DNA of 32,000 bases from Thermoprotei archaeon. GTDB taxonomy: Archaea; Thermoproteota; Thermoprotei; Gearchaeales; WAQG01. Positions 1 through 32,000 of the stretch are shown piece after piece (position 1 is the first letter of the stretch; each line of letters begins with the position of its first letter). The notes under the pieces were generated by a model, which was given only the letters and a program-made list of their open reading frames with translations, was not told the DNA's origin and made no database searches. Where the stretch lies: NCBI GenBank assembly GCA_038881895.1, contig JAVZOV010000002.1:316397-348396 (forward strand). The letters run 5' to 3'. Both the position numbers and the translations under genes were made by a program.

Positions 1-293
1 ACATCGGATTTAAAAGTAAACGATGCTGAGTTTATATTAATGGTTATGGAGTTATTTTCTAAGTATACTGAAATATTGTTGATAAAAGACTTTATTGAAA
101 TTGTAACGCTTGCGTTTAAGGTTTTTGCTAAATAACCTGTATCATTAATTTGAGAATAGATTGTTATTGCCTCTGCTTTTGATATTGCTGTGTAGAGTGA
201 GTTTATGCTAATAGTGTTTATTAATATGATGATGATTGATAGGGAGATCCATGCAATTATATCTATGTAAGATTGGATTAAGCGTTCTGGCAT
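1..293 (-). CDS. Partial CDS (first 97 codons; continues beyond window start): hypothetical membrane-anchored/secreted protein
   Basis: Absent from the ORF track because there is no stop in the window. Hand translation of the reverse strand from the ATG at 293..291 gives MPERLIQSYIDIIAWISLSIIIILINTISINSLYTAISKAEAITIYSQINDTGYLAKTLNASVTISIKSFINNISVYLENNSITININSASFTFKSDV with no in-frame stop. It has one N-terminal hydrophobic helix, then an Ile/Ser/Asn/Thr-rich region with 4 N-x-S/T sequons. It is divergent from the pilus-like operon. Confidence 0.45.
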   Translation of the reverse strand, partial: MPERLIQSYIDIIAWISLSIIIILINTISINSLYTAISKAEAITIYSQINDTGYLAKTLNASVTISIKSFINNISVYLENNSITININSASFTFKSD

Positions 294-373
294 TGAGCCC
301 GTAAGTATCTGTCAATTATTAATTTTAAGGATACAAGAGGTGTTTTTAAGCATTTTTATCCTAAAATAATGGT

Positions 374-610
374 ATGAATGTTAGTAGGAATGATATACTA
401 GTTTGGGGATTGCGTATAATTTTTGATGAACTAAAGGAAATACAGGATAAATTGGCAGAATTAGAAAACAGAGTGCTTTCCTTAGAGGACTTGACTACTA
501 ATTCGCTTATGCTGACATCAATTTACCGTATTGAATATGTTAAGTGGTATACTGTGTATGTGTCTAAAATTGAGGATAAACTTATGGAGGCTAGAATCTC
601 ATGTCGATGA
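374..610 (+). CDS. Small hypothetical coiled-coil protein (78 aa), first gene of the pilus-like operon
   Basis: ORF track. Heptad-like LKEIQDKLAELENRVLSLEDL segment. Its stop overlaps the next ORF start by 10 nt. No recognisable family. Confidence 0.4.
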   Translation: MNVSRNDILVWGLRIIFDELKEIQDKLAELENRVLSLEDLTTNSLMLTSIYRIEYVKWYTVYVSKIEDKLMEARISCR

Positions 611-999
611 GAGTTACTCTCGAAGATTTGGCTTTGCTTATGGTTAAGAAAGGCATTTCTCCAGATACTGTTAAGGAACTTTTGACGGAGTTAGGGGCTA
701 CAAAGGAACGTATAGATAAAATTATGGACAGTTTTCCGAAATCAGAAGTTGTTGAAGAAAAGAAGAGTAAGATTAATGAAATAAGTCAAGAGAGAGTTGC
801 GAAAGAGCTGATGACAATATCATTTGAGGTTGTCAAAATTAAGAGTAATATAGAAATACACAAGTCAAGAATAGAAGGTTTAGAGACACGCGTTTCAAGT
901 TTAGAAGCTCGTTTTGAAGCTCTCTCAAATATTCTAATAGAATACGCTCCATTTCTTTTCAAGAGGGATAAAGATAATGCTAAATCAAATGTGCAGTGA
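601..999 (+). CDS. Hypothetical coiled-coil protein (132 aa)
   Basis: ORF track. Long amphipathic helix IEIHKSRIEGLETRVSSLEARFEALSNIL. Overlaps both the upstream and downstream ORFs (translational coupling). No recognisable family. Confidence 0.45.
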   Translation: MSMRVTLEDLALLMVKKGISPDTVKELLTELGATKERIDKIMDSFPKSEVVEEKKSKINEISQERVAKELMTISFEVVKIKSNIEIHKSRIEGLETRVSSLEARFEALSNILIEYAPFLFKRDKDNAKSNVQ

Positions 1000-2683
1000 G
1001 TCATGTAAAATTGTGAATGAAGGTAGTACACTGCGAGTTTATTGTCCTCATGATTTTCATGTATTTGGTCTTGAGACAAACAAAAAATGTAGAGAGAAGG
1101 TCTTTTCATCTATGTCTAGCAATACTTTTTTAATAGTAATGGAAAACGGAATTATTAACAAGATCTATAAGAAAAATGTCAAAGAGTTGTTTAATTATAT
1201 TCAACTGATTAATGCTCACTTTGATAAGATTAGAATTCAAAATATTTCTAAAGATGAACTAATCTATGATCCTGCCTTATTACGTTCAAGTTATTCTCCT
1301 AATGATCTTATGAAAACTTGGATTTACAAACATTCACCGTTTTTCAGAGAGCTTGTTGATCATTTTGCAATGAATTACTCTGATCATGAAATTTATGAAT
1401 GGTTATTTGAACCATACGTGGATTATTGTAATGGATTTAGGTCTATCATAGACTCTGAAAGGATAAATGTGTATGATGTGAATGTTGGTTTTGTGAATAT
1501 TTATGATCACGATAATCATTGTTTTTATATAATCGATGAAGTATCTAGAAAACCTAATGTCCAGGATCTTTTAGAAAAAATGCTGTGGCTAATCATAACT
1601 AAAAGCACTAATTTAAGTAAAATATTAGTACCTTTGTACGATGCTCATGTTCAAGAAATGTATCTGGATGGTGAAGATAGATTTATTTATTTGGATCATG
1701 AAGAATATGGTAGATGTTCTACTAATATATTTATTGCGCATACTGATATTGAAAGAATAAAGACTTATGCTAGTATTATAGGTAAGGGTAATGTTAGTCT
1801 ATCAAATCCGTCGTTAAAAATGGATATTATACTTAATGGAATTCCTCATAGGTTTTCTTTAGATTCGCCTCCGTTAGTCCTAACTACATCACTAAACATT
1901 AGAAATTTAGCAATGCAATATATGAACGTGCAAAAATTAATAAAATCAGGTACAATAACTGCAGAAGCTATAGCATACCTTATTTTCCTTGCTATGAATA
2001 GACTGAACATTGTGATTTGCGGAGAACCAAATAGTGGTAAAACAACTCTTGCAAATACTATTGATTTAGAATTACCAAAAGTTTGGCGTAGAATTTACAT
2101 CGAAGATGTTGTAGAGAGTCTTAATCTAAAAGATAAAGATGCTCATCAAATAAAAATTCAAACAACACCTTTTGAACAAGGAGCTAAAGTTTTCAAAAAG
2201 AGTACTGAGATAGTCAAGTTATTACATAGGTCGCCAGATTGGATATACCTAGGTGAAATACAGACAAAAGAACATACAAGAGCTATGTTTCATGCATTTT
2301 CAATGGGTCTAAAAGGTATTGCGACAACACATGCAGCATCGATCGAAGGACTTTTCTATAGATGGACAAAGCATTATATGATTAATTCAGATAGTATACG
2401 ACTTATTAATGTAGTTATTTTAATGGAACGTGAGATTACAAATTCAGGAAAAATTATAAGATACGTAAAAAATATTGTAGAAATTGATAATAACGGTGAT
2501 CCTGTAATCATTTTTAGCAGAATTAATGGTAAACTCACTAGAACTATAAGTTCACTATTTGACACTCCGAACGTGAAAAAATTAATAACGAACGGGAAAA
2601 GTTATGAGGAGATTAAAACTCTTTTTCTTAATATTCTAAATAGGATTAATGGAGGTATCGTAAATGAAGAAATCTACCAATAA
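977..2683 (+). CDS. Type II/IV secretion-family hexameric ATPase (FlaI/TadA/VirB11-like) with a long N-terminal extension
   Basis: Walker A ICGEPNSGKTTLAN; Asp box RIYIEDVVE; Walker B-like RSPDWIYLGEIQ; His box GIATTHAAS. About 340 residues precede Walker A, including a 4-Cys cluster (CSESC...C...C) at the extreme N-terminus. Confidence 0.85.
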   Translation: MLNQMCSESCKIVNEGSTLRVYCPHDFHVFGLETNKKCREKVFSSMSSNTFLIVMENGIINKIYKKNVKELFNYIQLINAHFDKIRIQNISKDELIYDPALLRSSYSPNDLMKTWIYKHSPFFRELVDHFAMNYSDHEIYEWLFEPYVDYCNGFRSIIDSERINVYDVNVGFVNIYDHDNHCFYIIDEVSRKPNVQDLLEKMLWLIITKSTNLSKILVPLYDAHVQEMYLDGEDRFIYLDHEEYGRCSTNIFIAHTDIERIKTYASIIGKGNVSLSNPSLKMDIILNGIPHRFSLDSPPLVLTTSLNIRNLAMQYMNVQKLIKSGTITAEAIAYLIFLAMNRLNIVICGEPNSGKTTLANTIDLELPKVWRRIYIEDVVESLNLKDKDAHQIKIQTTPFEQGAKVFKKSTEIVKLLHRSPDWIYLGEIQTKEHTRAMFHAFSMGLKGIATTHAASIEGLFYRWTKHYMINSDSIRLINVVILMEREITNSGKIIRYVKNIVEIDNNGDPVIIFSRINGKLTRTISSLFDTPNVKKLITNGKSYEEIKTLFLNILNRINGGIVNEEIYQ

Positions 2684-3194
2684 AAAAATAAACAGGGTCA
2701 CTATTAACGAAGGATCGTTTCTTGCATTAATTTCACTTATGTTACAAATTAGAGATATAAGGTCTATGTTAGAACGTGTTAAGAATCATTATCTTTTAAG
2801 CACAGATCAACAATTCTTAATGGGAAAGGTTGATGAAGGCCATGATCCGATTAAGGTACTTAATTCCATTAGTGTATTTAATAACTTAGACGTGCTCTCG
2901 ACATACCTTAACCTATACTCTTCGCATGGTATAACACCTATTGAACGTTATAACATTCAAGAATTGGCATTCTTAAAAACTGCAGGGCATTTGAAAAACC
3001 TTACCAATAAACTTACATTACGTATTCTTGTTATCACGTTCCTAAGTTACATTGTGCCTGTCGCATTAACAATTTTTTCTATTAAATATGGATTAATTGG
3101 CATGATATTATTTGTAAGCATTTTAATCATATCAACAACTTATATATCCTTAGACACGAAAAAAATGATACTTCTATTGAGGGATATTGAATGA
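2664..3194 (+). CDS. Half-size pilus platform membrane protein (TadB/EpdJ-like, single T2SSF-like unit), tentative
   Basis: 176 aa. Soluble helical N-part followed by two C-terminal TM helices (LRILVITFLSYIVPVALTIFSI, LIGMILFVSILIISTTYI). Position immediately after the secretion ATPase, with a 20-nt overlap. Confidence 0.5.
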   Translation: MKKSTNKKINRVTINEGSFLALISLMLQIRDIRSMLERVKNHYLLSTDQQFLMGKVDEGHDPIKVLNSISVFNNLDVLSTYLNLYSSHGITPIERYNIQELAFLKTAGHLKNLTNKLTLRILVITFLSYIVPVALTIFSIKYGLIGMILFVSILIISTTYISLDTKKMILLLRDIE

Positions 3195-3787
3195 ATGATG
3201 AAATTGAAGAATTAATGATTCATTTAAATCAAAATAGTACATTAGGTCTTGGTAAAGCACTGATGTTGTATAAGCCTAAGAGTAAATTCATTAAGAAAAT
3301 CTATGATACTATCAGTGTGATGTTATTAAAAGGTCATGAACCACAACGTGTTATTAGTTATGCATCTTATTTATTACCCAGAGGGACTTTTTTGAATTAC
3401 AATGTTCAAAATATAATTATTGGTGATCGTTCAGCAATATCTCGTAATATTAATTCCATCATAATCTCACGAAAAATACAGGAAATACACAGGGATTTTG
3501 AACTATGGTTATCATCTATGAAAATGAAGACATTTTTATTAACTATCATGAGTTCAATATTTTTAGCTGCTATGTCAAGATTACCTTTTATTCTAATTAG
3601 CAAAATTGAGCATTATTCAGATTGGTTTAATCTTATTCCATTCCTCTATGGATTTTTATGCATCGTGCTTGCTTTTCTTTCCTCAAACATTTATAGTGAA
3701 AAACGTTTCACATTATTAATATCCATACTCTCATTAGCTTCCTATACAATTATGATGATAATAATCAATACACTATTTAAAGTCTAA
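3191..3787 (+). CDS. Second half-size pilus platform membrane protein (TadC/EpdL-like), tentative
   Basis: 198 aa. ATGA start/stop overlap with the upstream gene. Soluble N-part with LLKGHEPQRVISYA, then three or more hydrophobic helices. Paired arrangement as in Tad/Epd systems. Confidence 0.5.
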   Translation: MNDEIEELMIHLNQNSTLGLGKALMLYKPKSKFIKKIYDTISVMLLKGHEPQRVISYASYLLPRGTFLNYNVQNIIIGDRSAISRNINSIIISRKIQEIHRDFELWLSSMKMKTFLLTIMSSIFLAAMSRLPFILISKIEHYSDWFNLIPFLYGFLCIVLAFLSSNIYSEKRFTLLISILSLASYTIMMIIINTLFKV

Positions 3788-3830
3788 CAATCAGTTAAAT
3801 TTGTGTTTAACTAAATTATCATGGTGAAAA

Positions 3831-4079
3831 ATGATGATAAGAGAACTATACGATCTGATAAAAAATCGTAAAGCATCACCATTAGTAGAGGAGGGTATGC
3901 TCTTGGGTTTAGCTGCGATAACATTTACAGTAATCCTTAGTATTGTTTCTAACATTATTACCTCAGTACAAAGTTCATCCGCATCAATGTCATCATCATT
4001 AAGTTCGGGTTTCACTAATTTTCTTAATCAATTAGCCGAGATACTCAATCAAATTGCAAGAGCACTAGGTATAAAGTGA
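3831..4079 (+). CDS. Flp-type (Tad/Epd-class) prepilin, 82 aa
   Basis: MMIRELYDLIKNRKA|SPLVEEGMLLGLAAITFTVILSIV. Basic leader ending in RKA, Glu at predicted mature +5 and Gly at +7, then a hydrophobic helix. This has the same spacing as the bacterial Flp G|xxxxEYG motif. GGTGA Shine-Dalgarno-like element upstream. Confidence 0.6.
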   Translation: MMIRELYDLIKNRKASPLVEEGMLLGLAAITFTVILSIVSNIITSVQSSSASMSSSLSSGFTNFLNQLAEILNQIARALGIK

Positions 4080-4630
4080 AAATTATGAAATACGATAAGA
4101 ATGACATAATTACTCTTTTTTCTTTGTTAATTATAATCGCAATAACCTTACATTGGATAAATCAGTATGTTTCTTCTTTGTCATATACATTTTATCAGTG
4201 GTTAATAATGCCCATCACAATTATTACACTATTTACTGTGGTTTTAAAGCTTTTAAACAAAAATAAATTACATGAGTATGCTAAAAAACATGGTTTTGTC
4301 TTAAGAACGTATAATAAAAATCAATATGCTTTCTCTATAAATAAATTAAATGTGTTAACTAATAATGTTCAACCAAGCGATGAGAATCTCTTACAATTAT
4401 CTTCACAATTGTTGGCATCGCAATTACTTTTTTCTTTAGTCATAGTGCCGACAAACGATAATGCAGAATTGTATTTGATCGTGTCAAAGCCAGTTAAAAA
4501 TCGTTCAGATATAGATAATCTTATCGATCAATTATCAGGTATAAAAGCTGTATTCAATGCACATCTTGGATTTACGATTACAAATGAGTACGAAAGAGTG
4601 ATAAAAAATGAGCTCTCAATACCCTTCTAA
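4076..4630 (+). CDS. Hypothetical membrane protein (two N-terminal TM helices plus a soluble C-domain)
   Basis: ORF track. GTG start overlapping the pilin stop (GTGA); an alternative ATG lies at 4085. TM helices IITLFSLLIIIAITLHWI and WLIMPITIITLFTVVLKLL. Overlaps the HerA-like gene by 23 nt. Confidence 0.5.
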   Translation: MKIMKYDKNDIITLFSLLIIIAITLHWINQYVSSLSYTFYQWLIMPITIITLFTVVLKLLNKNKLHEYAKKHGFVLRTYNKNQYAFSINKLNVLTNNVQPSDENLLQLSSQLLASQLLFSLVIVPTNDNAELYLIVSKPVKNRSDIDNLIDQLSGIKAVFNAHLGFTITNEYERVIKNELSIPF

Positions 4631-5810
4631 AAAAATCAATGATGAGTATTCTCATATTAAAAATATTATCAAAATAATAATATTTGTTAATAAGTTGAAA
4701 GAGATTAGTATGAAAAATGGTGAGAATATATTGTTAGGTAAAATAGATGACAACGGACCATTATTTTATATTTCTAAAAATGATTTGATAAATCATATTG
4801 GTATTTTTGGTCTTAGTGGATTTGGTAAAACAACTACTTGCATGAGGATATTGGAAGGGTTGGCTAATAATGGATACAAAATACTAGTTTTTGATTGGCA
4901 TGGTGAATATGAAAGATTCATAAGAAGTATTGGAGGATATTCTATAAATCTCGGTATTGATGATTATAGCATAAATCCTCTCATGATAATGCTTAATAAT
5001 GATATTGGTGAGCATGTTGGTTTTCTTACTGATATGTTCACTGAGGCTTTTCAATTATCTATGCCACAATCTTATGTTTTAAGGAAGATTCTGCTTGAAA
5101 TTATATCTAAAAGTAATATACAAGGTCTTACTGTTAACAGAATAATTGAGGAATTATCTCCGAAAAGAGGTCAATACGTGTCCAATTATGAAACAGAAAT
5201 TAGGATGGCACTGCTTAGGAGATTAGAACCGTTAAATTATGGTATAAGTAAAAATATTTTTAATGCTACGAAAGTGCTTAGCGCAGATGAATTGTTAAGT
5301 AATAATATATCTATAAACTTCAGGAATTTATCTGAGGAAGGATTAAAGAGAATTACTGCTTATACTATAATGAGAATACTTTATTCTCATTCTATAAAGC
5401 ACAGTTTAAAGAGAATTGTTGTTGTTCTTGAAGAGGCCAGAAACATTATACCACAACGAAGATATGGTGATCCTCCATCATTAGGTGAAAAAATGGTGTC
5501 TGAGCTTAGAAAACATGGCGTGACCATGATAATAATAACACAGCTGCCATCGCAAATTTCTTACGAAATTGTAAGATCGCTTTCTTTGATAATACTTCAT
5601 AGAGTAAATTCATTTGAGGAGGTTCTTAATGCAACAGGATTACAGAGTATTTTAATGGAAGCTGCTGAAGTTGCAAAGAAAGTGAGAACCTTAAATAAAG
5701 GTGAGGCGTTAATATTTTTACCATCAGAAAGTACACACTATAAAGTTTCAATATTGAAATCTAATTTAATGAATGATGAGAAAGATAGTAGTGAACTAAT
5801 AATATCATGA
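4608..5810 (+). CDS. HerA/FtsK-superfamily P-loop ATPase (DUF87/HerA-like, short form)
   Basis: Walker A HIGIFGLSGFGKTT; ILVFDWHGEY motif typical of HerA/DUF87; Walker B RIVVVLEEARNIIP. About 400 aa, too short to carry a full HerA N-terminal barrel. The start may instead be Met35 (4710). Confidence 0.7.
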   Translation: MSSQYPSKKINDEYSHIKNIIKIIIFVNKLKEISMKNGENILLGKIDDNGPLFYISKNDLINHIGIFGLSGFGKTTTCMRILEGLANNGYKILVFDWHGEYERFIRSIGGYSINLGIDDYSINPLMIMLNNDIGEHVGFLTDMFTEAFQLSMPQSYVLRKILLEIISKSNIQGLTVNRIIEELSPKRGQYVSNYETEIRMALLRRLEPLNYGISKNIFNATKVLSADELLSNNISINFRNLSEEGLKRITAYTIMRILYSHSIKHSLKRIVVVLEEARNIIPQRRYGDPPSLGEKMVSELRKHGVTMIIITQLPSQISYEIVRSLSLIILHRVNSFEEVLNATGLQSILMEAAEVAKKVRTLNKGEALIFLPSESTHYKVSILKSNLMNDEKDSSELIIS

Positions 5811-5827
5811 TGAACTATTGAATGGTC

Positions 5828-6397
5828 TCATCTGTTTTTGGATAAATAACTTAAAAGTTCTTCTAGATCTTTATCGTTTAAAAGTGTTAGCCACTCTATC
5901 CCTTGATTTTTAACTATTTTTTTACTGGCAGATATTATAAATCGTTCTATTTCTTCGGGCTTTTTATCTGTTACATCTAATTCAAAGACCTTATTATGAA
6001 ACCTTCTATAAGCGTCAGATGCACATATCCCTAGAAGTTCTGCCTCTACATTCTCTGCTATCTTTTTTTCACTATATCCTCGTGATTTAAGTATGCCAAG
6101 CAATCTTATTGGATTTAATCTGAAAACTATCACCAGATCAATATTTTTAGGGGCCGCATCAACTATATGAGTATCGATAATAACATCATCATTTCTTTTT
6201 AAAAGATTACGTATTTTACCTCTTACTCTATCGATATTTATGATATAAGAATCTCGTCTATCATCGTATTTTAAAAACAGATCATATTTTTTAGCTAAAT
6301 CGTTTACGTTAATATAATAATAATCATGTGCTTCAGAAAAATAAAGGGAGAATGTTGTTTTTCCAGTTCCTGGGGTTCCTGTTATTAATATATGCAT
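5828..6397 (-). CDS. Fap7/AK6-type adenylate kinase-like NTPase
   Basis: N-terminal P-loop MHILITGTPGTGKTT, about 190 aa, the typical size and layout of archaeal Fap7. Its start codon directly abuts the thermosome stop. Confidence 0.75.
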   Translation of the reverse strand: MHILITGTPGTGKTTFSLYFSEAHDYYYINVNDLAKKYDLFLKYDDRRDSYIINIDRVRGKIRNLLKRNDDVIIDTHIVDAAPKNIDLVIVFRLNPIRLLGILKSRGYSEKKIAENVEAELLGICASDAYRRFHNKVFELDVTDKKPEEIERFIISASKKIVKNQGIEWLTLLNDKDLEELLSYLSKNR

Positions 6398-8050
6398 TTA
6401 ATCTTTTTCCTCTTCTTCCTTCTTCTCTTTTTCTGGACCTTTTTCAGCCTTGCTTATCTTGGATGCAGCTATTATATCGTCTATTCTTAGAATCGTTGCA
6501 GCCGCTTCAGTGGCAGAACTTACTGCTTGTATCTTAACTGATGCAGGTTCAATAACACCTAGTTTCTCCATATCATCAATTTTGCTCGTGTATCCATTAA
6601 TTCCATATGACACGTTGCCTTGCTCGTGTGCTGTTTTTAGTTCTGCTAATGCATCTATTGGATCACCGCCAGCATTCTCAGCGAGGGCTCTTGGGATTGC
6701 TTCTACTCCTTTTGCAAATGCTTCAATAGCTAATTGTTCTCGTCCACCGACAGTTGATGCGTATTTTCTCAATGTCTTACTTATCTCAATTTCTATTGCT
6801 CCACCACCATATACAACTCTTGGATCCTCTATTACATCTGATACTACACTCAGTGCATCGATAATTGATCTCTCTGCCTCATCGACTAATCTTTCGAGTC
6901 CACCCCTTATCAATATGCTTACTGATTTTGGATTCTTGCAACCTTCCACAAATACCATTTTGTCGCCTGCAACGCGTCGTTCTTCCACTAATGCTGCTTC
7001 TCCTAAGTCTTCTGGTGTCAAATCTTCAATGTTTGTAACTATTTTACCACCTGTGGCAAGAGCCAGTTTTTCCATATCAGATTTCTTCGCTCGTCGTACA
7101 GCCAGAATGCCTACTTTAGCTAAATGATGTTGCGCTATATCATCAATACCTTTTTGGCAAACGACAACGTTAGCACCGGTAGACTTTATTTTGTCTACCA
7201 TGTTTCTTAGCATTCGCTCTTCTTCATCCAAAAATGCTTTCATTTGCTCTGGATTTGATATTCTAATTTCTGCATCAATCTCAGTTTTCTCTATTTCTAA
7301 CGGAGCATCTATTAATGCAATCTTAGCATTAGTAACTTTTTTAGGCATACCTGGGTGCACAACCTCTTTATCAACTATTACTCCATAAACTAATGCTGTG
7401 TCTAGCAATCCTCCACCCTGTTTTTTGATTAACTGTATCTTATTTATGTCGGCAATTCTCTTCCCGTTCCGTTCTTCTGCTATTGCTTTAACAGCTTTCA
7501 CGCATATGTCTGCAAGGTGTTCTTTGACTGAAGAAACTGATTTACCATGTATTGATGTCAATGCTACTTTTTTAAGTATTTCATCATCATCAATGTTTAC
7601 TTTTATTGCTAATGAGTCAATAACTTCTCTAGTTTTAATTTCGGCTTTTCTATATCCGCTAACTATGACTGTCGGATGCACGTTTTTATCGATGAGCTCT
7701 TCAGCTTCTTTTAGTAGCTGACCTGCTATTACAACTGAAGTTGTTGTGCCATCTCCAACTTCATCATCCTGAGTTTTTGCTATTTGAACTAATAATTTTG
7801 CTGCAGGATGTTGAACCTCTATTTCGTTAAGTATTGTAGCACCATCATTTGTAATAGTTATGTCACCAATTGTATCAATAAGCATCTTATCCATACCTCT
7901 GGGTCCTAATGATGATTTTACAGTTTCCGCTACTGCCATTGCAGCAGTTATATTGGCTCGTAATGCATCGTAACCAGTTGTTCTTTGCGTTCCTTCCTTG
8001 AGTATTAATACAGGAACCGCTGATGTACCACCCGAAGGCACACTTGCCAT
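6398..8050 (-). CDS. ths: Thermosome subunit (group II chaperonin)
   Basis: Hallmark motifs [34 protein letters not shown]. 550 aa with an acidic/lysine-rich C-terminal tail. Confidence 0.97.
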
Positions 8051-8070
8051 AGAATCCTCACCCCAGCTAA

Positions 8071-8100
8071 CCTTTAAATAAAAAAGTTAAATATAAGCTT
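8071..8100 (-). promoter_or_regulatory. Putative thermosome promoter (A/T-rich TATA-like boxes) upstream of a GGGGTGAGG Shine-Dalgarno-like element
   Basis: The reverse strand reads GCTTATATTTAACTTTTTTATTTAAAGG, followed by GGGGTGAGG 5 nt before the ATG. Position only; no experimental support. Confidence 0.35.
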
Positions 8101-8466
8101 AATCCGGCATAATACTAACATTAATATTAGAAAAATTTAAAGATACAATGAATAAAATAATGAAAAATACGAACTAATTTTTGAGATAGTTTCTCATGAA
8201 AGTCTAAGTTTCAGTCTCAGAGTTTCTCAAAAAGTGTTGGACGTTTCTTAATTTGAGCAGGTCACTCAATAATGGAGCTATGAACACATGTAAGCGGAAT
8301 TATTGTGCTTGCCTCCATAACAGGTAGTACCGTTGACACAGTTTGAAAGCAGCCCTTGTTTTCAAGAGGAGGTTGGTGTGTTTTTACATTGAGTTCATTT
8401 AGGTATAAGCAGATTTATATTTCTCTTTGAAATAATATTCTAGAACATAGTGAGGCGATAGGAAAT

Positions 8467-9177
8467 ATGGTTTTGGATGCAAAATCTAGAGAGGTCGTAA
8501 GAAAAAAGTTATCTGGTATGACAAATCAGCTTACGTTACTTTATTTTCATGATGAAAATAAAGATGATTGTCCTTATTGTGAGACTTTGAAAGAATTCCT
8601 TTATGAAATATCTGAACTCTCTAACAATAAACTGATTATCCAATTATATGTTAAAGATAAAAATGATGACATATTTGCCAAATTTAATGTAGAGAAAGCC
8701 CCGGTAATAATATTCGATGGGTATAACATTAAATACTTAGGAGCACCTGTTGGACAAGAGACCTGGGCTTTTCTAGAAACTATAGTTCTGGCCTCAAAGC
8801 ATACGCCAAAACTTTCAACTGAAACTTACAACAAATTAAAAACGCTTGAGAATAAGGCGGTTGTGGAAGTTGTTGTTACACCGAGTTGTCCATGGTGTCC
8901 TTACGCAGCTCTGCTCTCTAATAGTGCTGCAATAGCAACCAATAATGTAGAATCGAATATAGTTGAAGCGTACGAATTTCCGGAGATTGCTGACAAATAT
9001 AACGTGAGTGCTGTACCAACAGTTGCAGTAAATGGGCAAGTCATGTTCATAGGAGTACCCCAAGAAAATGATTTTGCAGCTGCACTGAAAGGAGAATATC
9101 AACCACACCTAGAGGAAACTAGTGAAGAAGTAGAAGAATTAGAGCATGAACACGAGCATCACCATCACTCTCATTAG
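8467..9177 (+). CDS. Protein disulfide oxidoreductase (two thioredoxin-fold units, glutaredoxin-like) with a His-rich C-terminal tail
   Basis: Two CxxC sites (CPYC in the N-unit, CPWC in the C-unit) about 110 aa apart, as in archaeal PDO. Ends in ELEHEHEHHHHSH. Confidence 0.8.
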   Translation: MVLDAKSREVVRKKLSGMTNQLTLLYFHDENKDDCPYCETLKEFLYEISELSNNKLIIQLYVKDKNDDIFAKFNVEKAPVIIFDGYNIKYLGAPVGQETWAFLETIVLASKHTPKLSTETYNKLKTLENKAVVEVVVTPSCPWCPYAALLSNSAAIATNNVESNIVEAYEFPEIADKYNVSAVPTVAVNGQVMFIGVPQENDFAAALKGEYQPHLEETSEEVEELEHEHEHHHHSH

Positions 9178-9267
9178 GAACAGTAAATAAACTAATTTTT
9201 ATTAGATTGTTAATTTTAAAGCAAAAACCTTATTTTTAGCGAATATTCCTTTTTTAGTGGTGATAGT

Positions 9268-9483
9268 ATGGGAAAAATTCGTACACGTATGATAAAGAGG
9301 ATCGCGTTGAGGTTGCTAGAGTTATATCCAGATCAATTTACTACTGACTTTGAGAAAAACAAAAAATTTCTTAAAGAAAAATTCGGGTCTATAATGTACT
9401 CAAAAAAGATAATGAACAAAATTGCAGGTTATATTACAAGTCGTGTGGATATTAAAGAGAGAGATAAAGAATTATCACTTTAG
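9268..9483 (+). CDS. rps17e: Ribosomal protein S17e (eS17)
   Basis: MGKIRTRMIKRIALRLLELYPDQFTTDFEKNKK is the characteristic eS17 N-terminus. 71 aa. Confidence 0.9.
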   Translation: MGKIRTRMIKRIALRLLELYPDQFTTDFEKNKKFLKEKFGSIMYSKKIMNKIAGYITSRVDIKERDKELSL

Positions 9484-9512
9484 TCACAGCTATTTAAAGA
9501 TTTTTAAGAATA

Positions 9513-9821
9513 TTATCCTCCGTGTACTACGGAAATTATTGTGATAGTGTCGTTATTTTTAAGTGGAGTGCTAAGGTACTGTAAAAGTCTGTAATCAACT
9601 TTATTTATTAATATGATTATGTCAGATTCTATCTCGTTATTCTTAAACAGTCTTTCTTTGAACGATGCGTTTTTCGTTTTTACTAGTTTTTCTAGAAGAT
9701 TTTTTAGTGTTGAGTTTTCTGGGATTTGGATTATTTCATGTTTTGTACCTGCTAGGGCTCCTATTACACCATAGTATTCTATCTTAATTGTTATCTCATT
9801 GATATTCATAACATGCTTCAT
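9513..9821 (-). CDS. MoaD/ThiS-family beta-grasp small protein with C-terminal Gly-Gly (sulfur carrier / ubiquitin-like modifier)
   Basis: About 100 aa, ending in NNDTITIISVVHGG-stop, which matches the MoaD/ThiS/SAMP C-terminal pattern (D-x-V-x-I-x-P-P-V-S-G-G-like). Overlaps the upstream gene stop. Confidence 0.65.
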   Translation of the reverse strand: MKHVMNINEITIKIEYYGVIGALAGTKHEIIQIPENSTLKNLLEKLVKTKNASFKERLFKNNEIESDIIILINKVDYRLLQYLSTPLKNNDTITIISVVHGG

Positions 9822-10602
9822 CTTTTACCTCATTTTCATAAATACATGGCCTTGGTATATATTTAACTAGTCTATTAGAAAGCTGCTTGGTCACTAATGC
9901 TTCAAGCGAGGAAAAATCTTTATTATTTTTTAATAATTCTAAATCAATGTTTACATTATATACCCTGGCTGGAAATACATGACATGTTGATTTGTGTGGA
10001 AAAAGTTGATTCTTGAGAGCGTTTTCTTTTACGTCTTGTTTAGAAATATTTTTACCAGTAAAAAATAACATATTAGGTTTAATTATCGATGATCCCAATA
10101 ATAGGGAATCTTCTCTAATGTATTGGATTGTTTTTTTCATTTGTACTAGTTCATTTTCAATCAATCTTACTATTTTATAACTTTGTAGGGAATCAATTTC
10201 TTTATTATTAATAAAAATTTCATCACTATATAGCATTACTAATTTTACACTGTTTTTTACTTTTTCAAAGATGTTTTTGCTTATTTTTTCGAGTCTAAAT
10301 TTGGATGCTAATCGTACTACTATTTCTCTATCTTTTATTTCTGATGAGCGCCACCACCGTAATATTTTTATTGATGGATCGTCGTATGAAACATAAATAA
10401 CCGGTATAAATTTTAATCCTAGTATAAAAGCAACTTTGTGTCTGTGCATTCCATCAAGTATTATGTTTGTTTGTTTATCTACGATTATAGGATGTCTGAA
10501 CATTTTATTTTGGCTAACTTGGTTCATCAAGTTTGTTACCATTTCTGGTATTGTTTCTTCGTGAGGTTTTAGAGCAGAGATTGGAGCTATAGAGACTTCC
10601 AT
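9796..10602 (-). CDS. ParB/Srx-fold domain protein (possible free serine kinase SerK-like enzyme)
   Basis: N-terminus ISALKPHEETIP...HPIIVDKQTNIILDGMHRHKVAFILGLKFIPV matches the ParB-N/sulfiredoxin-fold signature (DGxHR). The ORF track starts at a TTG at 10638; I prefer the ATG at 10602 (MEVSIAPISALKPHEE). Confidence 0.6.
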   Translation of the reverse strand: MEVSIAPISALKPHEETIPEMVTNLMNQVSQNKMFRHPIIVDKQTNIILDGMHRHKVAFILGLKFIPVIYVSYDDPSIKILRWWRSSEIKDREIVVRLASKFRLEKISKNIFEKVKNSVKLVMLYSDEIFINNKEIDSLQSYKIVRLIENELVQMKKTIQYIREDSLLLGSSIIKPNMLFFTGKNISKQDVKENALKNQLFPHKSTCHVFPARVYNVNIDLELLKNNKDFSSLEALVTKQLSNRLVKYIPRPCIYENEVKDEACYEYQ

Positions 10603-10656
10603 TATAAAACCATTGTGATCCAAAACATGAGGCGACAATCATAACCACCTCTTAAT

Positions 10657-10717
10657 GGGGTCAGTGGAGGTGCATTCACCCATATTGTATCGGTGCAGAT
10701 CAGTCACGTCATCCCCC
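10657..10717 (-). ncRNA. Candidate small RNA (box C/D-like), tentative
   Basis: 61-nt GC-rich island in an AT-rich spacer. The minus strand reads GGGGGAUGACGUGACUGAUCUGCACCGAUACAAUAUGGGUGAAUGCACCUCCACUGACCCC. It has complementary GGGG/CCCC termini and a perfect box D (CUGA) next to the 3' stem. A degenerate C-like box (AUGACGU or GUGA-C-UGA) lies near the 5' stem, and a CCGA D'-like element follows 12 nt after it. Confidence 0.3.
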
Positions 10718-10759
10718 AAGAGAAATATAATAAATGATTATAAAAAGTTTAATGAAAGA

Positions 10760-13006
10760 TCACAGTTCATGTGATGTTCGTTCTATGACAGAAAGTCTAG
10801 TGTCGTCATCAGATATAAATTGATAACCATTCTCTACATTCGCATAATAAATTAAATATTTGCCTCTAGCACCGCATACAGGACATGTTTTCTGGATTCC
10901 GACACTTAATCTTTTGCATGCCATACAAAAAACAAAATTTTTGTTATATTGAAGTATGTTAACATTATAGGATGGGAATGTTCTGGATAAGTGATTCATT
11001 ATTGTTTCTGGTGATGAAATTTCGTCATCTAACCATACTTTTACGGCGTGACCACCAGATAAAAATGGATCTACTTCTGAATCTAAAGTTATTAAGTCTT
11101 GTATATCAATAATTCTCCATTCTTCTATTAATCCATTCGAATATTTTCCAGGCTTTGTTCTTGTCATTAGTATACTGTAGTATTTTGGATAGAGTTTTCT
11201 GTCCAGCATTGAAAATCTGTATGCCGGTTCGTCTCTTATATTTTGGGCAAGTAGTATTTTTAAACTCTCTTGTTCGGAGTATTCTCTAATAATTTTGTTA
11301 ATCTCGTTGAGTATTTTAATTAACAACGATCGCGATGATGGTGTGGAAAAATAATCGTGATCTGTTAAAAGAAGTATTGCTTCATACAAACCAATTGGTG
11401 TGATTATATGGAAGATATTATCATTATTTATGTATAATGTTCCCTTATATTCATGTAATGTGTAGGGTAAAGTCTCATTTTTTATCATTAATTCTAGCAA
11501 GTTATTCTTAGATGCAGCAATTTTTACAGCAGACCTTATTATATCTCCAATAAAGTTTGGTAATGTATTTTCATTTAAATCACTTTTCATAACTAACCTA
11601 GGCATATTGATTGCTGTAACCGATGCTATGTCATATTGTGAGGAATCATAATGAGAAAGTGCAACTCTATAAAGATCATTAGTGTAAATAGTATCCAGTA
11701 ATGATGACCTCAGCTTATTAATAAAAGTAACCGTATAACCTGATAAATTAAGTTTTATTGCATTCATCAGATTATTTTTTGAATCATCACTCAGAGATTC
11801 TACATAAACATGTATGATTGGAAGAATAGGAGGCCTACCATTAGAATTAAGTTGCAATAGTGCATTAATGAACGCATTAAAAACACGGTGAGCCTCATCA
11901 ATATATTCATTAAGAGTATGAATTGTACCATTTATTTTGATCTCCAGATTTTCGAATCCCTTAGGTAGATCTGTATGTAAACCTAAAGATACTGTTAATT
12001 TGTTTCTCCATATGAATACATTATTTATGTTATAAATAAAGTGAATAAAATATGTTACTAGTTCGTTATCAGGAATATTTTTTGTATAAGGAGCTAATAA
12101 GAAATTGAATAATGGTAATGATTGGCCACCAGAAACTTCCTGATCAAAGTTATATAGCATATACATAATTCTCATTAACGCATTATTAAGAGACTTCATT
12201 CCATTTGATGGTAAAAAAAGATTCATATCATCAAATTTATAGTTTAATAGTATGTACATGTCATGATTTATATTAACAGTAGACAATGACCACTCATCAA
12301 GATCTATAACATGTAAATCACCAGAGGAGTGTGCATCTGAAAGATCTTTAGAAAGAAGTCTTAATAATGTGTAGTCTCTAAGCATTGATGAACTAAGTTT
12401 ATAGTGTATGAGCCTAGGGTTCTTTATTTTTCTTTCATTACCAAATATTATCTGATGCACATCATGAACTGGTAAACCTAACCTCATGACCTGTAGGCGA
12501 ACGTCATCTAATCCTCTTTCAACAAGAATAGAATTCACCAGCTCTCTTATGAATGCAGATGTGAGATATTTTATAGGCATTTTGCTAAGTCTGAGCTCTG
12601 CTTCTCTTGCTATATCCTCTGCAAGACTCCTCGGCAATTTTGCCTCTTTAATTAATGAGCTAACAATTTTTTGAGCATCAAACGGTTCTAATGCTGGTCT
12701 CGATGTTCTTACAAGAAGTTTTGAATACTTAATTGAGTATTCTATTTCATTAATAAGCTCTAAGATTTTGCGTCCTAATCCTGTCAATATATATTCTCCT
12801 GTCTCTAAATCTTTATCGATTAATCCATGAGACTGTAACATTCTTATATGATAACTTAAGTTGCTTGTTTCTTCCTGTCGCAAATGGAGTTTTTCTTTTA
12901 TTTCAGAGAAACGTAAAGATCCATATGAACCTAACAACTTAAGTATCTCAATGCGCTTCCCTTCACTAACAATCCCAAATATGTTATATTCAATATGCCA
13001 CGGCAT
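10760..13006 (-). CDS. wHTH (ArsR-like) + ATP-cone + class III ribonucleotide reductase (NrdD)-like protein lacking catalytic cysteines
   Basis: N-terminus RIEILKLLGSYGSLRFSEIKEKL...LSYHIRMLQSHGLI (winged helix). LLVRTSRPALEPFDAQKIVSSLIKEA...FIRELVNSILVERG (ATP-cone). DAHSSGDLHVIDLDEW (NrdD-type motif). C-terminal ribbon CMAC-x10-CPVC. Only 4 Cys in the whole protein, all in the ribbon. Confidence 0.75.
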   Translation of the reverse strand: MPWHIEYNIFGIVSEGKRIEILKLLGSYGSLRFSEIKEKLHLRQEETSNLSYHIRMLQSHGLIDKDLETGEYILTGLGRKILELINEIEYSIKYSKLLVRTSRPALEPFDAQKIVSSLIKEAKLPRSLAEDIAREAELRLSKMPIKYLTSAFIRELVNSILVERGLDDVRLQVMRLGLPVHDVHQIIFGNERKIKNPRLIHYKLSSSMLRDYTLLRLLSKDLSDAHSSGDLHVIDLDEWSLSTVNINHDMYILLNYKFDDMNLFLPSNGMKSLNNALMRIMYMLYNFDQEVSGGQSLPLFNFLLAPYTKNIPDNELVTYFIHFIYNINNVFIWRNKLTVSLGLHTDLPKGFENLEIKINGTIHTLNEYIDEAHRVFNAFINALLQLNSNGRPPILPIIHVYVESLSDDSKNNLMNAIKLNLSGYTVTFINKLRSSLLDTIYTNDLYRVALSHYDSSQYDIASVTAINMPRLVMKSDLNENTLPNFIGDIIRSAVKIAASKNNLLELMIKNETLPYTLHEYKGTLYINNDNIFHIITPIGLYEAILLLTDHDYFSTPSSRSLLIKILNEINKIIREYSEQESLKILLAQNIRDEPAYRFSMLDRKLYPKYYSILMTRTKPGKYSNGLIEEWRIIDIQDLITLDSEVDPFLSGGHAVKVWLDDEISSPETIMNHLSRTFPSYNVNILQYNKNFVFCMACKRLSVGIQKTCPVCGARGKYLIYYANVENGYQFISDDDTRLSVIERTSHEL

Positions 13007-13108
13007 TGTTCTCTAATAAGAGTATTTTTACCCAAATATAAATTACAACCACGCCAATAACAATGATAGACTATGTAGTACTGAATTAGCTCGCCTGTGG
13101 AGGCAAGG

Positions 13109-14068
13109 TTAATAGGCTAGCTGATACAGCCCTTAAATGAAATGGAATGAAGTTAAACCCAAAGGATAATGAACAACAAACCAATGAAAACATTAAAACA
13201 AGAACCCAACCAACTTTAAACACAAAGAATATTAACTAAAGAGTAGGTGTAACAGATCGATTATTCAACCTGCATTGTTAAATAAGAGAGGCAAGTAGAT
13301 GAAATTCTTCAGAGTCTGAGACCAGAGTTTCCAGTGTTGGGTTCTGGATTAGTAGGAATGCATAGTGAATTGCTATTTTCATTCCTACTTAACCCTTCCC
13401 CCTCAATTAGCTCATCGGGGTCTCTCTGGGTGAACCCTTCTCCCCGCATCTGAAGGTTTAACACCGCTACAATATCCCTATCCATTGTTAATCCGCATTC
13501 TTCGCATCTCATTATCCTGCCCAGATAGGAAGCCATGCTTCCGGAGCAGACTGGGCAGGTTTTAGATGAGTTGGCTGGGTTAACGTATTTGACTAGAAGG
13601 TTAAGCCATTTAAGCTTGTATTCAAGCATGAGTTGGAATGTTCTTGCGCTCCACTTTGAGAGCTTGGGTTGGTGAGCAGTTTTTGAATAGATAGATTTTT
13701 ATAGGCGTTTTGAGTTGATTTTTTATGCCGATATGGGTCCTGCTTCCAATGCGAATAGGACGACAGGCAGGCGGGGAAACTTCCAATGTGCCGTCCTTCA
13801 CCGTTGGCGGCGAAGGCCCTCGAAAGCGTTTGCCGATAGAGGGAAGGGACGAAAATCCATGAATCCCACAACGGTTTACACCCCAGATTGCTGGTTTTGA
13901 GAGACTCGCAACTCTCCCAGAGCTCGTTATCCTATGAGTTATTGCGTTTGGTTCACATTGTAAACATTACCTACCTAGCCGAGCATTTTCTTATATCGTA
14001 TTTATCCTCAGAACATTTAAATACCATTCATTTCATTAAAGTTCCAGATTTTCTGGCTAGCCAATTAA
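13109..14068 (-). mobile_element. Decayed IS200/IS605-family (TnpB-type) insertion remnant, GC-rich relative to its surroundings
   Basis: Contains the TnpB C-terminal fragment. There is a visible jump in GC content around 13300-13950. It is bounded by an imperfect inverted pair, TTAATAGGCTAGC...TTAAATGAAATG at about 13109-13157 versus the reverse complement of about 14014-14068 (TTAATTGGCTAGC...TTTAATGAAATG). Boundaries are approximate. Confidence 0.4.
13309..13898 (-). pseudogene. tnpB: TnpB (OrfB, RuvC-like RNA-guided nuclease family) remnant: intact C-terminal about 129 codons, decayed upstream part
   Basis: The open frame 13698..13309 reads ...KLSKWSARTFQLMLEYKLKWLNLLVKYVNPANSSKTCPVCSG...RCEECGLTMDRDIVAVLNL (zinc finger plus RuvC-III DRD motif). 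An in-frame TAA lies at 13701..13699. Upstream, a different frame gives AFEGLRRQR-stop (RuvC-II-like). No N-terminal two-thirds of the protein is present. Confidence 0.7.
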
Positions 14069-14251
14069 AAACCTAATACAGTGAAATTATAAGAACTAGA
14101 GTAAACTGCAAATGAATTGTCTAAAGAACTTCAGTTCTAAAGGATGGAAGAGAAGATCATTTTATAAAACCATTTCAAGCGACTTACTTTTATCTTAGAA
14201 AAAATCTAGATTTACATTTATTGAGCAAAAAGGTATAAGATTACGAATGAA

Positions 14252-14962
14252 TTACTCGTGAATTCGTCTAAGTGATGTTAAAAGTTTTTCAACGCTATCA
14301 ATTTTAGATAATATTAGTGGTATTTGTTCTATTTCTGCGATTTTTACTGGCAGTTGATCATTAATCTTTTTTGGGCCATGAATTATAACTACCATTGGTT
14401 TTATAGGATATACACGTACAGCTATCATAGGGGAGCGTCCTTTTGATACGTTTGTAAAAATTGCTGCACGTGCTGTTGTTAATCCCATTAATCTAAAAAA
14501 TTCGTATCCACTCATTGATAATATTGCTTTAATACTATCGATCACTGTGTATCCGAAAACAGGCCTTTCAATTAAATGTTTGCCGTAAAGGATATCACCC
14601 TCAACAGCCTCAGCAAAATTTTTTACTGATACTGGGGTGGTGAAATCTTTCATGTCAAGTATGGCATCTGATTCAAACATAAAGCCAGCTATTTTGCTTG
14701 AGATCGGATAGCCTCTTTCACGATCTATGTCTATTAATCCTCTTACGATCTTATCTATAGCCTTTATTCCAGGGAGTCTACGTCCTTGTTCATAATTGCT
14801 TATCACTGGAGGTGGAATTCTGATCTTTCTTGATAGCTCATTTTGTTGCACATTAAAAATTTCTCGCCATTTTCGCAATCCTTTTCCAGGATTTTCAGAT
14901 GTTATAATGTCTCCAGCAATATACATCATGAGATATTTAATGCTCTTTGGCACTGTAGACAT
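14252..14962 (-). CDS. XRE-type HTH transcriptional regulator with a C-terminal domain of unknown function
   Basis: LRKWREIFNVQQNELSRKIRIPPPVISNYEQGRRLPGIKAIDKIVRGL is a classic HTH_3 (Cro/C1) pattern. 236 aa. Confidence 0.6.
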   Translation of the reverse strand: MSTVPKSIKYLMMYIAGDIITSENPGKGLRKWREIFNVQQNELSRKIRIPPPVISNYEQGRRLPGIKAIDKIVRGLIDIDRERGYPISSKIAGFMFESDAILDMKDFTTPVSVKNFAEAVEGDILYGKHLIERPVFGYTVIDSIKAILSMSGYEFFRLMGLTTARAAIFTNVSKGRSPMIAVRVYPIKPMVVIIHGPKKINDQLPVKIAEIEQIPLILSKIDSVEKLLTSLRRIHE

Positions 14963-15117
14963 TTTTATTCCTAGTTAAGTATTCTATTCAGATTAATATA
15001 AAGTTAATACAACCTACTGTAAAGAAATTATCGCTGTGCTCTAGTAATTGTTAATAAGTTTAAAATCTTTAATAAAAATTAAATTGTTATTGATTGGATT
15101 TGCTAATTCTAAGGATT

Positions 15118-15732
15118 TCATGTTCCTTTTACAATATAAACTAAGGAATCTGCGATATATGTTGCATGATCGGCTATACGCTCTAAATAACGTAATATCA
15201 ATAGTGACGTTATATCGCACAGAGGATTATTAGTGTGAATTGCTTTTTTGAATGCTTCTTCGTATATTTTGTCTATTTCATCATCTTTTTCGTATATTAA
15301 ATGTGTAAGTTCTACATTTCTCAATATAAACGCTTTTATAGCATCTCGCATCATTGTAATAACAATTTTCGAGGCATTTTTTATTATTTCTTTGTCGCAT
15401 TCAGAAATTGCCCCTACATCACCTAGTATGACTGCTATATCGTAAGAATATCGCCCAAATCTATAAAAATCGTAAGATATTTCTAATGCAGACTTTATGA
15501 ATCTTAAATCTGATGCTGCTGGCTGATATCTAGCAATGATCTCTACTACTAGTTCTCCAATTTCTTCTTTCATTTGTTTCAGTTGTTGAGCCCGTTTTAA
15601 AACTTCTTCTTTAACATCAACGCCAGACATGAATGCCTCTAAAGATAGGTTAACTGTTTTTTCAGAAAGTGACGCCATTTCACTTAGCATGTTGTTAAGT
15701 CTTTCTAAACCCAATTCTATGAGCCTAACCAT
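15118..15732 (-). CDS. phoU: PhoU-family phosphate signalling/regulatory protein
   Basis: Two PhoU repeats, including ERIADHATYIADSLVYI near the C-terminus. The track ORF starts at 15789, but Met20 (15732) is preceded by GGTGA and removes a non-conserved hydrophobic leader. Confidence 0.8.
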   Translation of the reverse strand: MVRLIELGLERLNNMLSEMASLSEKTVNLSLEAFMSGVDVKEEVLKRAQQLKQMKEEIGELVVEIIARYQPAASDLRFIKSALEISYDFYRFGRYSYDIAVILGDVGAISECDKEIIKNASKIVITMMRDAIKAFILRNVELTHLIYEKDDEIDKIYEEAFKKAIHTNNPLCDITSLLILRYLERIADHATYIADSLVYIVKGT

Positions 15733-15867
15733 AAAATTCACCGTCAAATTAATACAAAATAATAAAAAGTAGTTTATAAAAATAACCATCGAAATCTATA
15801 CAAATGTATTTAAGAAATATAGATTAGAAATAAATATATCAAGATATTTTCTCTATTTAGATTTAAT

Positions 15868-16890
15868 ATGTCGTATATAGTTAGACGTGTTCAACTTACA
15901 GGTAAATCAACATTTATTGTTTCATTACCAAAAAAATGGGCATCAGAAATGGGATTAAAATCTGGCACACCAATCATGTTTAGAATTGGTCCAGATGGTT
16001 CATTATTAATTTCTCCAAGCAACATCATAAAAGAAACGCCTATCAGTACAATCGTTGTTGGAGCAGATTCAAACGAAGACATAGTATTCAGAGAATACCT
16101 GGCGCATTATCTAGCAGGTTCAACTGTAATAAAAATAATGTTTATCACAAGCTCTAGTTTACGGTCAATAATAAAAAATTTAATAAGAAATAAGCTTATA
16201 GGAATAGAGATAGTTGAAGAAACTTCAAAGGATATAACAACACAAGTTCTCACAAATCACTCACAACTTCCTCTTCTTAAAGCTATTAACCGAATGCACC
16301 TAATTTCACTCTTTATGTATAAGGATGCACTGGAATCATTAAAAACCCAAAATATAGAATTAGCAAAAGACATAATAGAAAGAGATGATGAAGTTGACAG
16401 GTTTTATCATTTTATAGTAAGACAGCTAAACATGGTAGCATTAAATATATCAACAGTCAAGGATATAGGTCTTAACAAATTATCAGAAGGACTTGAATAT
16501 AGAATAATAGCAAAAAGTATCGAAAGAATAGGGGACCATTCAGCTAGAATCGCCAAATCAATAACCAGAATACTAAAATGGCCAACCACAAACTCATTAG
16601 ATTTGTTAGAAGATTTTGGAAATAGAACAGTTTCAATTTATGAAAAAGTTATTCGAGCTCTTAATAAAATGGATAAAAAGTTAGCACAAGAATTAATTAG
16701 CGACACAAGCTTTATTGCCGATTATGAACAAGATATAACCAATAAACTATTGGAAAACAATACAATACCCACATCCACAATGATAGAACTAAAGCTAATA
16801 ATGGAAAGCATTAGACGTATTGCAGAATATAGCGAGGACATTGCAGAGTCAATTATTAACTTATCAGTTAGTGGGGCCGAGGGGATTTGA
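15868..16890 (+). CDS. AbrB/SpoVT-domain + double PhoU-domain regulator
   Basis: N-terminus RRVQLTGKSTFIVSLPKKWASEMGLKSGTPIMF (AbrB-like swapped hairpin). Two PhoU repeats with ERIGDHSARIAKSI and RRIAEYSEDIAESI. The last about 19 nt overlap tRNA-Trp on the opposite strand. Confidence 0.8.
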   Translation: MSYIVRRVQLTGKSTFIVSLPKKWASEMGLKSGTPIMFRIGPDGSLLISPSNIIKETPISTIVVGADSNEDIVFREYLAHYLAGSTVIKIMFITSSSLRSIIKNLIRNKLIGIEIVEETSKDITTQVLTNHSQLPLLKAINRMHLISLFMYKDALESLKTQNIELAKDIIERDDEVDRFYHFIVRQLNMVALNISTVKDIGLNKLSEGLEYRIIAKSIERIGDHSARIAKSITRILKWPTTNSLDLLEDFGNRTVSIYEKVIRALNKMDKKLAQELISDTSFIADYEQDITNKLLENNTIPTSTMIELKLIMESIRRIAEYSEDIAESIINLSVSGAEGI

Positions 16891-16994
16891 ACCCCTGGCT
16901 TCCGGGTCTCCCCTATATCATCCCAAATCCTCATCGGATAGTCAACGCTCCAATAACTGGAGCCCGTCGCCATACCTGGCTAGGCCACGGCCCC
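16872..16994 (-). tRNA. tRNA-Trp (anticodon CCA) with a 49-nt intron after position 37
   Basis: The minus strand reads GGGGCCG-UG-GCCUAGCCAGGUAUGGC-G-ACGGG-CU-CCA-G, then the intron UUAUUGGAG...GGGGAG, then A-CCCGG-AAGCC-AGGGG-UUCAAAU-CCCCU-CGGCCCC-A. The acceptor and T arms pair perfectly. The intron UGGAG pairs with the anticodon-loop CUCCA. No CCA end is encoded. Confidence 0.85.
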
Positions 16995-17390
16995 ACAATC
17001 TATCTTATAAGTAAGGTGAATAAAAAAGTTTCTCATTATAATTGTTCTATAAACTAAAATATCAATCAAATAACCTAGCCCTATTATTAGGTTTTCAGCA
17101 CTTTCTGAATAGGTAAATTTTATGGATTTTTGTTTTTTGTGTTGTGATGCCTTTAATGAACCTCTAGTAACAGAGATAAAGAGGAAGGAACAAAAATCCA
17201 CTAATCACACAACAGTTCTGCAGCAATTTTTGTTGTAGTACTTTTTATCACTCAGTTTTTAACTAGGTAGTAAGTGTGAGTCCTGTTTCCAAAAGGAATA
17301 GGACAGATAAGGATTAACGTCTAACATGAAGTGCTTTACTAGCCCTGAAAGTTTATGTTATAAAATTGATCATGCTATTGAAATACTTAA

Positions 17391-17518
17391 GGGGCCGCCA
17401 GCTTTGCGGCTTTCGCAGGCCCTCGCGGAGCCTACTACTAGCCGCAACGGAGGGCGGTTTAACTTCCGAGTTCGGAATGGGTTCGGGTGAGACCCGCCCC
17501 CTATGGCCGGCGTACCCC
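17391..17518 (-). rRNA. rrf: 5S ribosomal RNA (not linked to 16S/23S in this window)
   Basis: The minus strand reads GGGGUACGCCGGCCAUAGGGGGCGGGUCUCACCCGAACCCAUUCCGAACUCGGAAGUUAAACCGCCC...GCUGGCGGCCCC. It carries the conserved CCGAACUCGGAAGUUAA core and has pairing termini. Confidence 0.85.
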
Positions 17519-17537
17519 AATATTTTCAAAAAAATCT

Positions 17538-17552
17538 TACATTTAAACTTTC
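17538..17552 (-). promoter_or_regulatory. Putative TATA box of the 5S rRNA promoter
   Basis: Minus strand AAAGTTTAAATG, centred about 26 nt upstream of the inferred 5S 5' end. Confidence 0.45.
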
Positions 17553-17645
17553 ATATTGGATTTTTCACAATTCTGAAGAATGGATCTACATTTGACGCTC
17601 TCCACGACTAAAGTCGGGGATTCTCGATCGAATCATATTTTCGTT

Positions 17646-17875
17646 CACAGTTGTTGAGTTCTGGGCTGTGTCAAGCCAGTTGTTATGGACATATGGTTTG
17701 CTTGTCTGAGCCTCCTCACCAGCTTCGTTCGGGGAGCCTTATTCAGGCTTTTAAATATTCACCACATTCGAGCGACACGCTCAAAAACATGTGATGAACA
17801 TCACGTTCAAACCTAATGGATAATTCATCCCAGAAACAAAGTTCTAAGCTTTCCTGTCGAGTCTTATGTAAAATT
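17646..17875. repeat. Copy A of a 230-bp inverted repeat (partner at 27801..28030)
   Basis: I hand-aligned the reverse complement of 17646..17875 with 27801..28030. The two are identical except for one position (A/G within ...TTCACC[A/G]CATTCGAGCG...). No ORF is present. Confidence 0.9.
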
Positions 17876-17960
17876 TTCGATAATGTATACTTATTTTTTT
17901 GAGCAGTTCGTTTACATTTATATGTAACATATTTCTATTTTTCTTTGGTGAAAAAAAGAA

Positions 17961-19115
17961 ATGATGGAAGTATTTTATCAAGTACTTTATGACCAATTTG
18001 GTTTTGGGGAGACTTCGACTACGAACTGGATTAGTTTAATCATAGGAATAGTATATCTGGTTACTCTTTTCTTGTTTATGTTTGGGCCTGTTCAAATGTG
18101 GCTTTATACCGCTAGGGTAAGCAAAGATCTTGTTAGGCTTGAGATTTACGCAAAGAGAAGTCGTGAGATATTCATCTCAGTAGCAAGTAAGTATAATCAG
18201 AATAAGGAAGAATTAGAGAAAATTGTAAGTGATGCATTAGAGTTCTTTTATATAGAGCCTGTAGAACGCGATCCTTATGGATTTATAAAACGGTTAGATC
18301 ACTTGCTTAATGTTTCTAGGAATAAGCTTAAGCTTTTAGTAAATAAAATTGCGCCAATTGCTGATGGAGAAGAGAAAGCAAATTTAGAAAACACATTAAC
18401 AACAGCTATGGCGTTGAATTCCATATATAAATATGCTAAGCACTGGTACATAGTTGGCAGAAAGGCTGGTAGTATAGTTATAATGGCGCAACTGGAACTT
18501 TTAATGGCTCTTTTAAGAGATATAGCTAGAGCTTATTATATGTCATTTTTCGCTACAATTAAAGGAATACCTATCGGTGATGGTGTAGGAGCAATGGTTG
18601 CTGCGAGGTTAATGATGAAGTCTCAAAATTACAAAGTAATTACAACTGAGACTATCATGTCAGAGTTAGATATTGATGGAAGAAAAGCAATGATTGTTAA
18701 AGCGGCTGGTCCAGGTGGTAGAGTTGGAAAGCCTGGTGAAGCAATACAAAAGCTTATAGAAGAATACCAAAACAAAATTAATTTGATAATAATGATTGAT
18801 GCCGCAGCAAAATTAGAAAGTGAAGAAAGTGGAACAATAGCAGAAGGTGTCGGAGCTGCAATAGGAGATCCTGGTCCTGAGAAGTATAAGATAGAGGAAT
18901 CATCAACGAAGTATGGTATTCCTGTAGAATCGATTGTAATAAAGCAAGGGATTGATGAGGCCGTATCAGCTATGTCTAAGAAATTAGCTGAGTCTGTCGA
19001 TAAAGTTATTGAACGGATTAAAAATATTATACATGAGCGTGTACCTGAAGGAGGAATAGTAATAATAGCTGGAATAGGTAATACTATAGGTATTGGTAAT
19101 TCGTTAGGAGGTTAA
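17961..19115 (+). CDS. Conserved archaeal membrane-anchored protein of unknown function (possibly DUF1512 family)
   Basis: 384 aa. One N-terminal TM helix (WISLIIGIVYLVTLFLFMFGPV), then a soluble domain with Gly-rich segments (IPIGDGVGAMVAA, AAGPGGRVGKPGEA, AEGVGAAIGDPGPEK). The family name is recalled from memory, not verified. Confidence 0.55.
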   Translation: MMEVFYQVLYDQFGFGETSTTNWISLIIGIVYLVTLFLFMFGPVQMWLYTARVSKDLVRLEIYAKRSREIFISVASKYNQNKEELEKIVSDALEFFYIEPVERDPYGFIKRLDHLLNVSRNKLKLLVNKIAPIADGEEKANLENTLTTAMALNSIYKYAKHWYIVGRKAGSIVIMAQLELLMALLRDIARAYYMSFFATIKGIPIGDGVGAMVAARLMMKSQNYKVITTETIMSELDIDGRKAMIVKAAGPGGRVGKPGEAIQKLIEEYQNKINLIIMIDAAAKLESEESGTIAEGVGAAIGDPGPEKYKIEESSTKYGIPVESIVIKQGIDEAVSAMSKKLAESVDKVIERIKNIIHERVPEGGIVIIAGIGNTIGIGNSLGG

Positions 19116-19120
19116 AATAA

Positions 19121-19432
19121 ATGAGCACAACAAAACCATCGTATGATCCTTTAACCAGTTTATTGAATGAATTTAAAGACTTCAAGATTATGTCTCTCCT
19201 AGAGTGTACTTCTTGTGGATACAATTTTGAGAGAGCTTATAAAGAGAAAGAACACGTAAATAAAATTACTGAAGATTTATGTCCTAAATGTAATTCGAAA
19301 ATGTACATTAAAGCAGTTTATGTTGTAAAAGAAGAAAAAAGTTTGCAAAAGAAAGGTTTTCTTAGAGGACTACTGCCTTTGACTATTTTTACAAAATTCT
19401 CTAATAAAATTTTAAATTTCAGTAAAAACTAG
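19121..19432 (+). CDS. Small zinc-ribbon protein
   Basis: CTSCGYNF...CPKCNSKMY (CxxC-x26-CxxC). 103 aa. GGAGG Shine-Dalgarno-like element upstream. The 3' end overlaps the convergent map gene by 21 nt. Confidence 0.55.
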   Translation: MSTTKPSYDPLTSLLNEFKDFKIMSLLECTSCGYNFERAYKEKEHVNKITEDLCPKCNSKMYIKAVYVVKEEKSLQKKGFLRGLLPLTIFTKFSNKILNFSKN

Positions 19433-20305
19433 GGGTTTTTCTTTAGTAACTAGAATGGTATGCTCAAATTGTGCTACATAACTGTTGTTTATCTCTGCTA
19501 ATACAGGATATTTTGTAGCAATTTTTCTTTTTACCATCTCATTAACTAGTTGCTTTGCATTACTATAATTATATAAGTACCATCTTGGTGTGAATGGTAA
19601 TCCTTTACGTTCGTTCCATATTCTAACTGCCAGTTCATCTACAGTATCATTCACTCTTTTCGGTTTTGATAATAGAGCATAAATACGCGAATATGATAGG
19701 TCGTGGACTTCCCCTCTTCCATTCGTAGCGAATGGTTCTATTGCATAAATCTCTCCCTCTATTACTTCTCCGTGTTCTAGGAATGCGTACACATTAGGTA
19801 CTATTTTGCCTGTGTGTAAAATATATCGCGAGATTTGATGTCCAGTAAGGTTTGATATCGGTTTGTAGCCATACTGTCGTATAGTGTTTTCAATCGTTTT
19901 ACCTAATTCTTTAAGACTTATTCCAGGTCGTATGATCTCTAGTGCATTTGATAATGCCTTTTGCGCAGCTAATAAAAGTCTATCGTAATCTGGATCAAAT
20001 GAAACAGTAATAGCAGAATCGACGATGTAGCCTTCGATATGTGCTCCGCCATCTATTTTTACGATACTATTAGGTGGTATTACTCTTGCATCGTTTACAT
20101 CAGCTGTATCGTGCGCAGCTATATTATTTATTGATATGTTACATGGAAATGCAGGTTCTGCTCCACCGGATTTTATTTCGTTTTCTACTAATTCGCATAA
20201 TTCTATGATTGGCATATCTACATGAATCTTGTTTGCAGCTTTTTTCAGTGCAGTATAAAGTATCTTCCCTGCCTTTTTGTATAACTCTAGTATCTCATTC
20301 ATCAT
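19412..20305 (-). CDS. map: Methionine aminopeptidase, type 2 (archaeal)
   Basis: 297 aa with a pita-bread-fold pattern: PCNISINNIAAHD, VKIDGGAHIEGYIVDSA, LTGHQI, YAIEPFAT, QFEHTILV. Confidence 0.9.
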   Translation of the reverse strand: MMNEILELYKKAGKILYTALKKAANKIHVDMPIIELCELVENEIKSGGAEPAFPCNISINNIAAHDTADVNDARVIPPNSIVKIDGGAHIEGYIVDSAITVSFDPDYDRLLLAAQKALSNALEIIRPGISLKELGKTIENTIRQYGYKPISNLTGHQISRYILHTGKIVPNVYAFLEHGEVIEGEIYAIEPFATNGRGEVHDLSYSRIYALLSKPKRVNDTVDELAVRIWNERKGLPFTPRWYLYNYSNAKQLVNEMVKRKIATKYPVLAEINNSYVAQFEHTILVTKEKPLVFTEI

Positions 20306-20381
20306 GTTAAAATTAATATACAGAAAGGCATATTTATAGGCTACTTTCTATTTAAAAATTTGATACATAGGTCGGTCTGGC

Positions 20382-21182
20382 ATGAATGTAAAAATACTTG
20401 AAAAAGACCAGCTAAAAATGATGTTCGTGGTAGAAGGAGTGGATGTTACATTACTAAATGCTATTAGAAGAGCGACTATAAACCGCGTACCTACAATGGC
20501 TATTGATACTGTAATAATATTAGAAAATTCATCAATTATGTATGATGAGATTCTTGCACATAGACTTGGTCTTATACCATTAACTACTGACCTTGACGAA
20601 ATGCTGCCGGATACTACTGTGATCCTTAAGTTAGAGGTTAAAGCCGCATCCGACAATCAGGTTGTTTATTCTTCACAACTTGTATCATCTGATCAAAGTG
20701 TTAAGCCAGCTTGGAGCACCATTCCTATAGTTCTTCTTAAAAAAGGACAGCGCATTCAATTAGAGGCTATGGCTAGATTAGGAACAGGCTCAGAACATGC
20801 TAAATGGCAACCGGTATCAGTTAGTGCGTACAAAAACATGCCATATATAGAAGTTGATAAAGAATTGTGGCAAAAATATGATAGTAAGACTGCTGAGAAT
20901 ATAATAAAATCGTGCCCTAAGGGTGTATTAAAAATTGTTGATGGATATCCAACTTTAGCAAATCCAGTCAATTGTACACTTTGTAAATATTGTGAAGATA
21001 TTTCTAATGGCGCCATCAAAGTTCGTTGGCGTGATAATGAATACATATATAGACTTGAATCAACAGGTGCAATGTCACCTGAGAAAGTTTTTCTTAAAGC
21101 GATTGATTTATTAATCTCTGATTGTAGAAATATTAGTTCACAACTGGAGAATCTGGAAAAGGGGGTTGATGTAAGTGGTTAA
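20382..21182 (+). CDS. rpoD: DNA-directed RNA polymerase subunit D (Rpo3) with a 4-Cys ferredoxin-like insert
   Basis: N-terminal LLNAIRRATINRVPTMAID and EILAHRLGLIPL motifs. Insert CPKGV...NCTLCKYC (4 Cys). Context with L18e-L13-S9-rpoN. Confidence 0.9.
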   Translation: MNVKILEKDQLKMMFVVEGVDVTLLNAIRRATINRVPTMAIDTVIILENSSIMYDEILAHRLGLIPLTTDLDEMLPDTTVILKLEVKAASDNQVVYSSQLVSSDQSVKPAWSTIPIVLLKKGQRIQLEAMARLGTGSEHAKWQPVSVSAYKNMPYIEVDKELWQKYDSKTAENIIKSCPKGVLKIVDGYPTLANPVNCTLCKYCEDISNGAIKVRWRDNEYIYRLESTGAMSPEKVFLKAIDLLISDCRNISSQLENLEKGVDVSG

Positions 21183-21540
21183 GAAAGCAGGACCGACAAA
21201 TCCTGTAATACGAGTTTTATTAAGGAATTTAAGGAAAGCAAGTAAAACTTGGGGAGCACCGATTTGGAAAACTGTAGCTGAGCTAATAGAGAAACCTAAA
21301 CGTCAACGTATTCATGTAAATATAAGCAGAGTTAACAGATACACAGAAAAGGATGATGTTGTGATCGTACCTGGTAAAGTATTGGGAGCAGGAAAAATTG
21401 ATCATCCAGTAACAGTTGCAGCGCTCTCATTTTCTAAAACTGCACGCGAAAAAATTATGAGCGCAGGAGGGCAATGCATAAGTATTAATCAGATTGTAAA
21501 GATTAGACCTAGTGGATCAAACGTAAAAATTATAGGGTGA
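21175..21540 (+). CDS. rpl18e: Ribosomal protein L18e (eL18)
   Basis: GTG start. GPTNPVIRVLLRNLRKASK...VVIVPGKVLGAGKIDHPVTVAALSFS is typical of eL18. Conserved position after rpoD. Confidence 0.85.
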   Translation: MVKKAGPTNPVIRVLLRNLRKASKTWGAPIWKTVAELIEKPKRQRIHVNISRVNRYTEKDDVVIVPGKVLGAGKIDHPVTVAALSFSKTAREKIMSAGGQCISINQIVKIRPSGSNVKIIG

Positions 21541-21986
21541 GTAAGATGAATGAGGAGACTGTTATAGTTGATGCAAAAAATCAAATACTAGGTCGAATGG
21601 CGAGCAAGGTGGCATCTTTACTACTTTCAGGTAAGAATGTTATAATTGTGAATGCTGAGAAAGCGGTTATAAGTGGAACGAGAGAAAGGGTTCTAGAAAG
21701 ATTCGAAGAAAAAATTGAAAGATCAACACTGAAAAATCCTGAAAAACTCGGACATCGGAATCCTAGGAGACCTGATGGTATTATAAGAAGGACGATAAGA
21801 GGTATGCTGCCCTATAAACAAGAGAAAGGTAGAAGTGCTTACAAAAGATTGAGAGTCTATATTGGTATTCCTGAAGACTTACAAAACTATAAGTATATTA
21901 GATTCCCTGAAGCTGATACATCTAGACTTGGCAACAAATATGTTTATTTGGATGATGTTCTAAAGATTCTTAGACAAAGCTCTTAG
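21537..21986 (+). CDS. rpl13: Ribosomal protein L13 (uL13)
   Basis: IVDAKNQILGRMASKVASLLLSGKNVIIVNAEK and IIRRTIRGMLP motifs. GTG start at 21537 or ATG at 21546. Confidence 0.9.
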   Translation: MSKMNEETVIVDAKNQILGRMASKVASLLLSGKNVIIVNAEKAVISGTRERVLERFEEKIERSTLKNPEKLGHRNPRRPDGIIRRTIRGMLPYKQEKGRSAYKRLRVYIGIPEDLQNYKYIRFPEADTSRLGNKYVYLDDVLKILRQSS

Positions 21987-21996
21987 GGGTGATTAA

Positions 21997-22398
21997 ATGA
22001 GCATTGTAATAGCTTCCGGAAAAAGAAAGACTGCAATTGCGCGCGCAATAATCAAACCAGGTATTGGGAGAGTTAGAATTAATAGTGTACTATTAGAAGT
22101 TTATGAACCAAAATTTATTAGGATGTTAATAAGTGAACCATTACTTCTTCTAGATGAACAAACTAGAAAAATGTACGATATCGATGTGATAGTGCAAGGA
22201 GGAGGTTTTATGGGTCAAGCTCAAGCAATTAGGACCGCAATAGCACGTGGGCTTATCAAGATTACAAATCGTGAAGATATAAAAGCTTTATATTCAGCAT
22301 ATGATAGGAGCTTAATCGTAGGTGATCCACGTCAGGCGGAACCTAAGAAACCAAGAGGAAGAAGCGCTAGAGCTAAAAGGCAGAAATCCTATAGGTAA
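21997..22398 (+). CDS. rps9: Ribosomal protein S9 (uS9)
   Basis: GKRKTAIARAIIKPGIGRVRIN and the C-terminal DPRQAEPKKPRGRSARAKRQKSYR signature. Confidence 0.92.
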   Translation: MSIVIASGKRKTAIARAIIKPGIGRVRINSVLLEVYEPKFIRMLISEPLLLLDEQTRKMYDIDVIVQGGGFMGQAQAIRTAIARGLIKITNREDIKALYSAYDRSLIVGDPRQAEPKKPRGRSARAKRQKSYR

Positions 22399-22413
22399 TG
22401 TTGGTGATCGTTT

Positions 22414-22626
22414 ATGATGATTCCAATTAGATGTTTTACATGTGGTGCACCGATCGCACAGTATTGGGATGAATTTGTAAAGAGATATGAAAAAGAACAT
22501 GACGCTGGTAAGGTTCTTGATGAGTTAGGGATTAAAAGATACTGTTGCAGAAGGATGTTTATTAGCCATGTAAACTTAATAGATGAAATGATACAATTCT
22601 CACCAGCACCTTCTCAAGAGGAATAA
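22414..22626 (+). CDS. rpoN: DNA-directed RNA polymerase subunit N (Rpo10)
   Basis: MMIPIRCFTCGAPI...LGIKRYCCRRMFISHVNLID, the canonical Rpb10/RpoN zinc motif. Confidence 0.92.
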   Translation: MMIPIRCFTCGAPIAQYWDEFVKRYEKEHDAGKVLDELGIKRYCCRRMFISHVNLIDEMIQFSPAPSQEE

Positions 22627-22656
22627 GTTTATTTCCTAAAGTAACTAGTTTTAAAC

Positions 22657-23919
22657 ATGGATACTGAGATACGTGAGTTAAAGTCACGCATAATTTTAGA
22701 CAGTCGGGGAAATCCTACAATTGAGAGCGAAGTATATACAGTCAAGGGGTTTGGAAGGGCATCTGCTCCTAGCGGATTAAGCACAAGTGCGTATGAAGTG
22801 CCACATATACCTGAAGGTGGCCCAAGAAAAGTATTAGAGATCTTAACTAGAGAGATTTTTCCTAAACTAAAAGGGCTAGATTCCTCAAACCAAGCATTTT
22901 TTGATTCCCAATTAAAGGAATTAGATGGAACCACGAATTTCTCAAGAATCGGGGGAGCAGCAGCAACATCTTTATCTTTTGCAAACGCGAAAGCTGCATC
23001 TAATACATTAGGATTACCACTGTATAAACATCTGAACAATCTAGGTGTATACGAGCTACCTTTGCCTCTTGGTAATGTAATAGGAGGAGGAAAGCATGCA
23101 CGTGATAGGTCGATACCATTTCAAGAAATATTAGTATTTCCTTTAAACCCACCTACGATATTTGATGCTATAATGATTAATGTAATGGTTCATAAAGAAC
23201 TTTCTAAAATACTTTCACATATTGATCCATACTTTGCAGGAGGGAAAAATGATGAAGGAGCATGGGTTACTAAGGTAACAATAGAGAAGGCTCTTGATGC
23301 TGTTAACGAAGCAATAAAAAATGTAAAATCTATGATTAACGTGCCTGTAGAAATAGGAATTGGCATGGATATTGCTGCATCTAATTTATGGTATCCTGAT
23401 AAAAAAGTTTATAAATATGAGGATAAAGTATTTACTGAAGATCAGCATCTTAATTATATGTTTTCGTTAATAGAGAAATATCAAATATTATACTTAGAAG
23501 ACCCATTTCATGAAGATAGTTTTGACACTTTTGCTGAGCTCACTAAGATAGTGAAAGATTATGGTACTGTTATAGTAGGTGATGATATATTCGCAACCAG
23601 AATTGATAGACTCATTGAAGGTATTAATCGTAAGGCAGGAAATGGAATAATAATAAAACCTAATCAAGTTGGCACAATAAGTGATGCAATAAAAGTCATT
23701 AAATATGCACGTGAATATGGATTTACACCGATTGTTTCACACAGAAGTGGAGAGACCACTGATGAGACAATAGCACATCTAGCCGTTGCGTATCAAGTTC
23801 CAATTATAAAAACAGGTACCGTAGGAGGAGAACGGATCAGTAAACTCAATGAGCTTATTAGGATTGAGGAGTTAGATAACAATATAAAACCAGCTTTTAT
23901 TTATAGGATGAAAAAATAA
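22657..23919 (+). CDS. eno: Enolase (phosphopyruvate hydratase)
   Basis: IILDSRGNPTIESEVYT N-terminus; IIIKPNQVGTISDA; VSHRSGETTDETIAHLAV. Confidence 0.93.
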   Translation: MDTEIRELKSRIILDSRGNPTIESEVYTVKGFGRASAPSGLSTSAYEVPHIPEGGPRKVLEILTREIFPKLKGLDSSNQAFFDSQLKELDGTTNFSRIGGAAATSLSFANAKAASNTLGLPLYKHLNNLGVYELPLPLGNVIGGGKHARDRSIPFQEILVFPLNPPTIFDAIMINVMVHKELSKILSHIDPYFAGGKNDEGAWVTKVTIEKALDAVNEAIKNVKSMINVPVEIGIGMDIAASNLWYPDKKVYKYEDKVFTEDQHLNYMFSLIEKYQILYLEDPFHEDSFDTFAELTKIVKDYGTVIVGDDIFATRIDRLIEGINRKAGNGIIIKPNQVGTISDAIKVIKYAREYGFTPIVSHRSGETTDETIAHLAVAYQVPIIKTGTVGGERISKLNELIRIEELDNNIKPAFIYRMKK

Positions 23920-23961
23920 ATATTAGAAGTTTTATTCAAAAATGTACTAGGTGAAAAATAA

Positions 23962-24642
23962 ATGAGCAAACAAGATAATTCATCAGGAGAGAGAGGTAAA
24001 AAGACTGAAAAATACAAGGACGAAGAGAGAACAGAGCAATTAAAAGTGGCACCTACAGAACTTTATGTTACTTCTGGTTTACACATAGGTACACGTTACA
24101 AATCCAAATATATGCAACGTTTCATTTTTAGAACACGCGTTGATGGGATAAACATAATAAGTCCAAAAGATATAGATGAACGGATTAGAGTGGCAGGAAA
24201 GTTTTTGTCATTTTTTGAGCCTGCAAAGATATTAGTAGTTGCATCTAGACCATATGCAATACAACCTGTTAAAAAATTCTGTGAACTTGTAGGTTCTATA
24301 TCATCCTTGGGTAGGTTCTTACCAGGCATGCTCACAAACCCACAATTACCATTTTATTTAGAGCCTGATGTAGTGTTTGTTAATGATCCAATGGCGGATT
24401 CTCAGGCTGTTGAAGAAGCAAGCAAAGTCGGAATACCAGTGGTGGCCTTATGTGATACTGAGCACGAATGTAGCAATATTGATCTTGTAATTCCGGTAAA
24501 CAATAAAGGTAAAAGGGCTTTAGCGACAGTATATTGGCTTTTAGCAAGACAAATATTAAGGGAACGTGGTGAAATACCGCCGGATGGTGATCTAAGCGTA
24601 CCAATAGATGATTTTGAAGCAAAACTTACTGAAGAAAGTTAG
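23962..24642 (+). CDS. rps2: Ribosomal protein S2 (uS2) with a Lys/Glu-rich N-terminal extension
   Basis: SGLHIGTRYKSKYMQRFIFRTRVDGINII, PDVVFVNDP, VVALCDT motifs. About 30 extra charged residues at the N-terminus. Confidence 0.9.
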   Translation: MSKQDNSSGERGKKTEKYKDEERTEQLKVAPTELYVTSGLHIGTRYKSKYMQRFIFRTRVDGINIISPKDIDERIRVAGKFLSFFEPAKILVVASRPYAIQPVKKFCELVGSISSLGRFLPGMLTNPQLPFYLEPDVVFVNDPMADSQAVEEASKVGIPVVALCDTEHECSNIDLVIPVNNKGKRALATVYWLLARQILRERGEIPPDGDLSVPIDDFEAKLTEES

Positions 24643-24724
24643 CATTTAATAAATTTAATCAACTAATGTTAAGTCAAATGCATAAATTTTTGTGCATGCA
24701 GTTACTTAATTTAATAGAAGACCT

Positions 24725-25579
24725 ATGGAACGTATGAGAAAGAGCGCAGTTTCTGGAAGTTTTTATGAAGCTGATCCAGAGGATTTAAAAAAGCAGATTG
24801 AATGGTGTTTCATGCACCCAATAGGTCCTAGAGAATTGCCAAAACTACGTGAACCTAGCATTTCTAGAAGGTTAATCGGTATAATTTCACCCCATGCGGG
24901 ATACATGTACTCAGGACCAGTAGCAGCTCACGGATATTATAAAGTTGCATCAGATGGTAAGCCTGATTTGATTATAATAATAGGGCCTAATCATACAGGA
25001 TACGGTCCAAGCGTATCGGTCATGTCTGAAGGAATTTGGGAGACACCATTAGGAAAAGTACGTATAGATAGTACAATAGCAAAAAAGATAATCTCTGGTT
25101 GCAAATATGCAAAAGATGATCATATAGCACATATTTATGAACACTCAGTCGAAGTTCAATTACCATTTCTCCAATATATTTTCGGTTCCGATTTTAGATT
25201 TGTACCGATTGTTATGATGATACAGGAAGTGGAAACTGCTGAATGCTTAGGTAATTCCATAGCAAAAGCAGTAGAAAATGAAAATGTTTTATTGATAGCC
25301 TCATCTGACCTAACGCATTATGAACCTCATGAAAAAGCTATTAAAAAAGATGGTATCCTGATAAAATCAGTACTTAGCATGGATATAAAAGAATTATTCA
25401 AAACTGTTTACATGCATGATATATCTGCATGCGGACCTGGTGCAATAGCCAGTGTAATTCATGCTTCAAGAATTTTAGGAGCTAATAGCATTACTTTATT
25501 AAAGTATGCAACATCAGGTGATGTATCAGGTGATAAATCACACGTTGTAGGCTATTCCTCTCTTGCTATAGAAAAATGA
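24725..25579 (+). CDS. MEMO1-family protein (AmmeMemoRadiSam system protein B-like)
   Basis: VSGSFYEADPEDLKKQIE, ISPHAGYMYSGPVAAHGY, IIGPNHTG, EHSVEVQLPFLQ, SSDLTHY. Follows rps2, as in many archaea. Confidence 0.85.
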   Translation: MERMRKSAVSGSFYEADPEDLKKQIEWCFMHPIGPRELPKLREPSISRRLIGIISPHAGYMYSGPVAAHGYYKVASDGKPDLIIIIGPNHTGYGPSVSVMSEGIWETPLGKVRIDSTIAKKIISGCKYAKDDHIAHIYEHSVEVQLPFLQYIFGSDFRFVPIVMMIQEVETAECLGNSIAKAVENENVLLIASSDLTHYEPHEKAIKKDGILIKSVLSMDIKELFKTVYMHDISACGPGAIASVIHASRILGANSITLLKYATSGDVSGDKSHVVGYSSLAIEK

Positions 25580-25769
25580 AATTTTGTTTTTCATTATAAA
25601 CCGTTTACTGCCATTAGCATGTAACTCTCGCAAAATGTGTAGAAATAATGACAACTACAGATACGAACTAACTTAACTAGGCACTTATCTATTGCTTAAC
25701 AATTCTCGTATTTGGGAAATATGTTTGACAGATTACCATTCAATGAAACTCAGAAAGTACAAGAAATTT

Positions 25770-26744
25770 TCAGCTCTCAATTTTTGCACCGTTGTAGTCT
25801 ATAGAGGAAATGAATACCGCATTGCTTCTTCGCTCTAATGATTTATGAACATTTTTAAGTATATCATCTTTAACTAATGCCATCACTAATCCACCATTAA
25901 CCCATGTTACTTTAGCACCCAAAGCTCCAGATCTGAGTGCAGCATTGACCAACTCATCTATTTTTGGAGTTGTAATATTTAATGCTCTTATAAGACTGTG
26001 AGCTAGATTCATTAACATTCCTACACGCTCAGTATCCCCTTGATCTAATGCATTATAAATGTTTTCACTTATCCAGTTCATACTACGTGTAATATCGTTT
26101 ATATAGCCTGATATATTACTTAAAAATGGTCTAAGTACTATTTCTGGACTGCTTGCTAATGAATATTTCTTACTGCTTAAGGCTATTAAAAATAACAAAT
26201 TTTTCTTTGATTTTATAAAAATCGGCTTCTCTCCAATCTTAAATACAGCTAAACCGCCTGTTATAAGAAGCATGATTTCGAAAGTTGAAGGGCTTTTCCT
26301 TATGCTTCGCTCCGAATCAAAAACTACTTTCCAAAGAAAGTCACGATCAATACGACCACTTAAACTGTGCGTAACTGACATTACAGTTGCTATAGATAGA
26401 GAAGTAGAAGGAAATACTGACACTGGTATGTCAGACTTTACTGTGATATCTAATTGGTTACTATTCCTAAGAAACTCCATTGTTTTAAGAGCACTTACAA
26501 CTATCGGTCTTAAAACTTTCTTAGCTAATAATCCCCCTTTATCTACAATAATTCTTCTACGCTCATAACGTAAAGATAACATTCCATCCTCAGTGGATAC
26601 TCTTATTTTATTTTCCCCTTTAAAACGAGGTTCCGTATAAATTACTATGCGTTTATTAATTGTAGTTGCTAAGCTTGTTCCTGTACGAAATAATGTATGA
26701 TCACCAGATAAATACACTAAACCTGGGGCAGATGCCTGACTCAT
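25770..26744 (-). CDS. Divergent GHMP-kinase superfamily protein (mevalonate-kinase-like) with a degenerate phosphate-binding motif
   Basis: Motif I-like SAPGLVYLSGDHTLFRTG (versus APGKxILFGEHAVV). The motif II position reads IPVSVFPSTSLSIATV instead of PxGSGLGSSAA. Motif III-like GALGAKVTWVNGGLVMAL. Confidence 0.6.
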   Translation of the reverse strand: MSQASAPGLVYLSGDHTLFRTGTSLATTINKRIVIYTEPRFKGENKIRVSTEDGMLSLRYERRRIIVDKGGLLAKKVLRPIVVSALKTMEFLRNSNQLDITVKSDIPVSVFPSTSLSIATVMSVTHSLSGRIDRDFLWKVVFDSERSIRKSPSTFEIMLLITGGLAVFKIGEKPIFIKSKKNLLFLIALSSKKYSLASSPEIVLRPFLSNISGYINDITRSMNWISENIYNALDQGDTERVGMLMNLAHSLIRALNITTPKIDELVNAALRSGALGAKVTWVNGGLVMALVKDDILKNVHKSLERRSNAVFISSIDYNGAKIES

Positions 26745-27318
26745 ATCCTCTCACATCTAACTTACCAAATTAATAACATTTCACATAAGTTTTAAAGTTA
26801 TCTATAAAATTATTAACACTACTTCTACACGTTTTAGCAAGTGTTGAAATCTATCCCACAATTAAAGGTCGTAAGATTTCTTGCTGAATTCATGTAATGC
26901 AAATACCTAAAAATTTATTTTACCCTATGTTATTTGTTTTTGCATCGAATTTTATAACTTCTTGGATAAATCTCTTAAGGTTTGGATTTTGAGTAAACAC
27001 CTCAAAATTCCTAGAGATATCGCAAAAATTATGCGAATTATCTGAAGTAAGATATGTAGCACCTCAACGGGCGATGCATGATAATGATTGAAATATGGGT
27101 GAAAGATACAAAAGAGCTGGCAAAACAATCTCTGAGAAAAATAAACACTATAGATGGTGTCAAGAAGATTTGTCCCGTAATCCTCAAGAAACCGAAAGAA
27201 TAATATTATAGTATGAAGAGATCAGATTGAGGATTAGGGGGACTTTTAGCTGACGGCCATGAATTAGATAAATATTTATATATAAACGGATATATTTAAA
27301 AGAAGAGGTGAAAAATTT

Positions 27319-27738
27319 TTGGCTTCTAAAGAGCTGCTAGATTTATTGAATGAGGCTATAGCACGAGAGCTCCAAGTGTCCATTCAATATATGTGGCAGC
27401 ATGTGCAATGGATTGGTGTTAAAGGCTTTGCGGTTCGAGAGGAATTGAAGAAGATAGCTATAACCGAAATGAAGCATGCCGAGGCTATAGCGGAGAGACT
27501 TTCCTATTTAGGTGGTACCCCAACAACTGAGCCAGCAGAAATATTTGTAGGGAAGACGCTGAAGGAAATGATTGAGCAGGATATAAAAGACGAGGAGAAC
27601 GCAATAAAACTCTATAAGGAGATAATAGAGAAAGCCCATAAAGAAAACGATGTGACAACATCGTTTCTATTTGAAGGAATACTAAAGGATGAAGAGGAAC
27701 ACCACGACTTCTTCACAACGCTCCTAGAAGAAATTTAA
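27319..27738 (+). CDS. Ferritin-like diiron protein (bacterioferritin/Dps-like, 139 aa)
   Basis: Four-helix ligand pattern: ARELQVSIQYMWQH, TEMKHAEAIAERL, DEENAIKLY, DEEEHHDFF. Apparent TTG start preceded by GAGGTGA. Confidence 0.8.
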   Translation: MASKELLDLLNEAIARELQVSIQYMWQHVQWIGVKGFAVREELKKIAITEMKHAEAIAERLSYLGGTPTTEPAEIFVGKTLKEMIEQDIKDEENAIKLYKEIIEKAHKENDVTTSFLFEGILKDEEEHHDFFTTLLEEI

Positions 27739-27756
27739 CAGCACAAAAAATTACTC

Positions 27757-27785
27757 TATTCTTCTTTCTTTTTTCTTTTCTTCCT
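27757..27785 (+). terminator. Putative oligo-T/pyrimidine-tract terminator after the ferritin-like gene
   Basis: TATTCTTCTTTCTTTTTTCTTTTCTTCC, about 20 nt after the stop codon. Archaeal terminators are T-tracts. Position only. Confidence 0.35.
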
Positions 27786-27800
27786 AAAGGATAGATTGCT

Positions 27801-28030
27801 AATTTTACATAAGACTCGACAGGAAAGCTTAGAACTTTGTTTCTGGGATGAATTATCCATTAGGTTTGAACGTGATGTTCATCACATGTTTTTGAGCGTG
27901 TCGCTCGAATGCGGTGAATATTTAAAAGCCTGAATAAGGCTCCCCGAACGAAGCTGGTGAGGAGGCTCAGACAAGCAAACCATATGTCCATAACAACTGG
28001 CTTGACACAGCCCAGAACTCAACAACTGTG
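27801..28030. repeat. Copy B of the 230-bp inverted repeat (partner at 17646..17875)
   Basis: See copy A: 229/230 identity in inverted orientation. Weaker similarity continues for about 50 nt beyond (28034..28078 versus 17592..17636, 33/45 ungapped). Confidence 0.9.
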
Positions 28031-28197
28031 GTGATGATTTGACCAAGAACCTCCCACCCTAGTTGTAGAGAATGTCAACATCCAGTAAGAACAATATTAG
28101 AGTTAATATTAGGAAAAATAACACAATTCATAGCAAAAAGTTTAGTTGGTACTCTTATAATTGAATTTAAACGTTGAGTCTGAATCGTAAAATTGGT

Positions 28198-29406
28198 TTA
28201 GATTATTGTTTTACTAATATATGTTTTAAGATAACGAATAATATCTGGCATGTTTATTTTCATCGGGCATACTTCTTTACACCTTCCACATCCTAAGCAT
28301 ATTAATGCTAATTGTGCAGCAGTGTCAATGTCTTCTGTTATAGCTGTCCATACAATACCCATAGGGCCCCCATACACGCTACCACCCCAAATATTAGCTA
28401 CTAAATCCCAGATAGGGCATTCTGCTTGGCATCTACCGCATTTGATACATAAAAGTTGTTCCCATAGATATTGATTTTTAATGGCATCAGATCTCCCTCC
28501 ATCATACAATATTAAATGGAACTCTTTAGGACCATGCACACCATATACACGATGATATTCTATGTCAGCAGTACTGCTCGGACCAGCTGTTAAAGATAAA
28601 TATGTTGGAGGATATAATCCTGCATAACCAGCTTGCACAAGTGCTTGTTTATAAGCATCATTTATAGTAGGCATTATTTTCTCTATACTTGCAATCGCAA
28701 TGTGTTTTGGTGGTAAAATTGTAGATAGTCGAATGTTTCCCTCATTTGATATAAGGATAGTAGCACCTGAATCTGCCGCAACTACATTTGCTCCACTAAT
28801 ACCTACATCAGCATTTATGAATTTCTCTCTTAAAAACATCCTAACACCTTTAACTATATCTTCATACGACATTTCTTCTGAGACATGAACTCCTATATTT
28901 TTAAGAAGTTTGACTGCTTTTTCTCTAGACATGTGAATTGCTGGGGCTATTGCATGCATAGGTTTATCTTTAGATATTTGTATTAAAAGTTCACCTAAAT
29001 CAGTTTCGTAGACAATATGACCTTTTTCAATTAAATGTTCACGTAATTTTAACTCTTCAGTTACCATGGACTTAGCCTTTACTATAAGCTTTCTATCATT
29101 GCCAACAATCTCATCGATTATTTTAATAGCTTCATGCCTATCTTTAGCAAAATATCCTTTTCCATTAATCGATTCTACATTTTTGATAATTTCATCTATG
29201 TAATAATCTAAATTTTTTAAAGTTTCTTCTCTTATCTTTCTTACCTCATCAGCGAGTTTAATTAAATAAGGCCAGCGTTTTAATACTTTATGAGATGCCG
29301 GTAATAGGTTTTTAAGTGTTCTTTGTAACCCAGATTGTAATGATTGATCATCAAGTGCAGTATAAATCTCTTTAAGTATTGCATCAATCTTTTTCATAGA
29401 TATCAT
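28198..29406 (-). CDS. LutB-like iron-sulfur protein (LUD/DUF162 domain + 2x[4Fe-4S] motif)
   Basis: C-terminal CIKCGRCQAECP and CLGCGRCKEVCP. The central part resembles the lactate-utilisation LUD domain (GISGANVVAADSGATILISNEGN). Confidence 0.75.
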   Translation of the reverse strand: MISMKKIDAILKEIYTALDDQSLQSGLQRTLKNLLPASHKVLKRWPYLIKLADEVRKIREETLKNLDYYIDEIIKNVESINGKGYFAKDRHEAIKIIDEIVGNDRKLIVKAKSMVTEELKLREHLIEKGHIVYETDLGELLIQISKDKPMHAIAPAIHMSREKAVKLLKNIGVHVSEEMSYEDIVKGVRMFLREKFINADVGISGANVVAADSGATILISNEGNIRLSTILPPKHIAIASIEKIMPTINDAYKQALVQAGYAGLYPPTYLSLTAGPSSTADIEYHRVYGVHGPKEFHLILYDGGRSDAIKNQYLWEQLLCIKCGRCQAECPIWDLVANIWGGSVYGGPMGIVWTAITEDIDTAAQLALICLGCGRCKEVCPMKINMPDIIRYLKTYISKTII

Positions 29407-30362
29407 CTATATATAGTGTAAAGATAATGAGAAACATCTTTAACAGCAACATCTTTTGGTTTAACCCTAGATAAATTTGCATAGCATATTGGGCACATAG
29501 TAATAATGTTTTTATTTGCAATAGATAATTCACTCACTCTTAATTGAGCTACACGTTTAGATAATCCAGGCGTTATTGATTCTATAGGACCACCACAGCA
29601 AAATGTTAATTCTTTATTTCTCTCAGGCTCCATAATGTTAATGCCACCTTTTTCTAAAAGTCTGCGAGGTTCATCGATGATTTTTAAATATCTTGCATAA
29701 TAACATGGGTCATGTAGTGTTGCACTCTCCTTTAAGATTTTAGTTGGTTCAATACTTGAATTCGTAAGTATCTCAAAATAGTTTTTAACCATTAAATCAT
29801 AACCAGGTATAATATTTTTGTAGACTTCTCTCATCATATACGTAGTATGTGGGTCAATAGTGATGAGTGTCCTCACACCTAGTGATTTTAATTTATTATA
29901 GACCATCACAGCATATTCCCTGAAGTCATTATCTAATCCCATATCATAAAGTAATGCGCCAGAATACATATCATTTTCGTATAAATAACCGAATTGAGTG
30001 CCTGTCTTTTTTAAGAGTATAGCGATCCCTCTTAACACTTCATATTGCTCTTTGAGTTCTTCTTCTGAAACCCTCAAAAGTAATTTACTTATTACACTTA
30101 CGATTCCGCCAGCTTTCATTAAAACGCTAAGATATTTACTTTCCTCTACGGACTCTAAATATTTTATTGAAGCATTAATATAGGGGATCATTTGATAGAG
30201 AAGTCCAGTAAATAACACTGTATCACCACCTTTCGGTAGGTCTAATCCATCTGCCCATTTATAAATGACTTCTTTAGGCATTGGAAACGGCATACCATAT
30301 TTTTTAGTATTATCAGCAATCATTTTTAAAATATCTTTTACAGGTAGAGGCATTTTTATCAC
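29403..30362 (-). CDS. CCG-domain (Fe-S) oxidoreductase, GlcF/LutA/HdrB-like
   Basis: Two Cys-rich CCG-type motifs (LHDPCYYARY, FCCGGP, MCPICY). 4-nt overlap with the downstream lutB-like gene. Confidence 0.75.
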   Translation of the reverse strand: MIKMPLPVKDILKMIADNTKKYGMPFPMPKEVIYKWADGLDLPKGGDTVLFTGLLYQMIPYINASIKYLESVEESKYLSVLMKAGGIVSVISKLLLRVSEEELKEQYEVLRGIAILLKKTGTQFGYLYENDMYSGALLYDMGLDNDFREYAVMVYNKLKSLGVRTLITIDPHTTYMMREVYKNIIPGYDLMVKNYFEILTNSSIEPTKILKESATLHDPCYYARYLKIIDEPRRLLEKGGINIMEPERNKELTFCCGGPIESITPGLSKRVAQLRVSELSIANKNIITMCPICYANLSRVKPKDVAVKDVSHYLYTIYR

Positions 30363-30683
30363 CTAAATTTTAAAACTATTATATGCTAGATAGTATCTAA
30401 ATGATCTTATAAATTTATCGATCTTAATTCCTGCAGGACATTGTGTATTGCAGGCTCCACATAATAAGCAACTAAAAATAGAATCTAAACCTGGTGCAGT
30501 CCAAATATTATTCTTTAATGCAAATATAATAATGTTAACTCTTCCTCTAGGTCCATATAATCTAGACTCATTAACTTTTAATGTAGGACATACCCACTCA
30601 CAAAATCCGCAAAAAGAGCACTTCAAAAGTTCTTTCATAAACATCTCTTTTTCTAGCTTGACCTCCTCTAGCACAATTATCAC
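30363..30683 (-). CDS. Small 2x[4Fe-4S] ferredoxin-domain protein (equivalent to the N-terminal part of GlcF)
   Basis: CSFCGFCEWVCP and CLLCGACNTQCP. Abuts the CCG-domain gene and overlaps the glcD-like stop by 4 nt. Confidence 0.75.
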   Translation of the reverse strand: MIIVLEEVKLEKEMFMKELLKCSFCGFCEWVCPTLKVNESRLYGPRGRVNIIIFALKNNIWTAPGLDSIFSCLLCGACNTQCPAGIKIDKFIRSFRYYLAYNSFKI

Positions 30684-32000
30684 CTTAGAAACATTTTATC
30701 TGGATTTAAAATATTTTTAGGATCAAAAATTTTCTTAACCTCCTTCATTAGTTCTAAAGCTTTCATACTTCCTTTACTTTCTAATTCCATAATTAATCCC
30801 TCCTTTTTTGTTTTCCCAATTCCGTGCTCTGAACTCATTGTACCATCTAATTCAATACCTATTTTCATAATCTCTTTAACCATTTCATAAAGAGCATTAA
30901 GCTTGTCCTCATCCTTTTCCTCGACCCAGATAACAGGATGAATGTTACCATCACTAATATGACCACCTAATGTCATAGGTATATTGAATTTATTCTCTAA
31001 ATTTCTTAACCTATTAACTGCATCGATAAGTTTTGAAGGAGGAACTGAAATATCTTCAACGTATACCAATGGTCTGCTCATTGGATCTTTACGAGTTTCT
31101 GCCGCCAATTTAATTGATGCTGGATAATAATTTCTCCTGATATCAAAAAGGCCCATTTTTTCTGTTTCGTCCTGGTTCTTAGCCTTATAAATAGAGTTTG
31201 CTCCATGAGATGCGTATATGTTTTCTAAAGTGGACAAAATCCTTTCGGAAGCTTCTGGTGCGATAGCAACACTAGTTATTAAGAAATGTCCACTACCTTT
31301 TATTTTAGAACCCACAACTTCAGATGCTATTTTTACACTTTTATCATCAACAAACTCCATTATTAACACATCAATTTTACTCTTTTTTATATCAATAACA
31401 GTTTTCATCAAATCCTCGAGCTCTGAAAAGAACCCTGCTATAGTAACAACATTCTCAGGTAACGGTATTATTTTTAAAATTGCTTCTGTAACTATTGCCA
31501 GCGTACCTTCACTGCCAACGATTAACCTAATAAAATCATAACCCTGCCTATATTTCGTTGTCTTCGATCCAATACGAAGAATCGTTCCATTTTCATCAGG
31601 TAAAACAAATTCTAATCCCAACACCCAATCCTTTATTGTCCCATATTTAGCTCCCATCATTCCACCAGAACCACTATTAATAGCACCACCTATAGAAGCC
31701 GATTTAACTGATGCCGGATCTATCGGAAAAATATAGCCATGTTTTGCTAATTGCTGGTTTAGTTCAAACAATTTCAATCCAGGTTCAACAATCACATAAG
31801 AATCTACGATATTAATTTCCTTAATCTTTGTCATCCTTTCTAAACTTAATACAATACCATTTTCAGATGGTGTTGATGAACCAACAATCTCACTTGCAGA
31901 ACCCTGGGGATAAATCTTCACATCATTCTTATAACAATATTTTATAATCTTGGACACATCTTCAGCAGATCGTGGAAAAACTACAGCTATCGCAGAACCT
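30680..32000 (-). CDS. FAD-linked oxidase (GlcD / D-lactate dehydrogenase family), N-terminus beyond the window end
   Basis: PCMH-type FAD-binding pattern. The reading frame stays open upstream of the track Met (31957) and reads ...GSAIAVVFPRSAEDVSKIIKYCYKNDVKIYPQGSASEIVG, the typical GlcD N-terminal region. C-terminal EHGIGKTKKE...DPKNILNPDK. Confidence 0.85.
   Translation of the reverse strand, partial: GSAIAVVFPRSAEDVSKIIKYCYKNDVKIYPQGSASEIVGSSTPSENGIVLSLERMTKIKEINIVDSYVIVEPGLKLFELNQQLAKHGYIFPIDPASVKSASIGGAINSGSGGMMGAKYGTIKDWVLGLEFVLPDENGTILRIGSKTTKYRQGYDFIRLIVGSEGTLAIVTEAILKIIPLPENVVTIAGFFSELEDLMKTVIDIKKSKIDVLIMEFVDDKSVKIASEVVGSKIKGSGHFLITSVAIAPEASERILSTLENIYASHGANSIYKAKNQDETEKMGLFDIRRNYYPASIKLAAETRKDPMSRPLVYVEDISVPPSKLIDAVNRLRNLENKFNIPMTLGGHISDGNIHPVIWVEEKDEDKLNALYEMVKEIMKIGIELDGTMSSEHGIGKTKKEGLIMELESKGSMKALELMKEVKKIFDPKNILNPDKMFLR

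Follow-up and report, generated by a model that had tools for sequence, protein, structure and literature searches.

DNA import requires CedD in two species of Sulfolobales, whereas cell aggregation does not (PMC11868833, PMC11823120). In this order the SSO0283/CedD gene is found with S17e, Urm1 and thermosome genes and without pilus genes (PMC2948915), and Saci0667 is urmylated in vivo (PMC4569737). In Methanococcus, natural transformation requires an Epd-type pilus, and the DNA transporter of archaea has not been identified (PMC10133366). A link to HerA goes unmentioned in the 2016 census of archaeal type IV pili. Here we describe a locus of an uncultured, hot-spring Thermoprotei archaeon (assembly GCA_038881895.1, contig JAVZOV010000002.1) in which the parts of a type IV filament machine are joined to a HerA-type ATPase that is likely the counterpart of CedD. 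The window, i.e. the whole stretch of DNA analysed, is 32,000 nucleotides long.

Gene layout of the locus

As given by the ORF list and translations, positions 374-5810 hold eight plus-strand ORFs, most of which overlap (by 10, 23, 20, 4, 4 and 23 nt, the two 4-nt overlaps being ATGA and GTGA, respectively); the sole gap between them is 43 nt long (3788-3830; Table 1). The start of the 184-aa ORF is uncertain: it is possibly ATG 4085, the public annotation being of 181 aa, in which case the GTGA overlap would become a 5-nt gap. A relative with 75% identity has the same eight genes by independent gene calls.

Table 1. Features of the locus, with positions in the window
Position	Strand	Feature	Size	Details
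1..293	-	Pilin-like gene, 5' part, runs off window	97 codons	Translation starts MPERLIQSYIDIIAWISLSIIIIL; N-terminal hydrophobic helix
294..373	.	Divergent intergenic region		A+T-rich TATA-like boxes ~25-30 nt upstream of both start codons (read from sequence)
374..610	+	Small coiled-coil protein, role unknown	78 aa	Sub-threshold coiled-coil-type matches only
601..999	+	Small coiled-coil protein	132 aa	Only weak SMC/Rad50/scaffold coiled-coil matches
977..2683	+	Assembly ATPase, GspE/FlaI (T2SSE) family	568 aa	Pfam T2SSE 53.5 bits vs cut-off 24.9
2664..3194	+	Membrane protein A, half-size	176 aa	Helical cytoplasmic domain, then 2 TM helices
3191..3787	+	Membrane protein B, half-size	198 aa	Six short helices, then 3 TM helices
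3794-3811	+	Inverted repeat		GTTAAA-N6-TTTAAC, inside the operon's only intergenic gap (read from sequence)
3823-3827	+	Shine-Dalgarno-like site		GGTGA, ahead of pilin ATG (read from sequence)
3831..4079	+	Flp-like prepilin	82 aa	Predicted cleavage between ...NRKA and SPLVEEG...
4076..4630	+	2-TM protein	184 aa, or 181 aa from ATG 4085	Soluble domain ~120 aa
4608..5810	+	CedD-type HerA/VirB4-superfamily P-loop ATPase	400 aa	ATPase module only

The repeat and the Shine-Dalgarno-like site in the gap might place the pilin gene under separate translational or transcriptional control, although this is speculative, the stem being of just 6 A+T-rich bp. On the divergent side, the TATA-like boxes read TTTTTAAG before ATG 374 and, on the opposite strand, TTAAAATTAATAA before the start at 293. 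Judged from sequence alone, these are putative promoters that could give leaderless transcripts. The gene at 1-293, whose product has no Pfam family match, is the first in a divergent group of genes for small pilin-like proteins: its orthologue in L001 (5299-5682, minus strand, 127 aa) leads a series of four of these genes, with five in L004. By a crude count without a control, 2-6 small minus-strand ORFs with an N-terminal hydrophobic segment are present at this place in most related loci. Housekeeping genes make up the remainder of the window (thermosome, S17e, Urm1, NrdD, 5S rRNA, RpoD, enolase, S2), and a scan of its ORFs found no prepilin peptidase, integrase, NurA, Mre11/Rad50 or Ced gene. 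The pilus locus is likely chromosomal and vertically inherited.

Proteins encoded by the locus

The 568-aa ATPase has Walker A (GEPNSGKTT), an Asp box, Walker B (WIYLGEIQ), a His box (TTHA) and the stretch IYIEDVVE, as well as four Cys (C6, C10, C23, C38) within its N-terminal ~200 aa. In NCBIfam it scores equally for TrbB (3.1e-19, nearly full-length) and FlaI (2.5e-19). Among solved structures, however, it is nearer to archaeal GspE2/FlaI than to VirB11 (A. fulgidus GspE2 2OAP, 1.8e-19; FlaI, 3e-16; CpaF, 2e-9; VirB11, 3e-6).

Membrane proteins A and B are paralogous, with a profile-profile E of 4.9e-5 and alignment at the conserved Gly motif and TM proline. Protein A, which lacks a Pfam match and keeps its topology and position across related loci, is likely a divergent TadB/TadC-like platform half, and protein B is likely a divergent half of T2SSF type. 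Nevertheless, the T2SSF identity of both is only weakly supported: the signals are sub-threshold, yet consistent across three methods. The protein B family profile is collinear with the entire EpsF/GspF cytoplasmic domain, including both Gly motifs (E = 0.13-0.65), and Pfam T2SSF is the sole family matched by two protein B orthologues (E = 0.002-0.004, under the cut-off). Foldseek with the poor AF2 model of protein B (pLDDT 63) gave no significant match, the cytoplasmic domains of EpsF, OutF and PilC being repeated among the weak ones. An exhaustive HMMER search with protein B found its own family only.

Among the small proteins of the system, the Flp-like prepilin is the most conserved. Its homologues, present in 78 of 85 loci, share the motif [KR][GA] before and [ASVTI][QP][LI][IVL]EE after the predicted cleavage site, with both Glu invariant. 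The processed protein would have Glu at positions +5 and +6, a single hydrophobic helix and, C-terminally, a short amphipathic helix. Its best natural PDB match is the type IV pilin 7TGG, in register across the site (RKG, then FTLIE; E = 0.34), and it has no Pfam or NCBIfam family match. In two lineages (L086 and L024) an A24 prepilin peptidase gene lies within the cluster.

The 400-aa ATPase carries Walker A (GLSGFGKTT), the signature DWHGEY (FDWHGEY) and Walker B (VVVLEEA), and matches Pfam DUF87/HerA with 66.8 bits against a cut-off of 23.2. In NCBIfam it scores 2.6e-43 for CedD versus 1e-11 for HerA and 5e-11 for VirB4; the match spans positions 192-523 of the 527 in the CedD model, with 148 bits, under the 600-bit equivalog cut-off. 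All tested family members likewise score best against CedD (1e-43 to 1e-68, versus 1e-11 to 1e-21 for HerA and 1e-7 to 1e-12 for CedB). The family's N-terminal domain does not resemble CedD's in sequence. With the family profile, HerA 4D2I is matched at 1.9e-35, and the AF2 model of a fused relative (P0013, pLDDT 80) matches HerA (1.5e-19) and R388 VirB4 (8e-17). No similarity of the 400-aa protein to the KaiC/FlaH or MinD/TadZ families was found. Its gene also occupies the chromosomal position of cedD, adjoining thermosome beta, S17e and Urm1 (Sulfolobales position from PMC2948915, PMC4569737, PMC10653856 and PMC11823120). We conclude that the ATPase is probably the counterpart of CedD in sequence and position, albeit below the equivalog cut-off. 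A closer CedD-like gene (P0106, 290 bits) lies between rpoG and a thermosome gene, without pilus genes.

The 184-aa protein has no family match and just 4 homologues among 5.8 billion proteins; it is likely lineage-specific and fast-evolving. It may serve as a membrane anchor or N-terminal module for the downstream ATPase, a presumption based on position and topology only. Two loci of Bathyarchaeia type (L015, L086) encode a standalone 2-TM protein in this place, and it shows homology (E = 1e-19 to 1e-22) to the N-terminal domain found in fused ATPases. The Nitrososphaeria ATPase has a fused soluble N-terminal domain in place of such a protein. Because no similarity could be detected between the window's 184-aa protein and the N-terminal domain in fused ATPases, only position and topology argue for their equivalence. 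In most lineages the HerA-type ATPase has no TM segment (as in P0013). Both coiled-coil proteins are lineage-specific: the 78-aa protein has homologues in just 3 related loci, the 132-aa protein in 4 loci by one search and 6 by another, and genes of like size stand at the latter's position elsewhere (148 aa in L086; 69 + 153 aa in L089).

A preliminary description had proposed an overlapping eight-ORF operon with the motifs quoted above, and no prepilin peptidase, integrase, NurA, Mre11 or Rad50 in the window; both claims held when checked against the ORFs and translations. Profile searches upheld its choice of a HerA/DUF87-type rather than a KaiC/FlaH-type ATPase, but its 'HerA/FtsK-type' label is too broad for a CedD counterpart. 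Its two half-size polytopic proteins are paralogous by profile-profile comparison, and their T2SSF identity is only weakly supported.

Conservation across TACK archaea

In 57 of the 60 related loci with sufficient upstream flank, a FlaI/GspE-type ATPase is encoded less than 3 kb upstream of the HerA-type gene on the same strand. This adjacency occurs in at least five TACK lineages (Nitrososphaeria, Bathyarchaeia, Brockarchaeota, Methanomethylicia and Thermoprotei MAGs), and 66 of 78 loci have the HerA start within -60 to +40 nt of the pilin stop (mode, -4). Given that all eight genes are repeated in the relative, that the core order recurs in 57/60 loci and that the pilin/HerA spacing is kept, the arrangement is well beyond chance expectation. 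The conserved core comprises five genes, namely the assembly ATPase, the two half-size platform-like proteins, the Flp-like prepilin and the HerA-type ATPase; both coiled-coil genes and the 184-aa gene lie outside it and are confined to the window's lineage. Reduced loci (L079, L022) retain the pilin-HerA pair, and L056 and L088 have only the HerA-type ATPase.

Conservation of the neighbourhood also takes in the kinase, thermosome, deoxyhypusine synthase and TFB genes. Because the whole neighbourhood is syntenic, adjacency alone overstates functional linkage, and the case for coupling depends on same-strand overlap. The HerA-type gene shares the strand of the pilus genes, and the kinase and thermosome genes are convergent. 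The system extends beyond 374-5810 to the divergent pilin-like cluster, a TFB paralogue and, in some loci, the A24 prepilin peptidase. The TFB paralogue, ~6 kb upstream and dedicated, would probably control expression of the pilus locus.

The preliminary description had named loss of the pilus-HerA linkage in relatives as grounds for refutation, and the linkage held. Its eight-gene unit and its extent of 374-5810 held in part, the conserved unit being of just five genes and the system reaching further. Its claim of an undescribed layout stands within the literature searched, in which we found no described pilus class with this gene set or layout.

Proposed function and rival explanations

The filament parts and their conserved linkage are shown: a FlaI/GspE-type ATPase, two half-size platform proteins, a Flp-like major pilin and divergent minor pilin-like proteins. 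We read the locus as a type IV filament machine of Tad/Epd-like layout with a CedD-type hexameric ATPase built in, serving filament-coupled DNA uptake or exchange. This function, which is inferred from homology and has roughly as much against it as for it, is the most likely among the readings considered; the DNA-transfer role first suggested is thus supported as an inference and not demonstrated. A prepilin peptidase encoded elsewhere would cut the Flp-like protein after [KR][GA], the assembly ATPase and platform would polymerise it into a short pilus or pseudopilus across the envelope, and the HerA/CedD-type ring would dock on the cytoplasmic face, tethered in the window's lineage by the 2-TM protein encoded directly upstream. 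Filament-captured DNA would then be pulled into the cell by the ring with ATP.

In favour of DNA uptake are the family's best scores against CedD, the need for CedD in DNA import in two Sulfolobales species, the shared position beside thermosome beta, S17e and Urm1, the role of the Epd-type pilus in Methanococcus transformation, and the HerA/VirB4 translocase fold of the ATPase, as modelled for P0013. Against it, the function is borrowed from a paralogue or orthologue at 148 of the 600 bits required, experimental data on the system are lacking, the T2SSF and Flp assignments miss curated HMM thresholds, the ATPase family's N-terminal domain is unlike CedD's in sequence, and the pilin's conservation is unusual for a surface filament. 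The operon encodes no candidate membrane channel, neither a CedA/VirB6-like nor a ComEC-like polytopic protein. Lacking a TM segment in most lineages, the HerA-type ATPase would need to attach to the pilus motor, and an accessory motor would fit this equally well.

The accessory motor is the main rival and remains possible. Here the HerA-type ring is a second ATPase of a filament machine that serves in adhesion or some other role at the cell surface, without moving DNA; the ring might extract or retract pilins, in the way that VirB4 dislocates VirB2, or sit beneath the assembly ATPase with a regulatory or structural task, like FlaH in the archaellum or TadZ in Tad. The DNA import of CedD would be a later specialisation in Sulfolobales. 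In support, pilin and HerA-type genes are the tightest conserved pair, often with a 4-nt overlap, and outlast loss of the assembly ATPase; TM segments are missing from most family members; the locus has no gene for a channel protein; Epd and Tad systems have a secondary ATPase at the equivalent place (PMC6668835); the VirB4 fold match almost equals that of HerA; and archaea have no known retraction ATPase (PMC4858521). However, CedD, the closest characterised relative, is needed for import and not aggregation, KaiC/FlaH or MinD/TadZ similarity is absent, and HerA-clade enzymes of known substrate act on nucleic acids (PDB matches).

Pseudopilus-driven protein export of type II secretion kind, with the HerA-type ATPase as unfoldase or feeder, is unlikely. 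A short, highly conserved pilin fits an internal piston better than an exposed fibre, several minor pilin-like proteins are encoded, and VirB4/VirD4 relatives also serve protein-secreting T4SSs (PMC12857230). On the other hand, no conserved candidate substrate gene was found at the locus, the nearest homologue works in DNA import, and to our knowledge no HerA-clade enzyme moves proteins.

Reading the locus as a minimal apparatus of conjugation type (T4SS/Ced/Ted-like) instead of a type IV filament, with the T2SSE ATPase as VirB11, the HerA-type ATPase as VirB4/CedB and the small protein as a VirB2/CedA1-like pilin, is very doubtful. The equal TrbB and FlaI scores and the R388 VirB4 fold match favour it, and T4SS loci have a small membrane protein directly before VirB4. 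Yet by structures the 568-aa ATPase is far nearer GspE2/FlaI, the small protein has the prepilin-type motif ([KR][GA], then xxxxE) and no VirB2 hairpin, two related loci have A24 peptidase genes, a VirB6/CedA-like polytopic protein is absent, and core-chromosome synteny is conserved around the locus without integrase or plasmid genes.

Inherited gene order without functional coupling, the HerA-type gene merely abutting the pilus operon as part of an informational block (kinase, thermosome, S17e, Urm1), draws on the equally conserved neighbours, the pilus-free Sulfolobales gene, the urmylation of Saci0667 and the lone ATPase in L056 and L088, but is most improbable given the pilus-strand start/stop overlap in most lineages beside convergent kinase and thermosome genes, the additional 2-TM gene embedded in that run of overlapping genes in the window's lineage and Bathyarchaeia-type loci, and a pilin-HerA pair that outlasts rearrangement.

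Taken together, the pilus-CedD-type layout is an undescribed candidate DNA-uptake machine, its function inferred, that recurs across TACK archaea. If the DNA-uptake reading is true, it would be an archaeal analogue of the competence pilus plus translocase and likely the ancestral context of CedD.

Conservation and layout of the locus

An alignment of the HerA-type protein was run against 185,579 species-level genomes and recovered 188 relatives. The 79 best loci were retained; they belong to Nitrososphaeria, Bathyarchaeia, Brockarchaeota, Methanomethylicia and other Thermoproteota MAGs, and Methanosuratincola/Methanomethylicia are among the carriers of the operon. Among the loci with at least 4 kb of upstream sequence, 57/60 have an orthologue of the 568-aa assembly ATPase on the strand of the HerA-type gene and within 3 kb upstream of it. 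The preliminary description had joined a pilus core to a membrane protein and a HerA-type gene and had accepted that the idea would fail if homologous loci lacked the last two genes, so that the adjacency was not conserved; for the HerA-type gene the adjacency held. Between the two ATPase genes are two membrane proteins (~190-280 aa) and one protein of 60-87 aa, the stop codon of the small gene lying within -60 to +40 nt of the HerA-type start in 66 of 78 loci, most commonly with a 4-nt overlap. The three exceptions to the linkage are degraded loci: in L022 only the assembly ATPase is gone, a ParB-like insertion standing in its place, and the two membrane genes, small gene and HerA-type gene persist, L079 has only the small gene and the HerA-type gene, and L056 the HerA-type gene alone. 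The conserved unit comprises five genes, given that this core recurs in related loci and that neither coiled-coil gene nor the 184-aa gene occurs beyond close relatives of the window. A gene set for a type IV filament and the gene of a CedD-type ATPase are shown to stand together as a single conserved unit, coupled by overlaps on one strand.

The eight plus-strand ORFs of the preliminary description are the same in the ORF table, and all of the sequence motifs that it quoted were found in the translations. Their junctions are overlaps of 10, 23, 20, 4, 4 and 23 nt together with a single 43-nt gap, which lies 5′ of the 82-aa gene. In the public annotation the 184-aa gene starts at ATG 4085 (181 aa), so the 'GTGA' overlap at this junction is uncertain. 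Independent gene calling in a 75%-identical relative gives the same eight genes. The window itself comes from the MAG of an uncultured 'Thermoprotei archaeon', and its GC content is flat along the operon (~0.28-0.33). Six of the eight proteins, namely the half-size membrane pair, the 82-aa and 184-aa proteins and both coiled-coil proteins, have no match to a curated family in Pfam or NCBIfam. It should also be noted that the sole intergenic gap holds an inverted repeat, which may be due to chance in A+T-rich DNA, and that a GGTGA ribosome-binding-like site of the pilin gene follows directly 3′ of it.

Upstream of the operon, 3-5 small genes in divergent orientation follow one another; the pilin-like proteins that they encode each have a hydrophobic helix at the N-terminus and are without a Pfam or NCBIfam match. 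The pilus system is larger than the eight genes. A divergent TFB (TFIIB) paralogue is found ~6 kb upstream of the HerA-type gene in about 60 loci. By analogy with the control of ups/ced by TFB3 in Sulfolobales, it could be a dedicated regulator. A deoxyhypusine synthase gene is often nearby, and in one related locus (L089) an RpoG gene as well. On the downstream side, 81 of 90 loci have a Fap7-like kinase gene in convergent orientation, and in 29 a thermosome gene comes next. Since flanking genes are conserved both upstream and downstream, the locus is in all likelihood an old, vertically inherited chromosomal one and not a mobile element. The reading as a mobile element or conjugative plasmid was rejected on the core synteny, the housekeeping flanks, the flat GC and the presence of the same flanking genes across classes.

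Several further observations concern the loci outside this core, with coordinates in the table. In L022, from a Nitrososphaerota MAG, a minus-strand block with ParB-like genes stands at the place of the assembly ATPase and the remaining operon is intact, which could mean that an inserted element disrupted the operon. Within the window, a patch of distinct composition contains what is probably a fragmented remnant of an IS200/IS605-type TnpB. The tRNA match was missed by ARAGORN, and the 5S rRNA gene stands alone.

Coordinates of features in the window and in related archaeal loci
Source	Feature	Position	Strand	Remarks
Window	first divergent small gene	1-293	-	runs off the window
Window	eight-ORF operon	374-5810	+	78, 132, 568, 176, 198, 82, 184 and 400 aa
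Window	N-terminus of 568-aa ATPase	977-1100	+	four Cys in first 38 residues: C6, C10, C23, C38
Window	inverted repeat	3794-3811		GTTAAA-N6-TTTAAC
Window	HerA/CedD-type ATPase	4608-5810	+	400 aa
Window	Fap7-like kinase	5828-6397	-	
Window	thermosome	6398-8050	-	
Window	thioredoxin/glutaredoxin-like protein	8467-9177	+	two CxxC (CPYC, CPWC); His-rich tail HEHEHHHHSH
Window	S17e	9268-9483		
Window	Urm1	9513-9821	-	
Window	NrdD (anaerobic ribonucleotide reductase)	10760-13006	-	N-terminal fusion to winged-helix/ArsR-like domain (DUF7347, HTH_5) and ATP-cone
Window	GC peak	13001-14000		GC 0.425 vs ~0.31
Window	106-aa and 92-aa ORFs	13309-13871	-	Cas12f1/TnpB-like TNB zinc-ribbon domain in the 106-aa ORF, E = 7.8e-18; the overlapping 92-aa ORF lies just upstream
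Window	tRNA match	16872-16994	-	Rfam; 123 nt, enough for an intron inside
Window	5S rRNA gene	17393-17514	-	Rfam
L022	block with ParB-like genes	3700-7600	-	
L001	TFB paralogue	3398-4432	divergent	44-55 bits, cut-off 384; Zn ribbon and cyclin repeats
L087	TFB paralogue	743-1669	divergent	as for L001
L089	TFB paralogue	250-1188	divergent	as for L001

The assembly ATPase and the HerA/CedD-type ATPase

The 568-aa protein is a member of the GspE/FlaI/TadA family, scoring 53.5 bits against Pfam T2SSE PF00437 (cut-off 24.9), and it carries a Walker A (GEPNSGKTT), an Asp box (IYIEDVVE), a Walker B (WIYLGEIQ) and a His box (TTHA). Its nearest solved structures are archaeal GspE2 (2OAP, 1.8e-19) and FlaI (3e-16), with CpaF (2e-9) and VirB11 (3e-6) far behind. 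In NCBIfam, the scores of 69 bits for FlaI (equivalog cut-off 550), 69 for TrbB (305), 58 for BasE (1000) and 55 for VirB11 (250) all fall short. Given that no named equivalog cut-off is reached, the protein represents a distinct subfamily; an Ups, Aap or Bas identity was rejected for the same want of equivalog-level scores. The cysteines at its N-terminus recall the small Cys-rich N-terminal domains of the subclade 4D/4F secretion ATPases (PMC4858521).

The preliminary description had called the 400-aa protein a HerA/DUF87-type ATPase and named a KaiC/FlaH-type accessory as one finding that would overturn its proposal. The call held: the protein scores 66.8 bits against Pfam DUF87/HerA PF01935 (cut-off 23.2) and its family profile finds HerA 4D2I at 1.9e-35, and for the fused relative P0013, modelled with AlphaFold2 at pLDDT 80, Foldseek finds the same structure at 1.5e-19, so that membership of the HerA/DUF87 clade of the FtsK-HerA superfamily is met by both profile and fold. 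No KaiC or FlaH family is among its Pfam and NCBIfam matches at E <= 1, and the KaiC/FlaH identity was discarded on these zero matches. Membership of the VirB4 type is not met either, the best score being 41 bits for the window protein and 27-56 bits for its relatives, against a cut-off of 590. With the P0013 model, R388 VirB4 is found at 8e-17 and its C-terminal domain superposes at a TM-score of 0.75. This likeness to VirB4 is mainly limited to the ATPase domain (4AG5, TM-score 0.75), which dominates the Foldseek alignments of the fused relative.

Among NCBIfam models, CedD is the best match to the 400-aa protein at 2.6e-43, compared with 1e-11 for HerA and 5e-11 for VirB4. For every family member scored, CedD is the top curated family, by 30-50 orders of E-value over HerA, CedB and VirB4. 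The match (NF053655) amounts to 148.5 bits and covers model positions 192-523 only, and the fused relatives reach 174-232 bits, again for the ATPase part only. The CedD equivalog criterion, which asks for a full-length match above 600 bits with TM segment, N-terminal domain and ATPase in one chain, is not met.

In Sulfolobales, an 'SSO0283-family membrane-associated HerA-like ATPase' is accompanied by S17e, Urm1 and a thermosome beta gene that is transcribed divergently (PMC2948915); Saci0666 is the thermosome beta subunit, Saci0667 the HerA/FtsK-superfamily protein and Saci0669 Urm1 (PMC4569737, PMC10653856). The window gene occupies this same chromosomal position of CedD, beside thermosome beta, S17e and Urm1 (compared via PMC2948915, PMC4569737, PMC10653856 and PMC11823120). 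A closer CedD-like protein, P0106 (290 bits), is flanked by rpoG and a thermosome gene, with PAN and PAC2 upstream of it, and has no pilus genes; in S. acidocaldarius, Saci0656 (PAN) and Saci0658 (PAC2) are similarly near cedD (PMC4569737). From the curated scores and the chromosomal position, we consider CedD the positional counterpart and closest sequence relative of the window ATPase, although orthology is not established without a rooted tree. As a separate observation, the whole block from the Fap7-like kinase to Urm1 matches the Urm1/thermosome-beta/SSO0283 neighbourhood of Sulfolobales. Saci0667 (CedD) is urmylated in vivo (PMC4569737; neighbourhood, PMC2948915), and regulation of the window ATPase by Urm1 is conceivable.

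In most lineages the HerA-type ATPase measures ~580-600 aa; its N-terminal domain is alpha/beta and soluble, and TM segments are absent. In the Bathyarchaeia-type loci (L015, L086), this domain is part of a separate 2-TM protein followed by a short ATPase, and the separate protein matches the fused domain at E = 1e-19 to 1e-22; a genuine split is shown for these loci only. The 184-aa protein of the window has no similarity to the N-terminal domain of 63 fused relatives by HMM or profile-profile comparison, and only 4 homologues in a database of 5.8 billion proteins. With no such similarity found, the reading of the 184-aa and 400-aa proteins as a split CedD or a split fused ATPase is unsupported for the window; the 184-aa protein shares position and topology with the separate 2-TM protein, and its equivalence to the N-terminal module rests on these only. 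Furthermore, the N-terminal domain of the fused relatives shows no sequence similarity to that of CedD-like P0106.

The platform candidates and the putative prepilin

The two half-size membrane proteins, A (176 aa) and B (198 aa), are paralogues (profile-profile E = 4.9e-5) whose alignment matches up a conserved Gly motif and a proline in the TM region. Each consists of a helical cytoplasmic domain followed by TM helices, a topology that fits T2SSF (six helices plus TM helices). The window proteins have no Pfam match to T2SSF PF00482; in a Pfam check covering 54 family members, two orthologues of protein B match T2SSF as their sole family (E = 0.002-0.004, 18 bits, cut-off 25.2). The protein-B profile is collinear with the entire cytoplasmic domain of EpsF/GspF, both Gly motifs included, in three PDB orthologues, at E = 0.13-0.65 only. 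The AlphaFold2 model of protein B is of low confidence (pLDDT 63), and Foldseek with this poor model gave nothing significant, the cytoplasmic domains of EpsF, OutF and PilC being among the weak matches. A word-indexed search and an exhaustive HMMER search (1.84 billion representatives) returned nothing outside the family and no known T2SSF protein. T2SSF membership of proteins A and B is thus probable and unproven.

A pair of adjacent one-domain platform genes, together with a very short pilin, is a hallmark of Epd/Tad systems (PMC6668835), and we took two such genes and a short major pilin as the criterion for a Tad/Epd-like layout (Denise et al. 2019). It is met, with two paralogous half-size genes contiguous in nearly all loci and a pilin precursor of 60-87 aa. 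Homologues of the small protein were found in 78 of 85 loci. Their common motif, [KR][GA]/[ASVTI][QP][LI][IVL]EE with the slash at the predicted cleavage site, is followed by ~20 hydrophobic residues and is kept in 73 distinct sequences, with both Glu invariant in a 20-sequence alignment. Type IV prepilins carry a basic residue at -2, a small one at -1 and Glu at +5. The small protein satisfies what is asked of a type IV (class III signal peptide) prepilin, namely this pattern, the hydrophobic helix and an A24 peptidase in related clusters: such a peptidase is present in the adjoining divergent cluster of two related loci, L086 (31.3 bits, cut-off 26.5) and L024, and none was found in the window. 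The best natural PDB match of the small-protein profile is the type IV pilin 7TGG, in register at RKG/FTLIE, with E = 0.34, and neither Flp/Fap PF04964 nor any NCBIfam pilin model matched 20 family members at E <= 0.1. We conclude that the 82-aa protein is likely a Flp-like prepilin in size and shape, its cleavage being inferred from the sequence.

Possible functions and comparison with known systems

One mechanism for the operon is DNA uptake. The filament, possibly a short pseudopilus given the conservation of the pilin, would capture or guide DNA, and the HerA-type ring, tethered in the window lineage by the 2-TM protein, would pull it inward. This is an inference, a role in DNA import not having been shown for the operon, and we judge it slightly less likely to be right than wrong, and the most likely of the readings considered. 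The main rival, which remains possible, assigns the ring to the filament machine itself, as an extra motor or accessory that either handles pilin as VirB4 does or is a partner of the FlaH/TadZ kind. In its favor, no channel protein is encoded, most members of the HerA-type family are soluble, and no linkage is tighter than that of the pilin-ATPase pair. Each of three other readings is unlikely, and less likely than either of these two: export of protein, a machine of T4SS type, and mere synteny (synteny alone is weak evidence of function at this locus).

A bolder form of the DNA-uptake reading is that the operon is the ancestral home of CedD, a filament machine with its own HerA-type DNA pump, and that it has been inherited vertically since early TACK archaea, serving DNA uptake or exchange without ComEC or CedA; we offer this as one joint and tentative claim. 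ComEC homologues are absent from archaea, and their transporter for natural transformation is unknown (PMC10133366); CedD was reportedly recognised only in 2025, with partners and mode of action unclear. If the ancestral-home reading is true, the operon supplies the missing archaeal DNA-uptake motor, and in Sulfolobales the pump alone was retained there and became connected instead to Ced, a system derived from conjugation. The operon couples a CedD-type ATPase physically and translationally to a complete type IV filament core, which makes it a concrete, testable candidate for a filament-plus-pump DNA-uptake device and suggests an origin for CedD. Two questions thereby become directly testable: what moves DNA across the membrane in archaea, and where CedD came from. 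Should the DNA reading be wrong, the operon would still be the first known type IV filament machine with a HerA-family second ATPase.

A type IV pilus operon with a HerA/CedD-type ATPase is not described in the open-access literature searched, which does not exclude a prior description; within that literature, the earlier statement that the layout is not a described system held. The 2016 census of archaeal type IV pili has HerA as a superfamily name only (PMC4858521), and the two CedD papers mention neither neighbouring pilus genes nor homologues outside Crenarchaeota. The feature is real, strongly conserved and, as far as is known, undescribed, its parts being drawn from known superfamilies.

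CedD (Saci_0667 / SiRe_1715; SSO0283 family, arCOG00286), an ATPase of crenarchaeal Ced DNA import, is the best curated family for the window ATPase and its tested relatives. CedD itself is characterised by its requirement for import of DNA and by TFB3-dependent induction upon DNA damage. They share the HerA/VirB4-superfamily fold and the DWHGEY signature, which is also seen in P0106. The succession of membrane anchor, N-terminal domain and ATPase is comparable in the two only when the 184-aa protein is included; between the N-terminal domains there is no relation in sequence, and the ATPase module alone matches. In the literature examined cedD stands alone as a gene, its product acting with CedA, CedA1, CedA2 and CedB, whereas the window gene closes a type IV filament operon, and no Ced genes were found in the window.

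T4SS and Ted-Ced systems (VirB11, VirB4, VirB2) likewise pair a T2SSE-family with a HerA/VirB4-superfamily ATPase, have a small membrane protein gene just 5′ of the HerA/VirB4-type gene and share the R388 VirB4 fold match. Unlike them, the window system has an assembly ATPase that is not VirB11-like, a pilin with a prepilin-peptidase motif, no counterparts of VirB6/CedA, VirB8 or VirD4, and a core chromosomal, non-mobile locus. With the Com pilus and ComFA/ComEC of monoderm bacteria there is functional analogy only, that of a minimal type IV filament with ATPase, platform and short pilins, linked to a DNA translocase that is cytoplasmic and driven by ATP. Neither the DEAD-box helicase ComFA nor the channel ComEC has a homologue among the window proteins, and the operon has no channel.

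The subclade 4D loci of Thermoproteales (Makarova, Koonin and Albers 2016), which are type IV pilus-like, have a secretion ATPase whose small N-terminal domain contains Cys, a short protein of 4-5 TM segments for which descent from TadC by divergence and shortening was proposed, and an adjoining TFIIB homologue and RNA polymerase RPB8/RpoG gene (PMC4858521). Loci related to the window similarly carry the TFB paralogue and, in L089, RpoG. The 4D loci reportedly lack pilins and any other component; the role suggested for them is related to transcription, and no HerA-type ATPase is mentioned (PMC4858521). Orthology of the ATPases is not established; subclade 4D appears to be a reduced relative of the window system, and the operon may explain these enigmatic pilin-less ATPase-TFIIB loci.

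The bacterial Tad/Flp pilus and the Epd pilus of Methanococcus maripaludis, which stand for the 'Epd-like' clade of the type IV filament superfamily, resemble the window system in several ways (PMC6668835, PMC10133366). The Epd pilus is needed for natural transformation. In each case there is a single ATPase of the GspE/FlaI family, a pair of adjacent half-size genes (in the window, for probable platform proteins), and a major pilin that is very short and has Gly/Ala at -1 and Glu at +5. The locus also encodes a secondary ATPase. Unlike in these systems, the secondary ATPase is of HerA/CedD type and not TadZ (MinD-like) or FlaH (KaiC-like), the gene order is ATPase-platform-platform-pilin, and platform and pilin stay below the Pfam T2SSF and Flp_Fap thresholds; unlike in Tad, the assembly ATPase is nearer to GspE2/FlaI than to CpaF. 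Epd-like systems have been described mainly in methanogens, and the window system extends Tad/Epd-like two-platform systems to TACK archaea.

Follow-up and report, generated by a model that had tools for sequence, protein, structure and literature searches.

A kinase-like gene and a gene for a Urm1-type carrier/modifier overlap in the DNA of a Thermoprotei archaeon, and a kinase-Urm1 operon of this kind recurs in Thermoproteota, in 11 or more GTDB families. We propose that the kinase supplies O-phosphoserine, and Urm1 a thiocarboxylate, to a common sulfur amino-acid chemistry; we give this explanation as a whole a probability of about 40%. The eS17/thermosome/HerA-like neighbourhood of Urm1 was known already from Sulfolobales; here, Urm1 is coupled to a member of a long subfamily of SerK-like proteins. 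The relevant features lie in the 32,000-nucleotide (nt) stretch of DNA that was analysed (the window; positions are counted from its first letter):

9796..10638, minus strand: kinase-like gene (open reading frame [ORF] list; 280 aa from TTG 10638, 268 aa from the inner ATG 10602)
9513..9821, minus strand: Urm1-type beta-grasp carrier/modifier gene (ORF list; 102 aa, C-terminus ISVVHGG)
9796..9831, minus strand: overlap of the two genes plus the Shine-Dalgarno-like GAGGT of the carrier gene (read from the sequence)
10657..10717, minus strand: C/D-box-like RNA candidate of 61 nt just upstream of the operon (conservation)
10760..13006, minus strand: gene for a wHTH + ATP-cone + NrdD-like protein (Pfam NRDD, ATP-cone, HTH_5)
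9268..9483, plus strand: ribosomal protein eS17 gene (Pfam Ribosomal_S17e), here convergent with the operon
6398..8050, minus strand: thermosome subunit gene (ORF list), part of the conserved Urm1 neighbourhood

An earlier note on this DNA had described a ParB/Srx-fold gene overlapping a GG-terminated carrier, and its ORFs, motifs and overlap were confirmed. The translated kinase-like protein contains ISALKPHEE and LDGMHRH, and the carrier ends in VVHGG, with a His ahead of the Gly-Gly. In the minus-strand reading, the stop codon of the kinase gene (9798-9796) lies inside the carrier gene, and the overlap amounts to 26 nt. GAGGT at 9831-9827 is located 5 nt ahead of the carrier ATG at 9821. 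Together, the overlap and this Shine-Dalgarno-like motif imply translational coupling of the two genes. Similarly, GAGGTGG (10651-10645) is located 6 nt ahead of the TTG of the kinase gene. The 280-aa form is the likelier kinase-like product compared to the 268-aa form, because the peptide SPH(V/I)L.H.GFIME, which is N-terminal to the inner ATG, is conserved in genome G001 and metagenome locus L102.

In the same two relatives, 57 of the 61 positions of the RNA candidate are identical and the flanking spacer varies. A TATA-like box (10746-10738) is present upstream of the candidate, and an Rfam search of 9200-11000 matched nothing. According to its translation, the NrdD-like protein has four zinc-ribbon Cys residues, which are its only cysteines, and no catalytic cysteine. 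It is a recurrent neighbour of the kinase-like gene within the order of this archaeon, and its homologues adjoin the kinase-carrier pair in family f2.

Urm1 is regarded as a link between the prokaryotic sulfur carriers and the eukaryotic ubiquitin-like modifiers. To our knowledge, the archaeal biology of Urm1 is known from Sulfolobales and haloarchaea only. The carrier matched Pfam Urm1 (PF09138) with 45.5 bits (cut-off 21.8) and ThiS with 39.5 bits (cut-off 22.5). The NCBIfam model Urm1_like gave 42.1 bits, below its 70-bit equivalog cut-off, and the matches to moaD_arch and SAMP1 were also below their cut-offs. Among PDB entries, MoaD, mouse Urm1 and Sulfolobus Urm1 (4wwm; weak, 25 bits) were matched. 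Sequence and position make the carrier very probably an archaeal Urm1 orthologue (arCOG00540). In Sulfolobales, the neighbourhood of this arCOG comprises eS17, a small protein (arCOG07188), a HerA-like SSO0283-type ATPase and a divergent thermosome gene (Makarova & Koonin 2010). Thus, the designation as MoaD/ThiS-type stood insofar as a GG-terminated beta-grasp protein of the Urm1/MoaD type is encoded; we class it as Urm1-type, in a neighbourhood known for Urm1, and not as a dedicated CysO-like carrier.

The pair was then followed across genomes. In 60 of 84 informative loci, the next gene downstream of a long-form kinase gene was the carrier gene, in the same orientation. Because order and overlap recur in these loci, the pair is not a chance arrangement, and its conservation in other genomes, on which the earlier note had made its proposal depend, was seen in many genomes. 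Among the about 58 complete carriers in paired loci, 53 had an [AVS]HGG end and an overlap with the kinase gene; in related loci, the overlap is 4-47 nt, typically 4 or 8 nt. The pair is present in families f1, f2, f20, f31, f35, f46, f47, f51, f53 and f61, and its genes are near each other in f54. Of the 79 loci with an upstream ORF, 31 have eS17 as the gene immediately before the kinase, in the same orientation, and in family f2 it overlaps the kinase gene, start with stop. Most relatives have a three-gene operon eS17-kinase-Urm1, and the window has a conserved two-gene operon. Of 34 representative loci, 23 have a thermosome gene. A tree with true SerKs at its root shows Urm1 linkage spread across the whole long family, and this linkage looks ancestral for the subfamily.

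Long-form kinase genes were not detected in f4, f13 and the Sulfolobus acidocaldarius control (E<=1e-20/1e-25), and a long-form SerK-like gene was found in 0 of 56 cases in the largest family sampled. S. acidocaldarius is an organism in which Urm1 has been characterised. The operon is part of a block of housekeeping genes that is itself conserved, and in such a block gene order can be kept even if no pathway links the genes.

The AF2 model of the kinase-like protein (pLDDT 94.2) had SerK and SbnI as best Foldseek matches (5x0g, 5x0k, 5x0b, 1vk1, 5uje and 6nr6; E 1e-15 to 1e-17, TM 0.6-0.79), with alignments of about 230-267 columns covering both domains. In a phmmer search of the PDB, 1vk1 and 5x0b matched over the full length. 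The KPHE Glu and the motifs DGxHR and K-x-T-x-H are retained. The catalytic Glu is E15, which aligns with the mutated site of the E30Q entry 5x0j (E30 of T. kodakarensis). Residues E15, D50, G51, H53 and R54 do not vary among 26 family members and nine SerKs; in the long family, H14, E15, D50, G51, H53, R54, K188, K204, T206 and H208 are invariant. Furthermore, of the positions without variation among nine true or near-true SerKs, 16 are conserved in the long family as well. The view of the ParB-like protein as SerK-like was thus borne out by the two-domain SerK/SbnI fold and by the retained catalytic Glu.

The protein is nevertheless no SerK equivalog. It matched the NCBIfam SerK model (NF053625) at positions 19-243 of 244 with 52.5 bits, whereas the equivalog cut-off is 380 bits and true SerKs score 394-458 bits. 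The long family replaces the SerK-invariant residues D56, K69, H76, T106, P109 and R210 (numbering of locus L183) by R/K, T/S, M/T, R, R and T/G, respectively. The alignment to characterised SerKs, proposed in the earlier note as a check, therefore gave a divided answer, with the catalytic residues kept and these six positions changed. Because of the low score and the replaced residues, we assign the protein to a separate, unannotated "long" subfamily of SerK/SbnI kinases. Given the six replacements, three of which introduce Arg or Lys, its substrate may be other than serine. In the clade of the window, the Arg of K-S-T-R-H (R207) is a Cys. The subfamily comprises about 1300 representative clusters at 50% identity, which are mostly named "hypothetical protein". 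A sulfiredoxin-like repair enzyme was also considered and rejected, as the catalytic Cys of G-C-H-R is absent (D-G-M-H-R here, M/T across the family). A protein-atlas lead to a Chloroflexota fusion of this fold with a 2-hydroxyacid dehydrogenase was pursued by a search for longer proteins, which returned P0168 only; in P0168, a SerK N-domain is fused to a CysM-type enzyme, and the long-form C-domain is absent.

Gene contexts of other long-form members were informative. Nested members in family f22 are beside a SerA-like dehydrogenase gene, with a class-V aminotransferase gene in one of the two loci, and a nested member in f38 is beside a divergent CysK-type gene. In genome G278, the kinase gene is in a cluster with ThrC-like, carrier, E1, CysK/M and again E1 genes; this carrier is MoaD-type, not Urm1-type. 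The SerA-like, CysK-type and E1 + carrier + CysK/M contexts favour a serine/phosphoserine kinase, and we consider it probable that the kinase-like protein is an active small-molecule kinase of this type. For nested members in f5 and f11, the gene context includes ApgM. No gene for a PLP enzyme, E1 or JAMM protein was linked to a long-form gene in 93 loci (602 kb); among 20 further genome loci, L232 and L241, which belong to divergent lineages, were two exceptions.

The window likewise contains no E1, JAMM or CysK/M gene, as had been noted from the sequence, and all ThiF, Prok-JAB and PALP profile matches are outside C2:316397-348396. The search of the whole genome suggested at that time revealed all three types elsewhere: one E1 gene (ThiF-type, C1:31243-31950), two JAMM-like genes and one CysK/M-like gene (C1:59082-60122), in addition to two NcsA-like (PP-loop ATP_bind_3) genes. 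The genome also has a separate ThrC-like + carrier + E1 cluster and a second, short SerK-like gene, which is directly upstream of the cystathionine beta-synthase gene and is coupled to CBS/CGL. Orthologues of the CysK/M-like gene are present in g1, g4 and g5. In the four pair-carrying f2 g3 genomes, two of which are at least 91% complete, no orthologue of that one gene was found at E<=1e-40.

Several other roles were tried against this inventory. Replacement of E1 by a kinase-type activator was rejected, as only two of 61 related genomes lack a ThiF E1 (59 have it), and every pair carrier has one. Consumption of phosphoserine in tRNA-dependent cysteine synthesis was rejected because SepRS and SepCysS were not above noise in the genome. 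A role as substitute homoserine kinase for the ThrC-like/MetM-like enzyme is unlikely, since a ThrB homologue scored at the cut-off (167.4 versus 168.25 bits); this homologue adjoins a PALP gene, presumably ThrC.

In the mechanism that we propose, the first gene would encode a catalytically competent kinase of the long subfamily, which would use an NTP or ADP to phosphorylate free L-serine to O-phosphoserine; a very similar small hydroxy-acid is the alternative acceptor. Urm1, the product of the second gene, would be adenylated by the single ThiF-type E1 and converted to a C-terminal thiocarboxylate. That both products meet in sulfur amino-acid chemistry would be the likeliest reason for the coupling. 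O-phosphoserine would provide the activated carbon skeleton, Urm1-thiocarboxylate would serve as sulfur donor, and an unlinked CysK/CysM-type PLP enzyme would join them. A dedicated CysO/CysM-like cysteine route is plausible, and the carrier-dependent cysteine route put forward earlier stands as a candidate. Direct biochemical coupling of the two genes via O-phosphoserine and thiocarboxylate is a tentative idea. It is rather unlikely that the long kinase is a dedicated ancestral partner of Urm1, whose O-phosphoserine (or other phosphorylated acceptor) reacts with Urm1-thiocarboxylate.

Co-transcription without shared chemistry is a serious possibility, although we would not bet on it. The kinase would then act in serine or 3-phosphoglycerate metabolism and Urm1 only in tRNA 2-thiolation and urmylation, both genes being held in an old, stable eS17/thermosome/Fap7 block. 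Thermosome, eS17 and a Fap7-like gene indeed recur around the pair, and the eS17-Urm1-thermosome neighbourhood predates the kinase, existing without it in Sulfolobales. Each gene occurs without the other, Urm1 alone being found in f4 and f8 in a different context. The 602 kb of loci without a linked sulfur-pathway enzyme fit this explanation too, and the SerA-like and ApgM contexts suggest a role in carbon metabolism more than in sulfur metabolism. On the other hand, the Urm1 overlap is kept in spite of a kinase identity of only 25-30% and relocation of eS17 and the NrdD-like gene, and kinase genes away from Urm1 are sometimes beside genes for CysK-type enzymes and E1. The wide conservation of the coupling also weakens a reading offered before, that of a SAMP-like modifier with an unrelated neighbour; its modifier part was right.

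Sulfiredoxin, an enzyme that transfers phosphate to a protein oxyanion, has the ParB/Srx fold, and the Foldseek results show this fold to be common to sulfiredoxin and the kinase-like protein. The kinase-like protein could thus act on the Urm1 system itself, phosphorylating the C-terminal carboxylate of Urm1, Urm1 itself, or urmylation targets, and could in this way regulate activation or conjugation. The tight and widespread translational coupling to Urm1 is in line with this, as are the conserved Arg/Lys residues gained by the long family at positions 36, 82 and 85 compared to SerK, residues that would fit a substrate that is anionic or a macromolecule. We consider such a role improbable, since the Srx catalytic Cys position is occupied by Met (DGMHR), the invariant Glu is the general base typically found in phosphorylation of hydroxyls, members without a Urm1 neighbour keep all motifs and the C-terminal extension, and the almost universal ThiF gives no sign of E1 replacement. 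We also see little prospect for a nucleotide-binding switch or co-regulator that is no enzyme and has, in an SbnI-like manner, the adjacent wHTH + ATP-cone (dead NrdD) protein as partner. A wHTH + ATP-cone protein is encoded right beside the kinase-like gene in f1, f2, f5, f7, f9, f10 and f11, NCBIfam describes SbnI as bifunctional regulator/kinase, and CTP instead of ATP was the reported ligand of one archaeal SerK-like protein (PMC12704722). However, all of the catalytic residues are invariant, no ATP-cone gene is present within three genes in a large soil clade and many families, and a regulator beside a metabolic gene under its control is the ordinary reading. The partner of about 500-590 aa in subfamily II aligns with the NrdD-like protein in the wHTH + ATP-cone part only (hhalign probability 69%); Foldseek found nothing similar to its AF2 model (pLDDT 77) at E<=0.001, and a protein-atlas search with it found nothing. 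A chromosome or plasmid partition ParB, or a ParB-like nuclease, unrelated to metabolism, was rejected on fold and has hardly any probability left. A Pfam ParB_N match of 14.3 bits (below the cut-off of 26.3), a weak TIGR00180 match and the name "ParB-like nuclease domain" of some database members speak for it, but partition ParBs match the N-domain only (TM about 0.25), SerK/SbnI match the whole protein, and there is neither an HTH nor a neighbouring ParA gene. Grouping with such ParBs, which had been named as a point against the SerK-like view, was not found.

The coupling in so many families makes the long kinase a concrete and testable candidate for a partner that Urm1 has been missing, or for the supplier of its substrate. 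The large unannotated subfamily defined here would widen the range of free-serine kinases far past Thermococcales and Desulfurococcales, and it is relevant to the number of archaea that make cysteine. If the long kinase is indeed a dedicated ancestral partner of Urm1, TACK archaea would have a Urm1-dependent route to cysteine or protein-bound sulfur, and the eukaryote-like Urm1 system would be tied to primary sulfur assimilation, beyond tRNA thiolation and urmylation. If the genes are co-transcribed only, a widespread gene family would still gain a useful annotation.

Among known systems, the free L-serine kinase SerK (Thermococcus kodakarensis TK0378, PDB 5X0B; P. furiosus 1VK1) has the same ParB/Srx N-domain and SerK C-domain. 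It shares with the long form the KPHE Glu, DGxHR, a W and a Y in the linker strand and, in the C-domain, K..K-x-T-R-H-x-x-P. Identity is about 22-24%, however, the long form has about 45 extra C-terminal residues, and true SerKs adjoin SerA-like genes, not Urm1. SbnI (PDB 5UJE, 6NR6; NCBIfam NF033589), a serine kinase and regulator of staphyloferrin B synthesis, had the top TM-scores among PDB matches (0.71-0.79, whole length). It differs in its low identity of 15-18%, with only the N-domain detectable by sequence, and is a bacterial protein without a Urm1 partner. A kinase of this family feeding O-phosphoserine to the CysK-family PLP enzyme SbnA is an established precedent.

On the carrier side, Urm1 of Sulfolobales (Saci_0669, SiRe_1713, PDB 4WWM) has the eS17/thermosome/HerA-like neighbourhood and the HGG end in common with the carrier of the window (H81-G-G in S. 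islandicus), but its locus lacks a SerK-like gene. In the protein-thiocarboxylate cysteine pathway CysO/CysM/Mec of Mycobacterium tuberculosis, an O-phospho-amino acid and a carrier thiocarboxylate are joined by a PLP enzyme. This pathway and the MetO/MetM/MoeZ homocysteine route use the chemistry proposed here. They differ in that CysO/ThiS-type carriers are dedicated to a neighbouring enzyme, whereas the carrier of the window is Urm1-type, and the window and the 93 loci are without linkage to PLP enzyme, E1 and JAMM genes. All component types are nevertheless encoded in the genome, and the relative G278, the only exception that involves a carrier, clusters ThrC-like, carrier, E1 and CysK/M-like genes with the long kinase gene.

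The gene pair described in the earlier note, a ParB-like gene overlapping a GG-terminated beta-grasp gene, is real. It lies in the 1.75-Mb genome (97% complete) of a Thermoprotei archaeon, G000, of which the window is C2:316397-348396, as two open reading frames (ORFs):

10638..9796, minus strand: long kinase gene, 280 aa from TTG or 268 aa from an inner ATG
9821..9513, minus strand: carrier gene, 102 aa, C-terminal ISVVHGG

The genes overlap by 26 nt. GAGGT is located 5 nt before the carrier start, and GAGGTGG 6 nt before the TTG of the long kinase. Because the stretch between TTG and the inner ATG is kept in two relatives, 280 aa was taken as the product, which contains ISALKPHEE and LDGMHRH. 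The window holds no E1, JAMM or PALP gene; the genome's matches are located outside it, confirming the earlier statement that E1, JAMM and CysK/M genes are missing here.

The carrier was matched by the Pfam models Urm1 (45.5 bits) and ThiS (39.5 bits), both over cut-off, and by NCBIfam Urm1_like, moaD_arch and SAMP1, all under cut-off. Its PDB matches include MoaD, mouse Urm1 and Sulfolobus Urm1 (4wwm). Sulfolobales Urm1-like genes neighbor eS17, a small protein, an SSO0283-type HerA-like ATPase and a divergent thermosome (Makarova and Koonin, PMC2948915), and an H-G-G C-terminus is also present in S. islandicus Urm1. The neighborhood in the window includes:

6398-8050: thermosome gene
9268-9483: eS17 gene

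The Urm1 matches, the neighborhood of the published type and the HGG end identify the carrier as the Urm1 counterpart in its known setting. Its previous description as a MoaD/ThiS-type carrier ending in VVHGG was thus borne out. As a separate observation, Urm1-like genes of genus g7 (family f4) end in ...AYIHPG, not ...HGG (loci L079, L080, L084, L085, L087, L088, L092, L095 and L098), which is unusual for a carrier needing a Gly-Gly terminus. In another relative (G040, L074:1498-2920), a class-V aminotransferase gene (AGXT/BhcA-like) is upstream of and overlaps the Urm1-like gene, and the long kinase is on another contig.

For the long kinase, Pfam ParB_N was sub-threshold (14 bits), the NCBIfam SerK model aligned over positions 19-243 of 244 with 52.5 bits (cut-off 380), and NCBIfam SbnI matched the N-domain. 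Using phmmer, full-length PDB matches were obtained with P. furiosus 1vk1 and T. kodakarensis SerK, and Glu15 corresponded to the site mutated in the E30Q and E30A SerK entries. An AF2 model (pLDDT 94.2, built on 26 homologues) had SerK and SbnI as top Foldseek matches (TM 0.6-0.79, E 1e-15 to 1e-17); the matches to partition ParBs, Noc and sulfiredoxin were confined to the N-domain. The fold comparison ruled out a partition ParB, and residue alignment led us to reject a sulfiredoxin-like enzyme. Because of the SerK/SbnI sequence and fold matches and the Glu15 alignment, we see neither active-site loss nor grouping with partition or nuclease ParBs, and the SerK-like reading stands. The protein belongs to a large subfamily, new and so far uncharacterised, within a known family of kinases. 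This subfamily has 1304 representatives at E<=1e-3 and 398 at E<=1e-10, most of them 260-300 aa long, and databases label them 'hypothetical protein' or 'ParB-like nuclease domain'. In a 2025 survey of the ParB-CTPase fold, SerK appears solely as an ATP-binding outlier. One archaeal SerK-like protein is reported to have bound CTP (PMC12704722).

The pair is conserved well beyond this genome, in keeping with the earlier proposal. In the window's order (families f1 and f2), each of the 11 kinase-containing loci has the carrier immediately downstream, with the two genes overlapping; in f2, the start of the kinase gene is in turn overlapped by eS17. A metagenome scan yielded 80 more loci, which were pooled with 13 genome loci; 89 had a full-length kinase gene, 84 of these with a downstream ORF. 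In 60 of these 84, the next gene downstream was the carrier, in the same orientation, and in 31 pooled loci eS17 immediately preceded the kinase. The commonest kinase/carrier overlap was 4 or 8 nt, and 53 of about 58 complete carriers ended in [AVS]HGG. Among 20 further genome loci, the carrier was directly downstream in families f20 (3/4), f31, f35, f46, f47, f51, f53 and f61; in f54, it is one gene away. Of 401 genomes surveyed in the phylum, roughly 90 contain the long-form gene at full length; it was not found in three large families (f13, 0/56; f4, 0/23; f18, 0/17) or in the S. acidocaldarius control. A quick IQ-TREE gave two groups: one of 68 rows, linked to the carrier (present in 59), and one of 22 rows, mostly followed by a 500-590-aa wHTH and ATP-cone protein. 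In a SerK-rooted FastTree, for which branch support was not assessed, the long family formed one clade. Since Urm1 linkage spreads over this whole clade, with other contexts nested within, it looks ancestral for the subfamily. Literature text searches retrieved no paper on a SerK-like gene beside Urm1; the operon is widespread and apparently undescribed.

The second recurrent neighbor in the window's order is a wHTH, ATP-cone and NrdD-like protein. The window's copy has four zinc-ribbon cysteines and no others, which rules it out as a functional class III reductase; a class II reductase is encoded elsewhere in G000. In f5, f7, f9, f10 and f11, the gene after the kinase encodes a protein whose resemblance to the NrdD-like protein is confined to the wHTH and ATP-cone part; in f5 and f11, a gene for a true ApgM phosphoglycerate mutase comes next. 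These features, with those upstream of the window's kinase gene, are:

L058-L064, L067 (e.g. L062:6929-10740): wHTH and ATP-cone partner, 500-590 aa, downstream of the long kinase in five families
10657-10717, minus strand: C/D-box-like element, 61 nt, in the spacer separating the dead-NrdD and kinase genes
10746-10738, minus strand: TATA-like box upstream of this element

In the 500-590-aa partner, wHTH and ATP-cone are central and the rest consists of unrecognised domains; its AF2 model (pLDDT 77) matched no PDB entry significantly. The C/D-box-like element, without an Rfam match, is 57/61 identical in the relative G001 and in metagenome locus L102, where the flanking spacer is unconserved and the kinase protein is just 58% identical to the window's. 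The element may head the kinase-Urm1 transcript.

Further contexts were seen in nested members. In f22, the kinase and a gene for a SerA-like 2-hydroxyacid dehydrogenase point toward each other, and one of two loci (L247) has a class-V aminotransferase nearby. In f38, a CysK-type gene is divergent from the kinase. One locus, in a genome of f50, was the sole one found with the long kinase inside a sulfur-transfer cluster:

L241 (G278:C56:12000-20424), 157-7787, one strand: sulfur-transfer genes and long kinase

Its order is ThrC-like, MoaD-type carrier (ending AVSGG), E1, CysK/M-like (broken across two frames), another E1 and long kinase; beyond them are SufS-like and NifU-like genes in convergent orientation. 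As annotated, the nested contexts all touch serine, phosphoserine, 3-phosphoglycerate or sulfur transfer. Mainly because of them, we expect the whole subfamily to be serine/phosphoserine-type kinases.

G000 also contains other sulfur modules, including four further ThiS/MoaD-type genes, each in its own context:

Gene 1: adjoining a ThrC-like enzyme and the genome's one E1 (L020 below)
Gene 2: adjacent to genes presumed, from their size and position, to be MoaE/MoeA-type
Gene 3: beside a 609-aa putative aldehyde:ferredoxin oxidoreductase gene, read from the N-terminus
Gene 4: free-standing
G000:C1, L020:3926-6530, minus strand: ThrC-like PLP enzyme, SAMP1/MoaD-type carrier and sole ThiF E1 in a row
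G000:C3, L021:4573-7692, minus strand: short SerK-like gene, CBS, CGL-type gene

The genome search suggested in the earlier note located the single E1 on C1 and a CysK/M-like gene at C1:59082-60122 (280 bits to TIGR01136, below cut-off). The short SerK-like protein (211 aa, wHTH and ParB/Srx N-domain) is encoded immediately ahead of the genes for cystathionine beta-synthase (TIGR01137, 580 bits) and a cystathionine gamma-lyase-type enzyme, and may be a phosphoserine supplier or a regulator of this operon. This short form also lies ahead of CysK in the relative G028. In P0168 (575 aa, Bathyarchaeales), it occurs naturally fused, as a SerK-like N-domain, to a PLP enzyme of CysM/CysK type, and 585-597-aa open frames of such a fusion are present at G316:C2:128871-129119 and G354:C3:29769-30029. 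This fusion is a Rosetta-stone link between the kinase superfamily and cysteine synthases.

Judged from gene context alone, a phosphoserine plus Urm1-thiocarboxylate route, as previously proposed, is the most attractive mechanism for the pair. The conserved pair and the serine and sulfur contexts support it, but no PALP enzyme, E1, JAMM or cystathionine lyase gene was found around the long kinase in 93 loci (602 kb). Orthologues of the G000 CysK/M-like gene are present in genera g1, g4 and g5 and were not found in four g3 genomes carrying the pair; the long kinase and Urm1 each occur without the other. With its CBS and ThrC-like modules, G000 could carry out thiocarboxylate-dependent synthesis of sulfur amino acids even if the pair in the window took no part. 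E1 replacement by the kinase, a SepRS/SepCysS link and a substitute homoserine kinase were considered and rejected.

The ThrC-like, carrier and E1 row resembles the layout of the MetM/MetO/MoeZ thiocarboxylate-dependent homocysteine route, which is listed in PMC13759103. For comparison with the long kinase, one family of the phylum supplied nine SerKs, true or nearly so (250-259 aa; 295-458 bits, six above cut-off). In 8 of the 9 loci, SerK adjoins a SerA-like gene (~310-320 aa, read from N-terminal sequence), an arrangement already published. SerK and the long family have in common H14, E15, E16, P38, D50, G51, H53, R54, Y73, W83, K188, K204, T206, R207, H208 and P211, although R207 is Cys in the window's clade. 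The SerK-invariant D56, K69, H76, T106, P109 and R210 (L183 numbering) are replaced in the long family by R/K, T/S, M/T, R, R and T/G, respectively, and ~45 residues are added at the C-terminus. Thus, of the earlier SerK assignment, the SerK/SbnI fold and catalytic Glu hold, whereas orthology does not (52.5 vs 380 bits): the long kinase belongs to a separate subfamily.

Follow-up and report, generated by a model that had tools for sequence, protein, structure and literature searches.

An archaeal family of NrdD-derived proteins that lacks the radical-chemistry residues and carries an N-terminal winged helix: a candidate nucleotide-responsive regulator

A 748-aa protein encoded in a 32,000-nucleotide (32-kb) stretch of archaeal DNA, referred to below as the window, joins an ArsR-type winged helix and a divergent ATP-cone-like domain to the body of a class III ribonucleotide reductase (RNR), NrdD, which has lost the residues of radical chemistry. 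The homology to NrdD and the loss of these residues across a large archaeal family are supported directly by the comparisons described here. What the protein does is inferred, and the reading that we favour, by a modest margin and without direct evidence of DNA or nucleotide binding, is that it is a non-catalytic NrdD descendant turned transcription factor that controls nucleotide-metabolism genes. An identical protein (P0001) is encoded on a 438-kb contig of the NCBI MAG "Thermoprotei archaeon".

Domain architecture

At its N-terminus the protein has a genuine ArsR-type winged helix-turn-helix (wHTH), which scores above the model cut-offs in Pfam searches for both DUF7347 (PF24038; residues 9-85, 30.5 bits against a cut-off of 27.6, E=4.3e-07) and the ArsR model HTH_5 (PF01022; residues 17-65, 22.5 bits against a cut-off of 22, E=1e-4). 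The N-terminal 80-90 residues also match HTH_20, and the family profile, when compared with the PDB, matched the ArsR-family proteins HlyU (3jth) and 5znx at E of about 3e-4. The AlphaFold2 model places helices at residues 16-28, 33-39 and 44-59 and a beta wing at 63-74, giving the helix-helix-helix-wing topology from which we infer that residues 45-58 form the recognition helix. In Bathyarchaeia-type relatives, the corresponding stretch reads RDAGKFAYHLRxL (alignments A1 and A5).

Within the large region that follows the ATP-cone-like domain, an NrdD-type motif, DAHSSGDLHVIDLD, begins at residue 224, and the C-terminal region contains IYYANVENGYQFISDD. The only cysteines of the protein are residues 694, 697, 708 and 711. 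The first-pass annotation had proposed this same order of wHTH, ATP-cone, NrdD-motif region and zinc ribbon, with exactly four cysteines, all of them in a CxxC-x10-CxxC ribbon. Both claims held, the former as judged by the ORF, Pfam and the predicted fold, with the qualification that the ATP-cone is divergent and falls below threshold.

Table 1. Positions in the window of the gene, its domains and relics, and its conserved promoter block
Feature	Residues	Coordinates	Strand	Basis or remark
Whole gene	1-748	10760..13006	(-)	748-aa ORF, ATG start; winged helix, ATP-cone-like domain, catalytically dead NrdD body and zinc ribbon
Winged helix-turn-helix	9-85	12752..12982	(-)	Pfam DUF7347 / ArsR-type HTH_5
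Presumed recognition helix EETSNLSYHIRMLQ	45-58	12833..12874	(-)	Alignments; model helix 44-59
Divergent ATP-cone-like domain	96-175	12482..12721	(-)	Pfam ATP-cone, sub-threshold
Linker motif RLGLPVHDV	175-183	12458..12484	(-)	Family-specific; replaces the NxN flap region of canonical NrdD
NrdD-like ten-stranded barrel body without catalytic residues	190-715	10862..12439	(-)	PF13597, NCBIfam, Foldseek, profile against PDB
HVID, half-degenerate HxHD relic	232-235	12302..12313	(-)	Alignments to P. copri NrdD
Asn245 in place of the second catalytic cysteine (P. copri Cys171, T4 Cys79)	245	12272..12274	(-)	Alignments
Finger-loop relic LLDTIYTNDLYRVALS without the thiyl-radical cysteine	436-451	11654..11701	(-)	Alignments
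Zinc ribbon C694-x2-C697-x10-C708-x2-C711	694-711	10874..10927	(-)	CxxC-x10-CxxC
YYANVENGYQF, glycyl-radical-loop relic without RxxGY	720-730	10817..10849	(-)	Alignment
Conserved promoter block GTAATTTATATTTGGGTA, TATA-like		13029..13046	(-)	23-40 nt upstream of the ATG

Homology to class III ribonucleotide reductase

The NrdD homology of the body is robust by both sequence profile and fold. Residues 190-715 match the Pfam NRDD model (PF13597) with 171.6 bits and E=3.6e-50, compared with 488-638 bits for the canonical NrdDs encoded beside the genes of relatives, and the match to the NCBIfam NrdD equivalog TIGR02487 (158.5 bits) lies far under its cut-off of 326.35. The AlphaFold2 model of the protein (pLDDT 80.4, pTM 0.74) was used as a Foldseek query, and every one of its best 36 PDB matches was a class III RNR (from Prevotella copri, Streptococcus thermophilus, Thermotoga maritima and phage T4), with target-normalised TM-scores of 0.56-0.75 and E down to 3.5e-25. 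Comparison of the family profile with the PDB retrieved 8p23 at E=6.8e-39. The first-pass annotation had stated that its reading would fall if this region proved not to be homologous to NrdD, and on this point the reading stands.

The homology to the NrdDs of these four sources extends over about 530 residues at about 20-25% identity in the core. Both kinds of protein have the ten-stranded barrel, the C-terminal CxxC-x10-CxxC zinc ribbon and several structural motifs, and both carry an ATP-cone in the same N-terminal place; unlike NrdD, the family protein has an additional winged helix at the N-terminus. Among the NrdD motifs that survive are AH.SG..H, GxQ....FN..LAP, INxPR, R597 and D602. Around the specificity site, the alignment of the family with P. 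copri NrdD is too weak for the residues concerned (Asn298, loop 2) to be mapped.

Loss of the radical-chemistry residues

With the roles of the NrdD catalytic residues taken from PMC11226230, we compared residue columns between 88 aligned family members and 23 canonical NrdDs. Unlike NrdD, the family protein has neither the thiyl-radical cysteine nor the second cysteine; the glycyl-radical RxxGY and the NxN flap are missing too, and the HxHD motif is only half present. Three cysteine columns are invariant in canonical NrdD, and each holds Cys in at most 1% of the family members. The finger-loop columns, which include the thiyl-radical cysteine (P. copri Cys416, T4 Cys290), are Cys in 0-1% of the 88 members and in all 23 canonical proteins; for the second-cysteine column, on the first barrel strand, the corresponding figures are 0% and 100%. 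At the finger loop, the canonical RSMCCRLR / QCCA segments are aligned opposite IYTNDLYRV of the window protein, the "GC" of the S. thermophilus sequence MGCRSF is assigned to insert states when aligned to the family profile, and the tip is variable within the family. All four zinc-ribbon columns are 100% Cys in the same 88 members.

At the C-terminus, the canonical SR[IV][VT]GY lies opposite ANVENGY, with the window protein having no Arg and being out of register. By alignment, the glycyl-radical glycine column is retained in just 8 of the 88 members, and about 18 stop just short of it. The HxHD motif, which in NrdD binds the substrate triphosphate (PMC11226230), is half preserved: 90% or more of the family retains H232, and the second His has disappeared. 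Neither phmmer with an NrdG seed nor Pfam scanning of the flanking ORFs found an NrdG-like radical-SAM ORF in the 32-kb window, to which the search was confined; the absence of a nearby NrdG is a further difference from NrdD. The initial annotation had described an Arg-less YANVENGYQF after the ribbon, the absence of an adjacent nrdG and a loss of catalysis. The first of these held, the second held within the window, and the third is borne out here by the missing finger-loop cysteine and glycyl-radical motif, with the cysteine loss being family-wide.

One might suppose that the protein is still an enzyme that carries out reactions, on nucleotides or otherwise, for which no thiyl or glycyl radical is required. 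The survival of several NrdD motifs speaks for this possibility. Against it stand the loss of three catalytic cysteine columns and of the glycine, the variable finger-loop tip and the roughly 18 members without the whole glycyl-radical domain, and no RNR chemistry is known without a thiyl radical (PMC8463856). We regard it as very unlikely.

Distribution and selection

Determining the phyletic distribution had been proposed at the outset, and the family proves to be present in at least 384 species-level archaeal genomes, covering Bathyarchaeia, other Thermoproteota and Asgard, with family loci being located by using the RLGLPVHDV linker as a signature pattern. A representative search with the N-terminal module at E<=1e-30 gave 207 clusters at 50% identity, nearly all of them with proteins of 560-800 aa. 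The same search also returned short matches of 160-500 aa, which may be contig-end fragments rather than stand-alone proteins made of a wHTH and an ATP-cone. No published description of the family was found in the literature searched (DUF7347, NrdD pseudoenzyme, ATP-cone with winged helix, Bathyarchaeota NrdD).

Intact orthologues with 71-88% identity and the same synteny are present in at least five other assemblies. Against orthologues, dN/dS is about 0.08 in the clade of the window protein, a sign of strong purifying selection, and values of 0.03-0.10 over all four protein segments indicate purifying selection throughout, the lowest (0.03) being that of the ATP-cone plus linker. The possibility that the gene is a misassembled nrdD or a pseudogene in decay, in favour of which only the missing catalytic residues can be cited, is all but excluded by the intact 748-codon ORF, the syntenic orthologues, the low dN/dS and the 384 species. 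The first-pass annotation had named this as its second way of failing, with orthologues keeping the catalytic Cys and Gly while this copy decays; the 88 members and the dN/dS came out against decay.

The ATP-cone-like domain and the linker

In the window protein, the Pfam ATP-cone model (PF03477) matches residues 99-168 with 24.1 bits, slightly below its cut-off of 25.8. The domain scores higher in relatives, reaching 37.6 bits, above the cut-off, in P0033. Its beta-hairpin is modelled at a pLDDT below 50. Taking Lys7, Arg8, Tyr83, Arg87 and Arg91 of P. copri NrdD as the nucleotide-contacting reference residues, Lys7 maps to Val99, Arg8 to Arg100 and Tyr83 to Val169; the position equivalent to Tyr83 is Tyr in most of the family. 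E107, F109, I114, T149, R154, R170 and R175 are invariant family-wide, and many of the invariant residues align with ligand-contacting positions of canonical cones. We would like to stress that binding of ATP or dATP by this domain is an inference: there are no binding data, the Lys of the Lys-Arg pair is lost and the score is sub-threshold.

The linker that follows is specific to the family, and R175, L176, G177, L178, P179 and V180 are invariant (alignments A2 and A5). Canonical neighbours have ENANM or ENSNM where the family has RLGLPVHDV.

Gene neighbourhoods

Neighbourhoods were counted at the 53 loci for which 3 kb or more of sequence was available downstream, and 40 of these have nrdD or pyrB/pyrI within 1 kb of the family gene. 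A canonical nrdD (as nrdDG or grx-nrdD) lies within 1 kb on the same strand at 20 loci, with the family gene directly upstream, and a convergent pyrB lies within 1 kb at 18. When loci are grouped into 18 clusters at 50% identity, pyrB/pyrI neighbours occur in 10 clusters and an nrdD neighbour in only 3. Neither an nrd nor a pyr gene was found beside the gene in the window or in its clade. A gene for a protein disulfide oxidoreductase and a Urm1/SAMP gene lie nearby in the window clade, and a 429-aa DUF7347 paralogue is encoded nearby in 11-13 loci.

These observations bear on a rival that remains possible, namely a transcription factor whose NrdD-like body is a mere dimerisation scaffold or senses a signal other than (d)NTPs (e.g., redox or a metabolite), its ATP-cone-like domain no longer binding adenine nucleotides. 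In its favour are the sub-threshold ATP-cone with its missing Lys, the half-lost HxHD, the replaced NxN flap and the fact that the window clade has no nucleotide-metabolism neighbours and does have the oxidoreductase and Urm1/SAMP genes close by. Against it, the ATP-cone plus linker is the most constrained segment, invariant residues fall at positions aligned with the ligand contacts of canonical cones and the neighbourhood association at the family level is specific to nrdD and pyrBI.

Promoter elements

An AT-rich palindrome, STTTAA-N4-TTAAAS (16-bp form CTTTAATTTTTTAAAC), is found in the main Bathyarchaeia clade, almost exclusively in the promoter of the family gene and that of the adjacent nrdD. 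With up to one mismatch allowed, TTTAATTTTTTAR occurs 64 times in 1.33 Mb: 23 copies precede the family gene, a further 18 precede the grx/nrdD next to it, and the remainder are at about the level expected by chance (roughly 20, by a hand estimate from base composition). For the perfect TTTAA-N4-TTAAA the count is 24; the 200 bp in front of the family gene account for 14 of these sites, and another 3 precede nrdD. Apart from a few other loci, the element is mostly restricted to a single large Bathyarchaeia clade. It likely overlaps the TATA box. That another factor binds it, such as the 429-aa DUF7347 paralogue, is a possibility.

The Bathyarchaeia-type elements TTTAATTTTTTAR and TACAGAWTTTTATAC were not found near the gene in the window. 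Its upstream region has instead GTAATTTATATTTGGGTA, the sole long block conserved upstream of five orthologous loci (alignments A3 and A4), which occurs once in the window and which we infer to be a TATA/BRE element. A search of the window for further copies of the clade promoter block GTAATTTATATTTRGGTA with up to three mismatches returned only the gene's own promoter and one three-mismatch match at chance level, and therefore no regulon can be derived for the window lineage. As to pyr genes, pyrB is convergent with the family gene, so the two have no common promoter, and inspection by eye found no motif common to the family-gene promoter and the pyrB-pyrI intergenic regions beyond generic BRE/TATA-like AAATAACTCTTTT blocks.

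The palindrome also bears on a further rival, that the protein is a non-catalytic partner of a true class III RNR, forming a heterodimer with canonical NrdD or titrating NrdG or effectors, with the winged helix serving protein contacts and not DNA. Supporting this are the position directly upstream of a same-strand canonical nrdD at 20 of the 53 loci and the retention of the overall NrdD fold, together with the obligately dimeric state of class III RNRs, in which the monomers communicate with each other (PMC11226230). On the other side, nrdD is not adjacent in many members (just 3 of the 18 clusters have it as a neighbour, and the window clade belongs to none of these), the N-terminus is a bona fide ArsR-type wHTH, a specific palindrome is common to both promoters and the core is merely about 20-25% identical to canonical NrdD. 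We consider this explanation unlikely.

Proposed mechanism

Returning to the transcription-factor reading, we think that the evidence tips, if not strongly, towards a dimeric, nucleotide-responsive regulator that is a functional analogue, and not a homologue, of NrdR; its DNA and ligand binding are both inferred. The NrdD-like body would dimerise in the manner of class III RNRs, and the dimer would present two winged helices to a palindromic operator overlapping the TATA/BRE region. Because the operator overlaps this region, binding would repress the family gene itself and nucleotide-metabolism genes. Adenine nucleotides would bind the ATP-cone-like domain, and (d)NTPs might possibly bind relics of the specificity and substrate sites in the body; binding would shift the conformation or oligomeric state and thereby alter the affinity for DNA. 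A nucleotide-sensing analogue of NrdR had also been the original proposal, and it is supported to this extent, with DNA and ATP/dATP binding still inferred and with new support from the nrdD/pyrBI neighbourhoods and the palindrome in relatives.

In the lineage of the window, the gene would have become separated from the nrd and pyr genes. The window clade has neither an nrd/pyr neighbour nor a Bathyarchaeia-type element, and what is said of function at the window locus therefore rests on extrapolation from relatives with 25-30% identity.

A bolder version, which we consider clearly less likely than not, holds that the family is the missing archaeal counterpart of NrdR. On this version, a whole allosteric RNR subunit was "fossilised" into a transcription factor whose a-site and s-site/substrate-site relics still bind nucleotides; several sites together would sense the balance of NTPs and dNTPs, and the factor would directly control ribonucleotide reduction through nrdD and pyrimidine synthesis through pyrBI in Bathyarchaeia, other Thermoproteota and Asgard, and have been rewired to other targets in lineages like that of the window.

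Comparison with known regulators and implications for annotation

The proposed logic is that of NrdR, a bacterial repressor that acts at NrdR boxes in nrd promoters and responds to ATP/dATP. In NrdR a DNA-binding domain is likewise fused to an ATP-cone at or near nrd genes, and in both cases autoregulation is probable, with operators overlapping the promoter (PMC9110341 and PMC12176259 for NrdR; our own data for the family). NrdR is a small protein in which an N-terminal zinc ribbon is directly followed by the ATP-cone (PMC12176259). In the family, by contrast, the DNA-binding part is non-homologous, being an ArsR-type wHTH, and a 550-aa dead enzyme body follows; the zinc ribbon of the 748-aa window protein is C-terminal and derived from NrdD, and the STTTAA-N4-TTAAAS element does not resemble the NrdR box. 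The family is archaeal, whereas few archaea have NrdR (PMC9110341).

The winged helix resembles that of ArsR/SmtB regulators such as HlyU (PDB 3jth), a class whose dimers typically bind inverted repeats. ArsR-family proteins are about 100-120 aa long and sense their ligands inside the wHTH dimer, whereas the wHTH of the window protein makes up just the N-terminal end of a multidomain chain of 748 aa. PyrR is a regulator of pyr genes with a phosphoribosyltransferase fold, which keeps catalysis and binds RNA. The likeness lies in the reuse of a metabolic-enzyme fold as a sensor for regulating the same pathway; the family protein differs in having no catalysis and in the addition of a separate DNA-binding domain.

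Transcriptional control of RNR in archaea is essentially undescribed because of the rarity of NrdR there (PMC9110341), and the family offers a concrete, testable candidate for such a regulator, for which the main clade has a candidate operator. If the inferred role is correct, the catalytic subunit of a radical enzyme was converted into a regulator with its allosteric domain kept. Public records label the family proteins "anaerobic ribonucleoside-triphosphate reductase", a label by which genomes would be assigned a class III RNR in error, with consequences for metabolic reconstructions, inferences of oxygen tolerance included.

Among the carriers of the family is an enrichment-culture organism, Ca. 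Bathyarchaeum tardum (M17C-01, CP122380, locus L061).

Domain architecture and predicted fold

The first-pass annotation had described the window protein as a winged helix and an ATP-cone joined to a body of the NrdD type (the catalytic subunit of class III ribonucleotide reductases, RNRs), with its only four cysteines in a C-terminal ribbon. This layout held, with the ATP-cone slightly sub-threshold in Pfam. Translation places the motif DAHSSGDLHVIDLD from residue 224, the four cysteines at 694, 697, 708 and 711 (CxxC-x10-CxxC) and ...IYYANVENGYQFISDD... at the C-terminus. The winged helix at the head is of the ArsR/DUF7347 class. The NCBIfam NrdD equivalog model scores the protein at 158 bits where its cut-off is 326; this marks it as a relative of NrdD and not as NrdD itself.

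An AlphaFold2 model (30 family sequences as input; pLDDT 80.4, pTM 0.74) retrieved only class III RNRs as its 36 top PDB matches, including P. copri 8p23 (E=3.5e-25) and the T. maritima and T4 enzymes (target TM-scores 0.7-0.75); far below them came pyruvate formate-lyase and class I R1 subunits. The structural matches and the NRDD domain hit counter the possibility that the body is not homologous to NrdD.

Features of the window and of loci fetched from relatives' genomes (L numbers)
Feature	Position	Strand	Remark
NrdD-like gene	10760-13006	(-)	ORF, 748 residues
Winged helix DUF7347	residues 9-85 of window protein		Pfam
ArsR HTH_5	residues 17-65 of window protein		Pfam
ATP-cone	residues 99-168 of window protein		Pfam, 24.1 bits; gathering score 25.8
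NRDD PF13597	residues 190-715 of window protein		Pfam, E=3.6e-50
Urm1/SAMP gene	9513-9821	(-)	overlaps SerK/ParB-Srx-like ORF
SerK/ParB-Srx-like ORF	9796-10638	(-)	overlaps Urm1/SAMP gene
TnpB C-terminal fragment	13309-13629	(-)	window neighbour
MBF1-like HTH_3 protein	14252-14962	(-)	window neighbour
PhoU-domain gene pair	15118-16890		divergent
tRNA, 123 nt	16872-16994	(-)	Rfam
5S rRNA gene	17393-17514	(-)	Rfam
HTH_3 protein in relatives	L001 9094-9804; L003 9210-9932		also L023, L047, L050, L077
YQCCAY-type nrdD	L005 12481-14988		also L017, L019, L024, L030, ~10 more loci
DUF7347 paralogue	L005 8555-9844		also 12 other loci
tRNA-Pro	L012 61-138; L036 9744-9821; L066 9774-9851		also L084, L086, L087, L044, L049, L064

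Loss of catalytic residues across the family

The catalytic residues are absent across the family, not just from the window protein. When 88 family members were aligned with 23 canonical NrdDs from the same loci, three columns (the second cysteine, on the first barrel strand, and the finger-loop cysteine pair) were 100% Cys in the canonical proteins versus 0-1% in the family. The family keeps all four zinc-ribbon cysteines at 100%. By alignment, only 8/88 members retain the R[IV]xGY glycine, and about 18 stop just short of its position. Residue roles are known for P. copri Cys416, Cys171, Gly711/Tyr712, the HxHD motif and the NxN flap (PMC11226230). By alignment, the window protein has Asn245 at the Cys171 position, HVID at the HxHD motif and the finger loop IYTNDLYRV, and a family-invariant linker, RLGLPV[YH]D, stands where canonical NrdD has the NxN flap region. 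The loss of the finger-loop cysteine and glycyl-radical motif proposed earlier is thus borne out. The window protein is homologous to NrdD yet lacks four of the catalytic features that define it, and therefore should not be annotated as an RNR. Public records name family members "anaerobic ribonucleoside-triphosphate reductase", and our search of the available literature library found no paper describing this family.

Distribution and selection

The window protein is identical to one on a 438-kb contig of the NCBI MAG "Thermoprotei archaeon"; its orthologues share 71-88% identity, and Bathyarchaeia relatives share about 25-30% with the same architecture. Scanning one genome per GTDB species with two signature peptides from the N-terminal module found a family member in 384 species-level archaeal genomes, complete genomes among them. 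Most are Bathyarchaeia; other carriers are Nezhaarchaeales, Methanomethylicia, Culexmicrobium, Hecatellales and several Asgard lineages. Searching with a profile restricted to the N-terminal module recovered 207 clusters (50% identity) at E<=1e-30, nearly all of 560-800 aa.

The ORF is a functional gene, since its dN/dS against four orthologues is 0.08-0.12 (winged helix 0.05; ATP-cone and linker 0.03; core 0.09; zinc ribbon and tail 0.04-0.08). This and the family-wide loss counter the alternative of a decaying copy among catalytic orthologues. The core of the window protein is hardly nearer to other family members (median identity 23%) than to canonical NrdD (20%), while the N-terminal module keeps 39-45% between the window clade and distant relatives; conservation is therefore highest in the regulatory head.

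Genomic context in relatives

The linkage of the family gene to nrdD and pyrBI in the genome is conserved. In every fetched locus, ORFs were labelled by phmmer with Pfam-annotated ORFs as seeds, and counts were restricted to 53 loci with >=3 kb of downstream sequence. A canonical nrdD lies within 1 kb on the same strand in 20/53, as nrdD-nrdG or glutaredoxin-nrdD; a convergent pyrB, itself divergent from pyrI, lies within 1 kb in 18/53; and nrdD or pyrB/pyrI does so in 40/53. The nrdD neighbours encode true NrdDs: they score 488-638 bits on Pfam NRDD and have both the CC finger loop and the RxxGY motif. Counted by clusters (50% identity), pyrB/pyrI neighbours occur in 10/18, one Asgard genome included, and nrdD neighbours in 3/18; a UMP-kinase-like gene and thyA appear once each. 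This context points towards nucleotide metabolism.

In the main Bathyarchaeia clade, the neighbouring NrdD has a YQCCAY finger loop, the kind that Burnim et al. discuss as NrdD3. A small glutaredoxin-like gene always precedes it, and a search with the L002 NrdG as seed detected no nrdG beside it in those loci. A separate clade (L002, L029, L054) has an MCC-type nrdD-nrdG. One canonical NrdD from the similarity search (P0035, 1173 aa) carries a ~470-aa insertion after its PTRVGFQS motif (alignment columns ~410-880), possibly an intein. L014 (DATKLC010000012.1), labelled "Candidatus Krumholzibacteriaceae bacterium", has the archaeal-type family gene and pyrB/pyrI, and is likely a mis-binned contig.

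A shared promoter element

A promoter palindrome is common to the family gene and nrdD. In the 1.33 Mb of fetched loci, the 13-mer TTTAATTTTTTAR (<=1 mismatch) occurs 64 times. Of these copies, 23 precede the family gene, typically as ATACTTTAATTTTTTAAACTAG at 51 nt upstream of its ATG, and 18 precede the adjacent grx/nrdD; the copies left over are close to chance level, which a hand calculation from base composition puts at about 20. TTTAA-N4-TTAAA as a perfect palindrome is found 24 times: 14 copies fall in the 200 bp preceding the family gene, which make up about 1.3% of the sequence, and three lie upstream of nrdD. Both promoters also carry a second box, TACAGAWTTTTATAC, ahead of the element. 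A single large Bathyarchaeia clade supplies most of these occurrences.

The sequence of the element is AT-rich, and in most loci there is overlap with the probable TATA box. In the L002 clade, it lies 157 nt upstream of nrdD, reversed and separate from nrdD's own TATA-like sequence, so a TATA box alone does not account for it. In many Bathyarchaeia loci a divergent tRNA-Pro lies directly upstream of the family gene, which places the candidate operator in the tRNA/regulator intergenic region. It remains possible that the element is bound instead by a nearby DUF7347 paralogue. Loci of the grx-nrdD clade encode such a DUF7347/ArsR-type protein (429 aa, its C-terminal 350 aa unassigned) at a distance of 0.2-3 kb upstream of the family gene.

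Proposed mechanism

The protein joins a head of DNA-binding type to a catalytically dead NrdD body. In the reading we prefer, with the NrdD-like protein as binder, the body would dimerise as class III RNRs do, a pair of winged helices would occupy the palindrome across the TATA/BRE region, repressing transcription, and nucleotide at the ATP-cone-like domain, perhaps also at relic body sites, would tune binding; we have no DNA-binding or nucleotide-binding data. The state of the ATP-cone could be argued either way: of the P. copri Lys7-Arg8 clamp, Arg8 is kept as R100 and Lys7 is replaced by Val, yet E107, F109, I114, T149, R154 and R170 are invariant in the family. The proposed function is comparable to that of NrdR, the bacterial repressor of nrd operons, with the ATP-cone the sole part in common. 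The NrdR-analogue reading of the first-pass annotation is thus supported and widened to a large archaeal family, with DNA and nucleotide binding still inferred. Without direct proof of either, we lean modestly towards an enzyme-derived, ATP-cone-bearing regulator.

The locus in the window clade

No RNR, NrdG or pyrimidine-synthesis gene is present in the 32-kb window, and the earlier statement that no nrdG is adjacent held. Further neighbours include genes for a protein disulfide oxidoreductase, a thermosome subunit, PhoU-type proteins, ribosomal proteins and RNA polymerase. Four orthologous loci (L001, L008, L088, L089) keep the synteny without the TnpB fragment. The only upstream block conserved in this clade is the TATA-like GTAATTTATATTTRGGTA, 23-40 nt 5' of the ATG; no second copy was found in the window.

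The TnpB fragment (106 aa) matches TnpB/Cas12f-like proteins only in their C-terminal TNB domain (PF07282, E=7.8e-18) and appears to be an IS200/IS605-type remnant between the HTH_3 and NrdD-like genes, which are separated by 1245 bp (13007-14251) here versus ~60-200 bp in the four orthologous loci. The HTH_3 protein (236-240 aa; MBF1/EDF1-like domain and uncharacterised C-terminal half) is encoded directly upstream of the NrdD-like gene, as in distant lineages (Culexmicrobium, others), and could be a conserved partner or mere conserved synteny. Downstream, the SerK-like ORF (280 aa, no Pfam match) is distantly related to the ADP-dependent serine kinase SerK/SbnI/ParB-Srx fold (NCBIfam E=3.6e-14, far under cut-off); its 3' end overlaps the ubiquitin-fold Urm1/SAMP-like gene, and the pair is present in 5/5 window-clade loci. 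ARAGORN found no tRNA in the window; the length of the Rfam tRNA suggests an intron. One of the two PhoU-domain genes is fused to an AbrB/MazE-type DNA-binding domain, and the pair is kept in the orthologous loci.

Follow-up and report, generated by a model that had tools for sequence, protein, structure and literature searches.

Classical MITEs, for example SM1-SM4 of Sulfolobus, are short, non-coding, multi-copy elements that are mobilised in trans, and they carry terminal inverted repeats and target-site duplications. PATEs, which were defined in Haloquadratum walsbyi and are also found in Geobacillus stearothermophilus, are too short to encode a transposase, have neither terminal inverted repeats nor target duplication, carry near-terminal palindromes related to those of IS605-type elements, and correspond to tnpB elements with the core deleted, present as numerous copies of more than one length (PMC3119063; PMC10055086). 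In IS608 of Helicobacter pylori, the left cleavage and target tetranucleotide is TTAC, the right cleavage tetranucleotide is TCAA, the guides are AAAG and GAAT, and TTAC lies 19 nt from the foot of the left palindrome (PMC3201880, PMC5934647). Archaeal IS1341-type elements contain tnpB only and are associated with 3' sense-overlapping or omega RNAs (PMC4615843, PMC8612924). PATE-type elements would move in single-stranded form through a Y1 transposase (TnpA) that acts in trans. This TnpA would bind the palindrome near each end and cut 3' of TTAC on the left and 3' of TCAA on the right, the cleavage sites being recognised through pairing with the 4-nt guide immediately 5' of each palindrome (AAAG, GAAT), and insertion would take place 3' of another TTAC with the target left unduplicated.

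Here, we describe a pair of inverted repeats in a 32-kb stretch of archaeal DNA, which we call the window. Based on the comparisons below, we suggest that the arms very probably belong to two copies (XA and XB, 270-276 nt) of a non-autonomous derivative of a tnpB-only insertion sequence of the IS200/IS605 family, namely a PATE. This kind of gene-less IS200/IS605 derivative is already known, and the family member is new.

The inverted repeat and elements XA and XB

A repeat search of the window gave 17646-17875 / 27801-28030 as its longest inverted repeat, at 230 nt. Since the runner-up in the window has just 31 nt at 77% identity, the 230-nt repeat stands well above chance. Base-by-base comparison of the arms revealed a sole mismatch, between 17764 (A) and 27912 (C on the + strand), and the recount thus reproduced the 229/230 identity given in the initial annotation. 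Its further description also agrees with our measurements. The repeat was said to have no ORF, and the longest ATG-initiated ORF in XA and XB has 15-16 aa, the TTG ORFs of 50-54 aa that overlap the repeat being purely mechanical calls. It is richer in GC (42.6%) than its flanks (22-34%) and the window (33.7%), and the several short hairpins are present in the sequence. Pfam scans and gene tables likewise bear out the gene content listed between the arms, namely DUF1512, a Zn-ribbon gene, an M24 peptidase (map), Rpo3/RpoD, L18e, L13, S9, RpoN, enolase, S2, Memo, a GHMP kinase and a ferritin. Absent from that annotation were a weaker homology that runs on for 48-54 nt past one end of each arm, and a 5S rRNA gene (17393-17514, minus strand), with arm A sitting 78 nt upstream of it. 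The arms form most of the non-coding elements XA and XB, whose features are as follows.

17646..17875, minus strand: arm A, comprising 8 nt of flank (AATTTTAC, TTAC target included) and the first 222 nt of XA
27801..28030, plus strand: arm B, comprising 8 nt of flank (AATTTTAC) and the first 222 nt of XB
17592..17867, minus strand: XA, complete 276-nt non-coding element, very probably IS200/IS605-derived (PATE); left end ATAAGACTCG..., right end ...GAGCGTCAA
17868..17871, minus strand: TTAC target and left cleavage tetranucleotide of XA, an IS608 signal (PMC3201880)
17829..17852, minus strand: left-end guide AAAG of XA (17852-17849) and inner palindrome (17848-17829), CTTAGAAC-TTTG-TTTCTGGG (PMC5934647)
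17592..17623, minus strand: right-end signals of XA, with guide GAAT (17623-17620), palindrome CCCCGAC-TTTA-GTCGTGGAG (17619-17600) and cleavage tetranucleotide TCAA (17595-17592)
27809..28078, plus strand: XB, second copy, 270 nt; 221/222 nt identical to XA, last 48 nt matching at 35/47 aligned bases
27805..27808, plus strand: TTAC target and left cleavage tetranucleotide of XB
28047..28078, plus strand: decayed right end of XB, with GAAC as mutated guide (28047-28050), unfolded palindrome (28051-28070) and TCAA kept (28075-28078)
26853..26897, minus strand: weak third left-end-like remnant, TTAC-ATGAATTCAGCAAGAAATCTTACGACC... (profile E 0.002)

The parent TnpB family and the transposition signals

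XA and XB belong to a family with about 45 other loci, which include full-length elements and gene-less forms of 127-339 nt and are spread over Thermoprotei, Methanomethylicales, Nitrososphaeria, Bathyarchaeia and one Asgard MAG. At 25 metagenome loci and at 21 loci in genome assemblies we found the 5' block of the arms; individual samples contain several copies, and a single 261-kb contig contains three. Many of the loci continue with an ORF and then, 1.12-1.46 kb on, with the matching 3' motif. The full-length relatives are 1.1-1.5 kb long and contain tnpB alone, with ORFs of 338-417 aa at 8 loci. In one of them (L039), the 338-aa ORF matches Pfam OrfB_IS605 (PF01385) and Cas12f1-like_TNB (PF07282), and it scores 179 bits against NCBIfam NF040570 'RNA-guided endonuclease TnpB', for which the cut-off is 100 bits.

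Alignment matched the first ~108 nt and the last ~90 nt of XA and XB to the ends of such TnpB-encoding elements from related archaeal metagenomes, the matches in L039 lying at positions 2-111 and 1092-1180. When end profiles were built with the window sequences excluded, they detected XA at E 3e-12 (left end) and E 2e-10 (right end), and the right-end profile detected XB at E 0.009. XA also aligned over its whole length with an element of 285 nt, likewise gene-less, from a Nitrososphaeria MAG (L049; 68% over 299 nt, E 2e-15). The make-up of XA and XB is that of a left end, running through the old tnpB start, joined to the parent element's final ~170 nt. In full-length relatives these ~170 nt are the tnpB tail and the region encoding the guide RNA; the middle segment of XA and XB is similar to the 3' coding tail of tnpB, and the 3' region next to the right end of the parent elements is structured and covarying. 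No TnpA was found among the scanned window ORFs or seen in the family elements examined, and the window contains no intact tnpB. Positions 13432-13629 of the window hold what is left of a different TnpB.

XA and XB each begin immediately after a TTAC and terminate in TCAA. In XA all four signals (TTAC, AAAG, GAAT and TCAA) are intact and the palindrome foot is 19 nt from TTAC, which is the IS608 spacing, while XB keeps TTAC, AAAG and TCAA and has the GAAT guide mutated to GAAC. The same arrangement is seen across the family. In 33 of 38 distinct contexts, TTAC precedes the inner left-end hairpin by 18-20 nt, a position of -17 to -19 relative to the anchor. This hairpin is invariably preceded by GAAAG and the right hairpin invariably or almost invariably by AGAAT, and most copies terminate in GTCAA. 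The end palindromes are also maintained, with 88.7% (left) and 88.5% (right) of cells pairing compared with 28-62% for slid partners, and with 6 (left) and 4 (right) compensatory pairs. The four cleavage and guide tetranucleotides of these archaeal elements are those of Helicobacter IS608, including the position of AAAG directly 5' of the palindrome foot (PMC3201880, PMC5934647), and sequence similarity to IS608 is limited to these signals. Unlike IS608, which has tnpA and tnpB, the full-length relatives show the IS1341-like organisation with tnpB only, and TCAA follows the right palindrome foot by 4 nt here and by about 10 nt in IS608. The parents resemble archaeal IS1341-type elements in their length of 1.1-1.5 kb, the single tnpB of 338-417 aa and the covarying 3' region (PMC4615843, PMC8612924), whereas XA and XB have lost tnpB and two conserved 3' helices.

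Neither terminal inverted repeats joining the termini of XA or XB nor any direct repeat flanking them was found. The two flanks of an element differ in both cases (AGTATACATTATCGAAAATT / ATGTAGATCC... for XA, TAAAGGATAGATTGCTAATT / CATCCAGTAAG... for XB), indicating that there is no target-site duplication. XA and XB are short, non-coding and multi-copy as classical MITEs are, and would likewise be mobilised in trans, but the missing terminal inverted repeats and target duplication rule out a classical MITE. Thus, the MITE pair proposed in the initial annotation fails in the strict sense, and a PATE fits (PMC3119063), while its broader proposal of a non-autonomous mobile element in at least two copies is well founded, given the TnpB-family ends and the multiple copies in related genomes. 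The features expected of the IS200/IS605 family were found, namely a left end abutting TTAC, subterminal palindromes, guides, an unduplicated target and TnpB in full-length members, as were those of PATEs, namely multiple copies whose insertion varies among genomes, a length too short for a transposase and IS605-type ends with the core deleted (PMC3119063; PMC10055086). Since the ends match a TnpB-encoding family with the four IS608 signals, we assign the arms to the PATE type rather than to classical MITEs. They differ from described PATEs in the host, which is an uncultured, probably thermophilic Thermoprotei-type archaeon and not a haloarchaeon or a member of the Bacillota, in the left end, which is a nested double hairpin, and in the decayed and mosaic state of the window copies. 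For annotators of TACK-archaeal MAGs, the signature consists of TTAC, 19 nt ending in AAAG and a nested left hairpin with GGGATGAATT on the left side, and of GAAT, a right hairpin and GTCAA on the right; it detects the TnpB element family together with its gene-less derivatives.

Apparent decay of the copies and the probable source of their near-identity

The palindromes of the window copies are recognisable but weak. At the left end, the predicted DNA folding energy is -3.2 kcal/mol (z -0.3) compared with -11.9 kcal/mol (z -5.4) in L039, and at the right end it is -3.6 in XA, 0 in XB and -7.7 kcal/mol in L039, all predicted at 37 C for a host that is probably a thermophile. Two helices of the 3' region, both kept with covariation in full-length family members, are damaged in XA as well as in XB. 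Helix A, which has 5 compensatory pairs across the family, is deleted or broken, and 3/6 pairs of helix B are broken. Based on these predictions, XA and XB appear to be old and are probably neither mobile nor RNA-producing any more; because XA keeps its four signals at the IS608 spacing, its loss of mobility is deduced from the weak predicted hairpins. These data also bear on whether the arms could be working orphan genes for omega-RNA-like guide RNAs, used in trans by a TnpB encoded elsewhere, with the guide sequence supplied by the DNA immediately 3' of the right ends. XA and XB do preserve the parent's final ~170 nt, the guide-RNA-encoding part in TnpB systems, the tnpB-sense strand folds better than shuffles (z -3.1, compared with -1.1 for the other strand), and PATEs 'often encode omega-RNAs' acted on in trans (PMC10055086). 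However, with helix A deleted or broken and helix B weakened in both copies, the TTAAATATA box, which resembles a tnpB promoter in full-length elements, replaced, no family matched in an Rfam search of the repeat and no intact tnpB in the window, we regard this function as improbable. For the same reasons, the absence of an Rfam match and the broken helices, the ncRNA gene considered in the initial annotation finds no support as a separate reading. The question of what the repeat is can be taken as mostly closed in favour of ordinary selfish DNA, and against a new RNA gene or a switch.

The near-identity of the PATE-type copies breaks off abruptly 48-54 nt before the right end, from 229/230 to 35/47 bases, with 12/47 aligned bases differing and an indel of 6-7 nt. 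This mosaic favours gene conversion or recombination between old copies over fresh transposition. Had XB or XA been newly made from the other by TnpA, as an active PATE, the transposed copy would have brought its own right end, which conflicts with the divergence of the last 48-54 nt. The right-end guide of XB is moreover mutated and its right palindrome unfolded, the left end common to both copies forms a poor hairpin, and no TnpA was seen in the window. Recent transposition therefore seems unlikely, even though both elements lie 3' of TTAC with the target unduplicated, the four IS608-type signals of XA are intact and show the canonical spacing of 19 nt, and the family has multiple copies that vary in presence/absence elsewhere. 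Accordingly, of the sources named in the initial annotation (recent duplication, transposition or gene conversion), which were reasonable, clean transposition is disfavoured by the mosaic. We infer that the 222-nt near-identity arose by gene conversion or as a crossover chimaera of pre-existing diverged copies. Conversion reaching the exact limit of homology on the left-end side is mechanistically awkward, and the pattern is explained just as well by a crossover chimaera or by a segmental event. We also need to consider the assembly, because the source is a MAG contig and relatives' contigs end inside or beside family members (L008-L010, L040-L042), indicating that assemblers struggle with such repeats; MAG assemblies break at 230-bp repeats of this kind or may be mis-oriented there. 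Consensus polishing or bubble-popping in metagenome assembly could exaggerate the likeness of the copies. A wholesale artefact, either duplicate placement of a single real copy or homogenisation of two diverged ones by the assembler or polisher, is nevertheless very unlikely, since XA and XB are inserted in separate contexts, each flanked by TTAC, their right ends have diverged and run into unique flanks, one mismatch survives between the arms, and the element family was found independently in dozens of unrelated assemblies.

The locus in relatives and the question of inversion

Homologous recombination can act on inverted repeats of 230 bp with 99.6% identity, and the initial annotation listed the footprint or driver of an inversion among its alternatives. 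We found no positive evidence for this. On the left, the order and orientation of PhoU-tRNA-5S / XA / DUF1512-...-GHMP kinase are as in relatives without the repeat, and with this junction collinear no inversion is shown, relatives having only the assembled orientation at this junction. On the right, synteny with relatives ends after 26805, and the weak left-end-like remnant at 26853..26897 lies ~50 nt past this point. An active inversion system or an inversion scar for the 9.9-kb housekeeping block could draw on this loss of synteny, on the remnant beside it and on the recombination-competent arms. Yet the break lies ~1 kb inside arm B and not at arm B, and Pfam scans of ORFs in and around 15-32 kb revealed housekeeping and metabolic genes and no site-specific recombinase or invertase gene. 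Taken with the unchanged left junction, these observations make either form of inversion highly improbable. The arms could still support homologous inversion of the intervening 9.9 kb, of which none was seen. We would similarly give very little credence to ongoing recombination that keeps the decayed copies near-identical while the rpoD-L18e-L13-S9-rpoN-eno-S2 block flips measurably in the natural population, or to guide RNAs still being made for a TnpB in trans.

The spacer between 5S and DUF1512 is informative about the insertion of XA. It is 160 nt long in L013/L014, which have no element there, and the window spacer minus XA measures 205 nt compared with 196 nt in L013, with common blocks in unchanged order. 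In L001-type genomes the same spacer holds a 127-nt family member in the orientation opposite to XA. Among relatives this spacer can be vacant, hold other content or carry an element turned the other way. Since a crossover between the arms leaves arm orientation as it is, the flip of XA relative to this element needs a separate insertion in any case.

The inverted repeat and its place among relatives

When we searched the 32 kb for repeats, the only long inverted repeat was that of 230 nt formed by 17646-17875 (arm A) and 27801-28030 (arm B), and the runner-up was 31 nt with 77% identity. A base-by-base check confirmed the 229/230 identity claimed in the initial annotation, with the single mismatch at 17764/27912. 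The repeat is GC-richer than the window (42.6% against 33.7%) and, as had been stated, free of any meaningful ORF, and the genes listed between the arms, including those for DUF1512, GHMP kinase and ferritin, are the same in our analysis. Two features had been overlooked: a 5S rRNA gene on the minus strand lies 78 nt downstream of arm A, and the arms stay homologous, though more weakly, for 48-54 nt past one end of each (35 of 47 aligned bases match, and there is an indel). The genes that follow arm A are, in order:

17393-17514, minus strand: stand-alone 5S rRNA gene (Rfam 84.8 bits; 66% GC in a window of 34% GC)
16872-16994, minus strand: tRNA gene whose anticodon-loop region carries an insertion of about 53 nt (Rfam 50 bits; missed by ARAGORN)

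The insertion in the tRNA gene is presumably an intron. The 5S rRNA gene has a TTTAAAT box of its own at about 17547.

We refer to the gene-less element of 276 nt that holds most of arm A (17867->17592, minus strand) as XA, and to its 270-nt counterpart at arm B (27809-28078, plus strand) as XB. The relatives compared at the spacer between the 5S rRNA and DUF1512 genes (L001-L014) are collinear with window 6852-26805, with about 77% nucleotide and about 88% protein identity, and the 230-bp repeat was absent from all of them. In L013 and L014 this spacer is 160 nt long and element-free; in L011 and L012 it is filled by unrelated sequence; and in the L001-type genomes it contains, in opposite orientation, a sequence of 127 nt that has the 5' block (left-end sequence) and the 3' motif (right-end sequence) in common with the window arm. 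When the element was subtracted, the spacer measured 205 nt in the window and 196 nt in L013, with common blocks in the same order. Judged from these alignments, the differences are presence/absence variation at one intergenic site, which indicates a mobile element and not a conserved gene. The contigs of L008, L009 and L010, which are independent assemblies, start within the L001-type short element, and three others (L040-L042) run out about 250 nt beyond the LUD gene, near the position of XB in the window; elements of this family evidently break short-read assemblies.

Transposition signals and TnpB-encoding parents

In IS608, the reference member of the IS200/IS605 family, cleavage is known to occur 3' of TTAC (CL) and 3' of TCAA (CR). 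The CL TTAC is 19 nt away from the left palindrome foot, on its 5' side; the guide tetranucleotides AAAG (GL) and GAAT (GR), directly 5' of each palindrome, read the cleavage sites; and insertion 3' of TTAC occurs with no DNA gained or lost (PMC3201880, PMC5934647). The element family has the same four signals (TTAC, AAAG, GAAT and TCAA), its cleavage and guide tetranucleotides being exactly those of IS608. Of 38 distinct contexts, 33 have TTAC at a distance of 18-20 nt on the 5' side of the inner left hairpin, and the remainder have single-base variants; GAAAG is invariant beside this hairpin, and AGAAT adjoins the right hairpin and GTCAA forms the terminus in most or nearly all copies. Family-wide, 88.7% and 88.5% of cells pair in the left and right palindromes, respectively, against 28-62% in slid controls, and compensatory changes were observed at 6 pairs of the left palindrome and 4 of the right. 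In XA all four signals are present, the 19 nt after TTAC ending in AAAG; XB keeps TTAC, AAAG and TCAA, and its right guide is mutated to GAAC.

Terminal inverted repeats and a target duplication were looked for in XA and XB, and neither was found. Palindrome-associated transposable elements (PATEs), non-autonomous IS200/IS605 derivatives, are defined by the lack of both and by near-terminal palindromes related to IS605-type transposons; they are too short to code and are often born by deletion of the core (PMC3119063). Since XA and XB have neither terminal inverted repeats nor a target duplication, we assign them to the PATEs by this published definition and not to the classical MITEs. The MITE option of the initial annotation was wrong in the strict sense, and its option of a non-autonomous mobile element was right, the two copies being gene-less derivatives of a multi-copy TnpB family.

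This family was searched with a pattern derived from the 5' block, GAAAGCYYAGA-N1-12-TYTGGGATGAATT; loci were counted with a relaxed pattern, as a stricter left-end pattern with RTCMAT misses the common GTCGAT. The 5' block pattern matched 25 metagenome loci (5 from one sample, 3 on one 261-kb contig) and 21 loci in genome assemblies (Methanomethylicales, Nitrososphaeria, Bathyarchaeia, Ca. Geocrenenecus, another Thermoprotei MAG and a Freyarchaeota MAG). At many of these loci an ORF starts about 45 nt past the 5' block and the 3' motif follows 1.12-1.46 kb downstream of the block. The ORF, of 338-417 aa, matches Pfam OrfB_IS605 and Cas12f1-like_TNB, and scores 179 bits against NCBIfam NF040570, 'RNA-guided endonuclease TnpB family protein' (cut-off 100). 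At other loci the elements keep both ends but have no gene, and measure 127, 145, 241-285 or 339 nt. XA and XB align to positions 2-111 and 1092-1180 of L039, a full-length tnpB element, and the stretch in their middle is similar to the 3' end of the tnpB coding sequence. In addition, a Nitrososphaeria MAG has a gene-less element of 285 nt (L049) to which XA aligns end-to-end, with 68% identity over 299 nt (E 2e-15). As a by-product, the analysis provides a compact signature for this TnpB element family in TACK archaea. The left-end pattern had a sole match in a bacterial bin (CAYXCZ010000053.1, Lentimicrobiaceae), with TTAC at an atypical -13, and this match may be due to chance or to mis-binning of the contig.

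Over about 30 nt before TTAC (AATAAGTAT...TTTAC), the XA flank (17872-17899) resembles the sequence ahead of a full-length element that occurs in Ca. Geocrenenecus and on two metagenome contigs (L025, L038 and L047), where the neighbouring genes differ. A meaningful similarity was rejected, as these loci have no DUF1512 or PhoU homologue; the likeness is probably AT-rich chance, an extended target preference being the other option.

Decay of the two copies and origin of their identity

In TnpB systems, the 3' region encodes the guide RNA (PMC8612924, PMC4615843, PMC10055086). The corresponding region of the family has covarying helices; neither XA nor XB retains helix A, and in each of them helix B has lost 3 of its 6 pairs. 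Full-length elements have a TATA-like box ahead of tnpB, which is replaced in the window copies, and neither TnpA nor an intact tnpB was found in the window. When the ends were folded as single-stranded DNA at 37 C, a temperature to be read against a host that is probably a thermophile, the left end of L039 formed a nested double hairpin of -11.9 kcal/mol (z -5.4), which the window left end did not adopt (-3.2 kcal/mol, z -0.3), and the right ends gave -7.7 (L039), -3.6 (XA) and 0 kcal/mol (XB). Based on these observations, we infer that XA and XB are both fossils, although the four signals of XA are intact and the folds refer to 37 C.

The initial annotation had also proposed an ncRNA gene. 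Rfam, applied to the whole window at gathering thresholds and to both arms at E<=10, matched the 5S rRNA and the tRNA alone, with no hit to the repeat, and the spacer element is variable among relatives; this option is unsupported. The idea of an ncRNA gene conserved ahead of the 5S rRNA gene was rejected since relatives are element-free, carry another short form reversed, or have an empty spacer. We likewise rejected an origin-recognition box (CTCCAC-N10-GGGG in the 3' motif), because this motif is what forms the right-end palindrome in the IS family and conservation does not extend to its G-run; the lack of an orc1/cdc6 gene near the motif also counts against it. On inspection of the sequence, a K-turn or C/D-box in GGGATGAA was discarded, as the opposite strand lacks the required GA beside the stem. 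In XB only, 28018-28033 and 28055-28070 are 81% complementary (16 nt), the upstream segment straddling the end of the identity with XA; this could be an alternative hairpin or chance, about 0.2-0.3 such matches being expected by a rough estimate.

The identity of XA and XB runs for 230 nt from the left terminus and the AATTTTAC flank (target included) and then falls sharply to 74%, where the differences are mostly transitions plus an indel. Since the same decay features are found in the common part of both copies, the copying event was later than the decay. A transposed copy would bring the right end of its donor; as the right ends differ, that end had no part in the copying. The pattern would fit gene conversion acting on two old copies that had diverged and lie 10 kb apart, and equally a crossover that joined an XA-like copy to an older element to give a chimaeric XB. 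The identity could also have been inflated by an assembler that merged near-identical paths.

Orientation of the block and the right-hand patch

The junction running from PhoU, tRNA and 5S through XA to DUF1512 and on to GHMP kinase is collinear in all relatives compared, which places the 9.9-kb block in its ancestral orientation on the left. On the right, synteny ends at 26805, within the block and about 1 kb short of arm B. Past GHMP kinase, relatives L001-L010 have AhpC, AA_kinase (isopentenyl-phosphate kinase) and FMN_dh (IDI-2); window 26806-29406 instead contains a left-end-like remnant, a probable Lrp/AsnC remnant, ferritin, XB and a LUD/CCG/FAD-oxidase lactate-utilisation cluster. The two remnants are:

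26897->26853, minus strand: weak third left-end-like remnant (TTAC-ATGAATTCAGCAAGAAATCTTACGACC...; nhmmer E 0.002), about 50 nt past the synteny end
26962-27203, plus strand: two short ORFs of 27 and 41 aa (Pfam AsnC_trans_reg, sub-threshold, E 0.0015-0.011)

The ORF pair lies in a 570-bp gap that is otherwise non-coding and is a probable disrupted gene for a small Lrp/AsnC ligand-binding domain. The ferritin has its nearest homologues (91-92%) in Bathyarchaeia MAGs, and this points to replacement or transfer at this site. The closest relatives of the LUD cluster (87% nucleotide identity) are alignable only as far as the right end of XB, and their contigs end about 250 nt past the gene. The region right of 26805 is a rearranged, IS-littered patch, and we found no link between it and arm-arm recombination. 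With a collinear left junction, a right break about 1 kb short of arm B and no recombinase gene near the arms in a Pfam scan of the window ORFs, the synteny comparison leaves the inversion suggested in the initial annotation unsupported.

A further stretch of 1.2 kb (13046-14261, 43-46% GC) is missing from the L001-type relatives, and part of L020/L034 is 76% identical to it in DNA. Its only content is:

13432-13629, minus strand: C-terminal (Cas12f1-like_TNB) remnant of another TnpB, which has 35% identity with that of L039

Since this remnant belongs to a different TnpB, the stretch is a second IS605-family remnant, unrelated to XA and XB. The thioredoxin-fold gene at 8403-9199 is inverted relative to the L001-type relatives (L001 1345-2105), with its neighbours collinear. 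Finally, the plus-strand run at 601-5810, with a sub-threshold Phage_scaffold match, a T2SSE-type ATPase, three family-less ORFs and a HerA/DUF87 ATPase, may represent a pilus/secretion locus or else an integrated element, and is unrelated to the repeat.
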